Virus record (IMG/VR): IMGVR_UViG_3300025141_000137
Span: 1 to 52,742 of that record
Length of the DNA stretch: 52,742 nucleotides
Strand: one strand, 5' to 3'
DNA from: a virus
Taxonomy: Duplodnaviria > Caudoviricetes
The position numbers were made by a program, and so were the translations under genes. Position 1 is the stretch's first letter. Each line of letters opens with the position of its first letter. The notes beneath the pieces were generated by a model, which had not been told where the DNA came from, made no database searches, and saw only the letters and a list, made by a program, of their open reading frames with translations. Of the stretch, positions 1-52,742 are shown piece after piece.

Positions 1-408
1 TCTGCAGACATCCTTGCTGTGGACATCCAGAACTTCCCTCAGCCACATGCCCGGACGTCGATCCAGACTGACTTTTTGGAGTGGGGCCCGCCTCAACCGT
101 GCTTCGATCTCGTGATCGGGAACCCCCCTTACAAGGGGGCCGAGACATTCGTTGACCTTTCGATGCAGTGGCTGCGCCCCTCGGGCAGCTTGGCCTTCCT
201 CCTACGGATGGGCTTTCTCGCCTCAGTAAAGCGGTATGACTTGCTGGAGCGTTGGAAGCCCTCGCACATCTACACCCTTGCGGGGCGTCCCTCCTTCTAC
301 GGGGAGAACAACGACCGTTATGACTACGCCTTCATCGTGTGGCCTCGGACGCGCCCCGCTCTGACAGTTTGGGATCATGTAAAGACCCCAAAGAAGCGTA
401 GGACCTGA
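1..408 (+). CDS. Amino (N6-A/N4-C) DNA methyltransferase, 5' truncated
   Basis: DFL...FDLVIGNPPY catalytic motif and FLLRMGFLAS segment typical of small phage MTases; frame open back to base 1. Confidence 0.85.
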   Translation, partial: SADILAVDIQNFPQPHARTSIQTDFLEWGPPQPCFDLVIGNPPYKGAETFVDLSMQWLRPSGSLAFLLRMGFLASVKRYDLLERWKPSHIYTLAGRPSFYGENNDRYDYAFIVWPRTRPALTVWDHVKTPKKRRT

Positions 409-562
409 TTGAGAATGGGAGGCCCATATCTCCATGTCAGAAGTCTCGACCATTGGGGGGGCCTCTAGAGACATTGGCCCTGGTAGTTGAGCCGTCACGC
501 TCGCCGCTGTCGATAGGTCCCCTGCTTGAAGGGTGGCCACGCGAGCATCTTTTGGAGAAGTC

Positions 563-655
563 ATGGATCCCCAGGTAGTTGAAGCTCTACAAGAACTCCT
601 GGCCTGGGGAGTCAGCCTTCTCCTCCTTCTGCTCTACCTACTCGGAGAAGAATGA
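563..655 (+). CDS. Small single-TM protein (30 aa, MDPQVVEALQELLAWGVSLLLLLLYLLGEE)
   Basis: Read manually; GGAG upstream; stop overlaps next start (ATGA); below ORF-track cutoff. Confidence 0.55.
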   Translation: MDPQVVEALQELLAWGVSLLLLLLYLLGEE

Positions 656-1020
656 TGTGGATCGACACCATGCCCGCCATCCCGCTCGCCCGTGGGGTGC
701 CCGTTTTGTGGGACGGCGTCAGGGCCGTTTGCACGCATGGCTTCGGCAACGGCAGCGCCGAGATCGAGGTCCGACATCCCAACGGCACTCGCACGCAGCA
801 CGTGGTGGTGCCTCGGCAGGTGAGCGTCGATCTCGCTGACCCCCAGGGCTTCGGCTACGCGCTACGCTGGCTGCGCTACCGCAAGGGCACGGAGTACTTC
901 AGTAACATTGGCGGGCCTTGGTTGGTTGAGTCATGGCTTTCTGGTAAGACCACCGACACCGACCGCCTCGCGCTGGCACAGGCCATCGCTGAAGTGGTGG
1001 GAACCAATGGAGAAGAGTGA
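652..1020 (+). CDS. Hypothetical phage protein
   Basis: GGAG RBS, coupled to neighbours by 4-nt overlaps. Confidence 0.7.
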   Translation: MMWIDTMPAIPLARGVPVLWDGVRAVCTHGFGNGSAEIEVRHPNGTRTQHVVVPRQVSVDLADPQGFGYALRWLRYRKGTEYFSNIGGPWLVESWLSGKTTDTDRLALAQAIAEVVGTNGEE

Positions 1021-1226
1021 TGTGGATCGTGTGCTGGAGGCTCGGAGACACAGTGGGCAAGGGTCACCCCGGGGACAGGGCAACTGCCGTCAGTTGGGCC
1101 AAGGATGGCAACAAGCGGTGGGGCGCAGGAACCCACTGGGTAGTTCAGATCATCGAGGGGGGCGCGAAGCCCCTAAAACAGCAGCAACCCAAAAATGATG
1201 AGGATGGCTGCAGCGAGAGTCACTGA
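1017..1226 (+). CDS. Hypothetical protein
   Basis: GTGA overlap with upstream stop; 3' end overlaps convergent small ORF. Confidence 0.55.
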   Translation: MMWIVCWRLGDTVGKGHPGDRATAVSWAKDGNKRWGAGTHWVVQIIEGGAKPLKQQQPKNDEDGCSESH

Positions 1227-1286
1227 GGAGATGAACTCCAGGCTCTTCTCGTCATCCAGCCACTTCTTCAGCTTCTGCAGCAGCAT
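1173..1286 (-). CDS. Small membrane protein (37 aa, MLLQKLKKWLDDEKSLEFISSVTLAAAILIIFGLLLF)
   Basis: Read manually; AGGGAG SD upstream; charged N-terminus plus C-terminal hydrophobic helix; last gene of the lysis block. Confidence 0.6.
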   Translation of the reverse strand: MLLQKLKKWLDDEKSLEFISSVTLAAAILIIFGLLLF

Positions 1287-1298
1287 TGGCGACTCCCT

Positions 1299-1342
1299 AT
1301 AAAATAATAAAGGGTGACCCCTCGATATGAGAGATCACCCTT
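1299..1342 (-). terminator. Intrinsic terminator
   Basis: AAGGGTGA...TCACCCTT stem (1310-1342) followed on minus strand by TATTATTTTAT. Confidence 0.75.
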
Positions 1343-1403
1343 AGACAGTAGAGCTTAACCTTGTTGCTACTTCAACGCATTACCCAAGTGCTATGCCCTA
1401 CTG
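1299..1403 (-). ncRNA. Candidate ~105-nt structured RNA
   Basis: Long hairpin 1403-1346 (CAGUAGGGC/GCUCUACUG plus inner UAGC/GUUA, CUUG/CAAG) between a sigma70-like promoter and a terminator; no ORF. Confidence 0.4.
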
Positions 1404-1408
1404 ATATT

Positions 1409-1437
1409 ATGTTACTTACTTATTCATCATCGGGCAA
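1409..1437 (-). promoter_or_regulatory. Sigma70-like promoter
   Basis: TTGCCC-17 nt-TAACAT on minus strand; predicted +1 at the hairpin start. Confidence 0.45.
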
Positions 1438-1701
1438 GAAGGGAATGTTATCCTCTGTCACTTCTTCCTTTATTTCTGTGGCAGCATTAGCGACTCCCTT
1501 GGCAGCTTCTCCGAGCTTGGCGCCAGCAGCCACGGTGGCAGCGGCATCCACAACGCCCTGGCCCACAACGTAGGCAGCCACGAGACCAAACAGGGCCTCG
1601 GCGTTCTCTGCGGGCAGTTCCACGCCCAGGAACGTGCTGATGGCGACGAGGGCCATCCCGATAACGGTCAGAATGAGCTTACGAGAGGCGAGCTTTTCCA
1701 T
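1420..1701 (-). CDS. Holin
   Basis: Two hydrophobic segments, SRK N-terminal and AYVVGQGVVD motifs, near endolysin. Confidence 0.75.
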   Translation of the reverse strand: MEKLASRKLILTVIGMALVAISTFLGVELPAENAEALFGLVAAYVVGQGVVDAAATVAAGAKLGEAAKGVANAATEIKEEVTEDNIPFLPDDE

Positions 1702-2094
1702 CTAATCCCCCTGCCTTGCGGCTTTCCGGTCCTCCCTCTTATCCTGTCGAGTGAACCACCACACCTGAACTGCTGCCCTGCGCTTCTCCCGCCGGGCTTT
1801 GCGTTTTGCCCGCCGGTCTGGATCCATAGCAAGCCGGAGCACAAGTTCAGCCATCCAAGCAGCGATGTCGCCATCGTGCTCTTCCAGGAAAGGCCCAAGA
1901 GGGCCGAGTTCCAGGCTCTCGAAGTCGATCAGGACATCCACGACATTGCCAATGATCTCTGCAGCGGTACCCGTCTCGCCCGTGGCATCCAGGGCAGCGT
2001 CGGCCACAGCAAGTAGCCCGGACTCCTCAGCGATCTCTGCTCCAGCAGCAATGACATCCGTGGGCAGCTTGGAGAGGTCGAGGGTTTCCATCAT
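1702..2094 (-). CDS. Hypothetical protein in lysis cluster (acidic body, basic tail)
   Basis: ORF 1702-2124; start placed at TGATG overlap with amidase stop, GGAG upstream. Confidence 0.7.
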   Translation of the reverse strand: MMETLDLSKLPTDVIAAGAEIAEESGLLAVADAALDATGETGTAAEIIGNVVDVLIDFESLELGPLGPFLEEHDGDIAAWMAELVLRLAMDPDRRAKRKARREKRRAAVQVWWFTRQDKREDRKAARQGD

Positions 2095-2708
2095 CAACTC
2101 CGATTCTTGATCCAGGCGAGGCAACCCTCGCCAAGGACTTCCCCAATCCGGGTCAGCCCGCCAGGGGTCAGTAGTGGCCGGTGCTCATCCGTATCCATGA
2201 AGCATGGCTCAAAGCACACGCCGGACAGATTTCCAGGGCCGGCATAAATCCCAGCGTAGGTGGAGAAGGCCCGGGTTCCTTGCCCAGCAGGGACAGCTTT
2301 CCCCTTGGACAGTTCCTCGAACTCCTCATCAAGCGTTCCAGCCAGGGTAACTGCCAATCCCCGCCCGCCACGGCTCCGGGGATCGTGCAGCACAGCCGCA
2401 TAGCGTCCCCCGCCTGCATTCAGGTGACAGCCGATATATGCGACCGGGGCACCATCTGCGGCACCAGCGATTGCTCCCGCGTAGGCATGGCGAGCCTTGT
2501 AGCTCCCCCACTTCAGGACCACGACTTCCACGCCCTGCGCTTCCAGGTAATCCCGAGCACTGGCAATGTAGAGGGGAGTCAGGTTCGCCTCGAACTCGTG
2601 AGCCTCAACAAAGCCATCTCCATCCAGGTCAGCGCGGGCACCCAGGTCACCGCGCCCCCCGGGCTTCCCGTGGTGCTGGCGATCCAAGATAACGATTGGC
2701 TGTCCCAT
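2094..2708 (-). CDS. Endolysin, N-acetylmuramoyl-L-alanine amidase (Amidase_3-like)
   Basis: ILDRQHHG, E, GCHLNA and VCFEPCFMD match the H/E/H zinc ligands and catalytic E. Confidence 0.85.
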   Translation of the reverse strand: MGQPIVILDRQHHGKPGGRGDLGARADLDGDGFVEAHEFEANLTPLYIASARDYLEAQGVEVVVLKWGSYKARHAYAGAIAGAADGAPVAYIGCHLNAGGGRYAAVLHDPRSRGGRGLAVTLAGTLDEEFEELSKGKAVPAGQGTRAFSTYAGIYAGPGNLSGVCFEPCFMDTDEHRPLLTPGGLTRIGEVLGEGCLAWIKNRS

Positions 2709-2715
2709 TTTTAGC

Positions 2716-2988
2716 TCACTTCACGGGCACTAAGAGTGGGCTGATCTCGCTGGTATCGGTTGGAGCCGCTTCGACATCGGCTGTTGCGGGCTCACAGATG
2801 TCTTCGGCGTACACCTCGTTCGCCTCGTAGGCTTCAATGAGCGCCATCAGTCCATCGACGTTGATTGCCTGGAGCACTTCTTGCTTGGCTTCCATCGTCT
2901 GAATGAGTGCCTGGGCTTCCTGCTCTGCGACGGGGGGCGCTGGATCTGCAGCGTGCAAGACGGATACGAACAGGATGGAAAGCATCAC
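2716..2988 (-). CDS. Small exported protein
   Basis: Hydrophobic N-terminal signal-like peptide; abuts upstream stop. Confidence 0.6.
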   Translation of the reverse strand: MMLSILFVSVLHAADPAPPVAEQEAQALIQTMEAKQEVLQAINVDGLMALIEAYEANEVYAEDICEPATADVEAAPTDTSEISPLLVPVK

Positions 2989-3318
2989 TCACTCCGTGGC
3001 TGTGCAAGACGACGGAGGATCGCCGCCTGACCGGGTAACCAGATCGCAGAGCATGGCATGGTCATCTTCGACCAGAGCTTGGAGCGCTTGGCCCTGCTGC
3101 TGCGTGAAAAAGGGGTAGGTCTTGTCATCGAGACCGAACTGGCGCAAGACTTCCATGCTTGCTGTAATAGCCACGAGGATGAGCGTGAGCCGTCCGATGG
3201 TCCCAGATACATCCCCAGCAACCAACTGGCGTAGCCCTCGCAATACGAGGTCTGCGCCTGTTTCTTTTTTGGGCTCTTCCCCGGAGACTTCCTGCTCGTT
3301 CGATTCGTCGGACATCAT
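2989..3318 (-). CDS. Single-TM membrane protein in lysis cluster
   Basis: LTLILVAITAS hydrophobic stretch; GAGGGG RBS. Confidence 0.65.
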   Translation of the reverse strand: MMSDESNEQEVSGEEPKKETGADLVLRGLRQLVAGDVSGTIGRLTLILVAITASMEVLRQFGLDDKTYPFFTQQQGQALQALVEDDHAMLCDLVTRSGGDPPSSCTATE

Positions 3319-3333
3319 GTCCCCTCGTCAGCA

Positions 3334-3591
3334 TCAGTCTGAACAAGCCAGCAGCAGCGCAGCCTGTGCGGGAGTCAATCCCTCCGCTTCTAACACCTCC
3401 CCGAGGTTCCCCCCGAAGCGAGATTCCAGAGACCAACGCTCGATCAGCGCAGTAAGGCGCTCCTCTCCCTCCCATCCGACACCCTGCTCCTCTAGCAAGC
3501 GGGCCTCTTCGACGAGAGCCTGCATTGAGACGGTATCCGCCGCATCCTTGAGAGCAGCAGAAGCGCCACCATATCGGTCAAAGTCACTCAC
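3334..3591 (-). CDS. Hypothetical protein
   Basis: ORF 3334-3651; start placed at GTGA overlap with upstream stop. Confidence 0.6.
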   Translation of the reverse strand: MSDFDRYGGASAALKDAADTVSMQALVEEARLLEEQGVGWEGEERLTALIERWSLESRFGGNLGEVLEAEGLTPAQAALLLACSD

Positions 3592-4649
3592 GAGGATGGT
3601 CCGTCGTATTGAGGCATGAACTTGTAGTAGACTTTCAGCGCCTGAGTCCAACCCGAGGCCATGCCTCCAGCGACGGAACCAATGCCGCAGAAGATCTGGG
3701 GTGAGGTCCCGAAGTCCTCATTCATGGAAGTTTGCACGGCACTGTCTGTGGTGACCCCGGCAGCCGATTGTGCATTAACGATCTGGATCGCCCAGACCGA
3801 GGATCCTTCAGGCTCCCACCGCAGCACTACGCCCTCGAATCGTTGCGGATCGTCTGAAGCGACGTTGCCGCTGACATTCCTTGACGAGCCTGCCTTACAG
3901 GAGACCGCTTTGATGACCCCGGTGCTCGTCCGGTCCACCCCACATGCGATCCCCTCGTTAGACCCGAAGGTATCGTTTTCAGTCAGGCCCGCGTAGACCC
4001 CGTTCTGGCTGGAATCCGCAGCGGCAATCTCATCAGCGTCGGTGACAAGGATGATGGAGTAGGCAGAGAACATCATGTCATCAAATGAAGCTGCCGAGCA
4101 GATGGGGCTGGTGAATCCCATGCAGAACCCGTCCGTTCCCGCTTGGTACATATTGCACTTCTGAGCGCCATCAATCGCCAACGTAGGGTTCGTGGGGGTA
4201 GAGAAGTCCTCGTTGGGTTCGTCCCGGGCGTCTACAGAGCCAACAGTTGTGGTGGCATAGGTCCTCGTAGTCCAATCGTGAAGGATGTGGCCGCTGTCGG
4301 TCCCGATCTGGATGACGTGCTTGACCGTGACGGTGCCATCAGTACAGGCAGCAACCCAGTTTCCGGCAAGCCACTTGTCGTCGTCCAGCCCGTTGTAGGG
4401 GGTCCAGGTGACTGAGGCAGTATCCTCAGCAGATAACCGGGAAGTCTGGCTAACTCCTGTCGGATCTGTGAGGGTCCAGGAATAAGACCCACCACCCCCC
4501 TCTACCGTGCTCGTGACTTGGGCCAGGGTGTCCTGCTGAACGACCAGCCCCCCGGCGATGGCGAGATTAGAACCACTCCCCCCGCCAGACCCATAAAGTC
4601 TCGTACCGTAGGGAGTCCCAACTGAGGAGAGAAAAGGGCCAGAAGCCAT
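3588..4649 (-). CDS. Virion structural protein, fibre/receptor-binding-like
   Basis: G/S/T-rich beta-type composition, Ig-like YSWTLT segment, end of structural operon. Confidence 0.55.
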   Translation of the reverse strand: MASGPFLSSVGTPYGTRLYGSGGGSGSNLAIAGGLVVQQDTLAQVTSTVEGGGGSYSWTLTDPTGVSQTSRLSAEDTASVTWTPYNGLDDDKWLAGNWVAACTDGTVTVKHVIQIGTDSGHILHDWTTRTYATTTVGSVDARDEPNEDFSTPTNPTLAIDGAQKCNMYQAGTDGFCMGFTSPICSAASFDDMMFSAYSIILVTDADEIAAADSSQNGVYAGLTENDTFGSNEGIACGVDRTSTGVIKAVSCKAGSSRNVSGNVASDDPQRFEGVVLRWEPEGSSVWAIQIVNAQSAAGVTTDSAVQTSMNEDFGTSPQIFCGIGSVAGGMASGWTQALKVYYKFMPQYDGPSS

Positions 4650-4652
4650 TAG

Positions 4653-5096
4653 TTACCCTCCGCGAGTTCTGGTCCAGTAGAGCCGAACTTCAGTCAGGTC
4701 GAGAGTTCCGGAATCAACCTTCGTCATCGCATACAGCTTCCCAGGCACAGAGCGATCTGTGATCTGGTAAGCCACATCGAGACCGACCGCAGTGGCTTTC
4801 AACGTGGCGTCTGTCAGCCCCGAGACGAGAGACAGAGCGGCAGACTGCCCACTGAAGGGGTAGTCCCCCAAGACATCGTGCATCAGGTAGAACGTCAGCG
4901 TTGTGGGCGAGCCCGAAGCGACATCTCCTTGAAACTCGATGTGGGACAGGTAGGCAGAACCGGGCAGCGCGGCTGCATTAGCGTCGAGCGTACCTGTCCC
5001 GTCCATCGTGACGATCTTGGCGAGCGCAAAGGACGTGCCCACCGCTGAGACGGCGGCATTCGTACAGATAAAGCCGCGAGAAGAGGCAACAGCCAT
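4653..5096 (-). CDS. Putative virion structural protein
   Basis: AGGAG RBS, beta-rich composition, synteny. Confidence 0.55.
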   Translation of the reverse strand: MAVASSRGFICTNAAVSAVGTSFALAKIVTMDGTGTLDANAAALPGSAYLSHIEFQGDVASGSPTTLTFYLMHDVLGDYPFSGQSAALSLVSGLTDATLKATAVGLDVAYQITDRSVPGKLYAMTKVDSGTLDLTEVRLYWTRTRGG

Positions 5097-5105
5097 GCGT
5101 CACTC

Positions 5106-5888
5106 CTACCCGTTGGTTCCGCCGTCATTGATGATCTGACGCCACACCAGCACACCAGCAACCTGCACCCCGATGTAGACTGAGGTATCCCCCGCATCGG
5201 CGGCGGTCCAAGTTGTGTGGGCACTCATGTTGAAGCCGTTGGTGACTGTCAGTGTGAGGGTTCCACCATCAACATCCAAAGAAACCGCAATCTGCTGACC
5301 AGCGAAGGTTGGGATGGGGAGTGTCCGTCCGTGCCCACCAGTCGTAGTGATCGCACAGGTTCCGGAGTGGGTGACCGGAATCACGCCGCCGTCGCCTCCA
5401 GGGTCCGCGATGGCAAGGCCGTAGCCCCCAGAGGAAGCGTCCGTCAGCCCAGGGGCCAAGAGGATGGCACCTGTCGTGGCGTGGTCTTCCAGGACCGTTC
5501 CGATTCGGATCTTGGTTGCATTAGTGCCAGCAGCGGCGGTGACTGGTGCAGTGAGTGACCAACCACCCGCCGTGCCCGAGAGGTAAACGGGAGCGCCCGC
5601 AGCGGAGGATGCGCTGGTATTGACGCCCGTGACGGTCTTCCAGGGAAGGGCAAAACCGTAGTCCCCGTTAGCAATGTCGTGGTTGGCCACGAACAGGTTG
5701 CCGATGGCCCGCAAGGGAATGTCAGCGTCTGCCAGAGAGACCTGGATGTGAGAACCAGAGCGGCCACTCACGTAGACGATGTCGTTCGCGGAGATTGCCA
5801 CTCCGCTGCTGTTTTGGACCTGGATTGCAGAGCCCCAAGGGACATCCAGGGAGGGACCGACGTGCTTCTGCTTGATTGGGCGTGCCAT
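5106..5888 (-). CDS. Putative head/tail fibre or cement-like protein
   Basis: NxSG..I..NDIVYV and GAPVYLSGTAGG segments typical of capsid cement/fibre base domains; AAGGAG RBS. Confidence 0.6.
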   Translation of the reverse strand: MARPIKQKHVGPSLDVPWGSAIQVQNSSGVAISANDIVYVSGRSGSHIQVSLADADIPLRAIGNLFVANHDIANGDYGFALPWKTVTGVNTSASSAAGAPVYLSGTAGGWSLTAPVTAAAGTNATKIRIGTVLEDHATTGAILLAPGLTDASSGGYGLAIADPGGDGGVIPVTHSGTCAITTTGGHGRTLPIPTFAGQQIAVSLDVDGGTLTLTVTNGFNMSAHTTWTAADAGDTSVYIGVQVAGVLVWRQIINDGGTNG

Positions 5889-5976
5889 GATGACTCCTTC
5901 TTCAGGCAGTCCCCCCTCCGGCGCTACCGTCTGAGGGACCGCTCAGCTACCATGCTGAGCTCAGGACTACCCTACC

Positions 5977-8900
5977 TCACTTCACATCAGGAGGCAACGG
6001 GTAGCGTCTCTCTTCTGGGAGCCGAGTGTGCTCAGGAGCCAGTTCTTCTCGGTGGGGAGAGCGGGACATTTTCTCTGCGAGAGCCTTTAGCTCGTACTCA
6101 GCCTGCTTGGGCGCGTCGTAGTGGTACTCCGCCCCGAAGCGCGTGTAGTAGCGGAAAGCGTATTCCCAAGCTGCCCTATTCTTGGGGACATACGTCAGAG
6201 GATTCAACAGCGAACCGCCGGACTCCATGTAGGGGTTGGTAGCAACGCCCCCCGCCAAGTAGGGCGCCTGGGTTCCGAGGACCGGAACGGTCCTCATCAT
6301 CAGGTGTGCCCAGACCGGGATCTTCATCTTCCCGGTGTCCTCGTCGGGAATCATCAGCGCTCGGCTTTTCTCGAACCGGCCCAGGATGCGCTCTTCTGCG
6401 GGCGTGAGCGTCCGGTAGTCGCTCCGGTTGGAGTAGGAGAGCGCAAGGCCCATTCGGTCACCTACCCACCTGAATGCCATCTCAAGCGGTGGGAAAGTCA
6501 TCCCGAGGAGGGGCTCAAAAGCCATGGCATCCATCTCGTCCGGACGCTCGGAGGGGTCTCTCCAAGGCGCGGCCTTCTCATACGCCCAGGTCATCAACGT
6601 GAGCCCAGCGTTTGCCATGGCAAAGCTGTCGAGCATCGTGAAGGGCGGAAGGATGTAGGCAGTATGCGTGGCCTCTTTACCCAGGTTGTCCCTGAGCCAC
6701 TGGCGCTTGGCAGTGGAGGCCCCCGCTGCTCCAAGGATTGCCCGTGAGTCCATCCACCGTGGGTACATCCGCTTGTAAAGCTCGTCCATCTGCTCGGCGT
6801 GCCCGATGGCCTCGTCAGGGTCTCCCCCAAAGAACAAGTCGGGCAGTCCGCTGGTGATGGCAACCTGCTGTCGGGCACGGGCCAACCGGGTGCGTCCTGT
6901 CAGCGCCCGTGCCATGTACTCACCCGCAGGCCGAGTGAAGGGTTCAATGGCCGCGCCAGTTGCCTGCTTCATGGCCAGTCGCCAGAAGCGGTAGAAGGGG
7001 ATCATGCGGACGATCCAGAGGTCCATCTCCTTCCGAGCCAAGCCATGTTTCCAGTCGTACAGAGCGCTGAGGGTGCGCTTCTTGGCTTCTGCCCGGGTTG
7101 CTCCCCGCTGGATGAGGTCCAGGTAGAACGCCGAACGCTGACGTTGCTGCACGATGGAAGCCTGTTCACTCAGGCTTCGCTGCCAGCCCTTGGCCTTCTT
7201 GAAGGTTTCCATGAAGGGGCTGTTGACGAGCCTCGAACTTGTGAGGTACTTCAGGACCTCCTCATGCACAAAGGTGTCGAGGATCCCATCGTCAGTGAGC
7301 CACTTCCGCGCTTCAGAGAACTGCGTGACTCTGTTGCCCTTGCTGACAAAGAAGCCATCTTCTCCTCGGAAGAACCTACCCAGCGCTGGGTTGAAGAAAA
7401 CCTCCGTGACGGAGGGGAGCCCCGCTTTTCGCCCGGCTTTGTCGAGCCCCTCTGCCGCGTTGAGCAGAACCTCTTGGAAACGGCGGCCCGGAGCCCCAAA
7501 GTTCGTCAGGACGTTCTGGAAAGAGAGCAGGCCCGAGCGTGCAACCCCAACCTCTGCCCACATCTGAGAGAAGTCTCCAACAATGTTGTTGGTCCAATAG
7601 CGGACGTTGGGGACGGCTACCCCGGTGATGGTCGAGACCTTCCAGGCAGAGATGAGTTCGCTAGTGAAGTCGATACCCAAGACGGGCTGGTCAGTTGGGA
7701 GCCGAGCGAGAGCCGTCAAGTCCTTGACGTAGCCTCGATACGACTCCTCCACGGCATCCATGAGTGCCTTTGGGACGATGACGTTCTCTCCAATCTCAAC
7801 GAGCTTCCTCTGAATCTTTTGGCCATTCTGCACGATTCGATGCACGTCTTCCGTGAAGGGCAGCCCCATCTTGACGGAAGCTCTGGCAGCGGCCTCCAGC
7901 CCCTCCGAGCCCAGATGAGTCGTCTCTCCTGAGAGGACACGGTTCAACTGACGCCCCTCGTCCATGGTGATCAAACCACCCGCCATCTGCTTCACATGCG
8001 TGCCGAGCCGGTCGTGGGCTACGCCAGCAAGGACCGCCATGGCGCTCTTTCGGACCCCATCCTCGTCGCTCGCAACATCTCCGAAGACGGCCAGCGTCCT
8101 CTTCTTCATCTCCATCGTGAAGTCGTCAAACGTGCCCTCGCCCTTCTTGATGAGGTCTATGGCAAAGCTACGGAGGAGAGCCTCGCTTCTGGGGGCGGCC
8201 TTAGTTCCGGTAGCCACCCAGGCATACCCCAGGGTCTTGATCATCAAGTTGACTTCCCCAAGCCCACTCAGAGCGTGGACCAAGCCCTCATCTGTAAGGT
8301 CGCCAACCAGCTTCTCTATGGAGGCAATATCGACAAGCCCCTCCTCTGCCACGGCATTCTGGACTTGCTTCAGCGCACCCTCCCGCTTCGTGGTTGCTCG
8401 GAAGAGGAAATCTGCTACCTCCGCTGGATCTCGGTAGCTGGCAGAGGCGATCCCCCGCAGGCCCGCATCCCAGACGAGTTCCCCCTTGAGGAGAACCTGG
8501 AGGAGAGACTTCCCCTCCTTGAGTGAAATCTCGGTGAGGGGCTTGTCGATGTAGTCGCGGAGGACTTGGAGGGGGTTTTTTGCCCGGGAGGTCACCTCAA
8601 AGACTTCCTTCTGGGCCAAGTCGAGGGTGTTCTCGAAGAGCCGAAGCCCATCTGCCATACCCTCACCGACCGCTCCTACATTTGCCTCGACGTAGTCCGT
8701 CTTCCGACGGAGTTGTTTGATGTAAGCCCCAACCTTTTGGAGGCGGTCTCCACGGCTGGCAACTCCCAAGTCCTGCCAAGACCCCCAGATCATGGCTCCG
8801 ACGACCCGAGTGGCCTCGGTCGCCCGTTTTGTCTCGATCACCATCACGGTGTTGCTGATGATGTCCTGGATCTGTGCAGCTTGAGCCTTGGTCAGATCCT

Positions 8901-11900
8901 GTGCCCCCAGCCTGACCAGATCGCCCCAAACCTCCCCCGACACCTCGGCTGGCGCGTACTTTGGGTATGCCTTGATCAGAACGCTCTGTGCCTTCTGTGG
9001 ATCCCAGGTGAGAAGCTGCTCCTCACCCGGCCCCCAACGGCCAACGCGCTTGAATGAGGCAGCGATAGCCTTGCCCGCCACGATCTGAGCGCCTTTCTTG
9101 TAGACCGCCCCGATTGCATTGAGTTCATCCCAAGAGGTCGTGGCTCCTCTCCAGCCCCCGTACCGCTTCTTGATGTACTTGTTGTGCATGAGCATGGAGT
9201 CGATCACGGCCTGCATCGCAGCGACTGCCCGGGGCTTGAGCTCCTCGGCGTGCTTGATTTTCAGCCCGAGTCTGCCGACCTCTTTTATGCTCTTCTGAAG
9301 GTCAGCTATTGACTTGCTGGAGGCTCGCTCTGCCTTGGTAAGCCCCCTCTGGGCTTTGTTGTAGGCAGTCCTGGCCTTCCGGGCCTTCTTCTCAGCCGCA
9401 CGGGCTTCAACAAAGAACCCACGGATAAGGCCGCCCTTTTTGAGGTCCTCTTTTGCTGTTTCAAGCATGGCCCTTTGGAGCCCCAACTCCTCGATCTTCT
9501 TGCCGACCTCTAGGTCGAACCAATGCTCCGCGCTCTTCACACTACCGTGAGACGCAGTAATACGGGTCGTAAGCTCTGGGGAGACCCGCACCGCGCCTGT
9601 CTGTACTCTCCCGGCTACTCCTGCAACCTCAGCTTCCAGTTTGCCTACTTTCGTGCCTGCCTTAGCGATCTCCTTCCGTGCGTACAGGCTCGCCTGTAGC
9701 CGCAAGCTGCCACGGCTCGGGTCGAGGCCAGCCTCTTCGGCCCACTTAGGGAGGGGCCCCAAGTATTTGTCCACGATGCGTTGAGCATCCCCGATGAAGC
9801 CTGGACCATGGGGGGCGAACCCCGTCTCTCCGAACTTGAAGATGTTATTGACCCTGTCAAGACGCGCTTCGCCCCACCCGGCCGCCCGTGGGCCTGGAAT
9901 GTTGGGGTTGAAGCCGGCGGGATCTCTCTTGAGAGCCTTTATCTCTGCGCGAATCTCCGCCCGTAGGGCTTTCTGCTCAGCCTCGTAGCCCCGCCCTTGG
10001 GCTGGAGTCAGAGGGGCTTCGATTTCATCGGCCCTCGCCGCCCAGAGAGATTCTGTTTTCTTGGCTTCTTCGAGGGACTCTTCCAGGGCCTTGAGCCGCA
10101 GACCCACCGCCCCCTCCGGGGCTGCCTTGGGGGCCCCAATCTGCCTCAGGACGTTCGATGTCTCCCCCTCCGCTGTCAGGATGCGGACGATGACGTCCCC
10201 ATCCTCTCTGACCCGAGCCGCTGCAATGTGAGGGGCTCCCCCCACGGCTGGGATTTCCCCAGAGAGCTTGATCCCCCCCTGGACCATGGCTGCAATCTCA
10301 GGGATCTCCTCAAGAGCCTCAAAGTGTAGAGCGCGGGCCTTGTCGAGCGCGAGCTTGGCCTTCTGCCCCTTGATCTCCAACGCTATGATTTCCTGTTTGA
10401 TCCGCTTCAACTGCGCGTTGACCTTCCTCTGGGCCTTCTGCCCTGACGTGCCGATCTCTTCGAGGTCCTCGGCCTCTTTGAGGAACTCCAGCGCTTCATC
10501 GGCTTCGGACTTCCGAGCCAGGAGGGTCAGTTCCGCTTTCTCCAACTCCTTTGCGGCAACAGCTACATCATTCTCCCTCCGGAACTTATCCATCGTGGTG
10601 GCGTCTACCCCCTTGGGGTCGCCTCCCTTAGCCTCCGGGGCGTGCTTCCTGATGTAAGCCTCTTCCCTGGTCGCCCGGTCAAGTCTGAGAGCACCGAGTT
10701 CCTTGTTAGCGGCTTCGACCTTCCGCATGACTTCTGCAGAACGTGCTTCGATCTCTCCAGCAACCGCATGTTCAAAAGCCTGCCGAACCTCGGGGGCTTC
10801 TGAGTTACGCATCGTCCGCATGAACTCGCGCCCAGAGGCTTTGCCTGCCTCGTAGGCGTTGAGCCCTTCCTGCCCGATGGCCGCTTTCGCCCCCATGCGA
10901 GAAGTCTCGGCGTAGACCTTGCCGATCCGTGCGCCTGCACCAGCCACACCGAGGGAGAGGGAGATGGGGTCGGGCTCAATGAGGATGAGGGGAATGGCGA
11001 TGGATGCTCCAACCGACTTCCTCATCCAGAGCGGAGCCTTCCCATCCTCGTAGATGTAGTTGAGGTAGAGGTCTCCCAACTGGGGGAGTACCTGGAAGAT
11101 GTCTGCGCCCCGTCGGACCTCCTCGATTGTCCGCTCGTGCCCCCAACTCTCTCCCGTCCGGATCATTGCAGCGAGCCCGGTTGTGGGGGCAAGCCGCCCG
11201 AACTGCGACAGGGCACCCTCCATCTTGAGTTCGCCCGGGGTGAGAATCCCACCCTCAGTCCAGGTCACGGGTCGCATGACCGCAGCAAGAGGCCGAATCA
11301 CTGCCGGGAGCTCCATGATCTCAGCGGTAACGTCCGTACCGTAGGCGTCTACCCAGGGGACGCCCCGATAACGGTTCACAGCCTGGGCAAAAGCGGCGGT
11401 GGAAACGGACTCGGCCTCGGCTTCCAGCCAGCGCTTCTGGACGTCAGACGCTGTCCTCCACTCGATGCTGTGTACCCGAGCGAGATGCTGCACCGTCTCG
11501 CGGAAGAGCTTTTCCTTGTACCCCTTGTAGTCAATGCCCGTTCCGCCTCCGGCCAAGGCCACCAGGGGCAGCGCGGTGTCAACTCTCTTGATGACCGGGT
11601 GTGTGTAGGTCTGGTGCCAGATCCCCCTTTTCCTGGCTCCCTCGGCTGCAAGGACATGGCGGGCGGGCGTTGACGCCGCACGGACATACGTGCTCTCCCA
11701 GACCCTTCGGACGGCTTCCTCGTCGTCAATCTCCTCGGGCTTCAGGTAGCCCTGCCGGACAAGATCCTGCCGCCTCTCCTTGGAGGGCATCTCAAACTCA
11801 GCCGAGTAGAATGCCCGGATGTTTGCCCGCTGTGAGGGTTGTCGGAGAGCAAGACTGGCCTCCTGTGCCGCGCTCATCGGAGGCTCATGGGGCGAGACCT

Positions 11901-12084
11901 GTGCTCTCATAATCGGCGGTTCATAGAGGGGCTCAGCAGGCTCTGGCCTCGCCTTTGGAGTCTTGTATACGCGGTTGGGATCAGGCTCCCAGTTGAGGAA
12001 CTCCTCTGGGGACATGGCATAGGGAGTCCGTGACTCCTTGCGCTCAGGGGTTCCCTCTTCAGGGGTATCGACAGGCTCTGCCAC
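5977..12084 (-). CDS. Very large internal virion (DNA ejection-like) protein, 2035 aa
   Basis: Size, helical/coiled-coil composition, third of three genes of rising size after the tail genes as in podoviruses. Confidence 0.65.
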   Translation of the reverse strand: MAEPVDTPEEGTPERKESRTPYAMSPEEFLNWEPDPNRVYKTPKARPEPAEPLYEPPIMRAQVSPHEPPMSAAQEASLALRQPSQRANIRAFYSAEFEMPSKERRQDLVRQGYLKPEEIDDEEAVRRVWESTYVRAASTPARHVLAAEGARKRGIWHQTYTHPVIKRVDTALPLVALAGGGTGIDYKGYKEKLFRETVQHLARVHSIEWRTASDVQKRWLEAEAESVSTAAFAQAVNRYRGVPWVDAYGTDVTAEIMELPAVIRPLAAVMRPVTWTEGGILTPGELKMEGALSQFGRLAPTTGLAAMIRTGESWGHERTIEEVRRGADIFQVLPQLGDLYLNYIYEDGKAPLWMRKSVGASIAIPLILIEPDPISLSLGVAGAGARIGKVYAETSRMGAKAAIGQEGLNAYEAGKASGREFMRTMRNSEAPEVRQAFEHAVAGEIEARSAEVMRKVEAANKELGALRLDRATREEAYIRKHAPEAKGGDPKGVDATTMDKFRRENDVAVAAKELEKAELTLLARKSEADEALEFLKEAEDLEEIGTSGQKAQRKVNAQLKRIKQEIIALEIKGQKAKLALDKARALHFEALEEIPEIAAMVQGGIKLSGEIPAVGGAPHIAAARVREDGDVIVRILTAEGETSNVLRQIGAPKAAPEGAVGLRLKALEESLEEAKKTESLWAARADEIEAPLTPAQGRGYEAEQKALRAEIRAEIKALKRDPAGFNPNIPGPRAAGWGEARLDRVNNIFKFGETGFAPHGPGFIGDAQRIVDKYLGPLPKWAEEAGLDPSRGSLRLQASLYARKEIAKAGTKVGKLEAEVAGVAGRVQTGAVRVSPELTTRITASHGSVKSAEHWFDLEVGKKIEELGLQRAMLETAKEDLKKGGLIRGFFVEARAAEKKARKARTAYNKAQRGLTKAERASSKSIADLQKSIKEVGRLGLKIKHAEELKPRAVAAMQAVIDSMLMHNKYIKKRYGGWRGATTSWDELNAIGAVYKKGAQIVAGKAIAASFKRVGRWGPGEEQLLTWDPQKAQSVLIKAYPKYAPAEVSGEVWGDLVRLGAQDLTKAQAAQIQDIISNTVMVIETKRATEATRVVGAMIWGSWQDLGVASRGDRLQKVGAYIKQLRRKTDYVEANVGAVGEGMADGLRLFENTLDLAQKEVFEVTSRAKNPLQVLRDYIDKPLTEISLKEGKSLLQVLLKGELVWDAGLRGIASASYRDPAEVADFLFRATTKREGALKQVQNAVAEEGLVDIASIEKLVGDLTDEGLVHALSGLGEVNLMIKTLGYAWVATGTKAAPRSEALLRSFAIDLIKKGEGTFDDFTMEMKKRTLAVFGDVASDEDGVRKSAMAVLAGVAHDRLGTHVKQMAGGLITMDEGRQLNRVLSGETTHLGSEGLEAAARASVKMGLPFTEDVHRIVQNGQKIQRKLVEIGENVIVPKALMDAVEESYRGYVKDLTALARLPTDQPVLGIDFTSELISAWKVSTITGVAVPNVRYWTNNIVGDFSQMWAEVGVARSGLLSFQNVLTNFGAPGRRFQEVLLNAAEGLDKAGRKAGLPSVTEVFFNPALGRFFRGEDGFFVSKGNRVTQFSEARKWLTDDGILDTFVHEEVLKYLTSSRLVNSPFMETFKKAKGWQRSLSEQASIVQQRQRSAFYLDLIQRGATRAEAKKRTLSALYDWKHGLARKEMDLWIVRMIPFYRFWRLAMKQATGAAIEPFTRPAGEYMARALTGRTRLARARQQVAITSGLPDLFFGGDPDEAIGHAEQMDELYKRMYPRWMDSRAILGAAGASTAKRQWLRDNLGKEATHTAYILPPFTMLDSFAMANAGLTLMTWAYEKAAPWRDPSERPDEMDAMAFEPLLGMTFPPLEMAFRWVGDRMGLALSYSNRSDYRTLTPAEERILGRFEKSRALMIPDEDTGKMKIPVWAHLMMRTVPVLGTQAPYLAGGVATNPYMESGGSLLNPLTYVPKNRAAWEYAFRYYTRFGAEYHYDAPKQAEYELKALAEKMSRSPHREELAPEHTRLPEERRYPLPPDVK

Positions 12085-13689
12085 CTAAAACCTCCGCTTG
12101 CTCCTGGGCTTCGTCCGGCCCTCGCCCGCTGTGAGACTGTCGCTTGCGGCTTCCTCGGCTGCCTTGCGGGCAGCCGCTCTTTCGGCGTCTTCTGCGGCTA
12201 CCTCCGCCTTGCGCTTCTCCTCCCTCCTCACGCCTGCTCGCTCTTCAAGCTTTGCCGTCCTCGCCTTGCGCCGCTTGGTTCTCTCGGTCTCAACGGGGTC
12301 CAGAATCTCCGTTCTGCTTACCGGTGCTGGCTCTCTCATGCCTTCACGGAGGGCTTCGGCCCGCCGTACTTCCCAGACACTCCGGGTGGGGGCGTCCTTG
12401 AATATACTGCCCTCCCCCCAAGACCTTTTCAGGGCTTCGGCCCGCTCTTCTCGACTGGAGATCGCAGTCCCCGCAGCAAACTTGAGGGGCCCACCAGCCG
12501 TAGCCCCAGCGGCGACATTGACGAGGTGCTGCCTACGGGTCCTTGCCCCACTCCTTCGGGCAGACGTCTTCGCCTCCTTGAGCCAGACCTTGAAGGCTTG
12601 CTCTGGATTGCTGTACCCCTGTGCGTCCATCCACGCGATGAAGCGGGGGTCCTTGAAGATCGCTTCCCGAAGCTCACGAGACTCCGGAGTCCCCTTCTCC
12701 AAGTAGTCCAGCGTATCCATCAACTCGTCGTGGATCCGCTGCTCCTCTGCGGTCATGTCTCGGGGTTCGGCGTACTTCCCTGGGCCAATACCAAGGATTG
12801 ACTCAAGACGCTTGAGTTCTGCGGGGTCGCCCTCCCCTCTCAGGATCTTGTTGTACGCGCCATAGACCTGTTTTGAGAGCGCTGCGGCCTCGGGGCTAAC
12901 CCTGACCCAAGTAGCGTTGATCTCGGCCTGGAGCCTGACGATGTCTTCCTTCGCATCCACGGCCTCCCGCTCATGGATCTCCCCAACCTTGAGCCCATCC
13001 GTTATCGCCCGGTTGATTTCCTGGACCTTTTCGGGCTTGGTCTTGATTTCCCTAAGCGTTGCTTGAAGGTGCTCCCTGGACAGTCCGCTCCGATCCTCTA
13101 TTGCCCGCAGGAAAGCGTTGGTGCGAGTAGCCCCCACTGCGGGGTCCATCAAAGCATCGTATAGCGGATCGAGGAGGGCCCCATCAGTGTCGGCATTCGC
13201 CCCCCAAGCCTCTACGACGTCGTCTACTAACGTGCTGAACTTCGCCGCAGAGGCAGAGCCCCCACCGACGTAGGCTTCGTAGTCCTCTTCACTTATATAC
13301 GTTGAGCCAACAAGCTGCTTTTCCAAGCGGGCCTTATCTGCGGCGAGGCTCTTGAGCTTCTCCGTCTGAAGCCCCCCTTTGGCGGTGATTAGTGCCCGCT
13401 CCAGACCCTGAACATTGTCAAGGAGGGCAATGTTCTTGGCGCCGCCCTCGGTGAAGCCTCGGGTCCGAAGGCTCTCAAGCTCCTTGAGTGACTTCAGGGT
13501 CTCCGTCTTCATCTCAGCGCGGTCTGCCGGAGAGAGATCCCGGGTCCGCTCAGCGACTATCTTCATAATGTTCGGGTCTCCGCTCCGACCCGCCATTGCG
13601 CGGCTGAACCCCCGACGGAGTTCCAGATTACGGCGCGTCTGGTAGTCCTTGAAGAGCCCTTCGAGAGATTTGTCTGGTGCTTCAGCCAT
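12085..13689 (-). CDS. Putative internal virion protein
   Basis: Helical, charged; synteny. Confidence 0.55.
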   Translation of the reverse strand: MAEAPDKSLEGLFKDYQTRRNLELRRGFSRAMAGRSGDPNIMKIVAERTRDLSPADRAEMKTETLKSLKELESLRTRGFTEGGAKNIALLDNVQGLERALITAKGGLQTEKLKSLAADKARLEKQLVGSTYISEEDYEAYVGGGSASAAKFSTLVDDVVEAWGANADTDGALLDPLYDALMDPAVGATRTNAFLRAIEDRSGLSREHLQATLREIKTKPEKVQEINRAITDGLKVGEIHEREAVDAKEDIVRLQAEINATWVRVSPEAAALSKQVYGAYNKILRGEGDPAELKRLESILGIGPGKYAEPRDMTAEEQRIHDELMDTLDYLEKGTPESRELREAIFKDPRFIAWMDAQGYSNPEQAFKVWLKEAKTSARRSGARTRRQHLVNVAAGATAGGPLKFAAGTAISSREERAEALKRSWGEGSIFKDAPTRSVWEVRRAEALREGMREPAPVSRTEILDPVETERTKRRKARTAKLEERAGVRREEKRKAEVAAEDAERAAARKAAEEAASDSLTAGEGRTKPRSKRRF

Positions 13690-13698
13690 TGGGAGCCC

Positions 13699-14202
13699 CT
13701 ACAGAGTCATCATGGAAAAGATGCTTGCGATATTCTCTGCCCGTTTGTTGTGCGACTCGTTCATATAGCGCCGACGATCAATGTTGATGTCCTGCTGCCG
13801 CTCCAGTCTCTGGAGAATCTCCGACCTCCGAGCCTCGGCCTGCTCACGAGAGACCCGGTCTGCTTCAGACCGTGCTGCGGCTCCCGCCTCACCAGCCTCC
13901 GCTCCGAGTTCCCGAGCAGTCTCAGCATAGCGCCCTGAGTAGCCGCCTCCCGAGGCCATCTGCTGTCGGTTTAGCTCCTCCTGCTGAGCCTGAGCCTGCT
14001 GAGCAGCAGCCGCCTGCTGAGCCTGGGCCATCTGATCCTTCTCGGCCTCCGACAGGCCAAGATCGCCCTCCTTCAGAGCTTGAACGTCTTGGTAGAGGAG
14101 CTTGTTGGCTTCGACCCCCGCAAAAGATCCCGTGCCCTGGGAGGCACCGCTCCCCAAGAGGGCATCTCGCACGGGCTTTTCGCCGCCGCCTATAGTCGCC
14201 AT
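13699..14202 (-). CDS. Putative small internal virion/pilot protein
   Basis: Q/A/G-rich helical composition; synteny. Confidence 0.55.
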   Translation of the reverse strand: MATIGGGEKPVRDALLGSGASQGTGSFAGVEANKLLYQDVQALKEGDLGLSEAEKDQMAQAQQAAAAQQAQAQQEELNRQQMASGGGYSGRYAETARELGAEAGEAGAAARSEADRVSREQAEARRSEILQRLERQQDINIDRRRYMNESHNKRAENIASIFSMMTL

Positions 14203-14211
14203 GGAAGATCC

Positions 14212-14946
14212 CTACTTGAAGTAGACGAAGTCGATGCCCTTGCAGTGGGCCCGAGCAATAGAGGTCGTGGTCGCAATCCGGAGGCTTAGTCTATGCCATC
14301 CCTTGGTCATGTTGGTACCGTCATCCCAAAAGTGCCCTGCCCAGGTGCGATCCCAGGCTTTTCCATTGCGGTCTCCTCCAGAGCCCGAGGCGACGGAGGG
14401 GCCGGCTGGGGAGAGGGTTCGGACTTGGTTAGCTGCTGCAACCCCATCCCGGTAGAGCTTCAAGACAGTGTAGTCCTTGGAACCATGCGTGATGACGCCT
14501 GTGTGTGAGACGAAGATTCGCCACGTAGCAATGAACACCTCAGGCGTGTAGGGCAGGTAGAAGGCAATCGAAGCCCCCGGGATTGCCCGGTAGAACTGCG
14601 TCTTATCTGCAGCCCCGGTGTTGTCCCAGTCTCCATGGGAGAAGCCCTCAGAACTGGTGGTCTCCACATCCTGGCTACCAAAGTAGTCCAGGGACAGTGT
14701 TGACCCGACAGCCTTCCCCCCAGAGAGAGCCCCATGGCCCCCCTGGTGTGGTTGCACCATGGTCCGGTTGATTGTCCAGACCGCAGATGTGTCTCGGTTG
14801 GCGTGCTGAAGCTGCCCGTTGATGACCTCTAGAGAGTCCGGCGTCGTGTTGGGGCTGTAGAAGTTCTCAGCAATGTTCTCGCCCGAGACCGTGTTGGTGT
14901 CCTGGACCGTGGTTGCTGCTCGGTGTGGGAGAGTGATGGTTGGCAT
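14212..14946 (-). CDS. Tail protein (one of three related genes)
   Basis: ENFY and NGQLQHAN N-terminal segments, beta-rich C-terminus. Confidence 0.55.
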   Translation of the reverse strand: MPTITLPHRAATTVQDTNTVSGENIAENFYSPNTTPDSLEVINGQLQHANRDTSAVWTINRTMVQPHQGGHGALSGGKAVGSTLSLDYFGSQDVETTSSEGFSHGDWDNTGAADKTQFYRAIPGASIAFYLPYTPEVFIATWRIFVSHTGVITHGSKDYTVLKLYRDGVAAANQVRTLSPAGPSVASGSGGDRNGKAWDRTWAGHFWDDGTNMTKGWHRLSLRIATTTSIARAHCKGIDFVYFK

Positions 14947-14954
14947 GGGGCCTC

Positions 14955-15668
14955 CTACGACTTCTCAGAGCGAAGGACAAGGGCGGTGATGTGGCACTGG
15001 TAGAGTGTCGCTGTGACATTTGTGACCAGTGCGCCACCCGTATCCTCTCGCGCAATCGCCTGAACTCGCACCTTTGTGACCGGGTGGCTCGTTGCGACGT
15101 CAGCCTTGGTGATCAACGTCCAGAGATTGACATTGATGAACTGGTTTTTGAGGTTCACCCCATCCGAGCCCAAGGCTCGTGCGTTGACGGTCCGGATCGT
15201 CCGGTCCACTGTTACCCAGGACGAGTTGTACTCAATCTGAATCCGAAAGTCTGCTACAGCGTCGTCTGCTCCGGTGTGGGTTGCAGCCGCTCCCGAGATC
15301 CGCTGTAGATTGATGTCTACGAGGACGAGGATCCCACCGATTGGCCCTGCATTTGCGAGCGTGTGCCCAGCACTGAAATCCAAAGAGAGGTCTTCTGCTG
15401 GACTCCCCAAACCCCCAGTGTCTCCATTGTTATCAATCGTAGTCCAACCCGAGGCTTCCTGGTAGGAATGGGTCGGAGCTCCCGTAATCCATCGGTGGAG
15501 GTGCTGAACGACCATCGACGGCAGATGGTTCTCGTTGAAACACATCTGCTGTACGGACTCGGCCATGAGCGCGTTTACGGCTGCAGTGACTCCCGTAAAG
15601 CGGTCATTTACTGAGGCAGCGTCGAGGGCTGTGGTCTCAGTCAGCGGGTCATAGGTGACGTCAGCCAT
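14955..15668 (-). CDS. Tail protein (one of three related genes)
   Basis: DAASVNDRF collar-like N-terminus. Confidence 0.55.
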   Translation of the reverse strand: MADVTYDPLTETTALDAASVNDRFTGVTAAVNALMAESVQQMCFNENHLPSMVVQHLHRWITGAPTHSYQEASGWTTIDNNGDTGGLGSPAEDLSLDFSAGHTLANAGPIGGILVLVDINLQRISGAAATHTGADDAVADFRIQIEYNSSWVTVDRTIRTVNARALGSDGVNLKNQFINVNLWTLITKADVATSHPVTKVRVQAIAREDTGGALVTNVTATLYQCHITALVLRSEKS

Positions 15669-15670
15669 GG

Positions 15671-16342
15671 CTACCTCCGCATCTCTAAACAGACGATTTC
15701 ACGAGACCCAATATAGGCACTGGCTGTATCGTGCTTGACGGCTGTACGTGTCACCAACTCGACAGTCTGCTCTCCCGCAGGGGCTGCGATGACGATAGAC
15801 GTGGCCTGTGGCCAAACGCCATAGCCCAGCCCGGGTGTGGCGTAGTTTCCAGACTCCCCGCACCCAAGCATTGACTCTTCAAGGATCGAGCCGTTGATCC
15901 TCAGGGCAAAGAATGGGAGAGCATTGCTATTTACTTCGGGGGGAGACCCGGAAGTTTTCTGGTCTTCCGGTCGAAGCTGCCACGAGGCAAGGATCCAAAG
16001 AAGTCCTCCTCCAGAGGAGAAGGTCATGGACGCCCCCGTCACCTTGCGCCATTGAGGGTCGGGGACGATCTCAAACCAGTTACCGGTATCATTAGGTAGG
16101 TGCCCGGTGCTGTGGCCGTCCGTATTCGAGTCCACCGCCTGAGTGACTGAGGCGCTGTGCCAGACGAAGATGTCGTCAGCCATGTGACTGATGGTCAGCC
16201 CGTTGGAGGCGGATTCGTCCCAGTTGTGCTCGTTGAGGCGCCCGCCCACCTCCTCCACGTACTCGTAGAAGTTCCTGTTCAGGTCGTCAATGTCGGGGGT
16301 CCGCGTGACGAGCAGCGGGTATTTGGGAAAGCGCCAAGCCAT
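15671..16342 (-). CDS. Tail protein (one of three related genes)
   Basis: DIDDLNRNFY and GRLNEHN N-terminal segments. Confidence 0.55.
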   Translation of the reverse strand: MAWRFPKYPLLVTRTPDIDDLNRNFYEYVEEVGGRLNEHNWDESASNGLTISHMADDIFVWHSASVTQAVDSNTDGHSTGHLPNDTGNWFEIVPDPQWRKVTGASMTFSSGGGLLWILASWQLRPEDQKTSGSPPEVNSNALPFFALRINGSILEESMLGCGESGNYATPGLGYGVWPQATSIVIAAPAGEQTVELVTRTAVKHDTASAYIGSREIVCLEMRR

Positions 16343-18577
16343 TTACTTCTCGATCCTCATGGTATCTCCCCGAGGAACCTCCTCGAAGGAGAGCCCGATG
16401 AACTCCCAGGCTCCGTTGTGGATGATCCGGAGCTTGAAGACCTCAGCGGAGGGTACAAAGATGCTACCCCGAATCCAATAAGGCCGCCGCCTGGGCCAGT
16501 TTACCCCAGTAGTCCCGTAGGTTGTGGTCCCAAAGAAGGGGGGGATGTCGTTGGTGGGGTGAAGTTGCACGGTCATGGTCTGAGGAGATGCGCTGATACG
16601 CCAGTCTCTGTGGACTTCTACCGAGAAGACTCCCGCCTCAGTTTCTCGCATCCAGAAGAAGACCTCCATGGGAGACCCTCGCTGCTTGGACCGCGCCGTC
16701 CGGAACCAAGACGTCTCGATGACGGCATTCCTGGCAGCGGGAGTCCAGGTGTGGACGCGGTGGTCGAGGAGCCACACGCTCTCGATGGTGGAATCGCTTC
16801 CAGCCCCCGTTGTTCTGCCCGTGGCCCGACCTCCTATGACAACGTAGCGTCGGTGATCGTCTGTGACACAGGCCCCCGCCACATCAGTCATGTCCTCTCT
16901 CTGTCGCCAACCAACGCCAGCCTCGTACTCCCAGCAGATGTCGTTTCTGGTAGCCCCCTTCCAAGCTACCCAGCAGAGGTAGTTCTGAGTTTTGGGGTCT
17001 ACGACAGCCGCTGCTTGCAACAGCCGGGCTTGGTTGAAGTCCCGGACGTAGCGGCTGATCTCCTCGGAGATCACTGAAATCTCTCCATTCTTGTAGGAGC
17101 AGAAGCCCTCCCGAGAGAGCCAGACAGTCTCGCCCGTGGTGAGCGTCTTGATGGAACTGGGCGCGGCACAGCCCAGAGTGGCGTGCAGCGTTGAGGTCCG
17201 GAATGCAGCCTGCTCGATGTCCTTCTGCTCCAGAATAAAAGTGCTGGAGGCCGTAAAGACGAGGAGGCCCCCAACAACTGGGTGCATCCCTGTAATCTCG
17301 GCGCCCTGCGGATCGGGGTACGCAAAGTCATCGGCTCGAAAGGTGCCCCAAAATCCTGGGATCGTCCACCGGACCAGCCCGGGGTCATCGTGGTAGTTGG
17401 CAGCGAAGCCGTGCCCGAAGGCAGTCTTGTAGAGCTTGAAGGGCGCCACCGGGATGATGTCCTGCCCTTCCTTGAGAAGCCAGGAGTCAGGCACATTATC
17501 TGGGAAGAAATCCGTGTCGTTATCTGGCAGGCTTGCAAAGGCGAGGGAGCCCCCCATAGCGTTGGGCGGGATCTCAAAGAGAGCCTCCGTCCCCGCATGG
17601 AGTTGATCCTTGGTCCTCAGTAGGATCCGGCCAACAGTCCCGTCCGGCCCAGGCTCAATCCCAGTCCACGCTACCTCTTTGAGAAGCTCCTCCACCCCCA
17701 CGATCTGCGTGGCCGATGTGACATCGGTGACCCGAAGTTTCTCCTGGAGAAACATGACGCTATTCGAGCGTCCTGAGGGCGGAGAGAGATTTCCCCAACG
17801 GTCAATCCACTGCACCGCTGCTTGGTAGCGCCCCCGCATGAGCGTACCTATGACTTCTGGGGGGGTGGAACCCGATGTCTGGTTGGCAGTGAGGCCCTCT
17901 GTGGTCACACTCCCGAGGCGCCCTCTTCCAAAGTCCCCCCAGATACAGGCGCCATCGTGGTGGTAGCCATCACTGTTGACATCCCCAGTTCGGGTGGTCT
18001 CCGGCCCCCAGCCTACGGGGGCTGAGGGAGAGCGGTCGTAGCCCAGAGGGAGGGCAACGACCCCGTCGTAAAAGTAGGGACGACTGTTGGCCCCTCTGGG
18101 AATGATGACGATGCCAGCCGGAGTTTTCTCAAACTGGGCAGGAAAGCGGGGTCGAGAGTCTGCCTCGAAGTTTGCTGGGACCTGAATCGCTGAGCCCCCT
18201 GTGGTAGATGTGCGGCCAATGATGGGCTCCCACACGTCCTCAGCAGTCCCCGTTGGAGTAGTTGCTGGGGTGAGACCGGCCTTCCAACCCCGAAACACTC
18301 GGATGTTGTTGCCCCACTGAGTGATGAGCACCTCCTTCCCATTCCCGAAAGTGAAGTGCCCGATGCCATGGAGCTTCGCTGCAGAGGCGTCGAAAGGGTA
18401 GCCATCCCCAAAATCTGGGACGTAGGGGCACGGCCCCCAGACAGACCGGAGAGTCCCCTCCTCTGTTGGGTGGAGGTTGCTTAGCTCTGCCCCCAGATCG
18501 CTGGGCATGAAGAGCTTGCCGGATTCAGCCCGGATGTACGCGGGGCCATGGAGGGTACGATACTTAGTATCCGCCAT
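16343..18577 (-). CDS. Tail nozzle / DNA stabilisation protein (P22 gp10 / T7 gp12-like)
   Basis: 744 aa; beta-propeller-like segments EITG..LLVFT, LGCAAPSSI, VWLSREG, ISEEI; follows adaptor. Confidence 0.75.
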   Translation of the reverse strand: MADTKYRTLHGPAYIRAESGKLFMPSDLGAELSNLHPTEEGTLRSVWGPCPYVPDFGDGYPFDASAAKLHGIGHFTFGNGKEVLITQWGNNIRVFRGWKAGLTPATTPTGTAEDVWEPIIGRTSTTGGSAIQVPANFEADSRPRFPAQFEKTPAGIVIIPRGANSRPYFYDGVVALPLGYDRSPSAPVGWGPETTRTGDVNSDGYHHDGACIWGDFGRGRLGSVTTEGLTANQTSGSTPPEVIGTLMRGRYQAAVQWIDRWGNLSPPSGRSNSVMFLQEKLRVTDVTSATQIVGVEELLKEVAWTGIEPGPDGTVGRILLRTKDQLHAGTEALFEIPPNAMGGSLAFASLPDNDTDFFPDNVPDSWLLKEGQDIIPVAPFKLYKTAFGHGFAANYHDDPGLVRWTIPGFWGTFRADDFAYPDPQGAEITGMHPVVGGLLVFTASSTFILEQKDIEQAAFRTSTLHATLGCAAPSSIKTLTTGETVWLSREGFCSYKNGEISVISEEISRYVRDFNQARLLQAAAVVDPKTQNYLCWVAWKGATRNDICWEYEAGVGWRQREDMTDVAGACVTDDHRRYVVIGGRATGRTTGAGSDSTIESVWLLDHRVHTWTPAARNAVIETSWFRTARSKQRGSPMEVFFWMRETEAGVFSVEVHRDWRISASPQTMTVQLHPTNDIPPFFGTTTYGTTGVNWPRRRPYWIRGSIFVPSAEVFKLRIIHNGAWEFIGLSFEEVPRGDTMRIEK

Positions 18578-18585
18578 CTCTCACC

Positions 18586-18903
18586 TCAAACGCGGCGAGA
18601 GGCCCTCGTGGTCCGCTTCTTGGGTTCAGCCTTCCCCTTGGGGACAGCTTGAAGGACCTTCAGAGCCGCCTGGATTTCCCGTGGGTTGTAGACGAGTTCC
18701 CAAGAGGCAAGCTGCTCGCCGCCCTCCGTGAAGATTTCATCGGCGTACCCGAATCGCTTGAAGATGCCTCGACGGATGCCGTGGTCGTCAACGGCAGCTA
18801 CACAGGTAGCCTCTTCAGTGACTTCCTCGTAGCGCTTCCTACGATACACAGCCCCGACAACGATGGGGGCAAAAGGAGTGGCAGTATCAGGGGGGATCGG
18901 CAT
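18586..18903 (-). CDS. Hypothetical protein
   Basis: Fills gap in operon; GGAG RBS. Confidence 0.7.
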   Translation of the reverse strand: MPIPPDTATPFAPIVVGAVYRRKRYEEVTEEATCVAAVDDHGIRRGIFKRFGYADEIFTEGGEQLASWELVYNPREIQAALKVLQAVPKGKAEPKKRTTRASRRV

Positions 18904-18944
18904 GAAGTTCTCCGGCGCTATGGCAGCGTATCACGGGCTCTCAA

Positions 18945-20483
18945 TCAAGGCAGGTTGTACCATCTCCGCCAGGGGCGACGGGTCTCAACAATCTGCTGAG
19001 CTCGCCCGGGGCGTTTGAGCATTGGCTCCTCTGGGTAGCGCAGATCCCCGTAGCGATCTGTGGCCTTTTTCAGGTGCTGAAGGTAGTAGTTGCTGGCCCG
19101 GTCAGCCATGTCTGCGTTGCCCATGCTCTCATAGAGCAGAACGAGCGTCCTCCAGAGGAGAATCTCAGTGGCGTCCAGGTGGACTCGGGGCGTGTCCTCG
19201 GGGTCTACCAGCACAGCCGGACGGCGGAGACAACGGATGTCCACTTCGTACCGATCATCCGGACGGGGGTAGAACGCCAGAGTCTGATATCCGTGGGTCT
19301 CTCGGAGGGGCCGCAAGTAGTCCGGAATGATTGTCCCATCGTCATCGAAGATCGTGTCATTTCCATCCTGGTCTGCCAACAAGAAATACTTATCGGGAGT
19401 CTCGATTGCCGCACCGAAGGTATCCGTCGTGGTCAGAGGCCCAACGGTGTAGTTCGCGGTGTCTACCGTGTGGCGACGGCGATAGATCCGCTTCCGGATT
19501 CCAGTCCTGTTCAGTCGATCTCGACCTGATGCGTTGAAGCCCAACATCTGATCAATGTTGGGGGTGTTGACCCGAATCCTCGTGGAGTTATTGGCTGTCG
19601 TGATCGAAGCTGAGACGGGGCTTGGAGCACTTTCCCACAGGGGCTCTCTCCGGGCTGCTGTAGATGACAGAATCGTGCCCCCTGGCCCATAGTTCTGGAT
19701 TTCCGTGTCCCTGATCCCCCAGTAATAGGTGAAGCAGTAGGAGAACTCTCCAGCAGGATCTGGTCCTGCCCAGTTGGTCTGGGCAACAGAACTCACCGTA
19801 GGTGTTTGAGTCGGGTCGGGCACCATCTTCCGATGCTCACGACGCCAAGCGACCCGAGGGAGTCCTGCTGAGACAGTCCCCGGAGCATCGTCCAAGCTGA
19901 GCTTCTCAGCCTCAAGCTCTCCAATGATATCGAGCGGCCAGTTCTGGTTGCTTTTGGCAAGCCGGAGGCTGTTGATCTCAATGACGTCGTCCGGCACGGA
20001 GTATTCATCCGTATGGATCCGGTAGTCCATCGCGGAGTCGGTGGTGTTGTGCCAGGGGCGGTAGAGAGTGACGGCCTGGAAGTTGTCGTTTCCAATCGCA
20101 AGCTGGAAGACTTGTCGGATTCGGTGCCTGTGGACACGACCATTCGGGTCGGTGACCTCAATCATCCGGCCGCCCCAGAGGCCAGTTTGGTCCCAGGACA
20201 CGTACCCCGCCAAAGTGATGTCGATGGAGCGAGCAAGAACCCAGGGATCTGCAGGACGGACAGCAACGGTATCCGTGGGAGCAGTGTACTCCGCCTGGGG
20301 AACTACATCTGCCTGGGTGGCCAGGAGAAGCTGGTCCTGGAAGAACAGGAACGGCGCGTCAATCGCCAACTGGTAGTAGGCCCGGTTGATGAAAGCATCC
20401 ACCCGGGCGATAGCATCTACTGACTGAGTAGGAGCCCAATCAACCTGGGAGAAAACGCGGTCTCGGATGTCAGAGAGATTCAA
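18945..20483 (-). CDS. Head-to-tail adaptor with inserted Ig/FN3-like domain
   Basis: MNLSDIRDRV..FINRAY N-terminus and FYPRPD..Y C-terminal segment; GGAGG RBS, TTG start. Confidence 0.7.
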   Translation of the reverse strand: MNLSDIRDRVFSQVDWAPTQSVDAIARVDAFINRAYYQLAIDAPFLFFQDQLLLATQADVVPQAEYTAPTDTVAVRPADPWVLARSIDITLAGYVSWDQTGLWGGRMIEVTDPNGRVHRHRIRQVFQLAIGNDNFQAVTLYRPWHNTTDSAMDYRIHTDEYSVPDDVIEINSLRLAKSNQNWPLDIIGELEAEKLSLDDAPGTVSAGLPRVAWRREHRKMVPDPTQTPTVSSVAQTNWAGPDPAGEFSYCFTYYWGIRDTEIQNYGPGGTILSSTAARREPLWESAPSPVSASITTANNSTRIRVNTPNIDQMLGFNASGRDRLNRTGIRKRIYRRRHTVDTANYTVGPLTTTDTFGAAIETPDKYFLLADQDGNDTIFDDDGTIIPDYLRPLRETHGYQTLAFYPRPDDRYEVDIRCLRRPAVLVDPEDTPRVHLDATEILLWRTLVLLYESMGNADMADRASNYYLQHLKKATDRYGDLRYPEEPMLKRPGRAQQIVETRRPWRRWYNLP

Positions 20484-20519
20484 GCCTCACCTCCCAGGAG
20501 AACTTTATCAGAAACAGGC

Positions 20520-20577
20520 GAACCCCGCCTCCCCAACGGAGCGAGGGAAGACGGGGTTCAAGGCAGACCCGAAGGTC
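20520..20577 (-). terminator. Hairpins after capsid/decoration genes
   Basis: GACC-UUCG-GGUC hairpin (20566-20577) then GAACCCCGUCUUCCC/GGGGAGGCGGGGUUC stem (20520-20559); weak U-tract. Confidence 0.6.
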
Positions 20578-20595
20578 CGATTCGCGCTGTAGGAC

Positions 20596-21117
20596 TCAGC
20601 CTGGGCAGTTGATCATTGCCGCGCCAGTAGCCGTGGCTGCTGTAGTGGCCAAAGCAACCCCGAAACAATGCGTGGTGACTGCACCTCGGTTGTCAGCACG
20701 ACCGGTAACAACATTGCCCTGCACGAGGCCGTTGTCTGCTGTGAAACCACCGGTATCAGCGAGGACCAAGCCTCGGCCCTTCCGAAGAATAAAGCCGAAG
20801 GAGCCAGCCGCGATTGTGTGCTGCGAGACTCCGACCACCCGAGCAGTTTCTGTATCAAGAGCCGCGATCTGGCAGTCGTAGTCGAGGGCACCGAGCTCTC
20901 GCATGACGATGGTTCCAGCAACCCACTGGGCTCCCGTAGCGTTGCGGACGTAGATCCACTCCTGATCACCGGCATTGGCAGTGGACACGCCATCATTGAT
21001 GGCACTTGGAACGGTCAAGATGAAACCCAGAGGTGCCTGAGCACCGAGGCCATCAACAACCGTAGTCGCAGCAGTGGTCACCAAATCAAAAGAGACGCCA
21101 GCAGTAGTGCGGGCCAT
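20596..21117 (-). CDS. Capsid decoration/cement protein
   Basis: Directly after MCP; EWIYVRN, VVGV...IAAGSFGFILRKG segments. Confidence 0.7.
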   Translation of the reverse strand: MARTTAGVSFDLVTTAATTVVDGLGAQAPLGFILTVPSAINDGVSTANAGDQEWIYVRNATGAQWVAGTIVMRELGALDYDCQIAALDTETARVVGVSQHTIAAGSFGFILRKGRGLVLADTGGFTADNGLVQGNVVTGRADNRGAVTTHCFGVALATTAATATGAAMINCPG

Positions 21118-21126
21118 AAAAGACTC

Positions 21127-22206
21127 CTACGGGGTGTTGGCGCCGGTCACGGCACCGTTGCAACGAAGCTGATCGCAGTACAGTCCCATGTTCAGGACGT
21201 ACTCGTAACGCCACATGTCCTGCTCAGGGATCCGGATGGGACCACGGATTGAGAAATCACCCGCAGTTTCCATCGCGGCATCACCGCCCAACGTGTAGAG
21301 ATGCCACGAGGCACTGTGGATGAAGTAGATGACGCCATCCTGAGCCGCTGCGGCACCGAAACCTGCCGGGTTGATGGAGCGCTCCATGAAGAAGTCGGCT
21401 TCCAGGAAAGCAACGCCCTTCCGGATCATCGGAGGAGCCTTGTCGCCCTCAACCTTGACCACGCGAACCTGCTGGTCCAGATCGTCCAGGTAGTTCAGGT
21501 ACGAGGTCTGGTCACCGAGGAGCAAGTCCACGGGGCCCATGGTCTTGGCGCCTTCAGATGAGGCCAAGTAGTAAACCTGCTGCATACGCTGGCGGCCATT
21601 GGCAGCAAACGATGTGATGTCCGCGTACTGGTTTGACCAGCCGGCCAGACCGCCCGCAGCAGCGGGCTTGCCCAAGCCAAACACTGTGGTGTTCTGGGCT
21701 GCGGGAGCGGCAAACTCCATCACGCCCTGGCGGGCAGCACCCTGCGGGTTGTAGGTAGTGTCACCGTTCAGAGTGACGAAACCACCGACGCCCGCTCCAT
21801 TGCCCATGGCCATCTGAGTAGCAATGCGCTCATGGAAGTCGCTCAGTGCGAGCTCTGGGTATGCCTTGATGATCTTGGCCAGATCGTTCTCGCCATTTGC
21901 CTCAGCAAGATCCTTTCCAGGAACGTCGAATGCGTAGATGAGGCGGGGCGCGTAGGCATCGCCTCGGGAAGCATTCTGCCGACGTCCACCAGCGATAACC
22001 TCGGAGCCCGTGAGGACCTGAGTCACCTGCCCGGGACCATCCGTGACGACCACGAACTCGCGGTAGGGGCCCTTGAGGGAGCCTCGGTCAATGTTGCCCT
22101 TGGTGACAATCCGCTCAAGGATTGGGTGCCAGAGGGTAAACAGTTCGGAATAGCCCGGCGCCAAGTCTTGGAGCGCGGTAGCAACAACATCTGGAGAGAT
22201 GGGCAT
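21127..22206 (-). CDS. Major capsid protein
   Basis: 359 aa between scaffold and decoration genes; C-terminal GLYCDQLRCNG resembles HK97-fold MCP ends. Confidence 0.85.
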   Translation of the reverse strand: MPISPDVVATALQDLAPGYSELFTLWHPILERIVTKGNIDRGSLKGPYREFVVVTDGPGQVTQVLTGSEVIAGGRRQNASRGDAYAPRLIYAFDVPGKDLAEANGENDLAKIIKAYPELALSDFHERIATQMAMGNGAGVGGFVTLNGDTTYNPQGAARQGVMEFAAPAAQNTTVFGLGKPAAAGGLAGWSNQYADITSFAANGRQRMQQVYYLASSEGAKTMGPVDLLLGDQTSYLNYLDDLDQQVRVVKVEGDKAPPMIRKGVAFLEADFFMERSINPAGFGAAAAQDGVIYFIHSASWHLYTLGGDAAMETAGDFSIRGPIRIPEQDMWRYEYVLNMGLYCDQLRCNGAVTGANTP

Positions 22207-22274
22207 TGTCAGGTCCTTTTAGGGGGGGTCGCTCCGTTTCTACTTACTACCGCTCCGTTGAGGAGAAGTCTACT

Positions 22275-23207
22275 CTACCTCCCACCTTTATGCACGCGAA
22301 GTGCACGTCGGGAGGCTAAAGCTCGCATTTCGTCCAGGCTTTTGGCGTCAGAAACTGTGGGAGAACGCACCTCTGGACGGGTATCCGTGGTGGCTCCATT
22401 GGTAAGTCGAGCAGCCGGCCGTGGCTGAGATGCGGCCTTCCTGGCGGTATCTGTGGCAGTCTTGACTTGTTCCTTCTCGTAGAGATCCCGGATCTTGTCG
22501 CGCTCATCCAGCTTTGACTGGAGATCCCGCTCTTTCGCGTCAGCCTGGGCAATGCGGAGCGCGTACTTATCGGACACGCCGTCTTTCTTGGCCGCAACTG
22601 CCAGCTTGAGCGTTTCTTCTGAGAGATCGAGTAGCTGGACTGCAACCTCTGCGTCCCAACTCCCCAGATCGCCTTCGGGGTCCAGGAGGTTCTTGAATCT
22701 CTCGCGCTTCTCGGGGTCTTCCTTGATGTCCCCGTGTCGGTCCCAGAAGTTGTCAGCGTACTCCCGGGCCATCAGTCCCTGGAAGTTGTTGTACTCCTCC
22801 TGCAAGGATTTCAGGTCCTCCCCAGCTTTTCCGTACTGAGCCTTGTACGCGTCGAACTCCCTGCGGAGCGTGTCCCGTTCACTGCTCAGGGAGCGGACCC
22901 GAGGATCCTCCTGCTCACGGATAATGGCGCTGTAGACATCCTGGAGATCCTTGAACTCCGCAGCCCGAGCCTCAAAGTCCTTGTTCAGGTGCGAGTGGAT
23001 CTTCCCACCGGATTCCTGGAGGTGGTCGGGGAGAGCGTCTACTTCGCCGCTCCAATCGTCCCAACCATCCCAAGAGGTGGAGGAGTCGGCAGCAGCTACA
23101 CCGGACGGGGATGCAGAGGCCGAAGCCTCGGGCACACCGCTGCTTTCTCCTCCAGAAACGGGGGCAGAGGCTTCTGCTGAGGGAGCTACAGGCGTTCCGT
23201 CATCCAC
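22275..23207 (-). CDS. Scaffolding protein
   Basis: Low-complexity acidic N-terminus, coiled coils, basic C-terminal helix, just upstream of MCP. Confidence 0.75.
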   Translation of the reverse strand: MDDGTPVAPSAEASAPVSGGESSGVPEASASASPSGVAAADSSTSWDGWDDWSGEVDALPDHLQESGGKIHSHLNKDFEARAAEFKDLQDVYSAIIREQEDPRVRSLSSERDTLRREFDAYKAQYGKAGEDLKSLQEEYNNFQGLMAREYADNFWDRHGDIKEDPEKRERFKNLLDPEGDLGSWDAEVAVQLLDLSEETLKLAVAAKKDGVSDKYALRIAQADAKERDLQSKLDERDKIRDLYEKEQVKTATDTARKAASQPRPAARLTNGATTDTRPEVRSPTVSDAKSLDEMRALASRRALRVHKGGR

Positions 23208-23638
23208 TATTTGCCCCCGTAGTGCTTGGAGAATGCCCGCTTTGCTGCGCTATTACGCATCGTGTGAGGGTCGAAACCGAATGCCTCGGCGCCACCCATG
23301 GGCTCTTCTTCCCCTTCTTCCTCAGGTGCCTCTTCTTCTGGGGCGCCCTCTGACTTGGTAAGCTCAAACCCGTATTCCTGGAGCCAGGAGACAAGCTGTC
23401 CTGCATCGCCAGGGCCGTGCTCCTTGATCGCTGCTTCCAGAGCAGCCTCCGGAGTGTCGTAGCTTTCCTTGGCAGGAGCCTCCTCTTCTGGGGCTTCCTC
23501 TTCTTCCTGCTCAGCCTCTTCCATGGGAGCCTCTTCTGCCATCTCGGGCATTTCGCCCTCGTGCATCTCTTCCATGGAATCCTTCTCCTTCTCAGACTTC
23601 TTGCCGCGCTTGGGCGCAGCGGAAGCAATGATCAACAT
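23207..23638 (-). CDS. Highly acidic small head-cluster protein
   Basis: E-rich; C-terminus resembles the scaffold C-terminus. Confidence 0.75.
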   Translation of the reverse strand: MLIIASAAPKRGKKSEKEKDSMEEMHEGEMPEMAEEAPMEEAEQEEEEAPEEEAPAKESYDTPEAALEAAIKEHGPGDAGQLVSWLQEYGFELTKSEGAPEEEAPEEEGEEEPMGGAEAFGFDPHTMRNSAAKRAFSKHYGGK

Positions 23639-23660
23639 GGGGGCTCCCTACAGAGAGTTT

Positions 23661-24089
23661 CTACCGGACCACCTTTGGGGTGTCAAGACCAGCTTTCAAT
23701 ACGTGCTCACGATTTTTCTCGCGCTTCCTCGCCTGTTGCTTGTGCCTCACATCACGGTAGCCCTCACTTCGAGCCGCCGCATCGCAGGAGTTTCGGACGT
23801 CGTCGTAATGGTCCGTCCATTCACGGTCGCTCTTGTCCACCACCTCGCGCCCCGGGTGCTTTGCAAAGTACCGGCGCATCTCTGAGTTGGACGTGAACTC
23901 CTTCCCAAGCTGGTTCATGGAGACGGGCCGGGTAGACGTGGCACCAACTGTCCTGATGGGGTGGAGGATCGTCCGAGCTCCTCCCCCACAGGTGGGACAA
24001 GTCAGCCCGTGGTTTTCGTACTCCCGGAGGCTCACGATGTCCTCGAATCGCCCGCAGTCCAACTCCACGCACTCGCCTTCATAGAGCAT
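23661..24089 (-). CDS. FmdB-like zinc-ribbon protein
   Basis: YEGECxxxxCG..FE...CPTCG. Confidence 0.7.
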   Translation of the reverse strand: MLYEGECVELDCGRFEDIVSLREYENHGLTCPTCGGGARTILHPIRTVGATSTRPVSMNQLGKEFTSNSEMRRYFAKHPGREVVDKSDREWTDHYDDVRNSCDAAARSEGYRDVRHKQQARKREKNREHVLKAGLDTPKVVR

Positions 24090-24245
24090 CTACTTCTTCC
24101 CCTTGGGCTTCTTGAGCTTCCAACCCCTGTTGTGCAGAGCCAGGACCTCAGCGAGGATCTCGTCCATGGTGAGGGGGCCGCTCTTCTTGGCCGGAGCCTT
24201 CTTTGCGGGGGCTTTCTTTGCTGTCGTCTTCTTCTCGGTAGCCAT
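24090..24245 (-). CDS. Small basic protein with KKAPAKK repeats
   Basis: AGGA RBS then MATEKK; start trimmed from ORF track. Confidence 0.65.
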   Translation of the reverse strand: MATEKKTTAKKAPAKKAPAKKSGPLTMDEILAEVLALHNRGWKLKKPKGKK

Positions 24246-25736
24246 GATCAGTCCTATAGTGGGCGGTGTCGAGGTTTGGCGAGGGCGCGGATTTGTTCCT
24301 TGGTCGGCCACTGTTCGGCAGCCTCGTAGGTTGCTTCTGCTTTCTGTCGAGCCGCCAGAGCACCTCGCTCAGTCATCAGAGCAGAGTGGAGAGGTTGGCT
24401 CAAGACGCCTTCCCGCAAGAGTTGGTTGGCCTGAGGGGGGTGTGCTCTCAGCCACTCAAGCCCATGCGGGGAGAGGTCCCCAGCCTCCAACGGGCGCGGC
24501 TTTTCAAGGCCATGGAGGGCGAAAAATCGAATCTGCTCGGTCGGGTCCGTGATCTTCGTGTAGTTGTAGGCTGCCAGCATGGGAATCGCCAGACCAGCCT
24601 CTATAGCCTCCGCCATCACCAACCAGGGCCCCACATAGGCCGTCTTCATGGCAACCTTGCCGATCTTCTTGAGTTGCGCCATCTTGGTATCAGCAGACTT
24701 GGCCATGTCATATCCATCAAAGGCAGCATCAAGCGCCTCATCCATGACCCCGACACCCTGAACGGCCGGGTCATTGCCAGTCGGATACCAACCCAGTGTC
24801 CGACTCTGATGCAGGTCCCCGTATAAGCCTTGTGCTGACACTTGTGAGGGGGCCCGAGCCTGATCATACGCATTCGCAGCCCGATCAAACTCATCAGTTG
24901 CCTTCTGGAGGTCCTCCATGATCGATGGCATGGCTCCCCACTGGGCGCTCAGACGCGCTGGTGCCGTGCGCTCCAGTGGACCCAGAGGTGGCCCAAACCT
25001 GCGGGCTGCTTGTCTATATCCGTGTTCGGCCCGCTGAAGCTTCTGTGCCGCTTCCCTCAGCTCAGCATCAGAAGCCAGCCGAGTGAGACCAGGATCTGGC
25101 CCGAACTGGTGAGCTTTCTTGCTGTGCCTCATCTCTTCGGGAAGCTTAGCGAGCGACTCCTCCCGGAGGAGAGCCGCATCTGCCATATAGTCCGTACCCC
25201 CCGGAATCTCTGAAATATCAGGGATGACATCCAGATCTGCCAGGGCATCGCGCATGACCCGCTCCCCAAACTCCCTCTCAATGTAAGCGTCTTGAGCCCC
25301 TTTCCAGGCTTGACCTCGTCGATGAGCCAAGTCGAGATCAGAGACCATCTTGGCCTCTCCCGCCATCCGAGCTTTCCTCGCTGATTGCTCCTTGGGGGCA
25401 CGGACCGCGGCCCCTAAAACCTCTGCGGGAGCGTCGATTCCAGCAATCTGCGCCATCCCGGCCGCCGCAGGAAGCCCCCATGACGCCGTGTACAGGCCCA
25501 GGGCTGCCTCACCTGACCCCTTTTCTGTGACTGGAATGGGAGCGACACCCCCGAGGGCTGTCTTGAAATGCTCCCAAGGACGAGCAGCCAAGGTAGCGGC
25601 AAGGCGCTCTTCCTGAGTTTGATTCCGCTGTTCCTGCTCCTTTGCGAGAGCCGTAGCGGCTGCTTCCTCCCGCATCTTCCGCATACTCTCCGAAGGATCT
25701 AAATCTACCCGTTCATCCCAAGCCATGATCAGTCCT
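24240..25736. repeat. Perfect 16-bp direct repeat AGCCATGATCAGTCCT
   Basis: Copies at 24240-24255 and 25721-25736. Confidence 0.85.
24254..25726 (-). CDS. Hypothetical 490-aa helical protein
   Basis: Long ORF with AAGGA RBS; flanked by 16-bp direct repeat. Confidence 0.8.
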   Translation of the reverse strand: MAWDERVDLDPSESMRKMREEAAATALAKEQEQRNQTQEERLAATLAARPWEHFKTALGGVAPIPVTEKGSGEAALGLYTASWGLPAAAGMAQIAGIDAPAEVLGAAVRAPKEQSARKARMAGEAKMVSDLDLAHRRGQAWKGAQDAYIEREFGERVMRDALADLDVIPDISEIPGGTDYMADAALLREESLAKLPEEMRHSKKAHQFGPDPGLTRLASDAELREAAQKLQRAEHGYRQAARRFGPPLGPLERTAPARLSAQWGAMPSIMEDLQKATDEFDRAANAYDQARAPSQVSAQGLYGDLHQSRTLGWYPTGNDPAVQGVGVMDEALDAAFDGYDMAKSADTKMAQLKKIGKVAMKTAYVGPWLVMAEAIEAGLAIPMLAAYNYTKITDPTEQIRFFALHGLEKPRPLEAGDLSPHGLEWLRAHPPQANQLLREGVLSQPLHSALMTERGALAARQKAEATYEAAEQWPTKEQIRALAKPRHRPL

Positions 25737-26032
25737 TACTTGTTGTACTTCTTGCGGTTCTTTGTGCGAGATGTGGCCCGGAGATTCCCGGTTGCATTCC
25801 CACCGCCCTTTGAGAGGGGCGTCTTGTGGTCAACTTCGTTCTCGTCCCCAGGCTTCAGGTCCAGCTTACGACGGGCCTTGTTCCGAGTGCTGCGATTCTT
25901 TCGCTGCTCGGGCTTGGCATGGTACTCGTCGTACTCCTTGCGGTAGTTGCGCTTGCCCTTTTTCTTGCCCGAGGATGCGAGCGCTGAGCGGGCCGCACCG
26001 TTCCGCATCTCCGCCATGGTCTTGTACGCCAT
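25736..26032 (-). CDS. Small HNH endonuclease
   Basis: VDHKTPLSKGG.N...NL.......NRKK; start trimmed to MAYKT. Confidence 0.8.
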   Translation of the reverse strand: MAYKTMAEMRNGAARSALASSGKKKGKRNYRKEYDEYHAKPEQRKNRSTRNKARRKLDLKPGDENEVDHKTPLSKGGGNATGNLRATSRTKNRKKYNK

Positions 26033-26034
26033 AG

Positions 26035-26217
26035 CTACTTCACGCTGTACTTGGGCTTCTGCTCTCGGCTCGCCTTCTCGGCTCGCTTCTTCTGCTCTCC
26101 CCACATCTCACTGAGCCTATCTTTGTGCCCCTGCTCAGAAGAAGCAGCGGGCTGCCCAAGGTCCTGCAGCAAGGTCTGCTTCTTTCGGTCGTCCATCGTT
26201 TGGAGGTCATTGGGCAT
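26035..26217 (-). CDS. Hypothetical protein
   Basis: GGAG RBS, fills gap. Confidence 0.6.
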   Translation of the reverse strand: MPNDLQTMDDRKKQTLLQDLGQPAASSEQGHKDRLSEMWGEQKKRAEKASREQKPKYSVK

Positions 26218-26219
26218 GA

Positions 26220-26516
26220 CTACTCCATCCAACCGACGTTGGGTTCGAGTTCGAGTTCCTCGGGGGGTGTGTGGGTGGGTGTCAGCGCTCTCTGAGCAGC
26301 ATTGTTCCGCATTTCTTCGAGAGACTGCGGGGCTTTGAAAGCTGGCGCTCGATCCTGAGCGGCCTGGGTCTCAAGCTCGTCCCCAGTGATGTGCTTCAGC
26401 GCAATGGCGCGGTCTGCCATGTTGGCAGCTTCAGCCCAGGCTTGGCTCGGGTCCATGCCATTCTGAATAGCGCGGGTTGCGTAGTCGTTGATGAACTGCT
26501 GACGGTCCTTGGCCAT
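26220..26516 (-). CDS. Hypothetical protein
   Basis: AAGGA RBS directly after portal. Confidence 0.7.
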   Translation of the reverse strand: MAKDRQQFINDYATRAIQNGMDPSQAWAEAANMADRAIALKHITGDELETQAAQDRAPAFKAPQSLEEMRNNAAQRALTPTHTPPEELELEPNVGWME

Positions 26517-26519
26517 GGA

Positions 26520-28400
26520 TCATCCTTCGGGCTTTACGCCTGGGGGAAGAGGGAAGGGTGCTCCGCCAAACCCAGGTAGGGGGGCTGGGTGGCCTGCACC
26601 ACCCATTTCTGAGGGGATCTCCTGAGACTGGTCTCCTGTGGGGAGGGCCCCAGCCGCCGTCGTGTCCTCTCCGGGAGGGGGCGGAGGCCCACCCGGACCA
26701 GGAGGAGCCTGAATCGGTGCGGCTCCCTGAGCCATCTGGGCCTGAAGTTGCTCGGGGGGAACCAGGAGGTTCTCCATCTGGAGCAGTTCAAGCAGCTTCT
26801 TCATCAGCTTGACCTTGTCAACTGACGGGCTCTGGATCAGGACAGGCAGGAAGTTGGAGAGGTTCCGGAGTTGCGTGAGCCGGTTGTTCTCAGCCGGGCT
26901 GTACGCGCTGACCTTGTAGTCAAACTGGAGGGGGTCCTCTCCCAACTCGTTGAGCAGATCCCGAGCCGCCATGGACGCCCGGGTGACCTCGACAACCTCT
27001 GGCGTGGCATCTGTCAGCCGGATGGGGAGCATTGCATCGTCTGGGAGGAACTCCTCGTAGAGCCCTACGATGCTCTGAGCCATCCACTTCACGAGGTCAT
27101 TCACAGCAGTCTGGCGACGACCGTTCCGCGTGCGGGTAGCGGTGTCCGCAAGAGCAACCTCGGTGGCAACGTCCGTGACGCCCACCACACCTCGACTGTA
27201 CTGTGGGATGCCCAGGACAAACTCGATGACTTGGTTGAGCTTATCTCTCTGCTGCGCGAACTCGGGAGTCAACGACGGGCTCTTCGTGTAGCCCACGATG
27301 TCGTTGATGCTCGCGTTTGCCTTGCCCTTGATGGAGACGACCGAGCCCGGAGCTCCTCCGTCTCGAATCTGAGCCTTTGCTGCAGCAGGGTTATCGCAGA
27401 GCCCCTCGTTGATCAGCATCATTGGAATGGACGTCTGGGCGTGCCAGAGCATCAGGGTGTCAAGCTCGTTCAGCCGGGACAGCGCATTCCAGATGAGCTT
27501 GACGTCTGAGACTCCTCCGATGTCGTTGAGGTTGTCGTTGAACGTCAGCAGGTAGAAGGGGTTGCGGACGAACCGGTAGGGGAGTTCCCCCTTGAACAAT
27601 GGCGCCTCAGCATCTTCCAGGAAGTGGTAATACTGCCCTTCTCCTGAGAAATCGTAGACCTCGTAGACAGTGACCCATTCGAGAATGTCCCGAGCGGTCT
27701 CATTCATCAGTGAGCGATCCCGAGTAGAATCCCGGAGCCACTGAGGGTACGAGGCAAACCGTGCTGACGAGGCAACCTTCTCGTCGTAGATCGCCTCCTC
27801 AGGGAGGTAGGGGTACGGGTCCGCGTCCTCTGGCTTGGCGGGCTTTTCAGTCGCCCCTTTTGCCCGGCGGTTGAACTCGTCCTTGGTCAGAACGGTCACC
27901 TCGATAAGGTACCGAAGGTCAGACCAACGGCCTGCGCTCTGGTCGAACCAGACATACCGAGGATCTCTCGTGATGAAATCTGGAGAGTTCCGTCGGAAGT
28001 TCCAGACCGCCTTTATGAAACACCGGGGGTAGACACAGCTAAGGGTGGCCGCCCGCCAGAGAATCGTGTGCGCCTTGATGCGGTCGAGAGTGTCGTTGAC
28101 CAGGGCCTCTCGATACCGAGCCGCGTTGGCCATCGCCGGACGACGAGCCAGGACATTGACCTCAGGATTGGTCGGGCAGATATTGGCGACCGCCGTGTCC
28201 GCGAAGGCATAGGCGAAGTTCGTCTCCATGGAGAGTTCTTCCCCGGCGCCCCCTCCTCCGCTGCCCTGGGGTTGATCACCCTCCGGGCCATAGAAGTCGC
28301 CCATGTACGCGCCACGGTACCGATCCCAGCGGGCGGTCTCCCCCTGGGACTTGTTCTTGTGCGCCCCGATGAGTTCTCGGATCTGGGTAGGCTTCAGCAT
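26520..28400 (-). CDS. Portal protein
   Basis: 626 aa downstream of terminase; ATEV clip-region motif, Pro/Gly/Gln-rich tail. Confidence 0.85.
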   Translation of the reverse strand: MLKPTQIRELIGAHKNKSQGETARWDRYRGAYMGDFYGPEGDQPQGSGGGGAGEELSMETNFAYAFADTAVANICPTNPEVNVLARRPAMANAARYREALVNDTLDRIKAHTILWRAATLSCVYPRCFIKAVWNFRRNSPDFITRDPRYVWFDQSAGRWSDLRYLIEVTVLTKDEFNRRAKGATEKPAKPEDADPYPYLPEEAIYDEKVASSARFASYPQWLRDSTRDRSLMNETARDILEWVTVYEVYDFSGEGQYYHFLEDAEAPLFKGELPYRFVRNPFYLLTFNDNLNDIGGVSDVKLIWNALSRLNELDTLMLWHAQTSIPMMLINEGLCDNPAAAKAQIRDGGAPGSVVSIKGKANASINDIVGYTKSPSLTPEFAQQRDKLNQVIEFVLGIPQYSRGVVGVTDVATEVALADTATRTRNGRRQTAVNDLVKWMAQSIVGLYEEFLPDDAMLPIRLTDATPEVVEVTRASMAARDLLNELGEDPLQFDYKVSAYSPAENNRLTQLRNLSNFLPVLIQSPSVDKVKLMKKLLELLQMENLLVPPEQLQAQMAQGAAPIQAPPGPGGPPPPPGEDTTAAGALPTGDQSQEIPSEMGGAGHPAPLPGFGGAPFPLPPGVKPEG

Positions 28401-29188
28401 CAGCGCCCGCGGCCCCCACCACCATGGAACAAGCGCTTCCTCTCAGCTTCGGCCTCTGGAGGAGCCTGTGCTCCTGTCCCCCCGGCAGCCGGAGGTGCAG
28501 CCGCAACAGCCGCAGCTTTCTCCTTCCCACCCTCACGGGCGGCCTTCCGACGCTTGGAGATCTCAGCCGTGAGCCTTCCGAGCATGTCTTCCATGTCTTC
28601 CAGACTCGGCGTGCTTCCAGCAGACTCGGGAGGCGCCATTTCCGGGGTCTCGGGTAATAGCTCGACTGGGGGGTCAGCGGGAGGCATTTCACTGCTAATC
28701 CCCAAAGGCTGGGCTTGGTGCCCTCTTGGCGGCCCACCTGCGAGAGCCGGCTCCTCGGGGGGCTCCAAGTCTGGAGAGTCGATCTTTGGCTCTGCCTTGC
28801 CCGCCTCCGCAAGCTCCTTTCGGATTGCGGTGTAGGGGACGCTATCCATCGGAACGACGTACCCAGCAGGAACCCTCCCCTTGGGATCCACGAGGATGCT
28901 GATCTCCTCTGAGATGGGATCGAAGGCATAGGTGTAGCCTCCAAAACCCTCGTGCCGAATCGAAGTGGGAGAAGCTGCTGGCGCACCAACTGCAGGAGCA
29001 GCGGCCAACTCTGGCTCCGGAAGCCCCATGTCTGGGGGAGGGCCGGGCGCAGCCTCGGGCAAAGCCGCATCCATGCCTTCGGCCGTGGGCAGACTTGTGG
29101 GGTCTTGGCTCCATGCTCCAGCCACGGCACGCCGAGCCGCGTCCTGTCGAGCCTGAGCTTGGGGATCAAGGTCGTAATACTGAGGCAT
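28400..29188 (-). CDS. Pro/Ala/Glu-rich protein with small folded core
   Basis: AGGAG RBS; TGATG coupling to portal. Confidence 0.7.
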   Translation of the reverse strand: MPQYYDLDPQAQARQDAARRAVAGAWSQDPTSLPTAEGMDAALPEAAPGPPPDMGLPEPELAAAPAVGAPAASPTSIRHEGFGGYTYAFDPISEEISILVDPKGRVPAGYVVPMDSVPYTAIRKELAEAGKAEPKIDSPDLEPPEEPALAGGPPRGHQAQPLGISSEMPPADPPVELLPETPEMAPPESAGSTPSLEDMEDMLGRLTAEISKRRKAAREGGKEKAAAVAAAPPAAGGTGAQAPPEAEAERKRLFHGGGGRGR

Positions 29189-29211
29189 CGCTCACTCTCC
29201 TATCCAACAGT

Positions 29212-30132
29212 TTATCCTTGTGGAAACCAACCCTTCAGGGTGTCCATAAGAGACTTCTCGGGCGGGGGCGCTTCCACGTCTGTCGGCCAGGGGACGATCT
29301 CTGGTGGGGGGCCCACTCCAATAGACATCCAAGCATAGTGATCGAGCCAGCCGTTTCTCCAAGCCATCTCTCGATATTCTTTGTTGTGCTTGAGGATAGT
29401 AAGCCGGGCCTCGCCTCCGACGTCGGGCTCCTTGAGCTCCCACGCCTGAAGGGGCCTACCCTTTTCAGCCGCCTGCTCGTACAGGGGATCGCCCAAGCCT
29501 CCAACGATGGCGGGCCCCACACGTATGCCGTAGTCGAGCTTTGCCTTTTGCTTGTCGTCTAGAGCAGCAATCCGCGCAGAGAAGATCCCCTCCTCCTCTC
29601 TCTCTCCTCTCCACCGCGTTTTTTCCTCTTCTGGGCTAGGGCCTGCTTCTGTGGGGCGTAGAGGCTCGTAGCCCGCTATTTCAGCCTCTGCCTGCTGTGC
29701 GGCTCGATGGCCTTTCTTGGCCATTGCGATATCCTCGGGAATCTCAGGCCCGTACCACAGTTCTGGAGAGGCCGGGGGAAGCCCAGGGCCAATGGGTCCG
29801 GACCAATCCGGGCCGGGTTGCCCTTCCTTTCGGATCCACTCTCGCGGATAGAGTAGCTCATCAATAGCCGAGGAGGCGCCGGAAGTGGCCGGGGCGGCAG
29901 CCCGAGCAGACTCGGACGGGGAGCGCGTCTTCTTGGAAGCACCCTTCTTGGGAGCGGCCTTTCTCGTAGGCGCTGGGGCGGGAGCGGCTTCTGGGACGGC
30001 TGCTGGTTCCTCTGAGGCGAGGGCCTTCTTCGCAGCTTCCGCCCGATGCTCATGCCACGCCTTCCGGGCATCCTCACGCTCCGCCTGCTCTTCTTCTGGG
30101 GAGATGAATACCTCCCTTCTCCTGCGTCCCAT
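29212..30132 (-). CDS. Pro/Ala-rich hypothetical protein
   Basis: AAGGAGG RBS. Confidence 0.75.
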   Translation of the reverse strand: MGRRRREVFISPEEEQAEREDARKAWHEHRAEAAKKALASEEPAAVPEAAPAPAPTRKAAPKKGASKKTRSPSESARAAAPATSGASSAIDELLYPREWIRKEGQPGPDWSGPIGPGLPPASPELWYGPEIPEDIAMAKKGHRAAQQAEAEIAGYEPLRPTEAGPSPEEEKTRWRGEREEEGIFSARIAALDDKQKAKLDYGIRVGPAIVGGLGDPLYEQAAEKGRPLQAWELKEPDVGGEARLTILKHNKEYREMAWRNGWLDHYAWMSIGVGPPPEIVPWPTDVEAPPPEKSLMDTLKGWFPQG

Positions 30133-30152
30133 GTGGCCTCCTTCGAGGAAGT

Positions 30153-30407
30153 CTATCGTGAAGCGGGCGGAGTGGGCGAGGGGAAGTCTTGCGACTTCTG
30201 CATATCGTGAAGATCCGCCAGAGAAGGCCCCTCCCGAAAGACAATGGCCTTCTTGGGGTCGGCGTGGAATCGCTTCCAGTCTACTGTGAAGGGCCCGTAC
30301 TGAGCAGTCCAGAGGTTCGGGACCACGGCTGTCATCCCTTTATACGCGAGATGGTGGGCGTCCCTTTCTGGGAGGTAGACGATTTCAGCGTCTGCAGGTT
30401 GCTTCAT
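30153..30407 (-). CDS. Hypothetical protein
   Basis: ATGA overlap with terminase stop. Confidence 0.65.
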   Translation of the reverse strand: MKQPADAEIVYLPERDAHHLAYKGMTAVVPNLWTAQYGPFTVDWKRFHADPKKAIVFREGPSLADLHDMQKSQDFPSPTPPASR

Positions 30408-32110
30408 TTCCGCCTCGTGGGGAGTCGATAGGTCAGCCGGGGAGCAGGCTTCTTGTCCCCCGCTATAGTAGCTCGATACTTCTGCTGCCGGTCATAGGGC
30501 ATTTCAGAAAAGAGCGCAGTCGAGTCAATAGGCGTGTGGGGAAAGGGGCGTTGGGGCAGCGCACGGGCTGCCTGGATTGCCATGAGGAGGGCCGAGACCT
30601 TGTCCCAGTGGTGCCGATCTCGACGGCGAGGGGATGGCCCTCCACGAACAAGCTCCAGACCAGCGCCCTCCTCGATCCGCTTGTCATTCTTGTAGGTCTG
30701 GAGTTGCTCCACCGTGTTCTTGTCATGGAGGATGAGATCGTCCAAGAGGGAGTCGATGAGGTGCCCGGTCATGCGATCCAGGCTCTTGGAGGTCGTGGTC
30801 AGCCCGGGTGTGAACTTCCTCTCGTAGAAGAGGTTGCCGTACTCAGCCTGATCGAGGAGAGACAGCACCGCCTGTCCAACACCATTGGACTCTACGGTGA
30901 CCAGTGCGCCGTTGTACCGCTCGGCTGCTCGTAGGATGTGCCGGTGGAAGGTCAACGGATCGACGTGGTCAGCAAAGCACGCCACCTGTTCCCAGTGCCT
31001 GTCGTAGACCTTGAGGACCTGGAACGAGGCGTGATCTCGTGCGGCATAGCCGGAGGGGTCAACACCAATCGCGTAGATAGCGTCCGACTTGGGAGCCTCG
31101 TACTCCATGTACGGCGCCTCCCAGGACACGAGCGGAGCGTCGATGTGCTTCTGGAGAGCCCGGGTTGGGATCGCAGCGTTGGTCGAGGAGATCCAACAAC
31201 CCACGTCATCAAAGGGGTACATGACGACAAAGCGCTCGGGATGCCTCCTGAGCTCAGCATCTTCCTGGAGAGCCAATCGTCGGAAGAAGAGATTGTCCCA
31301 GGTCAGCCCGTCCTTGTGGTACCGCTCGTACAGCCGGATCTCTTCCAGGTCCCAGACCGTGTCAGACGGGGGGACACGGGCATTCAGGAGCCCGTCCCAA
31401 AAAGGATAGAACCGAGCGAAGTGCCTCGCGTGGGGCTGAGACGTGGCCTCCTTCGCCATCAGGTAGTGCTCGTGCCAGGAACTGCCCCGCTCCCAGGGCG
31501 TTGCCTCAAACAGCACGAGCGCATTCTGCCGGTTTCGAAGGGATGGTGTAATGAGGAACATGGACCCTTCAAAGTCCGACCAGAGATGGCATTCCGAAGC
31601 GTGGAAGCTGTCCGGGCTCTGCCCAACACCCACAGCCCCAGACTCCGCAGAGAGCACGCGCATACGCCCACCGTGGAGAGGATCGAAGGACAACTGGCGG
31701 CTCTCTCGCTGAGAGACCGTGGGCGTGCGTAGCTGCTCAGGCCAGCGCAGATGCAAGTGGTGGATCCGCTTGTGCAGGTAGTCTGCCCGGTCCCGGGTAT
31801 CTGCGATGGTGACGTGGTCCCAGCCCGGGGTGTAGGCAGCCAACGGGTACGCTGCCATGTCAGCCGAAGTGGACTTGCCGACCTGACGAGATGCCAGGAT
31901 TGTGATCCACCGGGTATGCCCAGAGGGCGTCCGAGGGGGATTCGAGTAGTAGGCCAGGATGTCCTGCTGGAGCGTCCTGGTCAGATCCCCAGGGTTGTAC
32001 TTCTTGAAGCGTCCCGTGGCGAGATCGTGGACTTGCCCGTATGCCGGGAGAGAAGTGCTGGGTGTCTGGAGCGCCTTGAGAAGCCGCTGGGCCTGGAGAG
32101 GAGTCGTCAT
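30404..32110 (-). CDS. terL: Terminase large subunit
   Basis: ASRQVGKST Walker A, FHASE Walker B variant, IGVDPS RNase H-like nuclease motif, VESNGVG, HWDKVSA. Confidence 0.93.
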   Translation of the reverse strand: MTTPLQAQRLLKALQTPSTSLPAYGQVHDLATGRFKKYNPGDLTRTLQQDILAYYSNPPRTPSGHTRWITILASRQVGKSTSADMAAYPLAAYTPGWDHVTIADTRDRADYLHKRIHHLHLRWPEQLRTPTVSQRESRQLSFDPLHGGRMRVLSAESGAVGVGQSPDSFHASECHLWSDFEGSMFLITPSLRNRQNALVLFEATPWERGSSWHEHYLMAKEATSQPHARHFARFYPFWDGLLNARVPPSDTVWDLEEIRLYERYHKDGLTWDNLFFRRLALQEDAELRRHPERFVVMYPFDDVGCWISSTNAAIPTRALQKHIDAPLVSWEAPYMEYEAPKSDAIYAIGVDPSGYAARDHASFQVLKVYDRHWEQVACFADHVDPLTFHRHILRAAERYNGALVTVESNGVGQAVLSLLDQAEYGNLFYERKFTPGLTTTSKSLDRMTGHLIDSLLDDLILHDKNTVEQLQTYKNDKRIEEGAGLELVRGGPSPRRRDRHHWDKVSALLMAIQAARALPQRPFPHTPIDSTALFSEMPYDRQQKYRATIAGDKKPAPRLTYRLPTRRK

Positions 32111-32343
32111 ACTGACCTGTGAGATGCCATGCCGCTCAACTGCTCAATGATTGTCTCAGCAGGCGGCTCGGTTGAAAACTGGAGAGCAATCATTCCATCC
32201 GCGAAGGGCCCCGCTTGGTAGTAGCTCGTAATGCCGAAGTCCGTCATCACGTAGATCCGCTCAACCGGCTGGAGTTCCCCGGTTTTCGGGTGCGGGAACA
32301 GCCCCCAAACCTGAAGATCAGCGACGATCAAGCTCTTGCTCAT
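32107..32343 (-). CDS. Hypothetical protein upstream of terL
   Basis: ATGA overlap with terL; TAAACT -10-like element just upstream of ATG. Confidence 0.6.
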   Translation of the reverse strand: MSKSLIVADLQVWGLFPHPKTGELQPVERIYVMTDFGITSYYQAGPFADGMIALQFSTEPPAETIIEQLSGMASHRSV

Positions 32344-32425
32344 GGAAGCAGTTTAGCCCGGGGGTTGGAAAAGAGGGGATATGGCGTTACTCTAAGTAAC
32401 GCCCCTTCCTGCCCGGTGACTATAT

Positions 32426-32608
32426 ATGGCTTACATCCGAGGCGAACCCCGTAGGGAACTCAGGCCCGTTCTTGTACGTCTGACCATGGAGCTATTCCAG
32501 GAAGTAGACCAACTTGCACGGGATCTCGACGTCGGTTGGTCCACGGTCATCCGTCTCCTCGTGAAGGAAGCCCTGGCCGCCCGTGGAGTCGTCTGGGAAA
32601 ATGACTGA
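32426..32608 (+). CDS. Ribbon-helix-helix (CopG-like) regulator
   Basis: VLVRL strand then ELFQEVDQLA and STVIRLLVKEAL helices; divergent from late operon. Confidence 0.75.
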   Translation: MAYIRGEPRRELRPVLVRLTMELFQEVDQLARDLDVGWSTVIRLLVKEALAARGVVWEND

Positions 32609-33714
32609 TGGCCGGAACACCCTGGGCCCGATTGGTGGGCGACCCGAAGGGCAATCTCCTAAAAGGACTCCGGTGGCCTCTTTGTCTGCCCGACATTCTC
32701 CGCGTCCCGGGCAACTACCCCCCGATCTCCCTCCTTGCCCCGAAGCACCGATGGGGCGATGCCCTCTGTGGTGGCCTTCACCGGGAGGGCCGAGACCCCA
32801 GGAAAGACGGGCGCATCGAGCTCTGGGTGCGGGAGCGCGAGAAGCTGGAGCGCAAAGTCCGGGCCTGGGCTGGATACCGGGGCCTCCTGGAGTTCAACGC
32901 CGGGGTCGTCCGGGACGACTGGGGCGAAGTGGGAGAGGCTTGGCCCTGGGAGCCCTGGCCAAACATCCGGGCCGTCACCTACTACCTCTTACGAGAAGGC
33001 CGTGGTGCGAAGACCTCTCGGGGGGGTGCCCTGGACAACCTCCTCTGGTGGCTCGCCGGAGTCGGGGGCTCAGAGGACGGGGCCCGTGCGGGCATCCGCT
33101 GGTTGGTCAACAAGTCCAACAAGTTCGTCATCTGGGCTGTGGGGCCGGGTCTCCTGCCCGGAGTTCTGAGTTCTGGGGACGCAGCAGTCGTGCTGAAGAT
33201 ATGGCAGGGCGAAGGGGCCAAGGTCCATCCCAACGAGATCCGCAACATCTGCCGGTCCGCTTGGTACAAGGGCGTCGTCTCCGGGGCATTCGATGAGATC
33301 CCAGGGGCACAAGCCGGGGCTTGGCACCGGACCTGGGCGCTGTGGGACAGCCTTGAAGAGAAAAGCTGGTGGCTCTGTGGAGGCCCCTGGAACAGCGAGT
33401 TCCTTGCAGAACGAGAGCGTTGGGAGAAACGACATGGTAGGTTGCAGACATGGGACGCGCTGACCGATACGCCCTTACCGGGCCAGATGGGGAACTGGTG
33501 GAGAGCCCTGAACGAGAGACCAGAGGGGAGTTCAACGGGGTCTCCACCACTCTGGCTCCGAGAACGCCAGCTCTCGCCGAGACGCTCTCCCCCGAATCCC
33601 TTGAAGAACTCATTCAAGAAGCGCAAATCAAAGGCGAAGGGCTCCTCGGAGAGTTCCTCGTCCGCAGGGGCGGAATCAACTCCCCAGCAGGCATCACGGA
33701 AGTCGCGTTCGTAG
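32608..33714 (+). CDS. Trp-rich hypothetical protein
   Basis: TGATG coupling to RHH gene; strong GC3 bias in first ~280 codons. Confidence 0.65.
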   Translation: MAGTPWARLVGDPKGNLLKGLRWPLCLPDILRVPGNYPPISLLAPKHRWGDALCGGLHREGRDPRKDGRIELWVREREKLERKVRAWAGYRGLLEFNAGVVRDDWGEVGEAWPWEPWPNIRAVTYYLLREGRGAKTSRGGALDNLLWWLAGVGGSEDGARAGIRWLVNKSNKFVIWAVGPGLLPGVLSSGDAAVVLKIWQGEGAKVHPNEIRNICRSAWYKGVVSGAFDEIPGAQAGAWHRTWALWDSLEEKSWWLCGGPWNSEFLAERERWEKRHGRLQTWDALTDTPLPGQMGNWWRALNERPEGSSTGSPPLWLRERQLSPRRSPPNPLKNSFKKRKSKAKGSSESSSSAGAESTPQQASRKSRS

Positions 33715-33884
33715 CAGCGCTCTCCGTCGCTCGTGGGGACCTCACCACAGGGCGTAGTTCTGAGATCCGAAAGTGGATGGAGCTTGCCCACGCCACGATG
33801 GTGGCCTCCTCGATGGGGGGGAACACCGTCAACTACATCACGCAGCTTCAGGTCCTCGCGGGCCAAGCCGGCGAAGCCAAATAG
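33450..33884 (+). CDS. Hypothetical protein (possible small terminase)
   Basis: Plausible helical protein; overlaps previous ORF by 265 nt. Confidence 0.6.
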   Translation: MGRADRYALTGPDGELVESPERETRGEFNGVSTTLAPRTPALAETLSPESLEELIQEAQIKGEGLLGEFLVRRGGINSPAGITEVAFVAALSVARGDLTTGRSSEIRKWMELAHATMVASSMGGNTVNYITQLQVLAGQAGEAK

Positions 33885-34027
33885 TCTGAGCCCTTCGGAG
33901 TCCCACTCCTCTCCATGAAAGGGGGGTGGTCATTTAGGAAGCGGCTCGTTCCTATCGAACCCCCCGCCCCCCCGTCTGCCCGGGGAGGGCAAAACAACGA
34001 CGGCCCCTTGTGGGCCTGGAGGTGTCC

Positions 34028-34288
34028 ATGTTGCTCCTTCTCCTCTCCTCCCTCGCCCTGGGTGGCGACTTCAACTGCCTCCTATCCGTCTGGTGGGAGA
34101 AATCCTACGACGCCCCGGGCCGGGATCTCACCTGGACGGTGGCTGAGCGGACCGTCTACGACCTCTGGGACGCGGACGCTCGGTGGCGCCTGGAGGGCGG
34201 CCCCGTCCTCGAAACCCCAGACGCCCGTGCTTGGCGCCTGGAAGCCCAAGCCTGCGGGTACCCCGTAACATATGCTGACAACAGGTGA
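34028..34288 (+). CDS. Small exported protein
   Basis: GGAGG RBS then MLLLLLSSLALG signal-like peptide; two Cys. Confidence 0.6.
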   Translation: MLLLLLSSLALGGDFNCLLSVWWEKSYDAPGRDLTWTVAERTVYDLWDADARWRLEGGPVLETPDARAWRLEAQACGYPVTYADNR

Positions 34289-34396
34289 TAACACAGGGGT
34301 AAGAGAGTGCGTGAGGGGAGTCCCAAACTGGAATGATAGACCCCCCCTCCTTCCGGGGATGCCCCGCGCGAGGACCCCCCGACCAGCAGGTAATCG

Positions 34397-34552
34397 ACCG
34401 AACGGTAGATTAGCTGGCCGGATACCTACCGAACGGTAGATAACCTGGCCCAACCTGAACGCCTGTTCAGGTACCCCCCTACCTGAACGCCTGTTCAGTA
34501 TAAATCGACAGGGCGCCTCAGATATCGATATCATTCTCCCATCACCTGATGG
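34397..34552. repeat. Cluster of duplicated palindromes
   Basis: ACCGAACGGTAGAT x2, ACCTGAACGCCTGTTCAG x2, GATATCGATATC, CCATCA-CC-TGATGG. Confidence 0.85.
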
Positions 34553-34558
34553 TAAGAT
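34505..34558 (+). promoter_or_regulatory. Candidate early promoters
   Basis: TCGACA-18-TATCAT (34505-34534) and extended -10 TGGTAAGAT (34550-34558). Confidence 0.5.
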
Positions 34559-34633
34559 CGGACATCAGCCGCAGGGCCGCCTGGACATTCCGTCCGGGTC
34601 GTCGCTAAACATGGCTGATTCACAGGAGCATTC

Positions 34634-35251
34634 ATGTCCATCAAACTGAAAAAAGCCGAAATTCTCGACAGAGCCGCCAAAGTTAAGGGCGCGAGCGTCG
34701 GTCCCTGCTCGATGCGAGGCGCCAAGGGGCGCACCGTTTCTGACGGTCCCAACAAGGGAGACACCGTACTGCCCAAGGGTTGGGAGACGGGTAGCGCTGG
34801 CTTCCACGGAACTGAGGTCACGGTAGCCGGTGTGTCTAAGCAGACGATCGACGGAACGGTCTACTACTACGCGAACCGTGCCATCAAGGCCGGAGAGATC
34901 ATCAGCGCTCGCTCCTTGTACGGCGCTCCGGGTCTCGGCCCTGCTGGACGCATCCGGTCCAAACTCATGAGCGCGACCCCTGCGGAGGGTGGTTTCAAGG
35001 GCATGGGCGTCGTGACCAACGAAACCAAGGCCGTGACCAGCGGAGCGGCAGCGGCAGCGGCAGAGGCATCGCTCCAGAAGAGCGTAAAGGCTGCCTACGA
35101 CCTCTGCGACGGCGACGTGGAAGCGGCTACCGCCTGTCTCGTGTCCGGCGGAATGTCATCCCCCATGGCTGCGTTCTTCCTCGATGCGCACGTCAAGAGC
35201 CTGCCGGTGGAGGAGGAGGAAGTCGCGGAGGACGGAGAAGCGGCTGCATGA
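34634..35251 (+). CDS. First early-region protein, acidic C-terminal tail
   Basis: CAGGAG RBS; 205-aa ORF. Confidence 0.8.
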   Translation: MSIKLKKAEILDRAAKVKGASVGPCSMRGAKGRTVSDGPNKGDTVLPKGWETGSAGFHGTEVTVAGVSKQTIDGTVYYYANRAIKAGEIISARSLYGAPGLGPAGRIRSKLMSATPAEGGFKGMGVVTNETKAVTSGAAAAAAEASLQKSVKAAYDLCDGDVEAATACLVSGGMSSPMAAFFLDAHVKSLPVEEEEVAEDGEAAA

Positions 35252-35415
35252 GGTACCACCCAGGGACCTTTTACTTTCTCCTGGGCTTGTCCTTCCTAAT
35301 CTTCTGATCTGAAAGGACGCGCTTCCCCTTCCCCCGACCCTTCACAGGGTCGGGGCAAGGGATAGCGAACCGCAACCCTCCACCGTCCCTATGGGACATC
35401 ACAAGCGAGACACCG

Positions 35416-35739
35416 ATGCGAACCGACCTCCGAAACCGACTCCAGTCCCTACTTGCAGAACTACACACGGACGACACCACTACCCTCTCCGTCTGGAAAG
35501 CCTGGAATGATGGAGAGATCACTTTGGAGAAGGGTGGCGCCGTGTACGGCTGCCGGAACCTCCATACGATGGAGCCATCCCTCGTGTGGCTCCGTCGTCT
35601 GGACGACGACGGAGGGTGGGAACCACTGCCGGTCTTGCCCCGATACAACGCGGATAGCGGCTACAGTTACGCCATTGTGGCGACAAAGCGCGATGCCTAC
35701 CGGGTACGCTCCGCCATCCGGGAGATCCTGCGGGGCTAA
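35416..35739 (+). CDS. Hypothetical early protein
   Basis: GAGACACCGATG start context shared with neighbours. Confidence 0.7.
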   Translation: MRTDLRNRLQSLLAELHTDDTTTLSVWKAWNDGEITLEKGGAVYGCRNLHTMEPSLVWLRRLDDDGGWEPLPVLPRYNADSGYSYAIVATKRDAYRVRSAIREILRG

Positions 35740-35933
35740 CCCCACAACAGGCTCCCTAAGCCCTGCCTGGTGCAAACCAGGCAGGGCCATGCTGCGCCTG
35801 GCCCCAACAGCTTTTCTGAGGTTCTCTCTCTATCACTTTTTCCTGAGAGAGCGAGTTGTCGCTACCCGCTCTTTCAGAAAACGGCACAGCTTAGGTTGTG
35901 CCGCCCATCATTCAAATAGCCAGGAGACACCCG

Positions 35934-36509
35934 ATGAAACCAGCCCTTGAAAATCCTATGTGGCTAAGCCACGACGAGGAGCCGCTGGTGGCTAAGCTGA
36001 AGCAGAGCGCCCTGAAGCGTCACGGTTTCGGTCCCGCCCTGGCAGCGGGTCATCACCTGAGGTTCCACGAGCCGCCCGCCGATCTGCTTGCGGGTCTGGT
36101 AGAGACTGCTCTCGTGAGTGGCACCGGACCACGCGTTGCAGTAGCCAGGGACTGGCTAAACGCTCAAAGTCCAGCCCGGATCGAGGGCTGGATAACCAGC
36201 GCAACCGGCCTCGCTGTCCGTGCCATGGATGACCTGGAGTCTCTCCAGGAATGGCCCGTGCGTGGTTGGCGCAGGGCCCTGCAACGTCTCCTGGTACACC
36301 GGGACGATCTGGAGTCTCTCCAGCAGATCCTGTGTCTTAGCCAGGACACTGCTGTTGTGGATGAGGCTCTTGCCGCCCTGGACTGTATGCTGCGCCACTT
36401 CCTGGACAGCCTACCCGTGGTGCCTCGCTTGAATAGCGAGCAACTCATGCTCGCCTCGCTACGAGACCGCAACGCGTGGTGGGTTGGACGTGAGTATTAC
36501 GTCGGGTAG
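35934..36509 (+). CDS. Hypothetical helical protein (DDLESLQ x2)
   Basis: CAGGAGACACCCGATG start; trimmed from ORF track. Confidence 0.75.
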   Translation: MKPALENPMWLSHDEEPLVAKLKQSALKRHGFGPALAAGHHLRFHEPPADLLAGLVETALVSGTGPRVAVARDWLNAQSPARIEGWITSATGLAVRAMDDLESLQEWPVRGWRRALQRLLVHRDDLESLQQILCLSQDTAVVDEALAALDCMLRHFLDSLPVVPRLNSEQLMLASLRDRNAWWVGREYYVG

Positions 36510-36592
36510 CGAGGAGCATGGACGAGGAGACACGTCACCCGGACGTGTCTACCTCGCCTGTGATTCTCACAGGATCCCCCAGGAGACTACCG

Positions 36593-36913
36593 ATGACACT
36601 TGGACACCTTGCGCCTCTTAGGCGTGACACCGCTGAGACAGCCGCTGAGGATCTGACGATCCGAGGCCCACAACCTTGCAGGCTTCAGCCCCAACAGACG
36701 ACCCTACGCCAGTCTCAACTGGAGTCTATTGAGAAGGTCGAGGAGATCCTGTGGGCTATTTTCCACTACGACCGTAGCCCGTCAGAACACGTCCTTACAG
36801 CGTGGCGTGCCGTCAATGCGGCCCGTGTCCAGGACATGGCTGAGATGATCGACGGTGCTGAGCGTCGTCCTGAGACGGTTTGCAATAGGCAGGACTGTCG
36901 ATGCCAGACCTGA
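36593..36913 (+). CDS. Hypothetical early protein
   Basis: CAGGAGACTACCGATG start. Confidence 0.6.
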   Translation: MTLGHLAPLRRDTAETAAEDLTIRGPQPCRLQPQQTTLRQSQLESIEKVEEILWAIFHYDRSPSEHVLTAWRAVNAARVQDMAEMIDGAERRPETVCNRQDCRCQT

Positions 36914-37180
36914 GAACTGCTGGGCTGATCGCTACGATGGTAGTCCTACTGTGGGCGTGCTCCTGTCTTGGGCACCTTTCCCACGGGCCAGGCTCTACCA
37001 GGATCGGCCGAGCGCTCTCCTCCTTAGAGGAGCGCTAAGCTCTCCCCTGCCATACGGCAGCAGCCCGCCCTGGGATTTTCCTGGGGTGGGCCTTTGCCGT
37101 ATCCTGTCGCTCCATCCGACAGGTCCTTTGACCATTCTGACAGCCCTCGATGGAGACGGGTTGTCGCTACAGGAGACAAT

Positions 37181-37486
37181 ATGAGCGTTACGCTCACTGG
37201 CTGGGTCGACGCTGAAGAGCGTGGCCCTGAGCCGGGCTCACGAGAATGTGAAGTAGAAGTCGAGTGGCCTGAGATTTTCGAGGCACTCAGGAACTGCCCG
37301 GATGATGTCATCCAGCAGGATGAGAGCGGAGACATCTCCCACTTCATCATCAGGGCCAGCCCTGACCCCTTGATTGCACTGCGAAACCTGCTGAACAGCA
37401 GTCTCACAGGAGCCGAGAGGCTCACTCTCCTCGATGACATCGAGGCCCTGGTACAGGCGTGGACGCTCCACACTGAGGAGGCATAG
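37181..37486 (+). CDS. Acidic hypothetical early protein
   Basis: CAGGAGACAATATG start. Confidence 0.7.
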   Translation: MSVTLTGWVDAEERGPEPGSRECEVEVEWPEIFEALRNCPDDVIQQDESGDISHFIIRASPDPLIALRNLLNSSLTGAERLTLLDDIEALVQAWTLHTEEA

Positions 37487-37489
37487 GAA

Positions 37490-37879
37490 ATGGCCTGTTT
37501 CACCATAATGGTAGAGAACCTCGACCATACCTATTCTCACTCGTATGTGGAGAAGGACGGCTCAGTCTCAAGAACACTGGTCAAGCCCCACCACTCCCAC
37601 CCCTACTCCCACGCTGTTCTCGTGGACTTTCATACTGCCAGTGAGGGGCAGAAGATCAACGCTCTCCTCCTGGCTCGTGAGTTTCCTGAGATCAGCTTTG
37701 AGACAAGCCCACTTGTCCTCTCCAAGGACGATCTGGAGACCCTGCTTGGGGCTCTCGATATGGCAGAGGATCACTACAACGAGCCCCAGCTCAGGGCTAA
37801 CAACCGATCACTGTTGCGTAGCATCGCCCACGTTCGGCAGGTGCTGGAGAAGAGACAACCTAACACTGAGGAGGATTAG
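37490..37879 (+). CDS. Hypothetical early protein
   Basis: GAGGAGG RBS in repeated junction. Confidence 0.7.
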   Translation: MACFTIMVENLDHTYSHSYVEKDGSVSRTLVKPHHSHPYSHAVLVDFHTASEGQKINALLLAREFPEISFETSPLVLSKDDLETLLGALDMAEDHYNEPQLRANNRSLLRSIAHVRQVLEKRQPNTEED

Positions 37880-37882
37880 GAA

Positions 37883-38146
37883 ATGGATAGCAGACTGAAA
37901 CTCTTTACCGCAAGAGTAATCGCCAGGGAAACGGGTTGTCCGTTGTGGGCCTCGGCGGTGGACTTCAGGAGAACTCTGAGCCACATCGCCTTTATCCCAA
38001 GCAAGGGAGTCCCCACAGTTGCCCTTAGTGAGAGACCCTGGTGCTATTACAACCCGGATTTCGCCGCCTCGGCAACCATTAGAGAACTCGTTGGGCTCCT
38101 AACCCATGAGGCCCTGCACATTGTAGCGGCTCGCAAGGAGGATTAG
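37883..38146 (+). CDS. Short HEXXH metallopeptidase-like protein (DUF2201_N-like fragment)
   Basis: YYNPDF...ELVGLLTHEALH. Confidence 0.65.
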   Translation: MDSRLKLFTARVIARETGCPLWASAVDFRRTLSHIAFIPSKGVPTVALSERPWCYYNPDFAASATIRELVGLLTHEALHIVAARKED

Positions 38147-38149
38147 GAA

Positions 38150-38380
38150 ATGGCACAGCACAAGCGGAAAGGCCCCAAGTCCACGAGAGATGGCTGTCTC
38201 CTTTGCAAGCCCCACAAGCGGCAAGGAGTAGACAGCCCCAAGCGACAGGAGATCCGGGCTCGGATCTCTGAGAGAGAGCAGCGTCAACGTGCGGCGAGGC
38301 TCTACCTCGGAGCACTTGGGGCTCAGGAAATAGGCTGGAACTCTTACTACCTGAAGTCTGAGGAGGACGAGGGAGAATAG
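38150..38380 (+). CDS. Small basic protein with CxxCxxH
   Basis: GCLLCKPHK; AAGGAGG RBS. Confidence 0.65.
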   Translation: MAQHKRKGPKSTRDGCLLCKPHKRQGVDSPKRQEIRARISEREQRQRAARLYLGALGAQEIGWNSYYLKSEEDEGE

Positions 38381-38486
38381 CTGCCAGTGGCAGACGGTGG
38401 GAGACAGGGCCCTGGCCAGGATCGGCCAGGATTTACCCTGTCTCCTCCCCGTGTACCACTGTTCGGTACTTTTCAAGGAGACTGAC

Positions 38487-38804
38487 ATGACGAATCGAGA
38501 ACTTGTGAGGGCCTGGGCTGAGGGCCGTGTAAACATGAACGGAGGAAACCTCTCTGTAGATGGAGAGGGTAGCCTGTGGTCCTACGATCTGGAGATCGGA
38601 CGGCGACAGGGCCAGAAGCTCATCGTGTATGACTACCGTGCGCCGATGACCGTCTCTCATACTACAACCTGTCATGTTGGACTGGCGGTCACTGCCGCTG
38701 TCCTCGCACACGAGGCACACGGTATCAGCTACGCTGTAGAGCACCCCTCGTTTGACGAGGTAGCCCTGGCACGGGCCTACTTTGTAGGCGGAGGGCGAGG
38801 ATAG
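38487..38804 (+). CDS. Hypothetical phage early protein
   Basis: CAAGGAGACTGACATG start; LWSY..EIG and SxTTxxH segments. Confidence 0.7.
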   Translation: MTNRELVRAWAEGRVNMNGGNLSVDGEGSLWSYDLEIGRRQGQKLIVYDYRAPMTVSHTTTCHVGLAVTAAVLAHEAHGISYAVEHPSFDEVALARAYFVGGGRG

Positions 38805-38893
38805 CACCGAGACTTCAGCCCCTCGCCCCTGTGGCTTGGGGTTGTGGCCTCAGTGCTGTTCCAGTCCTGAGGATTCCCCAACGGAGACAACCA

Positions 38894-40168
38894 ATGACTA
38901 CGTCCACCCTTCCTATGGCTACTCTCTCTGAGAGTGGTCCCATTGAGAGTAATCTCACCGCTCAAGAGCTTGCCGTAGCCACTGCGCTAATGGCAAACCT
39001 CCCTCCCCTGCTTGTGGGGCGTCCTGGTACCGGGAAGTCTACCTTTATGGCGGCCCTTGTCCAGGCTCTCCAGTACAGGGGACACACCTGGATTCTGACG
39101 CAGATGGACCCCACTGTAATCGGTGGGCTCCCCTACAAGACGACTGTGGAGATGTTCGGGCAGATGCGAGAGGTCGTCAAGCGAGCGCCCCATATCTCCT
39201 TTGTGGCGACGGCCCTGGACACGGAGAATACCTACGTCCATGGCTTTGATGAGTTCAGCAACGCTACCCCTGCTCAGCGGTCAGCATTCCTGGACCTCGT
39301 GACTCGGCGCTACGCTGGGGACTTGCCCCTGCCTGAGAGCACACGATTCTGGGCAGGGATGAACCCTGCTAACTGCGCTGTTGTGTACCATCCTCTCCAG
39401 TGTCCTACCGCTACACGGTGGGTCTGGATTGACTGGGAGCCTGCCTACAATCGGGAAAGCTGGCGGCGTGGAATGCTGGAGGGCTGGCCTGAGCCCAAGG
39501 TGCCGCGTCTCTCTGAGAACTGGCAGGATCTCATTCCCATGTCACGCGCTATGCTCGTGGGCTTTGAGAAGCGAGACCCTACCGTGTTCCACGAGGGGTT
39601 TGTGCTGACAGAGGACGGACTCCACTGCCCTGAGCCTGCAAAGCTGGTGGACTGTCCTACCAGCAACGGGCGTACCCTGGAGATGGCGGCTGTGGCATAT
39701 GCTGCAACGCTGGGGCTGGCAGGGAGTGGCCTGGCCGAGGCTGACATTGAGGCTGTCCGGTCCCTGCTAATCAAGGGCATTCTGGGAGAGGCGACAGGCC
39801 GTGCGCTCGTGGAATACTTTGATGTGGCGAATGAGATCCCCTCTCCTGAGGAGATTCTCGCTGACCCCACTGGCTACGATGTCCAGGGCCTCCGTCCTGA
39901 CCTCCAGTTCTTGATGATCTCCTCCGTCGGTGCCTATGTCCGTGGTCTCGTGGTCAACAAGCGAGACTCCAGCGCTGACGCCTGGGCACGGGCTCTCCGG
40001 TTCGTGCAGCACGTTGATTCTCAGGGTGCTGGGGATCTCGCTATGGTGTGTGCCAGCCTGTTCATAGCTAAAGCGGTCGGTATTCCGACAGGAGCTAAGG
40101 CTCCCAAGGGTACGCTGGCTGTACTGCTGCCCGTCTTGAATGAACTAAAGAGTATCGCTGCTAAGTAG
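38894..40168 (+). CDS. MoxR-like AAA+ ATPase
   Basis: GRPGTGKS Walker A, FDEFS Walker B, DPTVIGGLP, AGMNP sensor; GGAG RBS. Confidence 0.9.
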   Translation: MTTSTLPMATLSESGPIESNLTAQELAVATALMANLPPLLVGRPGTGKSTFMAALVQALQYRGHTWILTQMDPTVIGGLPYKTTVEMFGQMREVVKRAPHISFVATALDTENTYVHGFDEFSNATPAQRSAFLDLVTRRYAGDLPLPESTRFWAGMNPANCAVVYHPLQCPTATRWVWIDWEPAYNRESWRRGMLEGWPEPKVPRLSENWQDLIPMSRAMLVGFEKRDPTVFHEGFVLTEDGLHCPEPAKLVDCPTSNGRTLEMAAVAYAATLGLAGSGLAEADIEAVRSLLIKGILGEATGRALVEYFDVANEIPSPEEILADPTGYDVQGLRPDLQFLMISSVGAYVRGLVVNKRDSSADAWARALRFVQHVDSQGAGDLAMVCASLFIAKAVGIPTGAKAPKGTLAVLLPVLNELKSIAAK

Positions 40169-40249
40169 GAGTCCGGTCAGACACTGAGACGTCTCACCCA
40201 GGTGTGGGACGTCTCCGTGTCCGATTCCGGGCATTTCAAGGAGACTGAC

Positions 40250-41032
40250 ATGGGACAGAAGGAGACTGCTGCGTTCTTCCTCTCTGTGAGGGTGCAATGC
40301 GGTGGAGCACTACACAAAATAGGAATCACAACCAAGGGACATTTCGTCATGTGTGAGCATGACATGGAGGAGTTCAAGGTCATGGCGGAGTTCCTCGGAG
40401 ACGGGGACCGCCAGTACAAGGGCGGTAAGAAGGGCGGTGTCCGAGACATCCGTTGCTTCTACGTCCTGGCCCAGTGGAGAGAGTTCTTCAACAGGCGCCA
40501 TGCCTACGAAAAGACTCATTTCCACCAGACCCCGGCTGATCTGCGACCTTTTATGAAGATCGCTGTGGATATCGGCAGTAGGCGTAGGAGGGCTAACAAC
40601 GCCCGCTACGGGGAGGGCCCACAGTGGAAACAGGCCATTACGAGCACGCACATCAAGGCGCATGATCGCCTCACGGATATCCGAAAGCGCAGCCCTATCG
40701 TCAATGAGAGCGGCTACGTTCTCTCCAGCAGGATGACATCGTGCGAGCACCTCCATGGTACGTGGATACGTGCCTCCTTCCGTAGACGGAAGGGTGTGGG
40801 GTACCTCACATACGACCCTGACTTTACCCCCCACGAGGGTCTCCTCACCGGGTACAGGGTCTCCGTCACTGACACCTCCCCCATTGGACGTATCTGTACC
40901 AAGGAAGGGAGGCTGGCTCACCCAGGATTTTCCTGGGATCCGCCCCCTGCGCTGGGCTTTCGCAACGTGTCGGCTATGCGGCACAACTCACCCTGGGCTC
41001 TCGCTGAGAGACCCCTCACCCCTGGAGAATAG
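40250..41032 (+). CDS. Hypothetical basic protein between AAA+ and vWA genes
   Basis: CAAGGAGACTGACATG start; Cys/His-containing N-terminus. Confidence 0.7.
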   Translation: MGQKETAAFFLSVRVQCGGALHKIGITTKGHFVMCEHDMEEFKVMAEFLGDGDRQYKGGKKGGVRDIRCFYVLAQWREFFNRRHAYEKTHFHQTPADLRPFMKIAVDIGSRRRRANNARYGEGPQWKQAITSTHIKAHDRLTDIRKRSPIVNESGYVLSSRMTSCEHLHGTWIRASFRRRKGVGYLTYDPDFTPHEGLLTGYRVSVTDTSPIGRICTKEGRLAHPGFSWDPPPALGFRNVSAMRHNSPWALAERPLTPGE

Positions 41033-41034
41033 CC

Positions 41035-42471
41035 ATGTTTGTAGCACCCAACTCTGGGCCAGCCCGCCCTGGCGAGAGCGCCGTCCAGAAAGACCTCCGA
41101 GAACTGCAGGAGCAGATCATGCTGCTGCTGACAAGCGAGGAGTGGGAAGAGGAGGGCCGGCGTAACTTCATGTTTGCCAGGGCCTTCCTTATGAGGAAGT
41201 TCCCATTCACGGGGCGTGCCCTCTCCGCCGTGACTCCTGTGCAGGCCAAGGGCCTGCTGGCTCTGGGAGGCATGGCCTGTGACAAGAACTGGCGTGTGTA
41301 CTACGACCCTGAGTGCTGGCTGAAATACACCAAGATTGAGTGTGCAGCGATGCTTGCTCACGAGGTCTACGGACACCTCCTCGGACGGCACTTCCAACGT
41401 GCCCAGGCTCACCTGGGGTACATGCCTGAGGCTGGAGAACCCCTGCCGCCTCACCTCAAGAAGCAGGCTGAGAAGATCAACCGCGCTCAGGACCTCGCAA
41501 TCCACGGGCTTGAGAGTTGGATACGGGACAACATTCCCAAGGACTCCCTGTTTCCTGAGAAGTATGGGCTCCCCCTGGGGAAGGCCTGGGAGTGGTACTA
41601 CGCCAACCTGCCTGACGATGAGGAGGGCGGCTCTGGTAAGGATCCCGGTGAGGATCCCGGTAAGAATCTGGGCGGTCAGCCTGGAGCCCCGAGCAAGGGA
41701 GGGCCGGGCAAGGAGCGCTGCTGTGGCGGTGGCTCTGGTGCTGGTAATCCTCGGCCCTGGGAGCTCCCTGAGCCTGGGAAGGGCCAGGGTAAGCACGATG
41801 TCCCTGGATTGAACGAGCAACAGGGAGAGCAGGTCCGTCAGGGTACTGCCCAGGATATCAAGGAAGCTCAGAAGGGCGGCAGGCTGCGAGGCTCAGGCTA
41901 CGGAGGCTGGATTGCATGGGCTGACAAGCAGTTGGCTCCTGCTCAGACCCCCTGGCAGACCCTTGCTGCTACCGTCATTCGTCAGCAGCGGATCAAGATC
42001 GGTGCTGATGACTACTCCTGGCAACGTCCCTCTCCTCTCTCCTGGAGCCTGGACGGCATCATCCTCCCCTCTCTCGTCTCGTTTGAATGGACGGCTTCTG
42101 TCGTCCTGGACCAGTCAGGGTCTATGACTGACGATGACGTGGTAGAGAGCCTCTCTGAGGTAGAGGGTCTCGTCCGACAGTGTGGCGCCAAGTGCAATGT
42201 CTACGTCGCCACTGACGGAGTGAATGAGGCTCACCGAGACCTGTCCTCTATGCGGACGCTGCTGGGTAAGCGCCACGGTGGCGGGACGGATCTCCGGCCT
42301 GCCATTGAGGCTGCTGCAAAGGATGACTGTGATCTGCTCGTGGTATGCACGGATGGCTACACGCCATGGCCTGACAAGGCCCCCACTGTGCCCGTGGTTG
42401 TGCTGCTCTTTGGCAATAACTGTGGCAAGGGCCGAGTGCCCTCCTGGGCTACCACGCTGATCTGTGACTGA
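41035..42471 (+). CDS. Metallopeptidase-like + vWA domain protein (DUF2201-type)
   Basis: YYDP...LAHEVYGH, Gly/Pro linker, MIDAS motifs LDQSGSM, GGGTD, CTDG. Confidence 0.88.
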   Translation: MFVAPNSGPARPGESAVQKDLRELQEQIMLLLTSEEWEEEGRRNFMFARAFLMRKFPFTGRALSAVTPVQAKGLLALGGMACDKNWRVYYDPECWLKYTKIECAAMLAHEVYGHLLGRHFQRAQAHLGYMPEAGEPLPPHLKKQAEKINRAQDLAIHGLESWIRDNIPKDSLFPEKYGLPLGKAWEWYYANLPDDEEGGSGKDPGEDPGKNLGGQPGAPSKGGPGKERCCGGGSGAGNPRPWELPEPGKGQGKHDVPGLNEQQGEQVRQGTAQDIKEAQKGGRLRGSGYGGWIAWADKQLAPAQTPWQTLAATVIRQQRIKIGADDYSWQRPSPLSWSLDGIILPSLVSFEWTASVVLDQSGSMTDDDVVESLSEVEGLVRQCGAKCNVYVATDGVNEAHRDLSSMRTLLGKRHGGGTDLRPAIEAAAKDDCDLLVVCTDGYTPWPDKAPTVPVVVLLFGNNCGKGRVPSWATTLICD

Positions 42472-42625
42472 TTAGCGCCGTCTCTCCTCCGATTCCCCCT
42501 GGTTGGTTGTCTCCTGGCCAGGGTTGTGAGGAGGGGCGGTGCTCTCGCTTCAAAGGTTGACGTAGGCTCTCCCCCTCTCGGGGAGAGCCTCAGTCTGTCA
42601 TTGAAGACAGAACTGGAGAGCCAAA

Positions 42626-43456
42626 ATGAATCTTGAAAAGAACACGCTCCGTGTCAACGGTGTCGTGACCTACTGGTCCCTGTCTGAGGGGCTGTCCCTG
42701 GACTCGCTGCGGGACAACTGTCCTGACTGGTTCAATAAAATGCTGCCTGAGGAGACGGCTCCGCTGGGAGCCCTCAAGCGTGTGCTGACACGGCGCATTC
42801 AGGGCAAGGCGGGTCTCTACCTGCGCCCTGTGGCCCGGGATGGCTATGCCATCATGCAAGAGCACGAGGCTGCTGGGAAAAAGGCTGCGACCGAGCGTGG
42901 TCGTATGCTGCTGCTCCCGCTCCCTGACGGAGGTGTGGGCCTTGCCATGACTCCCTTCCACGAGGGAGTCTTTGCTGATCTCGTGAAGCAGTGGCAGCAG
43001 GAGCGTCGGCGTATCACCGCCAGCGCTCTCGGCACCGCGCTCTCTCGCGCTGTCTTATCTGCCCGGGTGAAGGGCGTGTCCCTACGTCCGTCGGGAGGTA
43101 TCTACTGGGTGAGCGACAATAGCTGTCCCGAGTGGGAGGCCCTCGCTACTGGCATCGAGACCTCTGGCCCTGCGTCTGTCTACCGTATGGGCGTGGCCCA
43201 TGACGCTGAGAGCGTGCGAGCCATCTGCGATAATCTCACGGCTCACGTCGAGAAGGAGATGGAGCAGGTGAATGAGGCTCTCACTGGAGGAGACCTGGGT
43301 AAGCGTGGCCAGAAGACACAGAAGCGTCGGGCCCGCTCCCTGGAGGAGTTGGTCTCTCACGTCGAGGAGACGCTGGAGATCACGCTGCTGGGCCTGCGCC
43401 AGAAGACCACCGAGATTGCCGATGTGGCTGTCCTGGAGACTTTCCTGGAGGGGTGA
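42626..43456 (+). CDS. Conserved phage protein with C-terminal coiled coil (DUF3150/DUF6744-like)
   Basis: GVVTYWSL and LRPSGGIYWV segments; follows AAA+/vWA pair. Confidence 0.6.
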   Translation: MNLEKNTLRVNGVVTYWSLSEGLSLDSLRDNCPDWFNKMLPEETAPLGALKRVLTRRIQGKAGLYLRPVARDGYAIMQEHEAAGKKAATERGRMLLLPLPDGGVGLAMTPFHEGVFADLVKQWQQERRRITASALGTALSRAVLSARVKGVSLRPSGGIYWVSDNSCPEWEALATGIETSGPASVYRMGVAHDAESVRAICDNLTAHVEKEMEQVNEALTGGDLGKRGQKTQKRRARSLEELVSHVEETLEITLLGLRQKTTEIADVAVLETFLEG

Positions 43457-43725
43457 TGCCCTGCCTCTATGTCTACCCCCTCTCTACGCTCCCTCACCAA
43501 CGAGGGAAGTATCGGTGCCATGTCCCGGGCCGCTGGTTGAAGGACCTGTGGGTCGGGACTGACTACAGCATGTCTGTTACCTGGGCCCGGGATGGGGGGC
43601 CTTTTCGGGGGCATACCCTGAAGCTGACGCCCAGGCTGCTGCCTATGACGTGGAGGGGTGGGGAGCCCCCAGGAGAGGCCATCTCCCATAAGGACTTCTA
43701 TGCGCTGTGCCTCCTGCAGCAGTGA
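43453..43725 (+). CDS. Hypothetical protein
   Basis: GGAGG RBS, GTGA overlap; followed by hairpin at 43732-43766. Confidence 0.55.
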   Translation: MMPCLYVYPLSTLPHQRGKYRCHVPGRWLKDLWVGTDYSMSVTWARDGGPFRGHTLKLTPRLLPMTWRGGEPPGEAISHKDFYALCLLQQ

Positions 43726-43939
43726 ATCTCTGAGAGCCCCGCCTTTCTCAGAAGGGCGGGGTTCTCTGAGCGCTTTCTCTATCACGATCTCTCTTGGAGC
43801 AGCCCCCACAGGGTTTGCCTGTCCACCGAGGGAGTCCGGAGGGAGGCGCAGAAAGATTGAATCGTGCAAGCCCGGCCAGGCGCGGGCTTCAATCAGTTAC
43901 TCGGAAGTTGGGGGTATAGGAAGCGGGTTGTCGCTACCG

Positions 43940-44110
43940 ATACATTAGGGTATAGCCGGCACCCTTCCTATATTGTTCTTCAACTACCCCTTGGAAGAGT
44001 ATCAGATAGATAGGTATTACTTATGCATCTGTTCTATTTTATATACTATATAATAGTAGAAACAGAAAGAAGGCTCATGCCCCCTTCCCCCCTTCCTATT
44101 CCCTATACAA
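43940..44110. other. AT-rich putative replication origin
   Basis: Sharp AT-rich island with imperfect palindrome 44028-44066 (core TTATATA-C-TATATAA) upstream of primase-helicase. Confidence 0.55.
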
Positions 44111-44120
44111 AGGACCTCTC

Positions 44121-44486
44121 GTGAATACTGATCGTGCAATCGTGAAGCTCGCTATCTCCCGCCTCGCTGAGCGGACCGGCCTGGATGATGGCGCCTACCT
44201 CACTGACCTCATTCTGCGTGAGGCTGAGCGAAAGCTCCCAGACTGGTGGATCATCAAGGTAGGGCTCTCGGCTGAAGCCATCGAGACCGCTGCCTACCAG
44301 ATGGCTCGCGGTGAGAATGCCGTAGGGTTTACCCTCGATGAACTTATCGACTACCTCGGCCTGGAAGCCATCTCCTCCCCTACCCGCAAGGGTCACATCG
44401 CTCAGGTGCTACGAGACGTTGGCCTTGAGCACCGGCTGCGGACTGTCGCTACCGGTCGCAAGGCGTGGCTCTGGGTTGTGAAATAG
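44121..44486 (+). CDS. Putative winged-helix DNA-binding protein
   Basis: AAGGA RBS; C-terminal IAQVLRDVG...GRKAWLW helix plus wing pattern. Confidence 0.6.
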   Translation: MNTDRAIVKLAISRLAERTGLDDGAYLTDLILREAERKLPDWWIIKVGLSAEAIETAAYQMARGENAVGFTLDELIDYLGLEAISSPTRKGHIAQVLRDVGLEHRLRTVATGRKAWLWVVK

Positions 44487-44597
44487 CGCCCTCGCCCTTT
44501 CCTCTACCCCCCACCTACGCTACGATCAGCGAACCCCCCTCCCGTACACTCGGAAGGGGGGTTGCTGGCTGACTGCTGTTCTTTCTGGAGACACATA

Positions 44598-46739
44598 ATG
44601 GGTTGCTGTTACCCATGGACCCTGTCGCTCTACTCTCAGGGCATCACCAGCGTACTGCCTCATGCAGTGCAAGTCAAGAATGACGCCGATGTCGTTCGCC
44701 TCTTCACCGTGCCGCTGCAGCCTGGGCCCAACGCTGACAAGCGACGGACTCCCTGTTGGTCCCCTGCGATCTATACCGCTGGAGCCCGCCGGAAGAACGA
44801 GAACGTCAACCTCATCACGGCTCTCGTCTACGACTTTGATGACACCTCCGTCTCTCCCAAGGAGGTCCACACGGCCTTGAAGGGAAAGCTGGCTCACGTC
44901 ATCCACACAAGCTGGTCCCACACGGACGATGCCCCGCGCTTCCGGCTCATCCTCCCACTGACTGAGGCCCTGTCCCCAGCCCGTTTTGTCCGTGCTTGGA
45001 CAGCTTGTCTGGCGTGGTTGGGCTACACTGAGGATGCTGACCCCCAGTGTAAGGATCTCGCTCGCCTCTATCTTCTGCCGGCGTCGAGACCTGACAGAAG
45101 CTACGAGGCGTACATGGACCTCACCTCGCCCCCTTTAGATGCGGCTACGCTACCGGCGGCTCCTCCCAAGCCCAAGCCAATCAACTCCCTCCTCTCTCGG
45201 GGGACGGCTCTCGCCCTGTCGAACGGGGTCAACGTCACCGTGGGAGACCTCGTTGCTCAGGGAGAGGGGAAGTATCGCTGCGCCTGCCCGTTTGAGCCGC
45301 AAGCCTCACAGGGTAGCGCCTTCTTCCGCATCCTCCAGGACGGGCGTGCCTTCCTGCAATGCACCTCAGACCGGCACGTCCACCCGGGGCGGAAGTTCTG
45401 GTTGTCGCTACCATCGACGGATCCTCTCTCTGAGGTCCCCTCTGAGCTACGCAGCTACGTGAACAACACCCTTGCCTACTCCGCCCCTCAAGGCGTCTTC
45501 TACCACAGCAAGGATGGGCGCTGGGCCATCGACATGCCCTGGCGCACTGACGCCCTGCACCGGCATCTCATCGGGAAGCTCCCGGAGAAGTGTGGAGCCA
45601 AGCACGCCCGTGCCCTGACGGAGACCGTGCTGCGTCGTCAGGTCTATGGGTTCGGCTACTCCTCCACTGCAAGCTCCATCATTGATGGAGACGAGCCCCT
45701 CCTGAATCTCTACGCCCCGCCCGACGTGGAGCCCACACCAGGACAGTACCCTCGGATCCTGGAGATCCTTGAGGTTCTGACAGACGGAGACCGCAAGGCC
45801 ATGAAGTGGCTCGTCCACTGGAGCGCAGCCCTCGCTCAACGGCCTGAGCGTAGGGGCATGGTCTCTACCCTGGTGATCTCACCGCAGCAGGGCATCGGCA
45901 AGTCCATGTATGGCAACGTCCTTGCCACCATCATCGGACGTGCCAACTCCACGGTTGTCTCTACGAGAGCTCTAAGGGACAGCTTCAACGCCTCGTTCGT
46001 GGCCAAGCTGCTCGTGCTCGCTGACGAGGTAGGCATTCGCTCCTCTCACAAGGACGTGGTCGCAGACCTCAAGGCGTACATCACAGACGAGAGGGTGCAT
46101 TGTGCTGCGCCCTATGCCCCACGTCTTGAGGTAGAGAACCGCATGACGTGGTGGATGACCTCGAATGAGCCACACCCCCTGGTGATCGAGGAGGATGACC
46201 GGAGGTTCACCGTCTTCCTCTGTGGCCACGCGGACCCGCACTACCGAGACATGCTGAGAGGCTGCTTCTCTGCAAGGACAGGGACGTACTCCGACTCCTT
46301 CCTCGCGGAGATTTCCGGCTTCTCCCACGCCCTGCACAAGGTCCGCATCGACTACAGCCTCATCTCCCGACCGCTCTCCTCTCACGCCAAGCGAGAACTG
46401 CAGGGCGTCTCCCTCGGCTCTACCATCGGGTACGTGCGAGAGATGCAGAAGGCAGGGGCGATGGCGATGCTGTCTGGCTACCCACCAGCAGACCCTGCTG
46501 TCTACCGCATCCAACCCACTGACAACTGCGTGCCCTGCGCTGCGCTGTACCACTCCTACCGGACGTGGTGCGACCAGCATGGGCGCAGAGATGTCGCCGC
46601 TGAAGGCCCCTTCAGGCTCAGCGTTGCCCGTACCCCTGATGTCTCTGTCCGCACCGTGACGACAAACGGTCAGCGGATCCGCGTCTACAGCGGTCTGCCC
46701 AAGACAGACGACTCTTCAAATCTCATCGCCATCTCTTGA
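44598..46739 (+). CDS. Primase-helicase (AEP-like N-terminus + SF3/D5-like NTPase)
   Basis: LVYDFDD, HTSWSH..PRFRLILPL, QGIGKS Walker A, VLADE Walker B, MTSN, DDRRF; GGAG RBS. Confidence 0.88.
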   Translation: MGCCYPWTLSLYSQGITSVLPHAVQVKNDADVVRLFTVPLQPGPNADKRRTPCWSPAIYTAGARRKNENVNLITALVYDFDDTSVSPKEVHTALKGKLAHVIHTSWSHTDDAPRFRLILPLTEALSPARFVRAWTACLAWLGYTEDADPQCKDLARLYLLPASRPDRSYEAYMDLTSPPLDAATLPAAPPKPKPINSLLSRGTALALSNGVNVTVGDLVAQGEGKYRCACPFEPQASQGSAFFRILQDGRAFLQCTSDRHVHPGRKFWLSLPSTDPLSEVPSELRSYVNNTLAYSAPQGVFYHSKDGRWAIDMPWRTDALHRHLIGKLPEKCGAKHARALTETVLRRQVYGFGYSSTASSIIDGDEPLLNLYAPPDVEPTPGQYPRILEILEVLTDGDRKAMKWLVHWSAALAQRPERRGMVSTLVISPQQGIGKSMYGNVLATIIGRANSTVVSTRALRDSFNASFVAKLLVLADEVGIRSSHKDVVADLKAYITDERVHCAAPYAPRLEVENRMTWWMTSNEPHPLVIEEDDRRFTVFLCGHADPHYRDMLRGCFSARTGTYSDSFLAEISGFSHALHKVRIDYSLISRPLSSHAKRELQGVSLGSTIGYVREMQKAGAMAMLSGYPPADPAVYRIQPTDNCVPCAALYHSYRTWCDQHGRRDVAAEGPFRLSVARTPDVSVRTVTTNGQRIRVYSGLPKTDDSSNLIAIS

Positions 46740-46763
46740 TGCGCGACACCACAACGGAGCCCC

Positions 46764-48383
46764 GTGGTGAATCTCTACACAACCATGCCCGACTTGCCCT
46801 CGGAACTCGACGGCGTTCCAGGGACCAAGACCTTCAATGACGGACGCTCCTGGCGCGTCCCCAACAACACCTTGCCGCTGCTCGGAGGAGTCTCGCCACG
46901 GCTGACTGTTCAAGCTGCCCGGGACGCTGTCGCTGAACTGCCTCTACTCTCTCCAGACGCTCGAAACAGAATGACCCCGCACCAGTTGATGCTCATAGGT
47001 GGGGCCCTTCGAGCAGTGGCTCATCACTTCTGGGCTCCGGCTGGGTCTGGGAAGACCCTCGCTGCCCTCGCTGCCAACGCGCAACACGCTTCGCAAGGCC
47101 CGCTCGTCGTGGTCTGCCCGGCTGGGGTCGTGCCCGGTTGGGAGCGTCAGATCCTCCGGTGGACCCTGATGGACCCTCGCCCGTTGTCAGGGCAGACACC
47201 CCACCCCCTCTCTCGGGAGAAGGGGGCCGTCTACATTGTCGGCTGGGAGGTCCTGAAGTTCTGGGCCAGGGAGATAATCAAGCTCCGCCCCGTGGCTCTC
47301 CTGCTGGACGAGACCCACATGCTACGCAGGCCCAAGCACGTCCGTGCCATCCAGCAGCGAGACGGGACCGTCAAGTTCGAGTCCCTGGAGAACACCCTCG
47401 CTGCTGCCATCGCCGTGTCCAACAAGGCACAGCGGCGCTACTCCCTCACAGCCTCGCCCATCCCTGGACGGGTCGCTGACCTCTGGGTGCAGCTAAACCT
47501 CGTTGAGCCCTGGCAGTGGGGTTCCTTCTTCACGTTCGCTCAGCGCTACGCAGGGGCCACACACAATGGCTACGGCTGGGAGTACAAGGGTGTCTCGTGT
47601 GCCGAGGAACTCAGGGCACGGCTCGCTGCTGTGCGGACGTACATCTCCCTCAGTGAGACCCACAAGCACCTCCCCCCAAAGCGGAGGGAGGTTGTCCGTC
47701 TGCCCCTGAACCAGCAGGACAAGCCCATGGGGATGAAGCGTGAGTTGAGGAGTGCTGCCCGGAGTGGCGACCCCCTCACGTTCCTGGAGGCTCTGCTGAT
47801 GGAGGCTGCCTCCCGCAAGGAGACGGCCACCAAGAAGCGAGTTGTCGCTGCGATGCTCTCTGGGCAGAAGGTTGTCGTCTTCACTGCCCGAAGGAAGCAC
47901 TGTGAGCATCTTGCAGAGACCATAAAGAAAGCCCTGGGGAGGCACTGCCCGCGTGCTGATGTCTTCTGGGGACACGGTGAGCAGGAGGTCTCAGCCCGAG
48001 AGAAGACCCGCCAGGAGTACATGGCCCACCCAGGACCATGCGTTCTCGTGGGGACAGGGGACGCCTGGGGCGTCGGCATCGACCTCCAGGACACAGACCT
48101 CTGCCTCATGGTCATGCTCCCCTGGACGCCCGACAAGGTCATCCAGTGGGAGGGGAGGTTCCACCGTCTGGGTCAGACCCGTCCTGTCCTCATCTCCTAC
48201 ATCATCTGCGACGGCACAGCAGACGAGCAGGTAGCTGACACTGTCGTTGAGAAGCTGGAGGACATCGTTGAGGTTCAGGAGGAGGCAGAGCTTTCCCACG
48301 TACAGGATGCCCTGACAGGTATCGACACCTCCCCTGAGGGGCGCATCGCCCTTCTCCAACGCATCTCTCAGAGGCAGCTATGA
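46764..48383 (+). CDS. SNF2-family helicase
   Basis: GSGKT, LLDETH, LTASP, GVGIDL, QWEGRFHRLGQ. Confidence 0.9.
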   Translation: MVNLYTTMPDLPSELDGVPGTKTFNDGRSWRVPNNTLPLLGGVSPRLTVQAARDAVAELPLLSPDARNRMTPHQLMLIGGALRAVAHHFWAPAGSGKTLAALAANAQHASQGPLVVVCPAGVVPGWERQILRWTLMDPRPLSGQTPHPLSREKGAVYIVGWEVLKFWAREIIKLRPVALLLDETHMLRRPKHVRAIQQRDGTVKFESLENTLAAAIAVSNKAQRRYSLTASPIPGRVADLWVQLNLVEPWQWGSFFTFAQRYAGATHNGYGWEYKGVSCAEELRARLAAVRTYISLSETHKHLPPKRREVVRLPLNQQDKPMGMKRELRSAARSGDPLTFLEALLMEAASRKETATKKRVVAAMLSGQKVVVFTARRKHCEHLAETIKKALGRHCPRADVFWGHGEQEVSAREKTRQEYMAHPGPCVLVGTGDAWGVGIDLQDTDLCLMVMLPWTPDKVIQWEGRFHRLGQTRPVLISYIICDGTADEQVADTVVEKLEDIVEVQEEAELSHVQDALTGIDTSPEGRIALLQRISQRQL

Positions 48384-48649
48384 TCAGTCTCATCCAGGAC
48401 ATAGACGGGGTCTACCAACTCGCCCCGCTCCACAAGAAGATCATCTCTGCCACGCAGGCCAAGCCCGGCTGGTGGAATGCGATTCGATTCGTGGGCCGGA
48501 CCAAATACCACCGGCACTCTGTCTACCGTGCCGTCATGGAGTTGCGTCTCTGGGGTTACCTCAAAGCCTATGAGCCTGGAGGGGACAACCCCGGACGTTG
48601 GTTCCCCGGCCCGAGGGTTCTCCGGGACCGGACAGAAAATGGTCGTTGA
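48380..48649 (+). CDS. Small putative HTH protein
   Basis: ATGA overlap; RHSVYRAVMELRLWGYL resembles a wHTH recognition helix. Confidence 0.55.
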   Translation: MISLIQDIDGVYQLAPLHKKIISATQAKPGWWNAIRFVGRTKYHRHSVYRAVMELRLWGYLKAYEPGGDNPGRWFPGPRVLRDRTENGR

Positions 48650-48678
48650 CCCGAATACTCTTCCAAGCCCGAAAGGGG

Positions 48679-48707
48679 TTGACTCCCCGATCCGGATCGA
48701 CTAAGGT
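48679..48707 (+). promoter_or_regulatory. Sigma70-like promoter
   Basis: TTGACT-17-TAAGGT, 8 nt before the GTG at 48716. Confidence 0.65.
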
Positions 48708-48715
48708 AGCCTGTA

Positions 48716-49576
48716 GTGACCCCGACCCCATCCAATAGTCAACCGCTCCCCGAGCAAACACTCGGCCCGAAGCTCATCTTTGCCGGCCCTTCTGAGAGGG
48801 GCTGGCATCGTGTGGCTTCTCTGCTGCGGTGTCCCCGCCTCGCACGGCTGGAAGAGAAGGGTGCTCTGCCCCCGGCTGAGTCTGTGTATCTGGTACGTGG
48901 CTCTCTCCTCCATGTGGGCCTCGCCCACCACTACCAGCAACTCAAGGAGCGCCTGACAGGGGGAGACCCTGCCCAGTGGTTCGACCCTGAGGCTGCCGTC
49001 CACGCTCTCGCTGAGCAAGAGGGAGCCCAGTGGTTGCCCGAGATTGACCTCGTGAACGAGGCTCTGCGTAAGTACCTCACGCACTGGAGTCAGGAAGGGT
49101 GGAAACCATTGGAAGTCGAGTTCGAGCTTCGAGCCCAGTTGCCTCACCCAACCAAGTCTGGTGAGAGGTTTCTCTTCACGCAGCGTGCAGACCTCATCGT
49201 TGAGGGTGAGGAGAAGAAGGTCTGGATTGTGGACCACAAGACAGCCTCTCGGATCAACCACTCCTCTCTCGACCAGTACGTCCTGAGCGGACAGATGGTG
49301 GGCTACCACCACTTTGGCCGTGCCCTGTACGGTGACCGTTTCGGTGGCGTGCTGCTGAACCGGATCAAGATTTATGACCCACAGGAGTTCGACCGGCGCC
49401 CCGTGCCGACCGCTCCCTGGGCCACAGCCAACTTCGTGAAGACACTCCAGTGGGCTGAGTACGTCGATACCATGATGCCCTCAGACCCGGACCTCGTGCC
49501 AATGGCCACAAACGCCAGCGCTTGCTACGGCAGGTATGGAAAGTGTGCGGCTTTCGACCTATGTAGGTTTGGATGA
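48716..49576 (+). CDS. PD-(D/E)XK exonuclease, Cas4/RecB-like
   Basis: CPR, RADL, IVDHKT, QxxxY and three C-terminal Cys. Confidence 0.85.
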   Translation: MTPTPSNSQPLPEQTLGPKLIFAGPSERGWHRVASLLRCPRLARLEEKGALPPAESVYLVRGSLLHVGLAHHYQQLKERLTGGDPAQWFDPEAAVHALAEQEGAQWLPEIDLVNEALRKYLTHWSQEGWKPLEVEFELRAQLPHPTKSGERFLFTQRADLIVEGEEKKVWIVDHKTASRINHSSLDQYVLSGQMVGYHHFGRALYGDRFGGVLLNRIKIYDPQEFDRRPVPTAPWATANFVKTLQWAEYVDTMMPSDPDLVPMATNASACYGRYGKCAAFDLCRFG

Positions 49577-50829
49577 TTGTTCTCTCCCTCTTTGACTACA
49601 GCGGTGTCTGGGCCCGCCCCTGGGTGGAGGCCGGGTACGAGGTGGTTCAGGTCGACTCGGCCATCCAGGACAAGCGGCACAAGAACCACCTCCGAGCCAG
49701 CATCGACCTCTCCACAACAGGTGCCGTCCAGGAAGTGATGGCCCTCCTGGGGACGGACGAGGTTTTTGGTGTCCTCTCTGCCCCGCCCTGTGACTGCTTC
49801 ACCCGAGCGTCTGCCTGGAAGTGGAGAGAGTGGGACTCGAACGGACGGACAGAGAGAGCCCTACGGATGGTCGACAACACCCTGGCCCTGATCGATCTGT
49901 TGGATCCACAGTGGTGGGTTCTGGAGAACCCCCCGGGTAGGCTCTGGAAGCACCGAGGGAAGGGCCTCCGTCAGAAGGAGTTGGGCCCGCTCACCCTGAA
50001 GTTCCACCCGTGGGAGTACGGGGCCCTCGCTCCTAACGATCCAGTCTCTCGTAGGGTAAAGAAGACCTTTCTCTGGGGGGACTTCAAGCTCCCTGCGCGT
50101 GCCCCCCACCCAGCCATGTCTCAGGGGAGTAAGACTCCCCAGCCCGCAAACAGCGGATCAGCCTTTGCCAAGTTGAGCAGCCGGTCCAAGCGAGAGCGAG
50201 CACAGACCCCCATGGGCTTTGCCAAAGCCTTCTACCTTGCCAACCAAAACGGAGCCCCCATGTCCAAGAGCATCGAAGTCGTGCCCGCACCAGTTGTGGT
50301 CACGTCCAATGGTGATCCACGAAAGGCGGAGTTGACAGCGCAGGCTGCTGTGCTGCCCATCGCTGCTTCCCCTGAAGCCCTGAAGCTCGCGCTCTCCTCC
50401 TACCAACAGGTACAGGAGACGCTCGATGCTGCCATGCCCGGATCGTTGATCACGATCTCAGGGCGCAAGCATCGCAAGAAGTCCTACTGGAGGGCTGTCG
50501 CTACAGCCTTCAATCTCACCGTCACTTGTACAGAGGAGAAGCACATTCAGTCCGAGAGCGGAGACTGGGGTTGGCTCTGCACGTACCGTGCGACTGCCCC
50601 AAACAGCCGAGCCTCCGATGGAGACGGCTCGTGCTTTGCCTCGGAGAAGAAGGGCGCAGGACAGAAGACTGTCCACAACGTTCGGTCGCACGCTCATACC
50701 CGTGCCTACAACCGAGCCGTGTCCAACCTCGTTGGCTTTGGGGAGGTCTCTGCAGAAGAGATGACCGCTGAAGCCACGCCCGTGCCCGCTCCTGCCCCCG
50801 CCGATGAGAGCGGGTGGCTCGATATCTAA
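49573..50829 (+). CDS. C5-cytosine methyltransferase-like domain fused to ssDNA annealing (Rad52/Sak-like) domain
   Basis: SLFDYSG, APPC, VLENP motifs; after in-frame ATG 50260 a domain with AHTRAYNRAVSNLVG..EVSAEEM. Confidence 0.72.
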   Translation: MIVLSLFDYSGVWARPWVEAGYEVVQVDSAIQDKRHKNHLRASIDLSTTGAVQEVMALLGTDEVFGVLSAPPCDCFTRASAWKWREWDSNGRTERALRMVDNTLALIDLLDPQWWVLENPPGRLWKHRGKGLRQKELGPLTLKFHPWEYGALAPNDPVSRRVKKTFLWGDFKLPARAPHPAMSQGSKTPQPANSGSAFAKLSSRSKRERAQTPMGFAKAFYLANQNGAPMSKSIEVVPAPVVVTSNGDPRKAELTAQAAVLPIAASPEALKLALSSYQQVQETLDAAMPGSLITISGRKHRKKSYWRAVATAFNLTVTCTEEKHIQSESGDWGWLCTYRATAPNSRASDGDGSCFASEKKGAGQKTVHNVRSHAHTRAYNRAVSNLVGFGEVSAEEMTAEATPVPAPAPADESGWLDI

Positions 50830-50895
50830 GTTTCTATCGGCGTCCGTCGGCCGTTGACAGGCGGAACTGACTGCACAACACAAGGAGCCACAATC

Positions 50896-51456
50896 GTGGA
50901 ACCTCTCGTTCTTTCTCTCGACTTCTCTGAAGTCAATCCTGCTGGATCAACCGTCCGGGGTTACCCCCAGAACGGTCTCAACAAGGCCACCATCCGGTCG
51001 TACATGAAGTACGACAACGATGATGGCTCTTTCACCCTGTACTGCAACATGACCACGGGGAACATCGACCACCGTGAGCGTTGGGGATCAGCCAAGGGTA
51101 TGCCCTTTCTGATGTCTCACCTCATCTCGGCTGGTGTGCCCGAGGACGCGCTGCGTCAGGGTCCTCAGAAGGTCCCTCTCCACAAGCTCGCAGGGAAGAC
51201 GGTGTACTTCAACTTCGTCCGTCCCAACCTGCTGCCTGATGGCACTGCTATGGAAGGGAGCTACCCCAAGTACCGCTGGATGTCGGAAGACGCCTTTGAC
51301 AAGGCCAGCGCTGCTGCCGGAAACACCCAGGCCGCGACCAAGAAGGCCGTTGAGTCGGGTGACTTCCAGGTAGAGACCCCTGAGAATGGTGCCGGACCGA
51401 AGCCCACGGCTGACGCTGGCAACATCGACTGGATTCTCGGCGACTCTGCCAAGTAG
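50896..51456 (+). CDS. Putative single-stranded DNA-binding protein
   Basis: LDFSEV N-terminus, flexible acidic tail with IDW; AAGGAG RBS; replication-module position. Confidence 0.6.
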   Translation: MEPLVLSLDFSEVNPAGSTVRGYPQNGLNKATIRSYMKYDNDDGSFTLYCNMTTGNIDHRERWGSAKGMPFLMSHLISAGVPEDALRQGPQKVPLHKLAGKTVYFNFVRPNLLPDGTAMEGSYPKYRWMSEDAFDKASAAAGNTQAATKKAVESGDFQVETPENGAGPKPTADAGNIDWILGDSAK

Positions 51457-51554
51457 AACCAGTCTCGTCCCGTTCCCCGTCTCTGCTGGCCCGGCAGGCC
51501 CTCTTATGAGGAGGTAGAGACGGGGGACACCCCCGAGAGAAAACGGAGCCTCTC

Positions 51555-52742
51555 GTGCCCTCTTTTTGCCCGGATTGCCCGCTAATCAAGCTGGGCATCA
51601 CAGATAAGACTGCTTGTGGCCCCGAGACCGGGCCCAAGTCTGAGTATCTCCTCGTTGGGGAGGCCCCTGGCGTCAGTGAGACGCGGGAAGGCCGCCCCTT
51701 TGTCGGCCCGAGTGGCCAGCTACTCCAGAAAGCACTCGACTCCGTCGGAATACGTCGGGATACGTGCCACATCACCAATGTCATCCAGTGTCGCCCGCCT
51801 CAGAACAACATGGAGGCCGCGAACATCGCAGTTCGGCGTCACAACCGCAAGATTGACAAGGACAAGGCCCCTCTTGAGGTCCCAAAGGCAGCATGTCGTG
51901 GACGTTTCTACTCTGAGTGTGCCCACGCTGGGCTCACCAAGGTAATCTGCCTGGGGAAGGAGGCTGCCCAGGGCATTCGAGGCGGCACGTTCTCTATTCT
52001 GGGTATGCGAGGCGCCTGTGAGGAAATACCTGCTCCCTGGGATCCCACACAGACGCTCAAGGTCGCCTACCTCCTGCACCCGGCCTTTGTCCTGAGGGCT
52101 CCTCAATGGGAGGAGGTCTTTCTCAGAGACATGGACCGAGCCTTCCGTTTCTTTGAGGACAAGCTGACCTGGGAGGAGCCTGAGATCATTATCTCAAACG
52201 ACTACAAGGTCCAGGTTGCGACCCTGACACGTATCGCCAAGGCAGAGAAGCCCGCAGCATACGATGTCGAGACTGAGTTGAAAGGTCCCATCGACTCTCG
52301 CACTCGCTGCATTGCCGTCGCAAACGATGAGCTCGCACTCGTTGTCCCTACGAGGTCTGTGACGGGAGCGCCTCTCGCTGGGAGTCTCGCCCAACTACAG
52401 CCCGTGCTGGACTTCCTCCGGACCCCTCCAGTTCCGCTGGTCGGGCACAATGCCGGTCAGTTTGACCGGACCCACATGCTCGCAGCCTGGGGGGTAGACG
52501 CCAAGGTTTCAGCAGACACGATGGTCCTCCACCTACTGACAAACAACGAGCTACCCCACAACCTGGGCTTTGTGGGCTCACACCACACCGACTTCACAGA
52601 GGCGTGGAAGGCAGACCACACAGCGACCGAGGCTCAGGATGACCTGGAGTTGCACACCTACTGTGCCAAGGACTCGGTTGTCACTGCCAGAGTCGTCGGC
52701 CCGCTCGTCAAGTGTGTGCGAGAACGGGAGCAACTGCACCTC
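51555..52742 (+). CDS. DNA polymerase N-terminus: family-4 UDG + 3'-5' exonuclease (3' truncated; absent from ORF track)
   Basis: Manual translation: CPDCPL, LVGEAPG, GRPFVGPSG, TNVIQCRPP, LHPAFVLR, then YDVET, GHNAGQFD, YCAKD; open to window end. Confidence 0.9.
   Translation, partial: MPSFCPDCPLIKLGITDKTACGPETGPKSEYLLVGEAPGVSETREGRPFVGPSGQLLQKALDSVGIRRDTCHITNVIQCRPPQNNMEAANIAVRRHNRKIDKDKAPLEVPKAACRGRFYSECAHAGLTKVICLGKEAAQGIRGGTFSILGMRGACEEIPAPWDPTQTLKVAYLLHPAFVLRAPQWEEVFLRDMDRAFRFFEDKLTWEEPEIIISNDYKVQVATLTRIAKAEKPAAYDVETELKGPIDSRTRCIAVANDELALVVPTRSVTGAPLAGSLAQLQPVLDFLRTPPVPLVGHNAGQFDRTHMLAAWGVDAKVSADTMVLHLLTNNELPHNLGFVGSHHTDFTEAWKADHTATEAQDDLELHTYCAKDSVVTARVVGPLVKCVREREQLHL

Follow-up and report, generated by a model that had tools for sequence, protein, structure and literature searches.

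In the phage genome analysed here, 190 nt of AT-rich DNA of foreign origin are inserted at the 3' end of a holin-like gene. Elsewhere the same stretch runs on in frame into an unrelated gene, the C-terminal motif that it encodes is conserved in the family of that gene, and a distant member of the family shows the same locus layout, indicating that the insert consists of the last 22 codons, the structured 3' untranslated region (UTR) and the putative terminator of a gene from another genome. The account that we favour, and consider likely, is that this DNA was captured once, through illegitimate recombination assisted by microhomology. The event is a clear and unusually well documented instance of a well-known process, phage mosaicism: the recipient, the empty site and the donor context of a mosaic joint are all visible in public data, and the joints are resolved to the base.

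The holin-like gene, its new tail and its empty-site relatives

The window (the whole stretch of DNA that was analysed, 52,742 nt) is an entire IMG/VR virus entry of a marine phage, with an estimated completeness of 96% and a GC content of 60%. A PHROGs scan of 40 of its larger open reading frames (ORFs) detected the major head protein, portal, large terminase, primase, helicase, exonuclease, DNA polymerase and methyltransferases. The region of interest is the end of a minus-strand cassette, in which a gene for a putative cell-wall hydrolase of 204 aa (2708..2094, minus strand) and a 140-aa ORF (2124..1702, minus strand) lie upstream of the holin-like gene (1701..1420, minus strand), encoding a two-helix membrane protein of 93 aa. 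The AT-rich stretch sits between this gene and the ORF of a 37-aa single-pass membrane peptide (1286..1173, minus strand), the start of which overlaps the holin end in relatives. The function of the 204-aa protein is weakly supported, as it matched no Pfam or PHROG family and hit only PDB entry 1xov ('Ply protein') at E 0.9. The PHROG holin matches of the 93-aa protein were also weak (phrog_9987, E 9e-4; phrog_4712, E 9e-3), with no match in Pfam, and the name 'holin-like' is preferred for this reason and because its 204-aa neighbour is without a family match. One protein homologue of the gene carries the source name 'XapX-like'. The same order of cassette genes upstream of the holin-like gene (1702..2708 in the window) is kept in the related locus L002.

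The holin-like gene is a chimera, in which residues 1-71 are native and residues 72-93 are of donor origin. An earlier note on this DNA, made from its letters, had claimed an exchanged holin tail with the old end displaced by 201 bp, and this description was confirmed throughout: the ORF 1701..1420 ends in KGVANAATEIKEEVTEDNIPFLPDDE, while the original 3' end of the gene (1252-1296, minus strand), translating into GVANAAAEAEEVAG and a stop codon, lies detached from the gene 201 nt downstream, and the exact 10-nt core GCGACTCCCT is present at 1289-1298 and again at 1490-1499. The core belongs to a direct repeat of 26 nt (1273-1298 and 1474-1499; identity 23/26, spacing 201), the score of which was reached by none of 300 mononucleotide shuffles of 1100-1750. 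The three differences between the repeat copies are T/C, C/T and A/G. A diversity-generating retroelement was considered and rejected, since these differences are not confined to adenines and the PHROGs scans gave no reverse transcriptase. The base composition changes sharply at the site, with a GC content of 0.40-0.43 in 1300-1499 against 0.55-0.67 in the flanks, and the insert is one of just two AT-rich islands in the 52.7-kb record (150-nt window, GC < 0.45).

The comparison with homologues agrees with the claim of the same note that an insertion into the holin 3' end has changed the tail of the protein. All five protein homologues are 82-83 aa in length and have the first 74 or so residues in common with the holin-like protein, and the new tail is missing from all of them. 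Of the five, four end in EV[EV]EVAG(E), as does the displaced end, and the fifth (P0004) ends in VAGVAI, as in L002; an end of the GVANAAAEAEEVAG type is the true C-terminus of P0001-P0003, P0005, L026 and L027. The holin-like protein of the window is thus 93 aa long versus 82 aa, the donor tail being more acidic than the original one, 11 aa longer and read in frame. In the holin-like family, acidic tails are common and vary in length, an example being the one ending in KEEISDDEA in L038. Such tails had suggested a homologous holin in some low-GC relative as the source of the new end, an idea rejected on the evidence of the donor gene described below.

The alignment across the site took in 11 loci (L024-L034). 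In six of these (L026, L027, L028, L029, L030 and L031, the last being the same as L002), the 201 nt are absent and the overlapping gene pair is uninterrupted; an overlapping ORF of the 37-aa type is conserved in L002/L031, L026, L027, L028 and L030. Locus L032 has a different short end, also without the insert, and L033 and L034 end before the insertion site. A further empty site was found in a contig of run X5, in which 1279 is joined to 1481 with 201 nt skipped and with 4 mismatches in 151 nt (about 97% identity). Uninterrupted alleles, for which the earlier note had proposed a search, are therefore present both in the related loci and in an independent contig. The full insert arrangement is carried by L025, which shows no difference from the window over 4,046 nt. 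Locus L024, which has the holin-side junction, agrees with the window at every position of 1406-4046, and its 103 mismatches are confined to 4047-4588; its contig breaks 17 nt past the new stop codon. Given this identity of L024 and L025 to the window, the insert is known only from one near-identical genotype, and among the 59 loci fetched the insert was matched in no others.

The insert is no assembly artefact. Contigs of the independent run X2 bridge both junctions, each with at least 35 nt on either side, and match the window with 0 mismatches: one of 46,488 nt (record 1) over 600-1337, one of 176 nt (record 6) over 1308-1483 and one of 2,327 nt (record 7) over 1454-2300. An origin in the assembly itself, by which a k-mer common to the phage and an abundant AT-rich genome would have stitched the insert into the phage contig, might be read from the mean word depth in X2, which is higher in the insert interior (30.3) than in the flanks (17.9 and 21.9), the interior being a metagenomic repeat, and from the break of the L024 contig so soon after the new stop. 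Such an origin is, however, extremely improbable, because the holin-side junction recurs in three separately named records (the window, L025 and L024), the two long X2 contigs cross both junctions without a mismatch, the reading frame is preserved, and a duplication of 19 nt, as described below, is not a product of k-mer chimerism.

Part of the stretch was present in 20 runs from 16 studies, most of the runs containing just 0.35-0.55 of the sampled words; no RNA run was among those listed. The share was 0.95 in both X2 and X3, and 1.00 in X1, the possible source of the record, whereas the matches in X20 were limited to two, both short and poor. With such shares in X2 and X3, the lineage that bears the insert is a successful one.

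The donor gene and the anatomy of the insert

Contigs of runs X2 and X8 match the window from 1298 or 1308 to 1488 and then continue into 136-184 nt of unlike, AT-rich sequence, and no phage flank was recovered in X8. One side leads into the 154-aa donor gene described below, the other towards the start of a different gene, and the core is absent there. The match is without mismatch over 1308-1483 (176 nt) in X2 record 6 and has 2 mismatches over 1313-1488 in X8 record 16. The 30 nt past 1488 are identical in X2 and X8 and, on the gene strand and in frame with the tail, read QLSFSFMDKP. A 40-aa query including the tail, run against a collection of 5.8 billion proteins, retrieved P0009, an acidic protein of 154 aa ending in LQLSFSFMDKPNDATEIKEEVTEDNIPFLPDDE. 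Its cluster (P0009-P0014) has six members, five of 154 aa and one of 142 aa, which originate from JGI, ENA and Logan, none of their contigs exceeding 3,965 nt. The cluster ends in QLSFSFMDKPNDATEIKEEVTEDNIPFLPDDE, and the 22-residue holin tail is identical to this end at 21 of 22 positions in five members and at 20 of 22 in P0013. Among proteins of 22-2000 aa, the tail peptide is restricted to the holin of the window and the P0009 cluster. The donor context as given here rests on Logan contigs of 71-312 nt together with this protein cluster. The terminal 9 nt of one X5 contig (1319-1482) match neither the phage nor the donor context.

The family of the donor protein is wider than its cluster, as 33 representative clusters match P0009 at E ≤ 0.001. 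In an alignment of 17 sequences (16 of the 33 cluster representatives and P0011), the C-terminus QL.F.F...D(I/L)PFLPD(D/E)E is kept at an overall identity of 26-55%. Because this PFLPDDE-type end is conserved across the donor family, the tail is native there and foreign to the holin-like family. A search with a subset of the family found one distant IMG/VR relative (L060, 33% identity) on a viral contig of 223 kb with about 35-44% GC, which also carries a DNA ligase and tRNA-Arg. Its layout is that found at the insert, namely a stop codon, about 58 nt and a terminator-like hairpin. Judged from these sequences, the donor genome is AT-rich and probably viral. A single-sequence search of IMG/VR with P0009 gave no related locus, a TBLASTN query with the donor protein matched none of 50,697 phage records, and the protein had no match in Pfam or PHROGs and no usable match in the ESM Atlas. 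The AlphaFold2 model of P0011 (mean pLDDT 63.7) is confident for residues of about 10-50 only, and in a Foldseek search of this model against the PDB nothing was found at E ≤ 0.001. The 30-nt donor flank had 0 exact matches in IMG/VR and GTDB genomes and none in the window at up to 3 mismatches.

Based on this comparison, the donor-derived stretch can be placed at 1299..1488 (190 nt, about 40% GC), with a junction ambiguity of 1 nt (1298) at one end and 8 nt (1481-1488) at the other. It contains no ORF besides the 22 captured codons. These last donor codons (NAATEIKEEVTEDNIPFLPDDE), now the holin tail, occupy 1423..1488 on the minus strand and are followed by the stop codon at 1420-1422. The donor 3' UTR (1343..1419, minus strand) contains a long imperfect hairpin with arms at 1346-1357 and 1392-1403. 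It is followed, directly before the 37-aa gene, by an intrinsic-terminator-like hairpin (1342..1310, minus strand; 14 pairs, 7 of them G-C) and a T-run (1309..1299), so that a terminator-like hairpin does lie where the earlier note had placed a terminator, ahead of the formerly overlapping 37-aa gene. The putative terminator has the expected pattern of a stem-loop with a T-run and a very stable fold; for the minus strand of 1299-1419 the predicted folding energy is -48 kcal/mol (z -7.35), and none of 200 shuffles was equally stable. No promoter-like site was found in the region. A search of 1100-1750 against Rfam (E ≤ 10) gave three matches, to snoRNA models and GP20-b, which were rejected as all lie far under the gathering scores.

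Joints, proposed mode of capture and alternative origins

Since the stretch in common with the donor is 1298/9-1488, the part of the target truly present twice is 19 nt. This target reads AGGGAGTCGC, T or C, and AATGCTGC, stands on both sides of the insert, and includes the Shine-Dalgarno (SD)-like AGGGAG and the ATG of the 37-aa gene. The distal copy (1280-1298) is the one from which the 37-aa gene takes its working SD and its start codon; in the holin-proximal copy (1481-1499) the SD-like AGGGAG and ATG open a frame that reads only MLPQK before a stop. The two copies are identical at 18 of 19 positions, with G at 1288 versus A at 1489, and the empty-site contig of X5 shows the base state of 1489. 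At the holin-side joint, donor and target have the 8-nt AATGCTGC in common (1481-1488, gene strand), or 7 of its 8 positions if the donor had GAT as in the protein cluster. Patchy similarity between donor and target extends from this joint to 1459, and because of it 38 nt of L027, the nearest empty-site relative, align twice, to 1496-1459 and to 1298-1261 of the window. At the far joint, a single nucleotide (1298) is common to donor and target. The joints show a pattern in which sequence derived exactly from the target gives way to an imperfect part, where one of the copies stems from the donor.

These are the marks of a joint made by illegitimate recombination: a near-identical stretch in a second genome that continues into unlike sequence, relatives with an empty site, and joint homology of 8 nt and 1 nt. 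Illegitimate or homeologous recombination at short or diverged sequences is the accepted source of phage mosaicism (Martinsohn et al. 2008, PMC2327257). We propose that about 190 nt (1299-1488), comprising 22 codons, the stop codon, the 3' UTR and the intrinsic terminator of the gene for the 154-aa protein, were taken from an AT-rich donor and landed in the 3' end of the holin-like gene, at the very place where this gene overlaps the start codon of the 37-aa gene and its ribosome-binding site. Template switching from phage to donor at the short common patch, with return to the phage 19 nt upstream of the point of departure, would account for the joints, and staggered joining would fit their pattern equally well; from this pattern we infer that the duplication arose in one of these two ways. 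Its survival may be due to the fact that both genes stay intact only if the overlap is duplicated. Homology does not appear to have steered the insert to its best-matching site, an idea that was tested and dropped: the site is not the top donor match in the phage genome, being outscored by 16-mers that match by chance with a single mismatch (score 13.5, a value attained in 11 of 60 shuffles). With higher chance matches elsewhere, homology did not uniquely direct the event.

Several observations sit less easily with this capture. A 19-nt duplication would not be expected from a plain two-break illegitimate exchange alone, so that template switching or staggered joining has to be assumed together with selection; the difference between 1288 G and 1489 A needs a later mutation or a second parent; and a phage of 60% GC and a donor of about 40% GC must have met in one cell. 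The exact identity of phage and donor over the 176 nt of X2 record 6 would also fit a cassette that spreads, and the 9-nt end of the X5 contig fits neither context.

The alternative most directly raised by the direct repeat is that of the earlier note, which had interpreted the arrangement as an att-like scar or a non-autonomous element targeting a phage lysis gene. The insertion, the displaced end, the terminator-like hairpin and the empty site of that account stand; the element is not supported, because elsewhere the stretch runs in frame into the unrelated 154-aa gene, the PHROGs scans found no integrase, and the new tail is the end of a non-holin gene and not a restored end of a homologous holin. 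In its general form, this explanation supposes a minimal non-autonomous element, integrative or transposable, or else the remnant of a larger one, mobilised in trans, recognising the core, duplicating or restoring it, and bringing a replacement gene end. The exact 10-nt end repeats with an imperfect repeat beyond them, the clean empty sites, the recurrence in two or more genomic contexts, free of mismatches over 176 nt in X2, the 20 runs with mostly partial content, and the hint of a third context in one X5 contig would all suit it. Nevertheless, it is decidedly unlikely. In the donor context the start of the stretch falls within a gene, with 22 codons left to the stop, and since these codons encode the conserved C-terminal motif of the donor family, the limit of the stretch there is not the end of an element. 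The core repeat does not flank the stretch in the donor context, where the loose ends differ, and no third protein family (proteins of 22-2000 aa) contains the tail peptide. The identical core at both junctions of the phage is what an att site would show, but neither a recombinase nor a discrete unit with the same ends was found: the PHROGs scans gave no integrase, transposase or reverse transcriptase (40 larger ORFs at E ≤ 1e-5, 7 site-adjacent ORFs at E ≤ 0.01). Nor were the terminal inverted repeats and multiple copies of a miniature inverted-repeat transposable element (MITE) detected, the insert having only an internal 8-nt pair (1306-1313 and 1467-1474) and stem-loops, and the record holding one copy. 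Exact scans found no match to a 33-mer in IMG/VR or to a 28-mer in IMG/VR and GTDB genomes, scans that diverged copies would escape, and BLASTN of window positions 1-3000 against the 50,697 phage records gave no match. A related proposal, which we rate as highly unlikely, is that the 190-nt unit is a '3'-end cassette' spreading among marine viruses and composed of a PFLPDDE tag, a stable 3' UTR (z -7.35) and a terminator; it might be copied between unrelated genes and viruses by microhomology priming, and would tag proteins with a binding motif and insulate downstream genes. The exact identity between genomes of 60% and about 40% GC, the many runs with the unit only and the third contig end in X5 are in keeping with it.

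The direction of transfer and the role of selection bear on the remaining alternatives. An AT-rich genome could have taken the stretch from the phage lineage, or both could have received it from an unseen third party, and two contexts alone do not tell the direction; identity near 100% between phage and donor indicates a recent event whichever it was. Both variants are nonetheless very improbable, as the stretch has about 40% GC, like the donor side, against 60% for the phage, its C-terminal motif is conserved in distant members of the donor family and absent in all holin homologues, the locus layout matches the donor side (L060), and the phage relatives have empty sites. An adaptive exchange of modules, driven by selection for the new acidic PFLPDDE end of the holin (through a change in the timing of lysis or an additional binding partner), for termination before the 37-aa gene, or for both, is unlikely as the explanation, even though it can coexist with the mechanism of capture. 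The success of the lineage (0.95 of the sampled words in each of X2 and X3, flank depths of 17.9 and 21.9 in X2), the conservation of the captured motif as the end of the donor family and the frequency of acidic tails of varied length in the holin-like family speak for selection. Against this, an in-frame fusion may be the bare minimum for survival, and the insert, confined to one near-identical genotype (100% over 1406-4046), gives no sign of long-term retention. Illegitimate capture of a foreign gene end stays the preferred reading.

Probable consequences for the two genes and comparison with known systems

As read from the sequence, the 37-aa gene retains its own SD and ATG, and the gene overlap is resolved. 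The 37-aa gene would be uncoupled from the holin-like gene, with loss of translational coupling. Because it now lies behind a putative terminator, with no promoter-like site found, its transcription should drop unless there is read-through, and transcription of the cassette should largely stop before it. A testable prediction for the control of lysis follows from the new holin tail and the putative terminator ahead of a conserved 37-aa membrane peptide. The case illustrates that a gene fragment, and not a whole module, can become fixed if the reading frames stay intact, and that two genes with an overlap can be parted by a short duplication of the target. The passage of DNA between viruses of very different base composition suggests that they met in one cell, and, if the donor is identified, the shared 190 nt would help to trace which hosts two uncultured marine viruses infect.

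Known types of insertion in phage genomes resemble the present one in part. Morons are extra phage genes with a promoter and terminator of their own. Like these, the insert is AT-rich relative to the phage, lies between genes that are adjacent in relatives and has an intrinsic-terminator-like hairpin at its end; unlike these, it holds no complete gene and 0 promoter-like sites, but only the 22 last codons of a gene, fused to the gene upstream. Integrative elements can insert at the 3' end of a gene, supplying a replacement end at the att site. The direct end repeats, the in-frame replacement of the gene end and the displacement of the old end are alike here, whereas the lack of a detected recombinase, the non-homologous replacement end, the unbounded state in the donor context and the size of 190 nt are not. 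MITEs and non-autonomous transposons include the mycobacteriophage mobile elements (MPME) of about 440 bp, with which the insert shares a small size, absence of mobility coding, flanking by a short exact direct repeat and residence in a phage genome; it differs in having no terminal inverted repeats, a single copy and no copies in the exact scans of IMG/VR and GTDB.

The nearest parallel is with mosaicism itself, for which the 'mosaic genome' model of phage genomes is reportedly due to Hendrix. The present joint departs from the illegitimate or homeologous mosaic joints of Martinsohn et al. (PMC2327257) in that a gene fragment and a putative terminator, not a gene module, were acquired, inside a coding overlap and with a 19-nt target duplication, and in that donor and recipient are about 20 GC points apart, with no detectable gene in common. 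It agrees with the joints treated there in its near-identical foreign segment, its abrupt borders, the short homeologous patch at one border with next to none at the other, and the functional recombinant that resulted.

Contig ends and a diverged patch near the insert

The related contig L024 (3,740 nt), which carries the holin-side junction of the insert, shows 100% identity with the window across 1406-4046, and 103 mismatches are concentrated in the adjoining patch, 4047-4588 of the window against L024:114-655. Third codon positions account for 55 of these 103 mismatches, and the changes show no adenine specificity. The patch belongs to a protein of 353 aa (4649..3588), Gly/Thr-rich and tail-fibre-like, and looks like a homeologous replacement in that protein's N-terminal half. 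Upstream of the patch, L024:1-113 is AT-rich and does not resemble the window; it is possibly a second joint between the GC-rich phage lineage of the window and AT-rich DNA. In the metagenome run X5, a contig covering window 1319-1482 matched the insert exactly and then ended in 9 terminal nucleotides that fit neither known context, phage or donor; this end could be a third context or an error at the contig tip.

Other features of the record

Besides the insert, the sole AT-rich island of the record is the intergenic segment 43886-44171 (GC minimum 0.37), which contains promoter-like A/T words and is located directly upstream of a 121-aa ORF (44121-44486), ahead of the primase gene. The island, which showed no similarity to the insert, probably has a regulatory role or acts as an origin. 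Downstream of the insert, the 37-aa gene (1173-1286, minus strand) is convergent with, and overlaps, a 69-aa ORF (1017-1226, plus strand); a G+C-rich hairpin is present where the two meet, at about 1155-1172, with no T-run beside it on either strand. Amid the structural genes, a 2,035-aa ORF (5977-12084, minus strand) gave no PHROG match at E <= 1e-5.

The donor protein family

The donor family, as represented by P0011 and its relatives in alignment A2, consists of uncharacterised acidic proteins of about 130-190 aa. A small N-terminal beta-beta-beta-alpha domain is confidently predicted at residues ~10-50; the middle is disordered, and the C-terminus is conserved as PFLPD(D/E)E, an end that resembles the acidic ...DDDIPF tail found on SSB proteins of bacteria.

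Follow-up and report, generated by a model that had tools for sequence, protein, structure and literature searches.

The head module and its proteins

The window, that is, the whole stretch of 52,742 bp that was analysed (positions 1-52,742 of IMGVR_UViG_3300025141_000137), belongs to an uncultured marine phage of the Caudoviricetes. Its head module (Table 1) comprises the genes for a large terminase (terL), a portal protein and a major capsid protein (MCP), the last with a full-length match to phrog_9953 'major head protein' (E 2.8e-6). The MCP is 61-84% identical to its counterparts in related phages, with a higher conservation in residues 1-20 (0.88) than on average (0.78), and the portal protein is 55-58% identical to those of relatives. 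In the preliminary description, seven otherwise unrelated products of the genes lying between terL and that of the MCP were said to share a ten-residue peptide near one terminus, which was taken to be the C-terminal peptide of the scaffold, reused as a tag that loads cargo into the capsid. The terL gene forms the upstream boundary of the region with tagged genes.

Table 1. Proteins of the head module, with other features of the window referred to in the text
Feature	Length (aa)	Position	Strand	Tag and remarks
Major capsid protein (MCP)	359	21127..22206	-	Proposed receptor of the tag
Scaffold-like protein (candidate)	310	22275..23207	-	C-terminal tag at 22299-22328 (MRALASRRAL), then the hook RVHKGGR
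Acidic protein	143	23207..23638	-	C-terminal tag at 23231-23260 (MRNSAAKRAF); scaffold-like ending SKHYGGK
490-aa ORFan	490	24254..25726	-	N-terminal tag at 25646-25675 (MREEAAATAL); Arg is residue 19
HNH-like protein	122	25736..26104	-	N-terminal tag at 25979-26008 (MRNGAARSAL)
98-aa protein	98	26220..26516	-	Tag at 26283-26312 (MRNNAAQRAL), 28 residues from the C-terminus
Portal protein	626	26520..28400	-	phrog_156 'portal', E 9e-11; receptor in an alternative reading
262-aa Pro/Ala-rich protein	262	28400..29188	-	Weak N-terminal tag at 29123-29152 (ARQDAARRAV); C-terminal ending RLFHGGGGRGR, scaffold-like
306-aa ORFan	306	29212..30132	-	Borderline N-terminal tag at 30019-30048 (HRAEAAKKAL); Arg is residue 30
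Large terminase (terL)		30404..32110	-	phrog_2, E 6e-12; Pfam Terminase_6C, E 3e-4
DUF2201 putative metallopeptidase		41035-42471		Within the non-structural arm
128-aa ORF	128	51720..52106	-	Possible eighth tag-like site, Arg is residue 38; outside the head module

The product of the gene directly upstream of the MCP gene is a candidate scaffold, a label given on synteny and composition since neither a Pfam nor a PHROG family was found for it. Its gene holds this position in 33 of the 34 loci of a first set of relatives, and in an alignment of the relatives' proteins the tail SLDEMRxLAARRALxVHxGGR is the best-conserved stretch. The acidic protein has positional orthologues in relatives, 116-152 aa long, each of which ends in a variant of the tag. 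Furthermore, a short and basic hook, H-x-GG-[RK], is common to the ends of the scaffold-like, acidic and 262-aa proteins.

As for the other carriers, no Pfam or PHROG family was found for the 490-aa ORFan, the C-terminal part of which has homologues in the relatives L001, L036 and L038/39. The L036 orthologue of the 98-aa protein is 63% identical and retains the tag as SMEDMRMDAARKAL, and the L036 homologue of the 262-aa protein is fused to a part resembling the 490-aa protein, with the tag internal. Shine-Dalgarno sequences precede the starts of both the 262-aa protein (AGGAG) and the 306-aa protein (AGGAGG). The HNH-like protein matches phrog_4590 (E 5e-15) and, under the curated cut-off, Pfam HNH (E 5.9e-4); its start codon is ambiguous, so that the arginine of the tag is residue 34 or 10.

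Seven sites in the window

A six-frame scan of the window with the expression R..A[AS]..A[LFV] returned ten matches. Seven are the sites described before, each in a minus-strand ORF; the remaining three lie in the interior of a 2035-aa protein (9205-9231), where no gene is called (36628-36654) and in the 128-aa ORF (51969-51995). The seven are spread over seven of the ten head-module proteins (2,572 aa), for which 0.09 matches are expected and in which none of 1000 within-protein shuffles gave more than two, while the complete set of 61 proteins holds nine matches against 0.43 expected. The enrichment over a shuffled background is confirmed, and the peptides, their coding frames, the SLDE, SLEE and TMAE contexts, the three DP dipeptides upstream and the differences in codons were all found as the preliminary description had given them. 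The same is true of the terminal position, the conserved arginine being residue 14, 19, 30 or 34 from the N-terminus or residue 15, 15 or 28 from the C-terminus, and of the lack of relationship between the carriers: pairwise BLAST among the seven returned only matches of tag length or low complexity, the best of which (E 8e-4 over 67 aa) pairs the 262-aa protein with the 306-aa one.

The strength of the individual sites was judged with an iterated model trained on relatives, without any window sequence, against a null of 300 proteome shuffles (best scores with a mean of 2.2, a 95th percentile of 5.6 and a maximum of 9.0 bits). Five sites outscore all shuffles and are individually robust, namely those of the 98-aa protein (20.1 bits, the best of the window), the scaffold-like protein (18.8), the acidic protein (17.7), the HNH-like protein (15.4) and the 490-aa protein (9.6). 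The 306-aa site is borderline (5.1 bits, about the 95th percentile of the shuffle maxima) and the 262-aa site, with 1.3 bits, is non-significant when taken alone, both being matches to the expression nonetheless. The 128-aa ORF is an uncertain eighth carrier: its site scores 5.6 bits, which equals the 95th percentile of the shuffle maxima, and the 10.4 bits that it reaches in another model are inflated because it was among the seeds of that model.

With a profile built only from the relatives' scaffold tails (16 unique sequences), the 98-aa protein scores 18.0 bits and the acidic protein 10.8, both above the best of 200 shuffles (9.2), in agreement with the view that the peptide is the scaffold's own C-terminal tail, reused. 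The seven tags do not stand out in hydrophobic moment (19th-67th percentile of the 14-mers of the window) and thus lend no support to a classical amphipathic helix.

Conservation and portability among relatives

The clade to which the phage belongs is uncultured: 162 MCP matches were found in IMG/VR, and a search of 50,697 GenBank phage records for a cultured relative gave no match to either the MCP or the portal protein. The clade consensus of the tag, [SDT][LIM]x[DE][ML]RxxA[AS][KR][RKN]A[LFM], spans 14 residues. In the first set of loci, 81 matches of at least 8 bits occur in 2,189 coding-strand ORFs, as against none in 2,952 opposite-strand ORFs, none in shuffled and one in reversed sequences. 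Every one of the 81 falls in the 236 kb upstream of the MCP gene and none in the 190 kb downstream; 55 of the 57 unique sites are at most 30 aa from the C-terminus (39 sites) or 60 aa from the N-terminus (16 sites). An independent set of 53 loci, left out of model building, gave 36 matches, again all upstream of the MCP gene (357 kb, versus 311 kb downstream), with 31 of 31 unique sites near a protein terminus and with one match on the opposite strand and none in shuffled ORFs as controls. The motif is thus conserved in related phages and, in both sets, restricted to the terL-to-MCP cluster, as had been proposed for the window. A further count at 8 bits or more gave 165 matches in coding-strand ORFs and none in either opposite-strand or shuffled ORFs. 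When all of IMG/VR was searched with a degenerate DNA pattern for EMRxxAAxRAL, 43 stretches matched, of which 29 belong to the clade and 14 are isolated singletons elsewhere.

At the invariant arginine and alanine positions, all six Arg and all four Ala codons are used among 125 unique DNA instances; selection therefore acts on the peptide, and the earlier claim that conservation is at this level and not at that of DNA holds. The carriers are variable, non-homologous ORFans that differ between genomes and bear the tag at either terminus. Tagged proteins other than the scaffold-like one are present in 28 of 33 non-identical genomes (median 2, range 0-7) and reach 1131 aa, and a Pfam family was found in none of the 19 tagged proteins of relatives that were scanned. 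The portability of the tag is also apparent from the HNH homologues, which lack it in all five relatives having one. Within genomes, no co-variation was seen between the scaffold tails and the other tags (mean percentile 0.49-0.53; 84-532 terminal segments).

It could be argued that such a motif results from chance, from composition, as in Ala/Arg-rich helices of GC-rich genes, or from remnants of gene duplication, the more so as two of the window sites are individually non-significant and tandem paralogues with near-identical N-termini occur in some relatives, e.g. L043, L049 and L074. The shuffles, the independent loci, the strand controls and the codon spread contradict this explanation, and the motif stands at both termini of non-homologous proteins, so that it is highly improbable. 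What the analysis shows is a real and conserved motif that is under selection as a peptide, sits near protein termini, is portable and keeps to the head module.

A possible docking tag for the procapsid

A function outside assembly, as a recognition site for a protease, a chaperone or the degradation machinery, or as a regulatory element timing the levels of head proteins, appears quite improbable. The terminal position would suit a degron or a processing signal, and so would the somewhat flexible flanks, with a combined Pro, Gly, Ser and Thr content of 0.33 as compared to 0.25 elsewhere in the proteins. However, no protease family was found in a Pfam scan of 40 window proteins, the DUF2201 putative metallopeptidase is encoded in the non-structural arm, and the motif, which the scaffold tail shares, is found only in the head module.

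We favour, with a probability of roughly 0.5, a portable procapsid-docking tag that copies the coat-binding tail of the scaffold onto accessory proteins; binding to the MCP, encapsidation and the later fate of the carriers are inferred. The capsid-binding tail would have been copied as a module onto the N- or C-termini of a varying group of accessory proteins. [quoted passage not shown] Small carriers, for example the acidic protein, may serve as co-scaffolds and then exit, while large ones would stay inside and be delivered with the DNA to the next host. A wider form of the proposal, in which a terminus-independent loading tag of 14 residues defines a hypervariable set of packaged and injected proteins, including nucleases and large ORFans, across a widespread clade of uncultured marine phages, is put forward tentatively.

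Structure prediction points weakly to binding of the tag to the MCP. Residues 100-143 of the acidic protein, the one peptide folded with the MCP, gave an ipSAE of 0.51 (runs of 0.55, 0.51 and 0.42) against 0.00 for the best of three controls, with a partner pLDDT of at least 56 and agreement between runs in at least 84% of contacts. When the tool was calibrated, 58 of 80 solved complexes and two of 110 mismatched pairs attained the mark, scores of at most 0.60 being obtained by only seven of the 80 solved complexes and by both passing mismatches; according to the tool, passes of this kind are wrong more often than right where the guess was not likely beforehand. Of the capsid-loading interpretation, the conserved, scaffold-derived and portable peptide restricted to the terL-to-MCP region is supported, MCP binding is supported weakly, and the sites in the 262-aa and 306-aa proteins are weak. 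The HNH-like protein may not be a cargo, because small HNH proteins beside portal and terminase genes are packaging cofactors, as Kala et al. reportedly described in 2014.

Both in the window and among relatives, terL and the portal gene are flanked by tagged genes, and in the relative L066 untagged HNH homologues follow directly after the portal gene. This arrangement would fit docking on the portal, or on a nucleation complex of portal and scaffold, by which a few copies of the carriers would be brought to the vertex as accessories of ejection or packaging, the HNH protein included; the scaffold of P22 contacts the portal too, according to the cited part of one account (PMC12005531). We nevertheless consider portal docking unlikely: the motif is the extreme C-terminus of the scaffold-like protein, which in the studied systems, as far as the cited extracts describe them, is the coat-binding end (PMC12005531, PMC5644958, PMC9965877), and the predicted fold with the MCP, weak as it is, surpassed its controls.

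Similarly doubtful is an association of the tag with the core of the scaffold, through helix-helix contacts with the body of the scaffold or between tags, upon which the carriers would co-assemble. The invariant alanines would permit close packing of helices. The T4 proteins bearing a capsid targeting sequence (CTS) are encapsidated 'into the precursor scaffolding core' in the words of one extract (PMC3012670), and the ejection proteins of P22 seem, in another, to be docked at the inner end of the bundle of scaffold helices (PMC12005531). Such an association would, however, leave the presence of the motif on the coat-binding end of the scaffold itself unexplained.

Significance

Only from a few model systems (T4, P1 and P22) is it known how phages choose the proteins carried in their capsids, and these proteins are often the first to be used against the defences of the host. 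In the present case, more than 80 uncultured genomes yield a variable set of candidate passengers from a sequence signature alone, and the signature links these to the capsid-binding tail of the putative scaffold, which suggests a concrete and testable mechanism of loading. If this mechanism is true, repertoires of injected effectors could be read from metagenomes by a search for the tag, which would be a natural counterpart of the engineered scaffold-fusion loading of P22 and would provide a short natural handle, apparently usable at either terminus, to load foreign proteins into HK97-fold shells. As no cultured relative was found, tests will need heterologous assembly.

Comparison with known systems

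Encapsulins take up varied cargo through a short terminal peptide, borne on flexible linkers, that docks on the inside of an HK97-fold shell. The consensus of that peptide differs from the tag described here, the cargo is usually one type of enzyme per shell, and encapsulins have no portal, terminase or DNA. Terminase and portal genes and tags at both termini set the present locus apart from loading of the encapsulin type.

A short, conserved terminal peptide is also the sole common element of the diverse and fast-changing proteins loaded into the T4 prohead, as the cited part of that work describes the CTS (PMC3012670). In this respect it resembles the tag, which likewise is borne by variable head-region proteins that are not otherwise related. 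The T4 peptide stands at the N-terminus and leads proteins into the scaffolding core, and the prohead protease removes it; the tag is placed at either terminus and equals the C-terminal tail of the scaffold-like protein, in a window with no protease family among 40 scanned proteins. In phage P1, the N-terminal ~30 residues of DarB, a large anti-restriction protein, suffice to bring it, and also a reporter, into the capsid (PMC9024508, in part). This is likewise a terminal capsid-targeting stretch, but it is described for one protein, no link to a scaffold tail is reported in the cited extract, and P1 is said there to have no separate scaffold (PMC9024508).

Sharing of a scaffold C-terminus by another protein is exemplified by UL26 and UL26.5 of HSV, where, in the extract cited, the protease enters the procapsid via the MCP-binding C-terminus of the scaffold (PMC12474303). 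The likeness lies in a non-scaffold protein bearing the scaffold's C-terminus. Lambda C and Nu3 share a scaffold C-terminus in a similar manner. In HSV, the nesting of in-frame genes gives the two proteins an identical sequence, whereas here about 14 residues are shared by separate genes with different codons; nested genes were rejected as an explanation, the seven ORFs being separate and with coordinates of their own.

Coat-binding regions at the C-terminus are known from other scaffolding proteins, as one partial source states (PMC12005531). In P22, a basic C-terminal element of the scaffold, a helix-turn-helix, is described as binding acidic residues of the coat N-arm (PMC9965877, in part), and cargo fused to the scaffold element fills particles (PMC9962691, in part). 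That loading is man-made, and we propose a natural equivalent; the natural ejection proteins of P22 seem to use the scaffold as their docking site instead of the coat (PMC12005531). A further likeness is with phage 80alpha, the scaffold of which binds the capsid N-arm through a C-terminal helix-and-hook, and with SaPI1 CpmB, an unrelated protein that copies the C-terminal 16-21 residues of this scaffold and binds the N-arm in the same way, according to the cited extract (PMC5644958). As in that pair, a scaffold tail sequence is found on other proteins, and the scaffold-like, acidic and 262-aa proteins end in the basic hook. In contrast to it, tags here are also N-terminal, without the hook. 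Moreover, the mimic of 80alpha is that of a satellite and redirects capsid size, whereas the copies here are the phage's own and are borne by up to seven proteins.

Head module and tag sites

The window, a whole virus record of 52,742 bp with a G+C content of about 60%, has all genes of its head module on the minus strand, ordered from terL to the major capsid protein (MCP) according to gene calls, Pfam and PHROGs. Seven proteins of this module carry near a terminus a peptide of about 14 residues with the core R-x-x-A-[AS]-x-x-A-[LFV], here called the tag. A six-frame scan with this pattern gave 10 matches in the window, seven of which are the sites of the preliminary description, each in the coding frame of a different head-module protein. 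That description is also correct on the SLDE, SLEE and TMAE contexts, the DP features and the differing codons. The carriers, which it had called otherwise unrelated, indeed have in common besides the tag only matches of tag length or low complexity.

Features of the window, with tag scores in bits under a model built from relatives only
Feature	Position	Strand	Tag score	Assignment or remark
terL	30404-32110	-		phrog_2, E 6e-12
84-aa ORF	between terL and 306-aa gene	-		
306-aa protein	29212-30132	-	5.1	
262-aa protein	28400-29188	-	1.3	
RLFHGGGGRGR, end of 262-aa protein	28400-28432	-		scaffold-like hook
portal	26520-28400	-		phrog_156, E 9e-11
98-aa protein	26220-26516	-	20.1	
HNH-like 122-aa protein	25736-26104	-	15.4	phrog_4590, E 5e-15; Pfam HNH, E 5.9e-4, under cut-off
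490-aa protein	24254-25726	-	9.6	
73-aa basic ORF	24090-24311	-		no tag; overlaps end of 490-aa gene
Zn-ribbon protein, 142 aa	23661-24089	-		CxxC...CxxC; no tag
acidic 143-aa protein	23207-23638	-	17.7	
SKHYGGK, end of acidic protein	23207-23230	-		scaffold-like hook
scaffold-like 310-aa protein	22275-23207	-	18.8	position directly before MCP gene, size, composition
PRPAA[KR]ITNGAT block of scaffold	22380-22420	-		residues ~262-273
MCP	21127-22206	-		phrog_9953 "major head protein", E 2.8e-6, full length
128-aa ORF	51720-52106	-		tag-like NRERAASNAL
2035-aa protein	5977-12084	-		internal regex match at 9205-9231
ATPase, 276-aa ORF, 478-aa protein	38831-42471	+		non-structural arm

Within the 2,572 aa of the ten head-module proteins there are 7 matches where 0.09 are expected, the maximum being 2 in 1000 shuffles that preserve the composition of each protein; a stricter pattern with Met or Leu before the Arg gave 5 against 0.02 in the same test. 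Circularity in the scoring of single sites was avoided by a model seeded with relatives' scaffold tails and containing no window sequence. Under this model, the best score in 300 shuffled proteomes had a mean of 2.2 bits, a 95th percentile of 5.6 and a maximum of 9.0. Five sites are individually solid because their scores exceed the best of these proteomes, while the two weak ones, in the 306-aa and 262-aa proteins, are without the Met and without the acidic cap.

Two further sites lie outside the head module. The tag-like peptide of the distant 128-aa ORF reaches 5.6 bits under the unbiased model, equal to the 95th percentile of the shuffle maxima, and may be either a chance match or an eighth carrier. 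The single internal match in the 2035-aa protein of the tail region is unsupported by the models; this protein has no Pfam or PHROG match and could be a fibre or else an internal or ejection protein.

The 310-aa protein is termed scaffold-like on the grounds of synteny, size and composition. It matched no Pfam or PHROGs family, and its 19 homologues in a set of 5.8 billion proteins have no informative names. The 306-, 262-, 98-, 490- and 143-aa proteins are likewise without Pfam or PHROG match, and for the 490-aa protein the ESM Atlas offered no usable lead (best score 0.81, own model pLDDT 0.40). For MCP, the label SU10_MCP came up in 11% of one neighbouring Atlas cluster, but a Pfam scan of 19 members did not bear it out. 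The 73-aa ORF is strongly basic, with AKKAPAKKAPAKK repeats that recall histone H1-like DNA binders. In the non-structural arm, a 445-aa AAA-type ATPase (weak Pfam matches) is followed, after the 276-aa ORF, by a 478-aa protein combining a DUF2201_N putative metallopeptidase with a VWA-like part, which is an unusual pair for a phage.

Conservation and restriction in relatives

A search with MCP yielded 34 IMG/VR loci at 69-84% identity, and a profile search gave 162 matching stretches; the 80 retained included 53 new ones (61-71% identity). Neither MCP nor the portal had a tblastn match among 50,697 GenBank phage records, and no cultured relative was found; the phage therefore belongs to an uncultured group. 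The conserved backbone runs from terL over portal, Zn-ribbon protein, small acidic protein, scaffold and MCP to four downstream genes, and the variable genes are those around terL and portal. The Zn-ribbon protein is kept between portal and acidic protein in 32 of the 34 loci.

Two further relatives' loci sit in metagenome-assembled genomes (MAGs). One relative with 75% MCP identity, locus L036 (CP070713, 1918089-1939174; flanks L091-L093), lies in the 3.5-Mb chromosome of a "Myxococcales bacterium" MAG. Over 81 kb, it has only the head genes and the two following genes in common with the window. In this region, with 1500 masked bases, no tRNA was found and no clear prophage border was visible; it is a possible prophage and a possible hint to the host.

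Conservation of the motif in related phages and its limitation to the head cluster, named in the preliminary description as points to check, are both borne out. At a threshold of at least 8 bits, the model from the first 34 loci found 81 matches in 2,189 coding-strand ORFs, against none in 2,952 opposite-strand ORFs, none in shuffled and one in reversed sequences. Every one of the 81 falls in the 236 kb searched upstream of the MCP gene, and the 190 kb downstream yielded none. They represent 57 unique sites: 39 within 30 residues of the C-terminus, 16 within 60 of the N-terminus, and 2 internal or at a cut end. The 53 independent loci, unused in model building, gave 36 matches, again all upstream (357 kb, versus 311 kb downstream), with one opposite-strand and no shuffled match; each of their 31 unique sites is terminal. 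The iterated model has the consensus [SDT][LIM]x[DE][ML]RxxA[AS][KR][RKN]A[LFM] and matches the coding strand 165 times, compared with none on the opposite strand or after shuffling.

Across 125 unique DNA instances, the six Arg codons and the four Ala codons all occur at the invariant positions, with about even frequencies. It is therefore the peptide that is conserved and not a DNA element, as had been supposed from the window. A degenerate DNA pattern for the motif core retrieved 43 stretches from all of IMG/VR, 29 of them in the clade and the other 14 isolated singles without any homologous head gene. Chance and simple paralogy are contradicted by the excess over shuffled proteins, by the terminal upstream matches in independent loci, by the lack of opposite-strand and shuffled matches to the iterated model, by the dissimilarity of the seven proteins beyond the tag, and by the full synonymous codon spread.

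Carriers and modularity

The tag is always present in the scaffold, at its extreme C-terminus, and in many genomes it is followed by a short hook, VH-x-GG-[RK] (RVHKGGR in the window). Among all loci, such hooks occur in 39 scaffolds and otherwise only at the ends of the 262-aa and acidic proteins. About 35 residues before the tag, an alignment of scaffolds has the invariant block PRPAA[KR]ITNGAT, which may be a second functional site; across all loci, the pattern PR..A..T.GA is found in 78 scaffold ORFs and only one other ORF. Every aligned relative also has a tag variant at the C-terminus of the small acidic protein encoded immediately before the scaffold.

Otherwise the tag is found in variable ORFans, 75 to 1131 aa long and encoded to either side of terL and portal, typically with the Arg at residue 8-14 after a MAD-like start or with a C-terminal tag; none of 19 relatives' tagged proteins scanned has a Pfam family. 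The window lacks a 15-member family of large proteins that adjoin terL in closer relatives and are tagged at one or both ends. Of the 33 non-identical genomes whose sequence upstream of MCP spans 8 kb or more, 28 encode one or more tagged proteins besides the scaffold (median 2, range 0-7), the window being at the high end.

That the tag is a module follows from three cases. Five relatives have HNH homologues, all untagged (four start with the conserved core and the fifth has a different N-terminus), so that among six HNH proteins only the window copy is tagged, on an N-terminal extension. The L036 orthologue of the 98-aa protein, 63% identical, is encoded at a different place, upstream of terL, and has kept the tag. 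In the same locus, parts resembling the 262-aa and 490-aa proteins are fused with the tag at the junction. The portability proposed earlier thus seems well founded, the tag sitting at either terminus of variable proteins. HNH proteins act as terminase cofactors in other phages, and the tagged HNH protein could have the same role, the tag serving simply to tether it to the head during assembly.

In more distant relatives, runs of two to five adjoining genes (L074 1-6574, L043 5596-8203, L049 5903-8259) have near-identical tagged N-termini (MADLLKDKRMEI..., MADAKTIREEAA...) and different bodies, which suggests tandem duplication or body exchange behind a fixed tag. The 25 residues beside the tags contain more Pro/Gly/Ser/Thr (0.33 vs 0.25) and fewer hydrophobic residues (0.20 vs 0.24) than the rest of the proteins, a modest effect of composition that would fit a tether.

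A possible docking signal for MCP

The tag itself is a solid observation. Its most economical reading, plausible by analogy with the scaffold C-termini of P22, 80alpha/CpmB and herpesviruses, is that of a putative MCP-docking signal. The carriers would dock at the scaffold's site on the MCP inner face and would be enclosed as the capsid assembles. A terminal peptide common to head-module proteins could also be accounted for by docking on the portal or the scaffold core.

Binding of the peptides to MCP, as put forward in the preliminary description, was modelled for the acidic tail. A fold of MCP with the acidic protein's residues 100-143 (19-row alignments for both) gave ipSAE values of 0.55, 0.51 and 0.42 (median 0.51), against 0.00 for the best of three controls, with a partner pLDDT of at least 56 and at least 84% contact agreement between runs. 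When the method was calibrated, 58 of 80 solved complexes passed the mark, as did 2 of 110 mismatched pairs; scores up to 0.60, however, comprised only 7 of the 80 solved complexes and both passing mismatches. The prediction thus lends weak support to binding of the acidic tail to MCP. MCP residues 1-20 are well conserved, at 0.88 versus a mean of 0.78, without being its most conserved stretch. The PDB held no sequence match to the MCP profile or to the last 40 scaffold residues.

Three results count against the docking reading. Co-variation within genomes between tags and their own scaffold tail, relative to the tails of other genomes, gave no signal (660 terminal segments, 55 unique scaffold tails; mean percentile 0.49-0.53). 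For the seven tags, the Eisenberg hydrophobic moment is not raised (19th-67th percentile of window 14-mers). Pfam detected no prohead protease family in 40 window proteins, a very divergent protease being possible; T4-style removal of the tag is therefore not indicated.

Comparison with known systems

The coat-binding part of studied scaffolding proteins is the C-terminus (PMC12005531). In P22, a basic helix-turn-helix of the scaffold contacts acidic residues of the coat N-arm (PMC9965877), and the 80alpha scaffold places an 11-residue helix and a 5-residue hook along the N-arm helix, a binding mode adopted by the satellite protein CpmB with its copy of the scaffold tail (PMC5644958). The herpesvirus protease enters the procapsid through the MCP-binding C-terminus that it has in common with the scaffold (PMC12474303).

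The tag of the window matches the P1 DarB signal (PMC9024508). It differs from signals of the T4 and P1 DarB type in being the scaffold's own tail, in its proposed action from either terminus, and in the lack of a recognisable protease. A multi-protein tag set derived from a scaffold tail was not found described in the full texts searched, which leave out most subscription journals. As in CpmB and UL26/UL26.5, it is the scaffold tail that is reused; unlike in those systems, the copies belong to the phage's own genome, in as many as seven separate genes.
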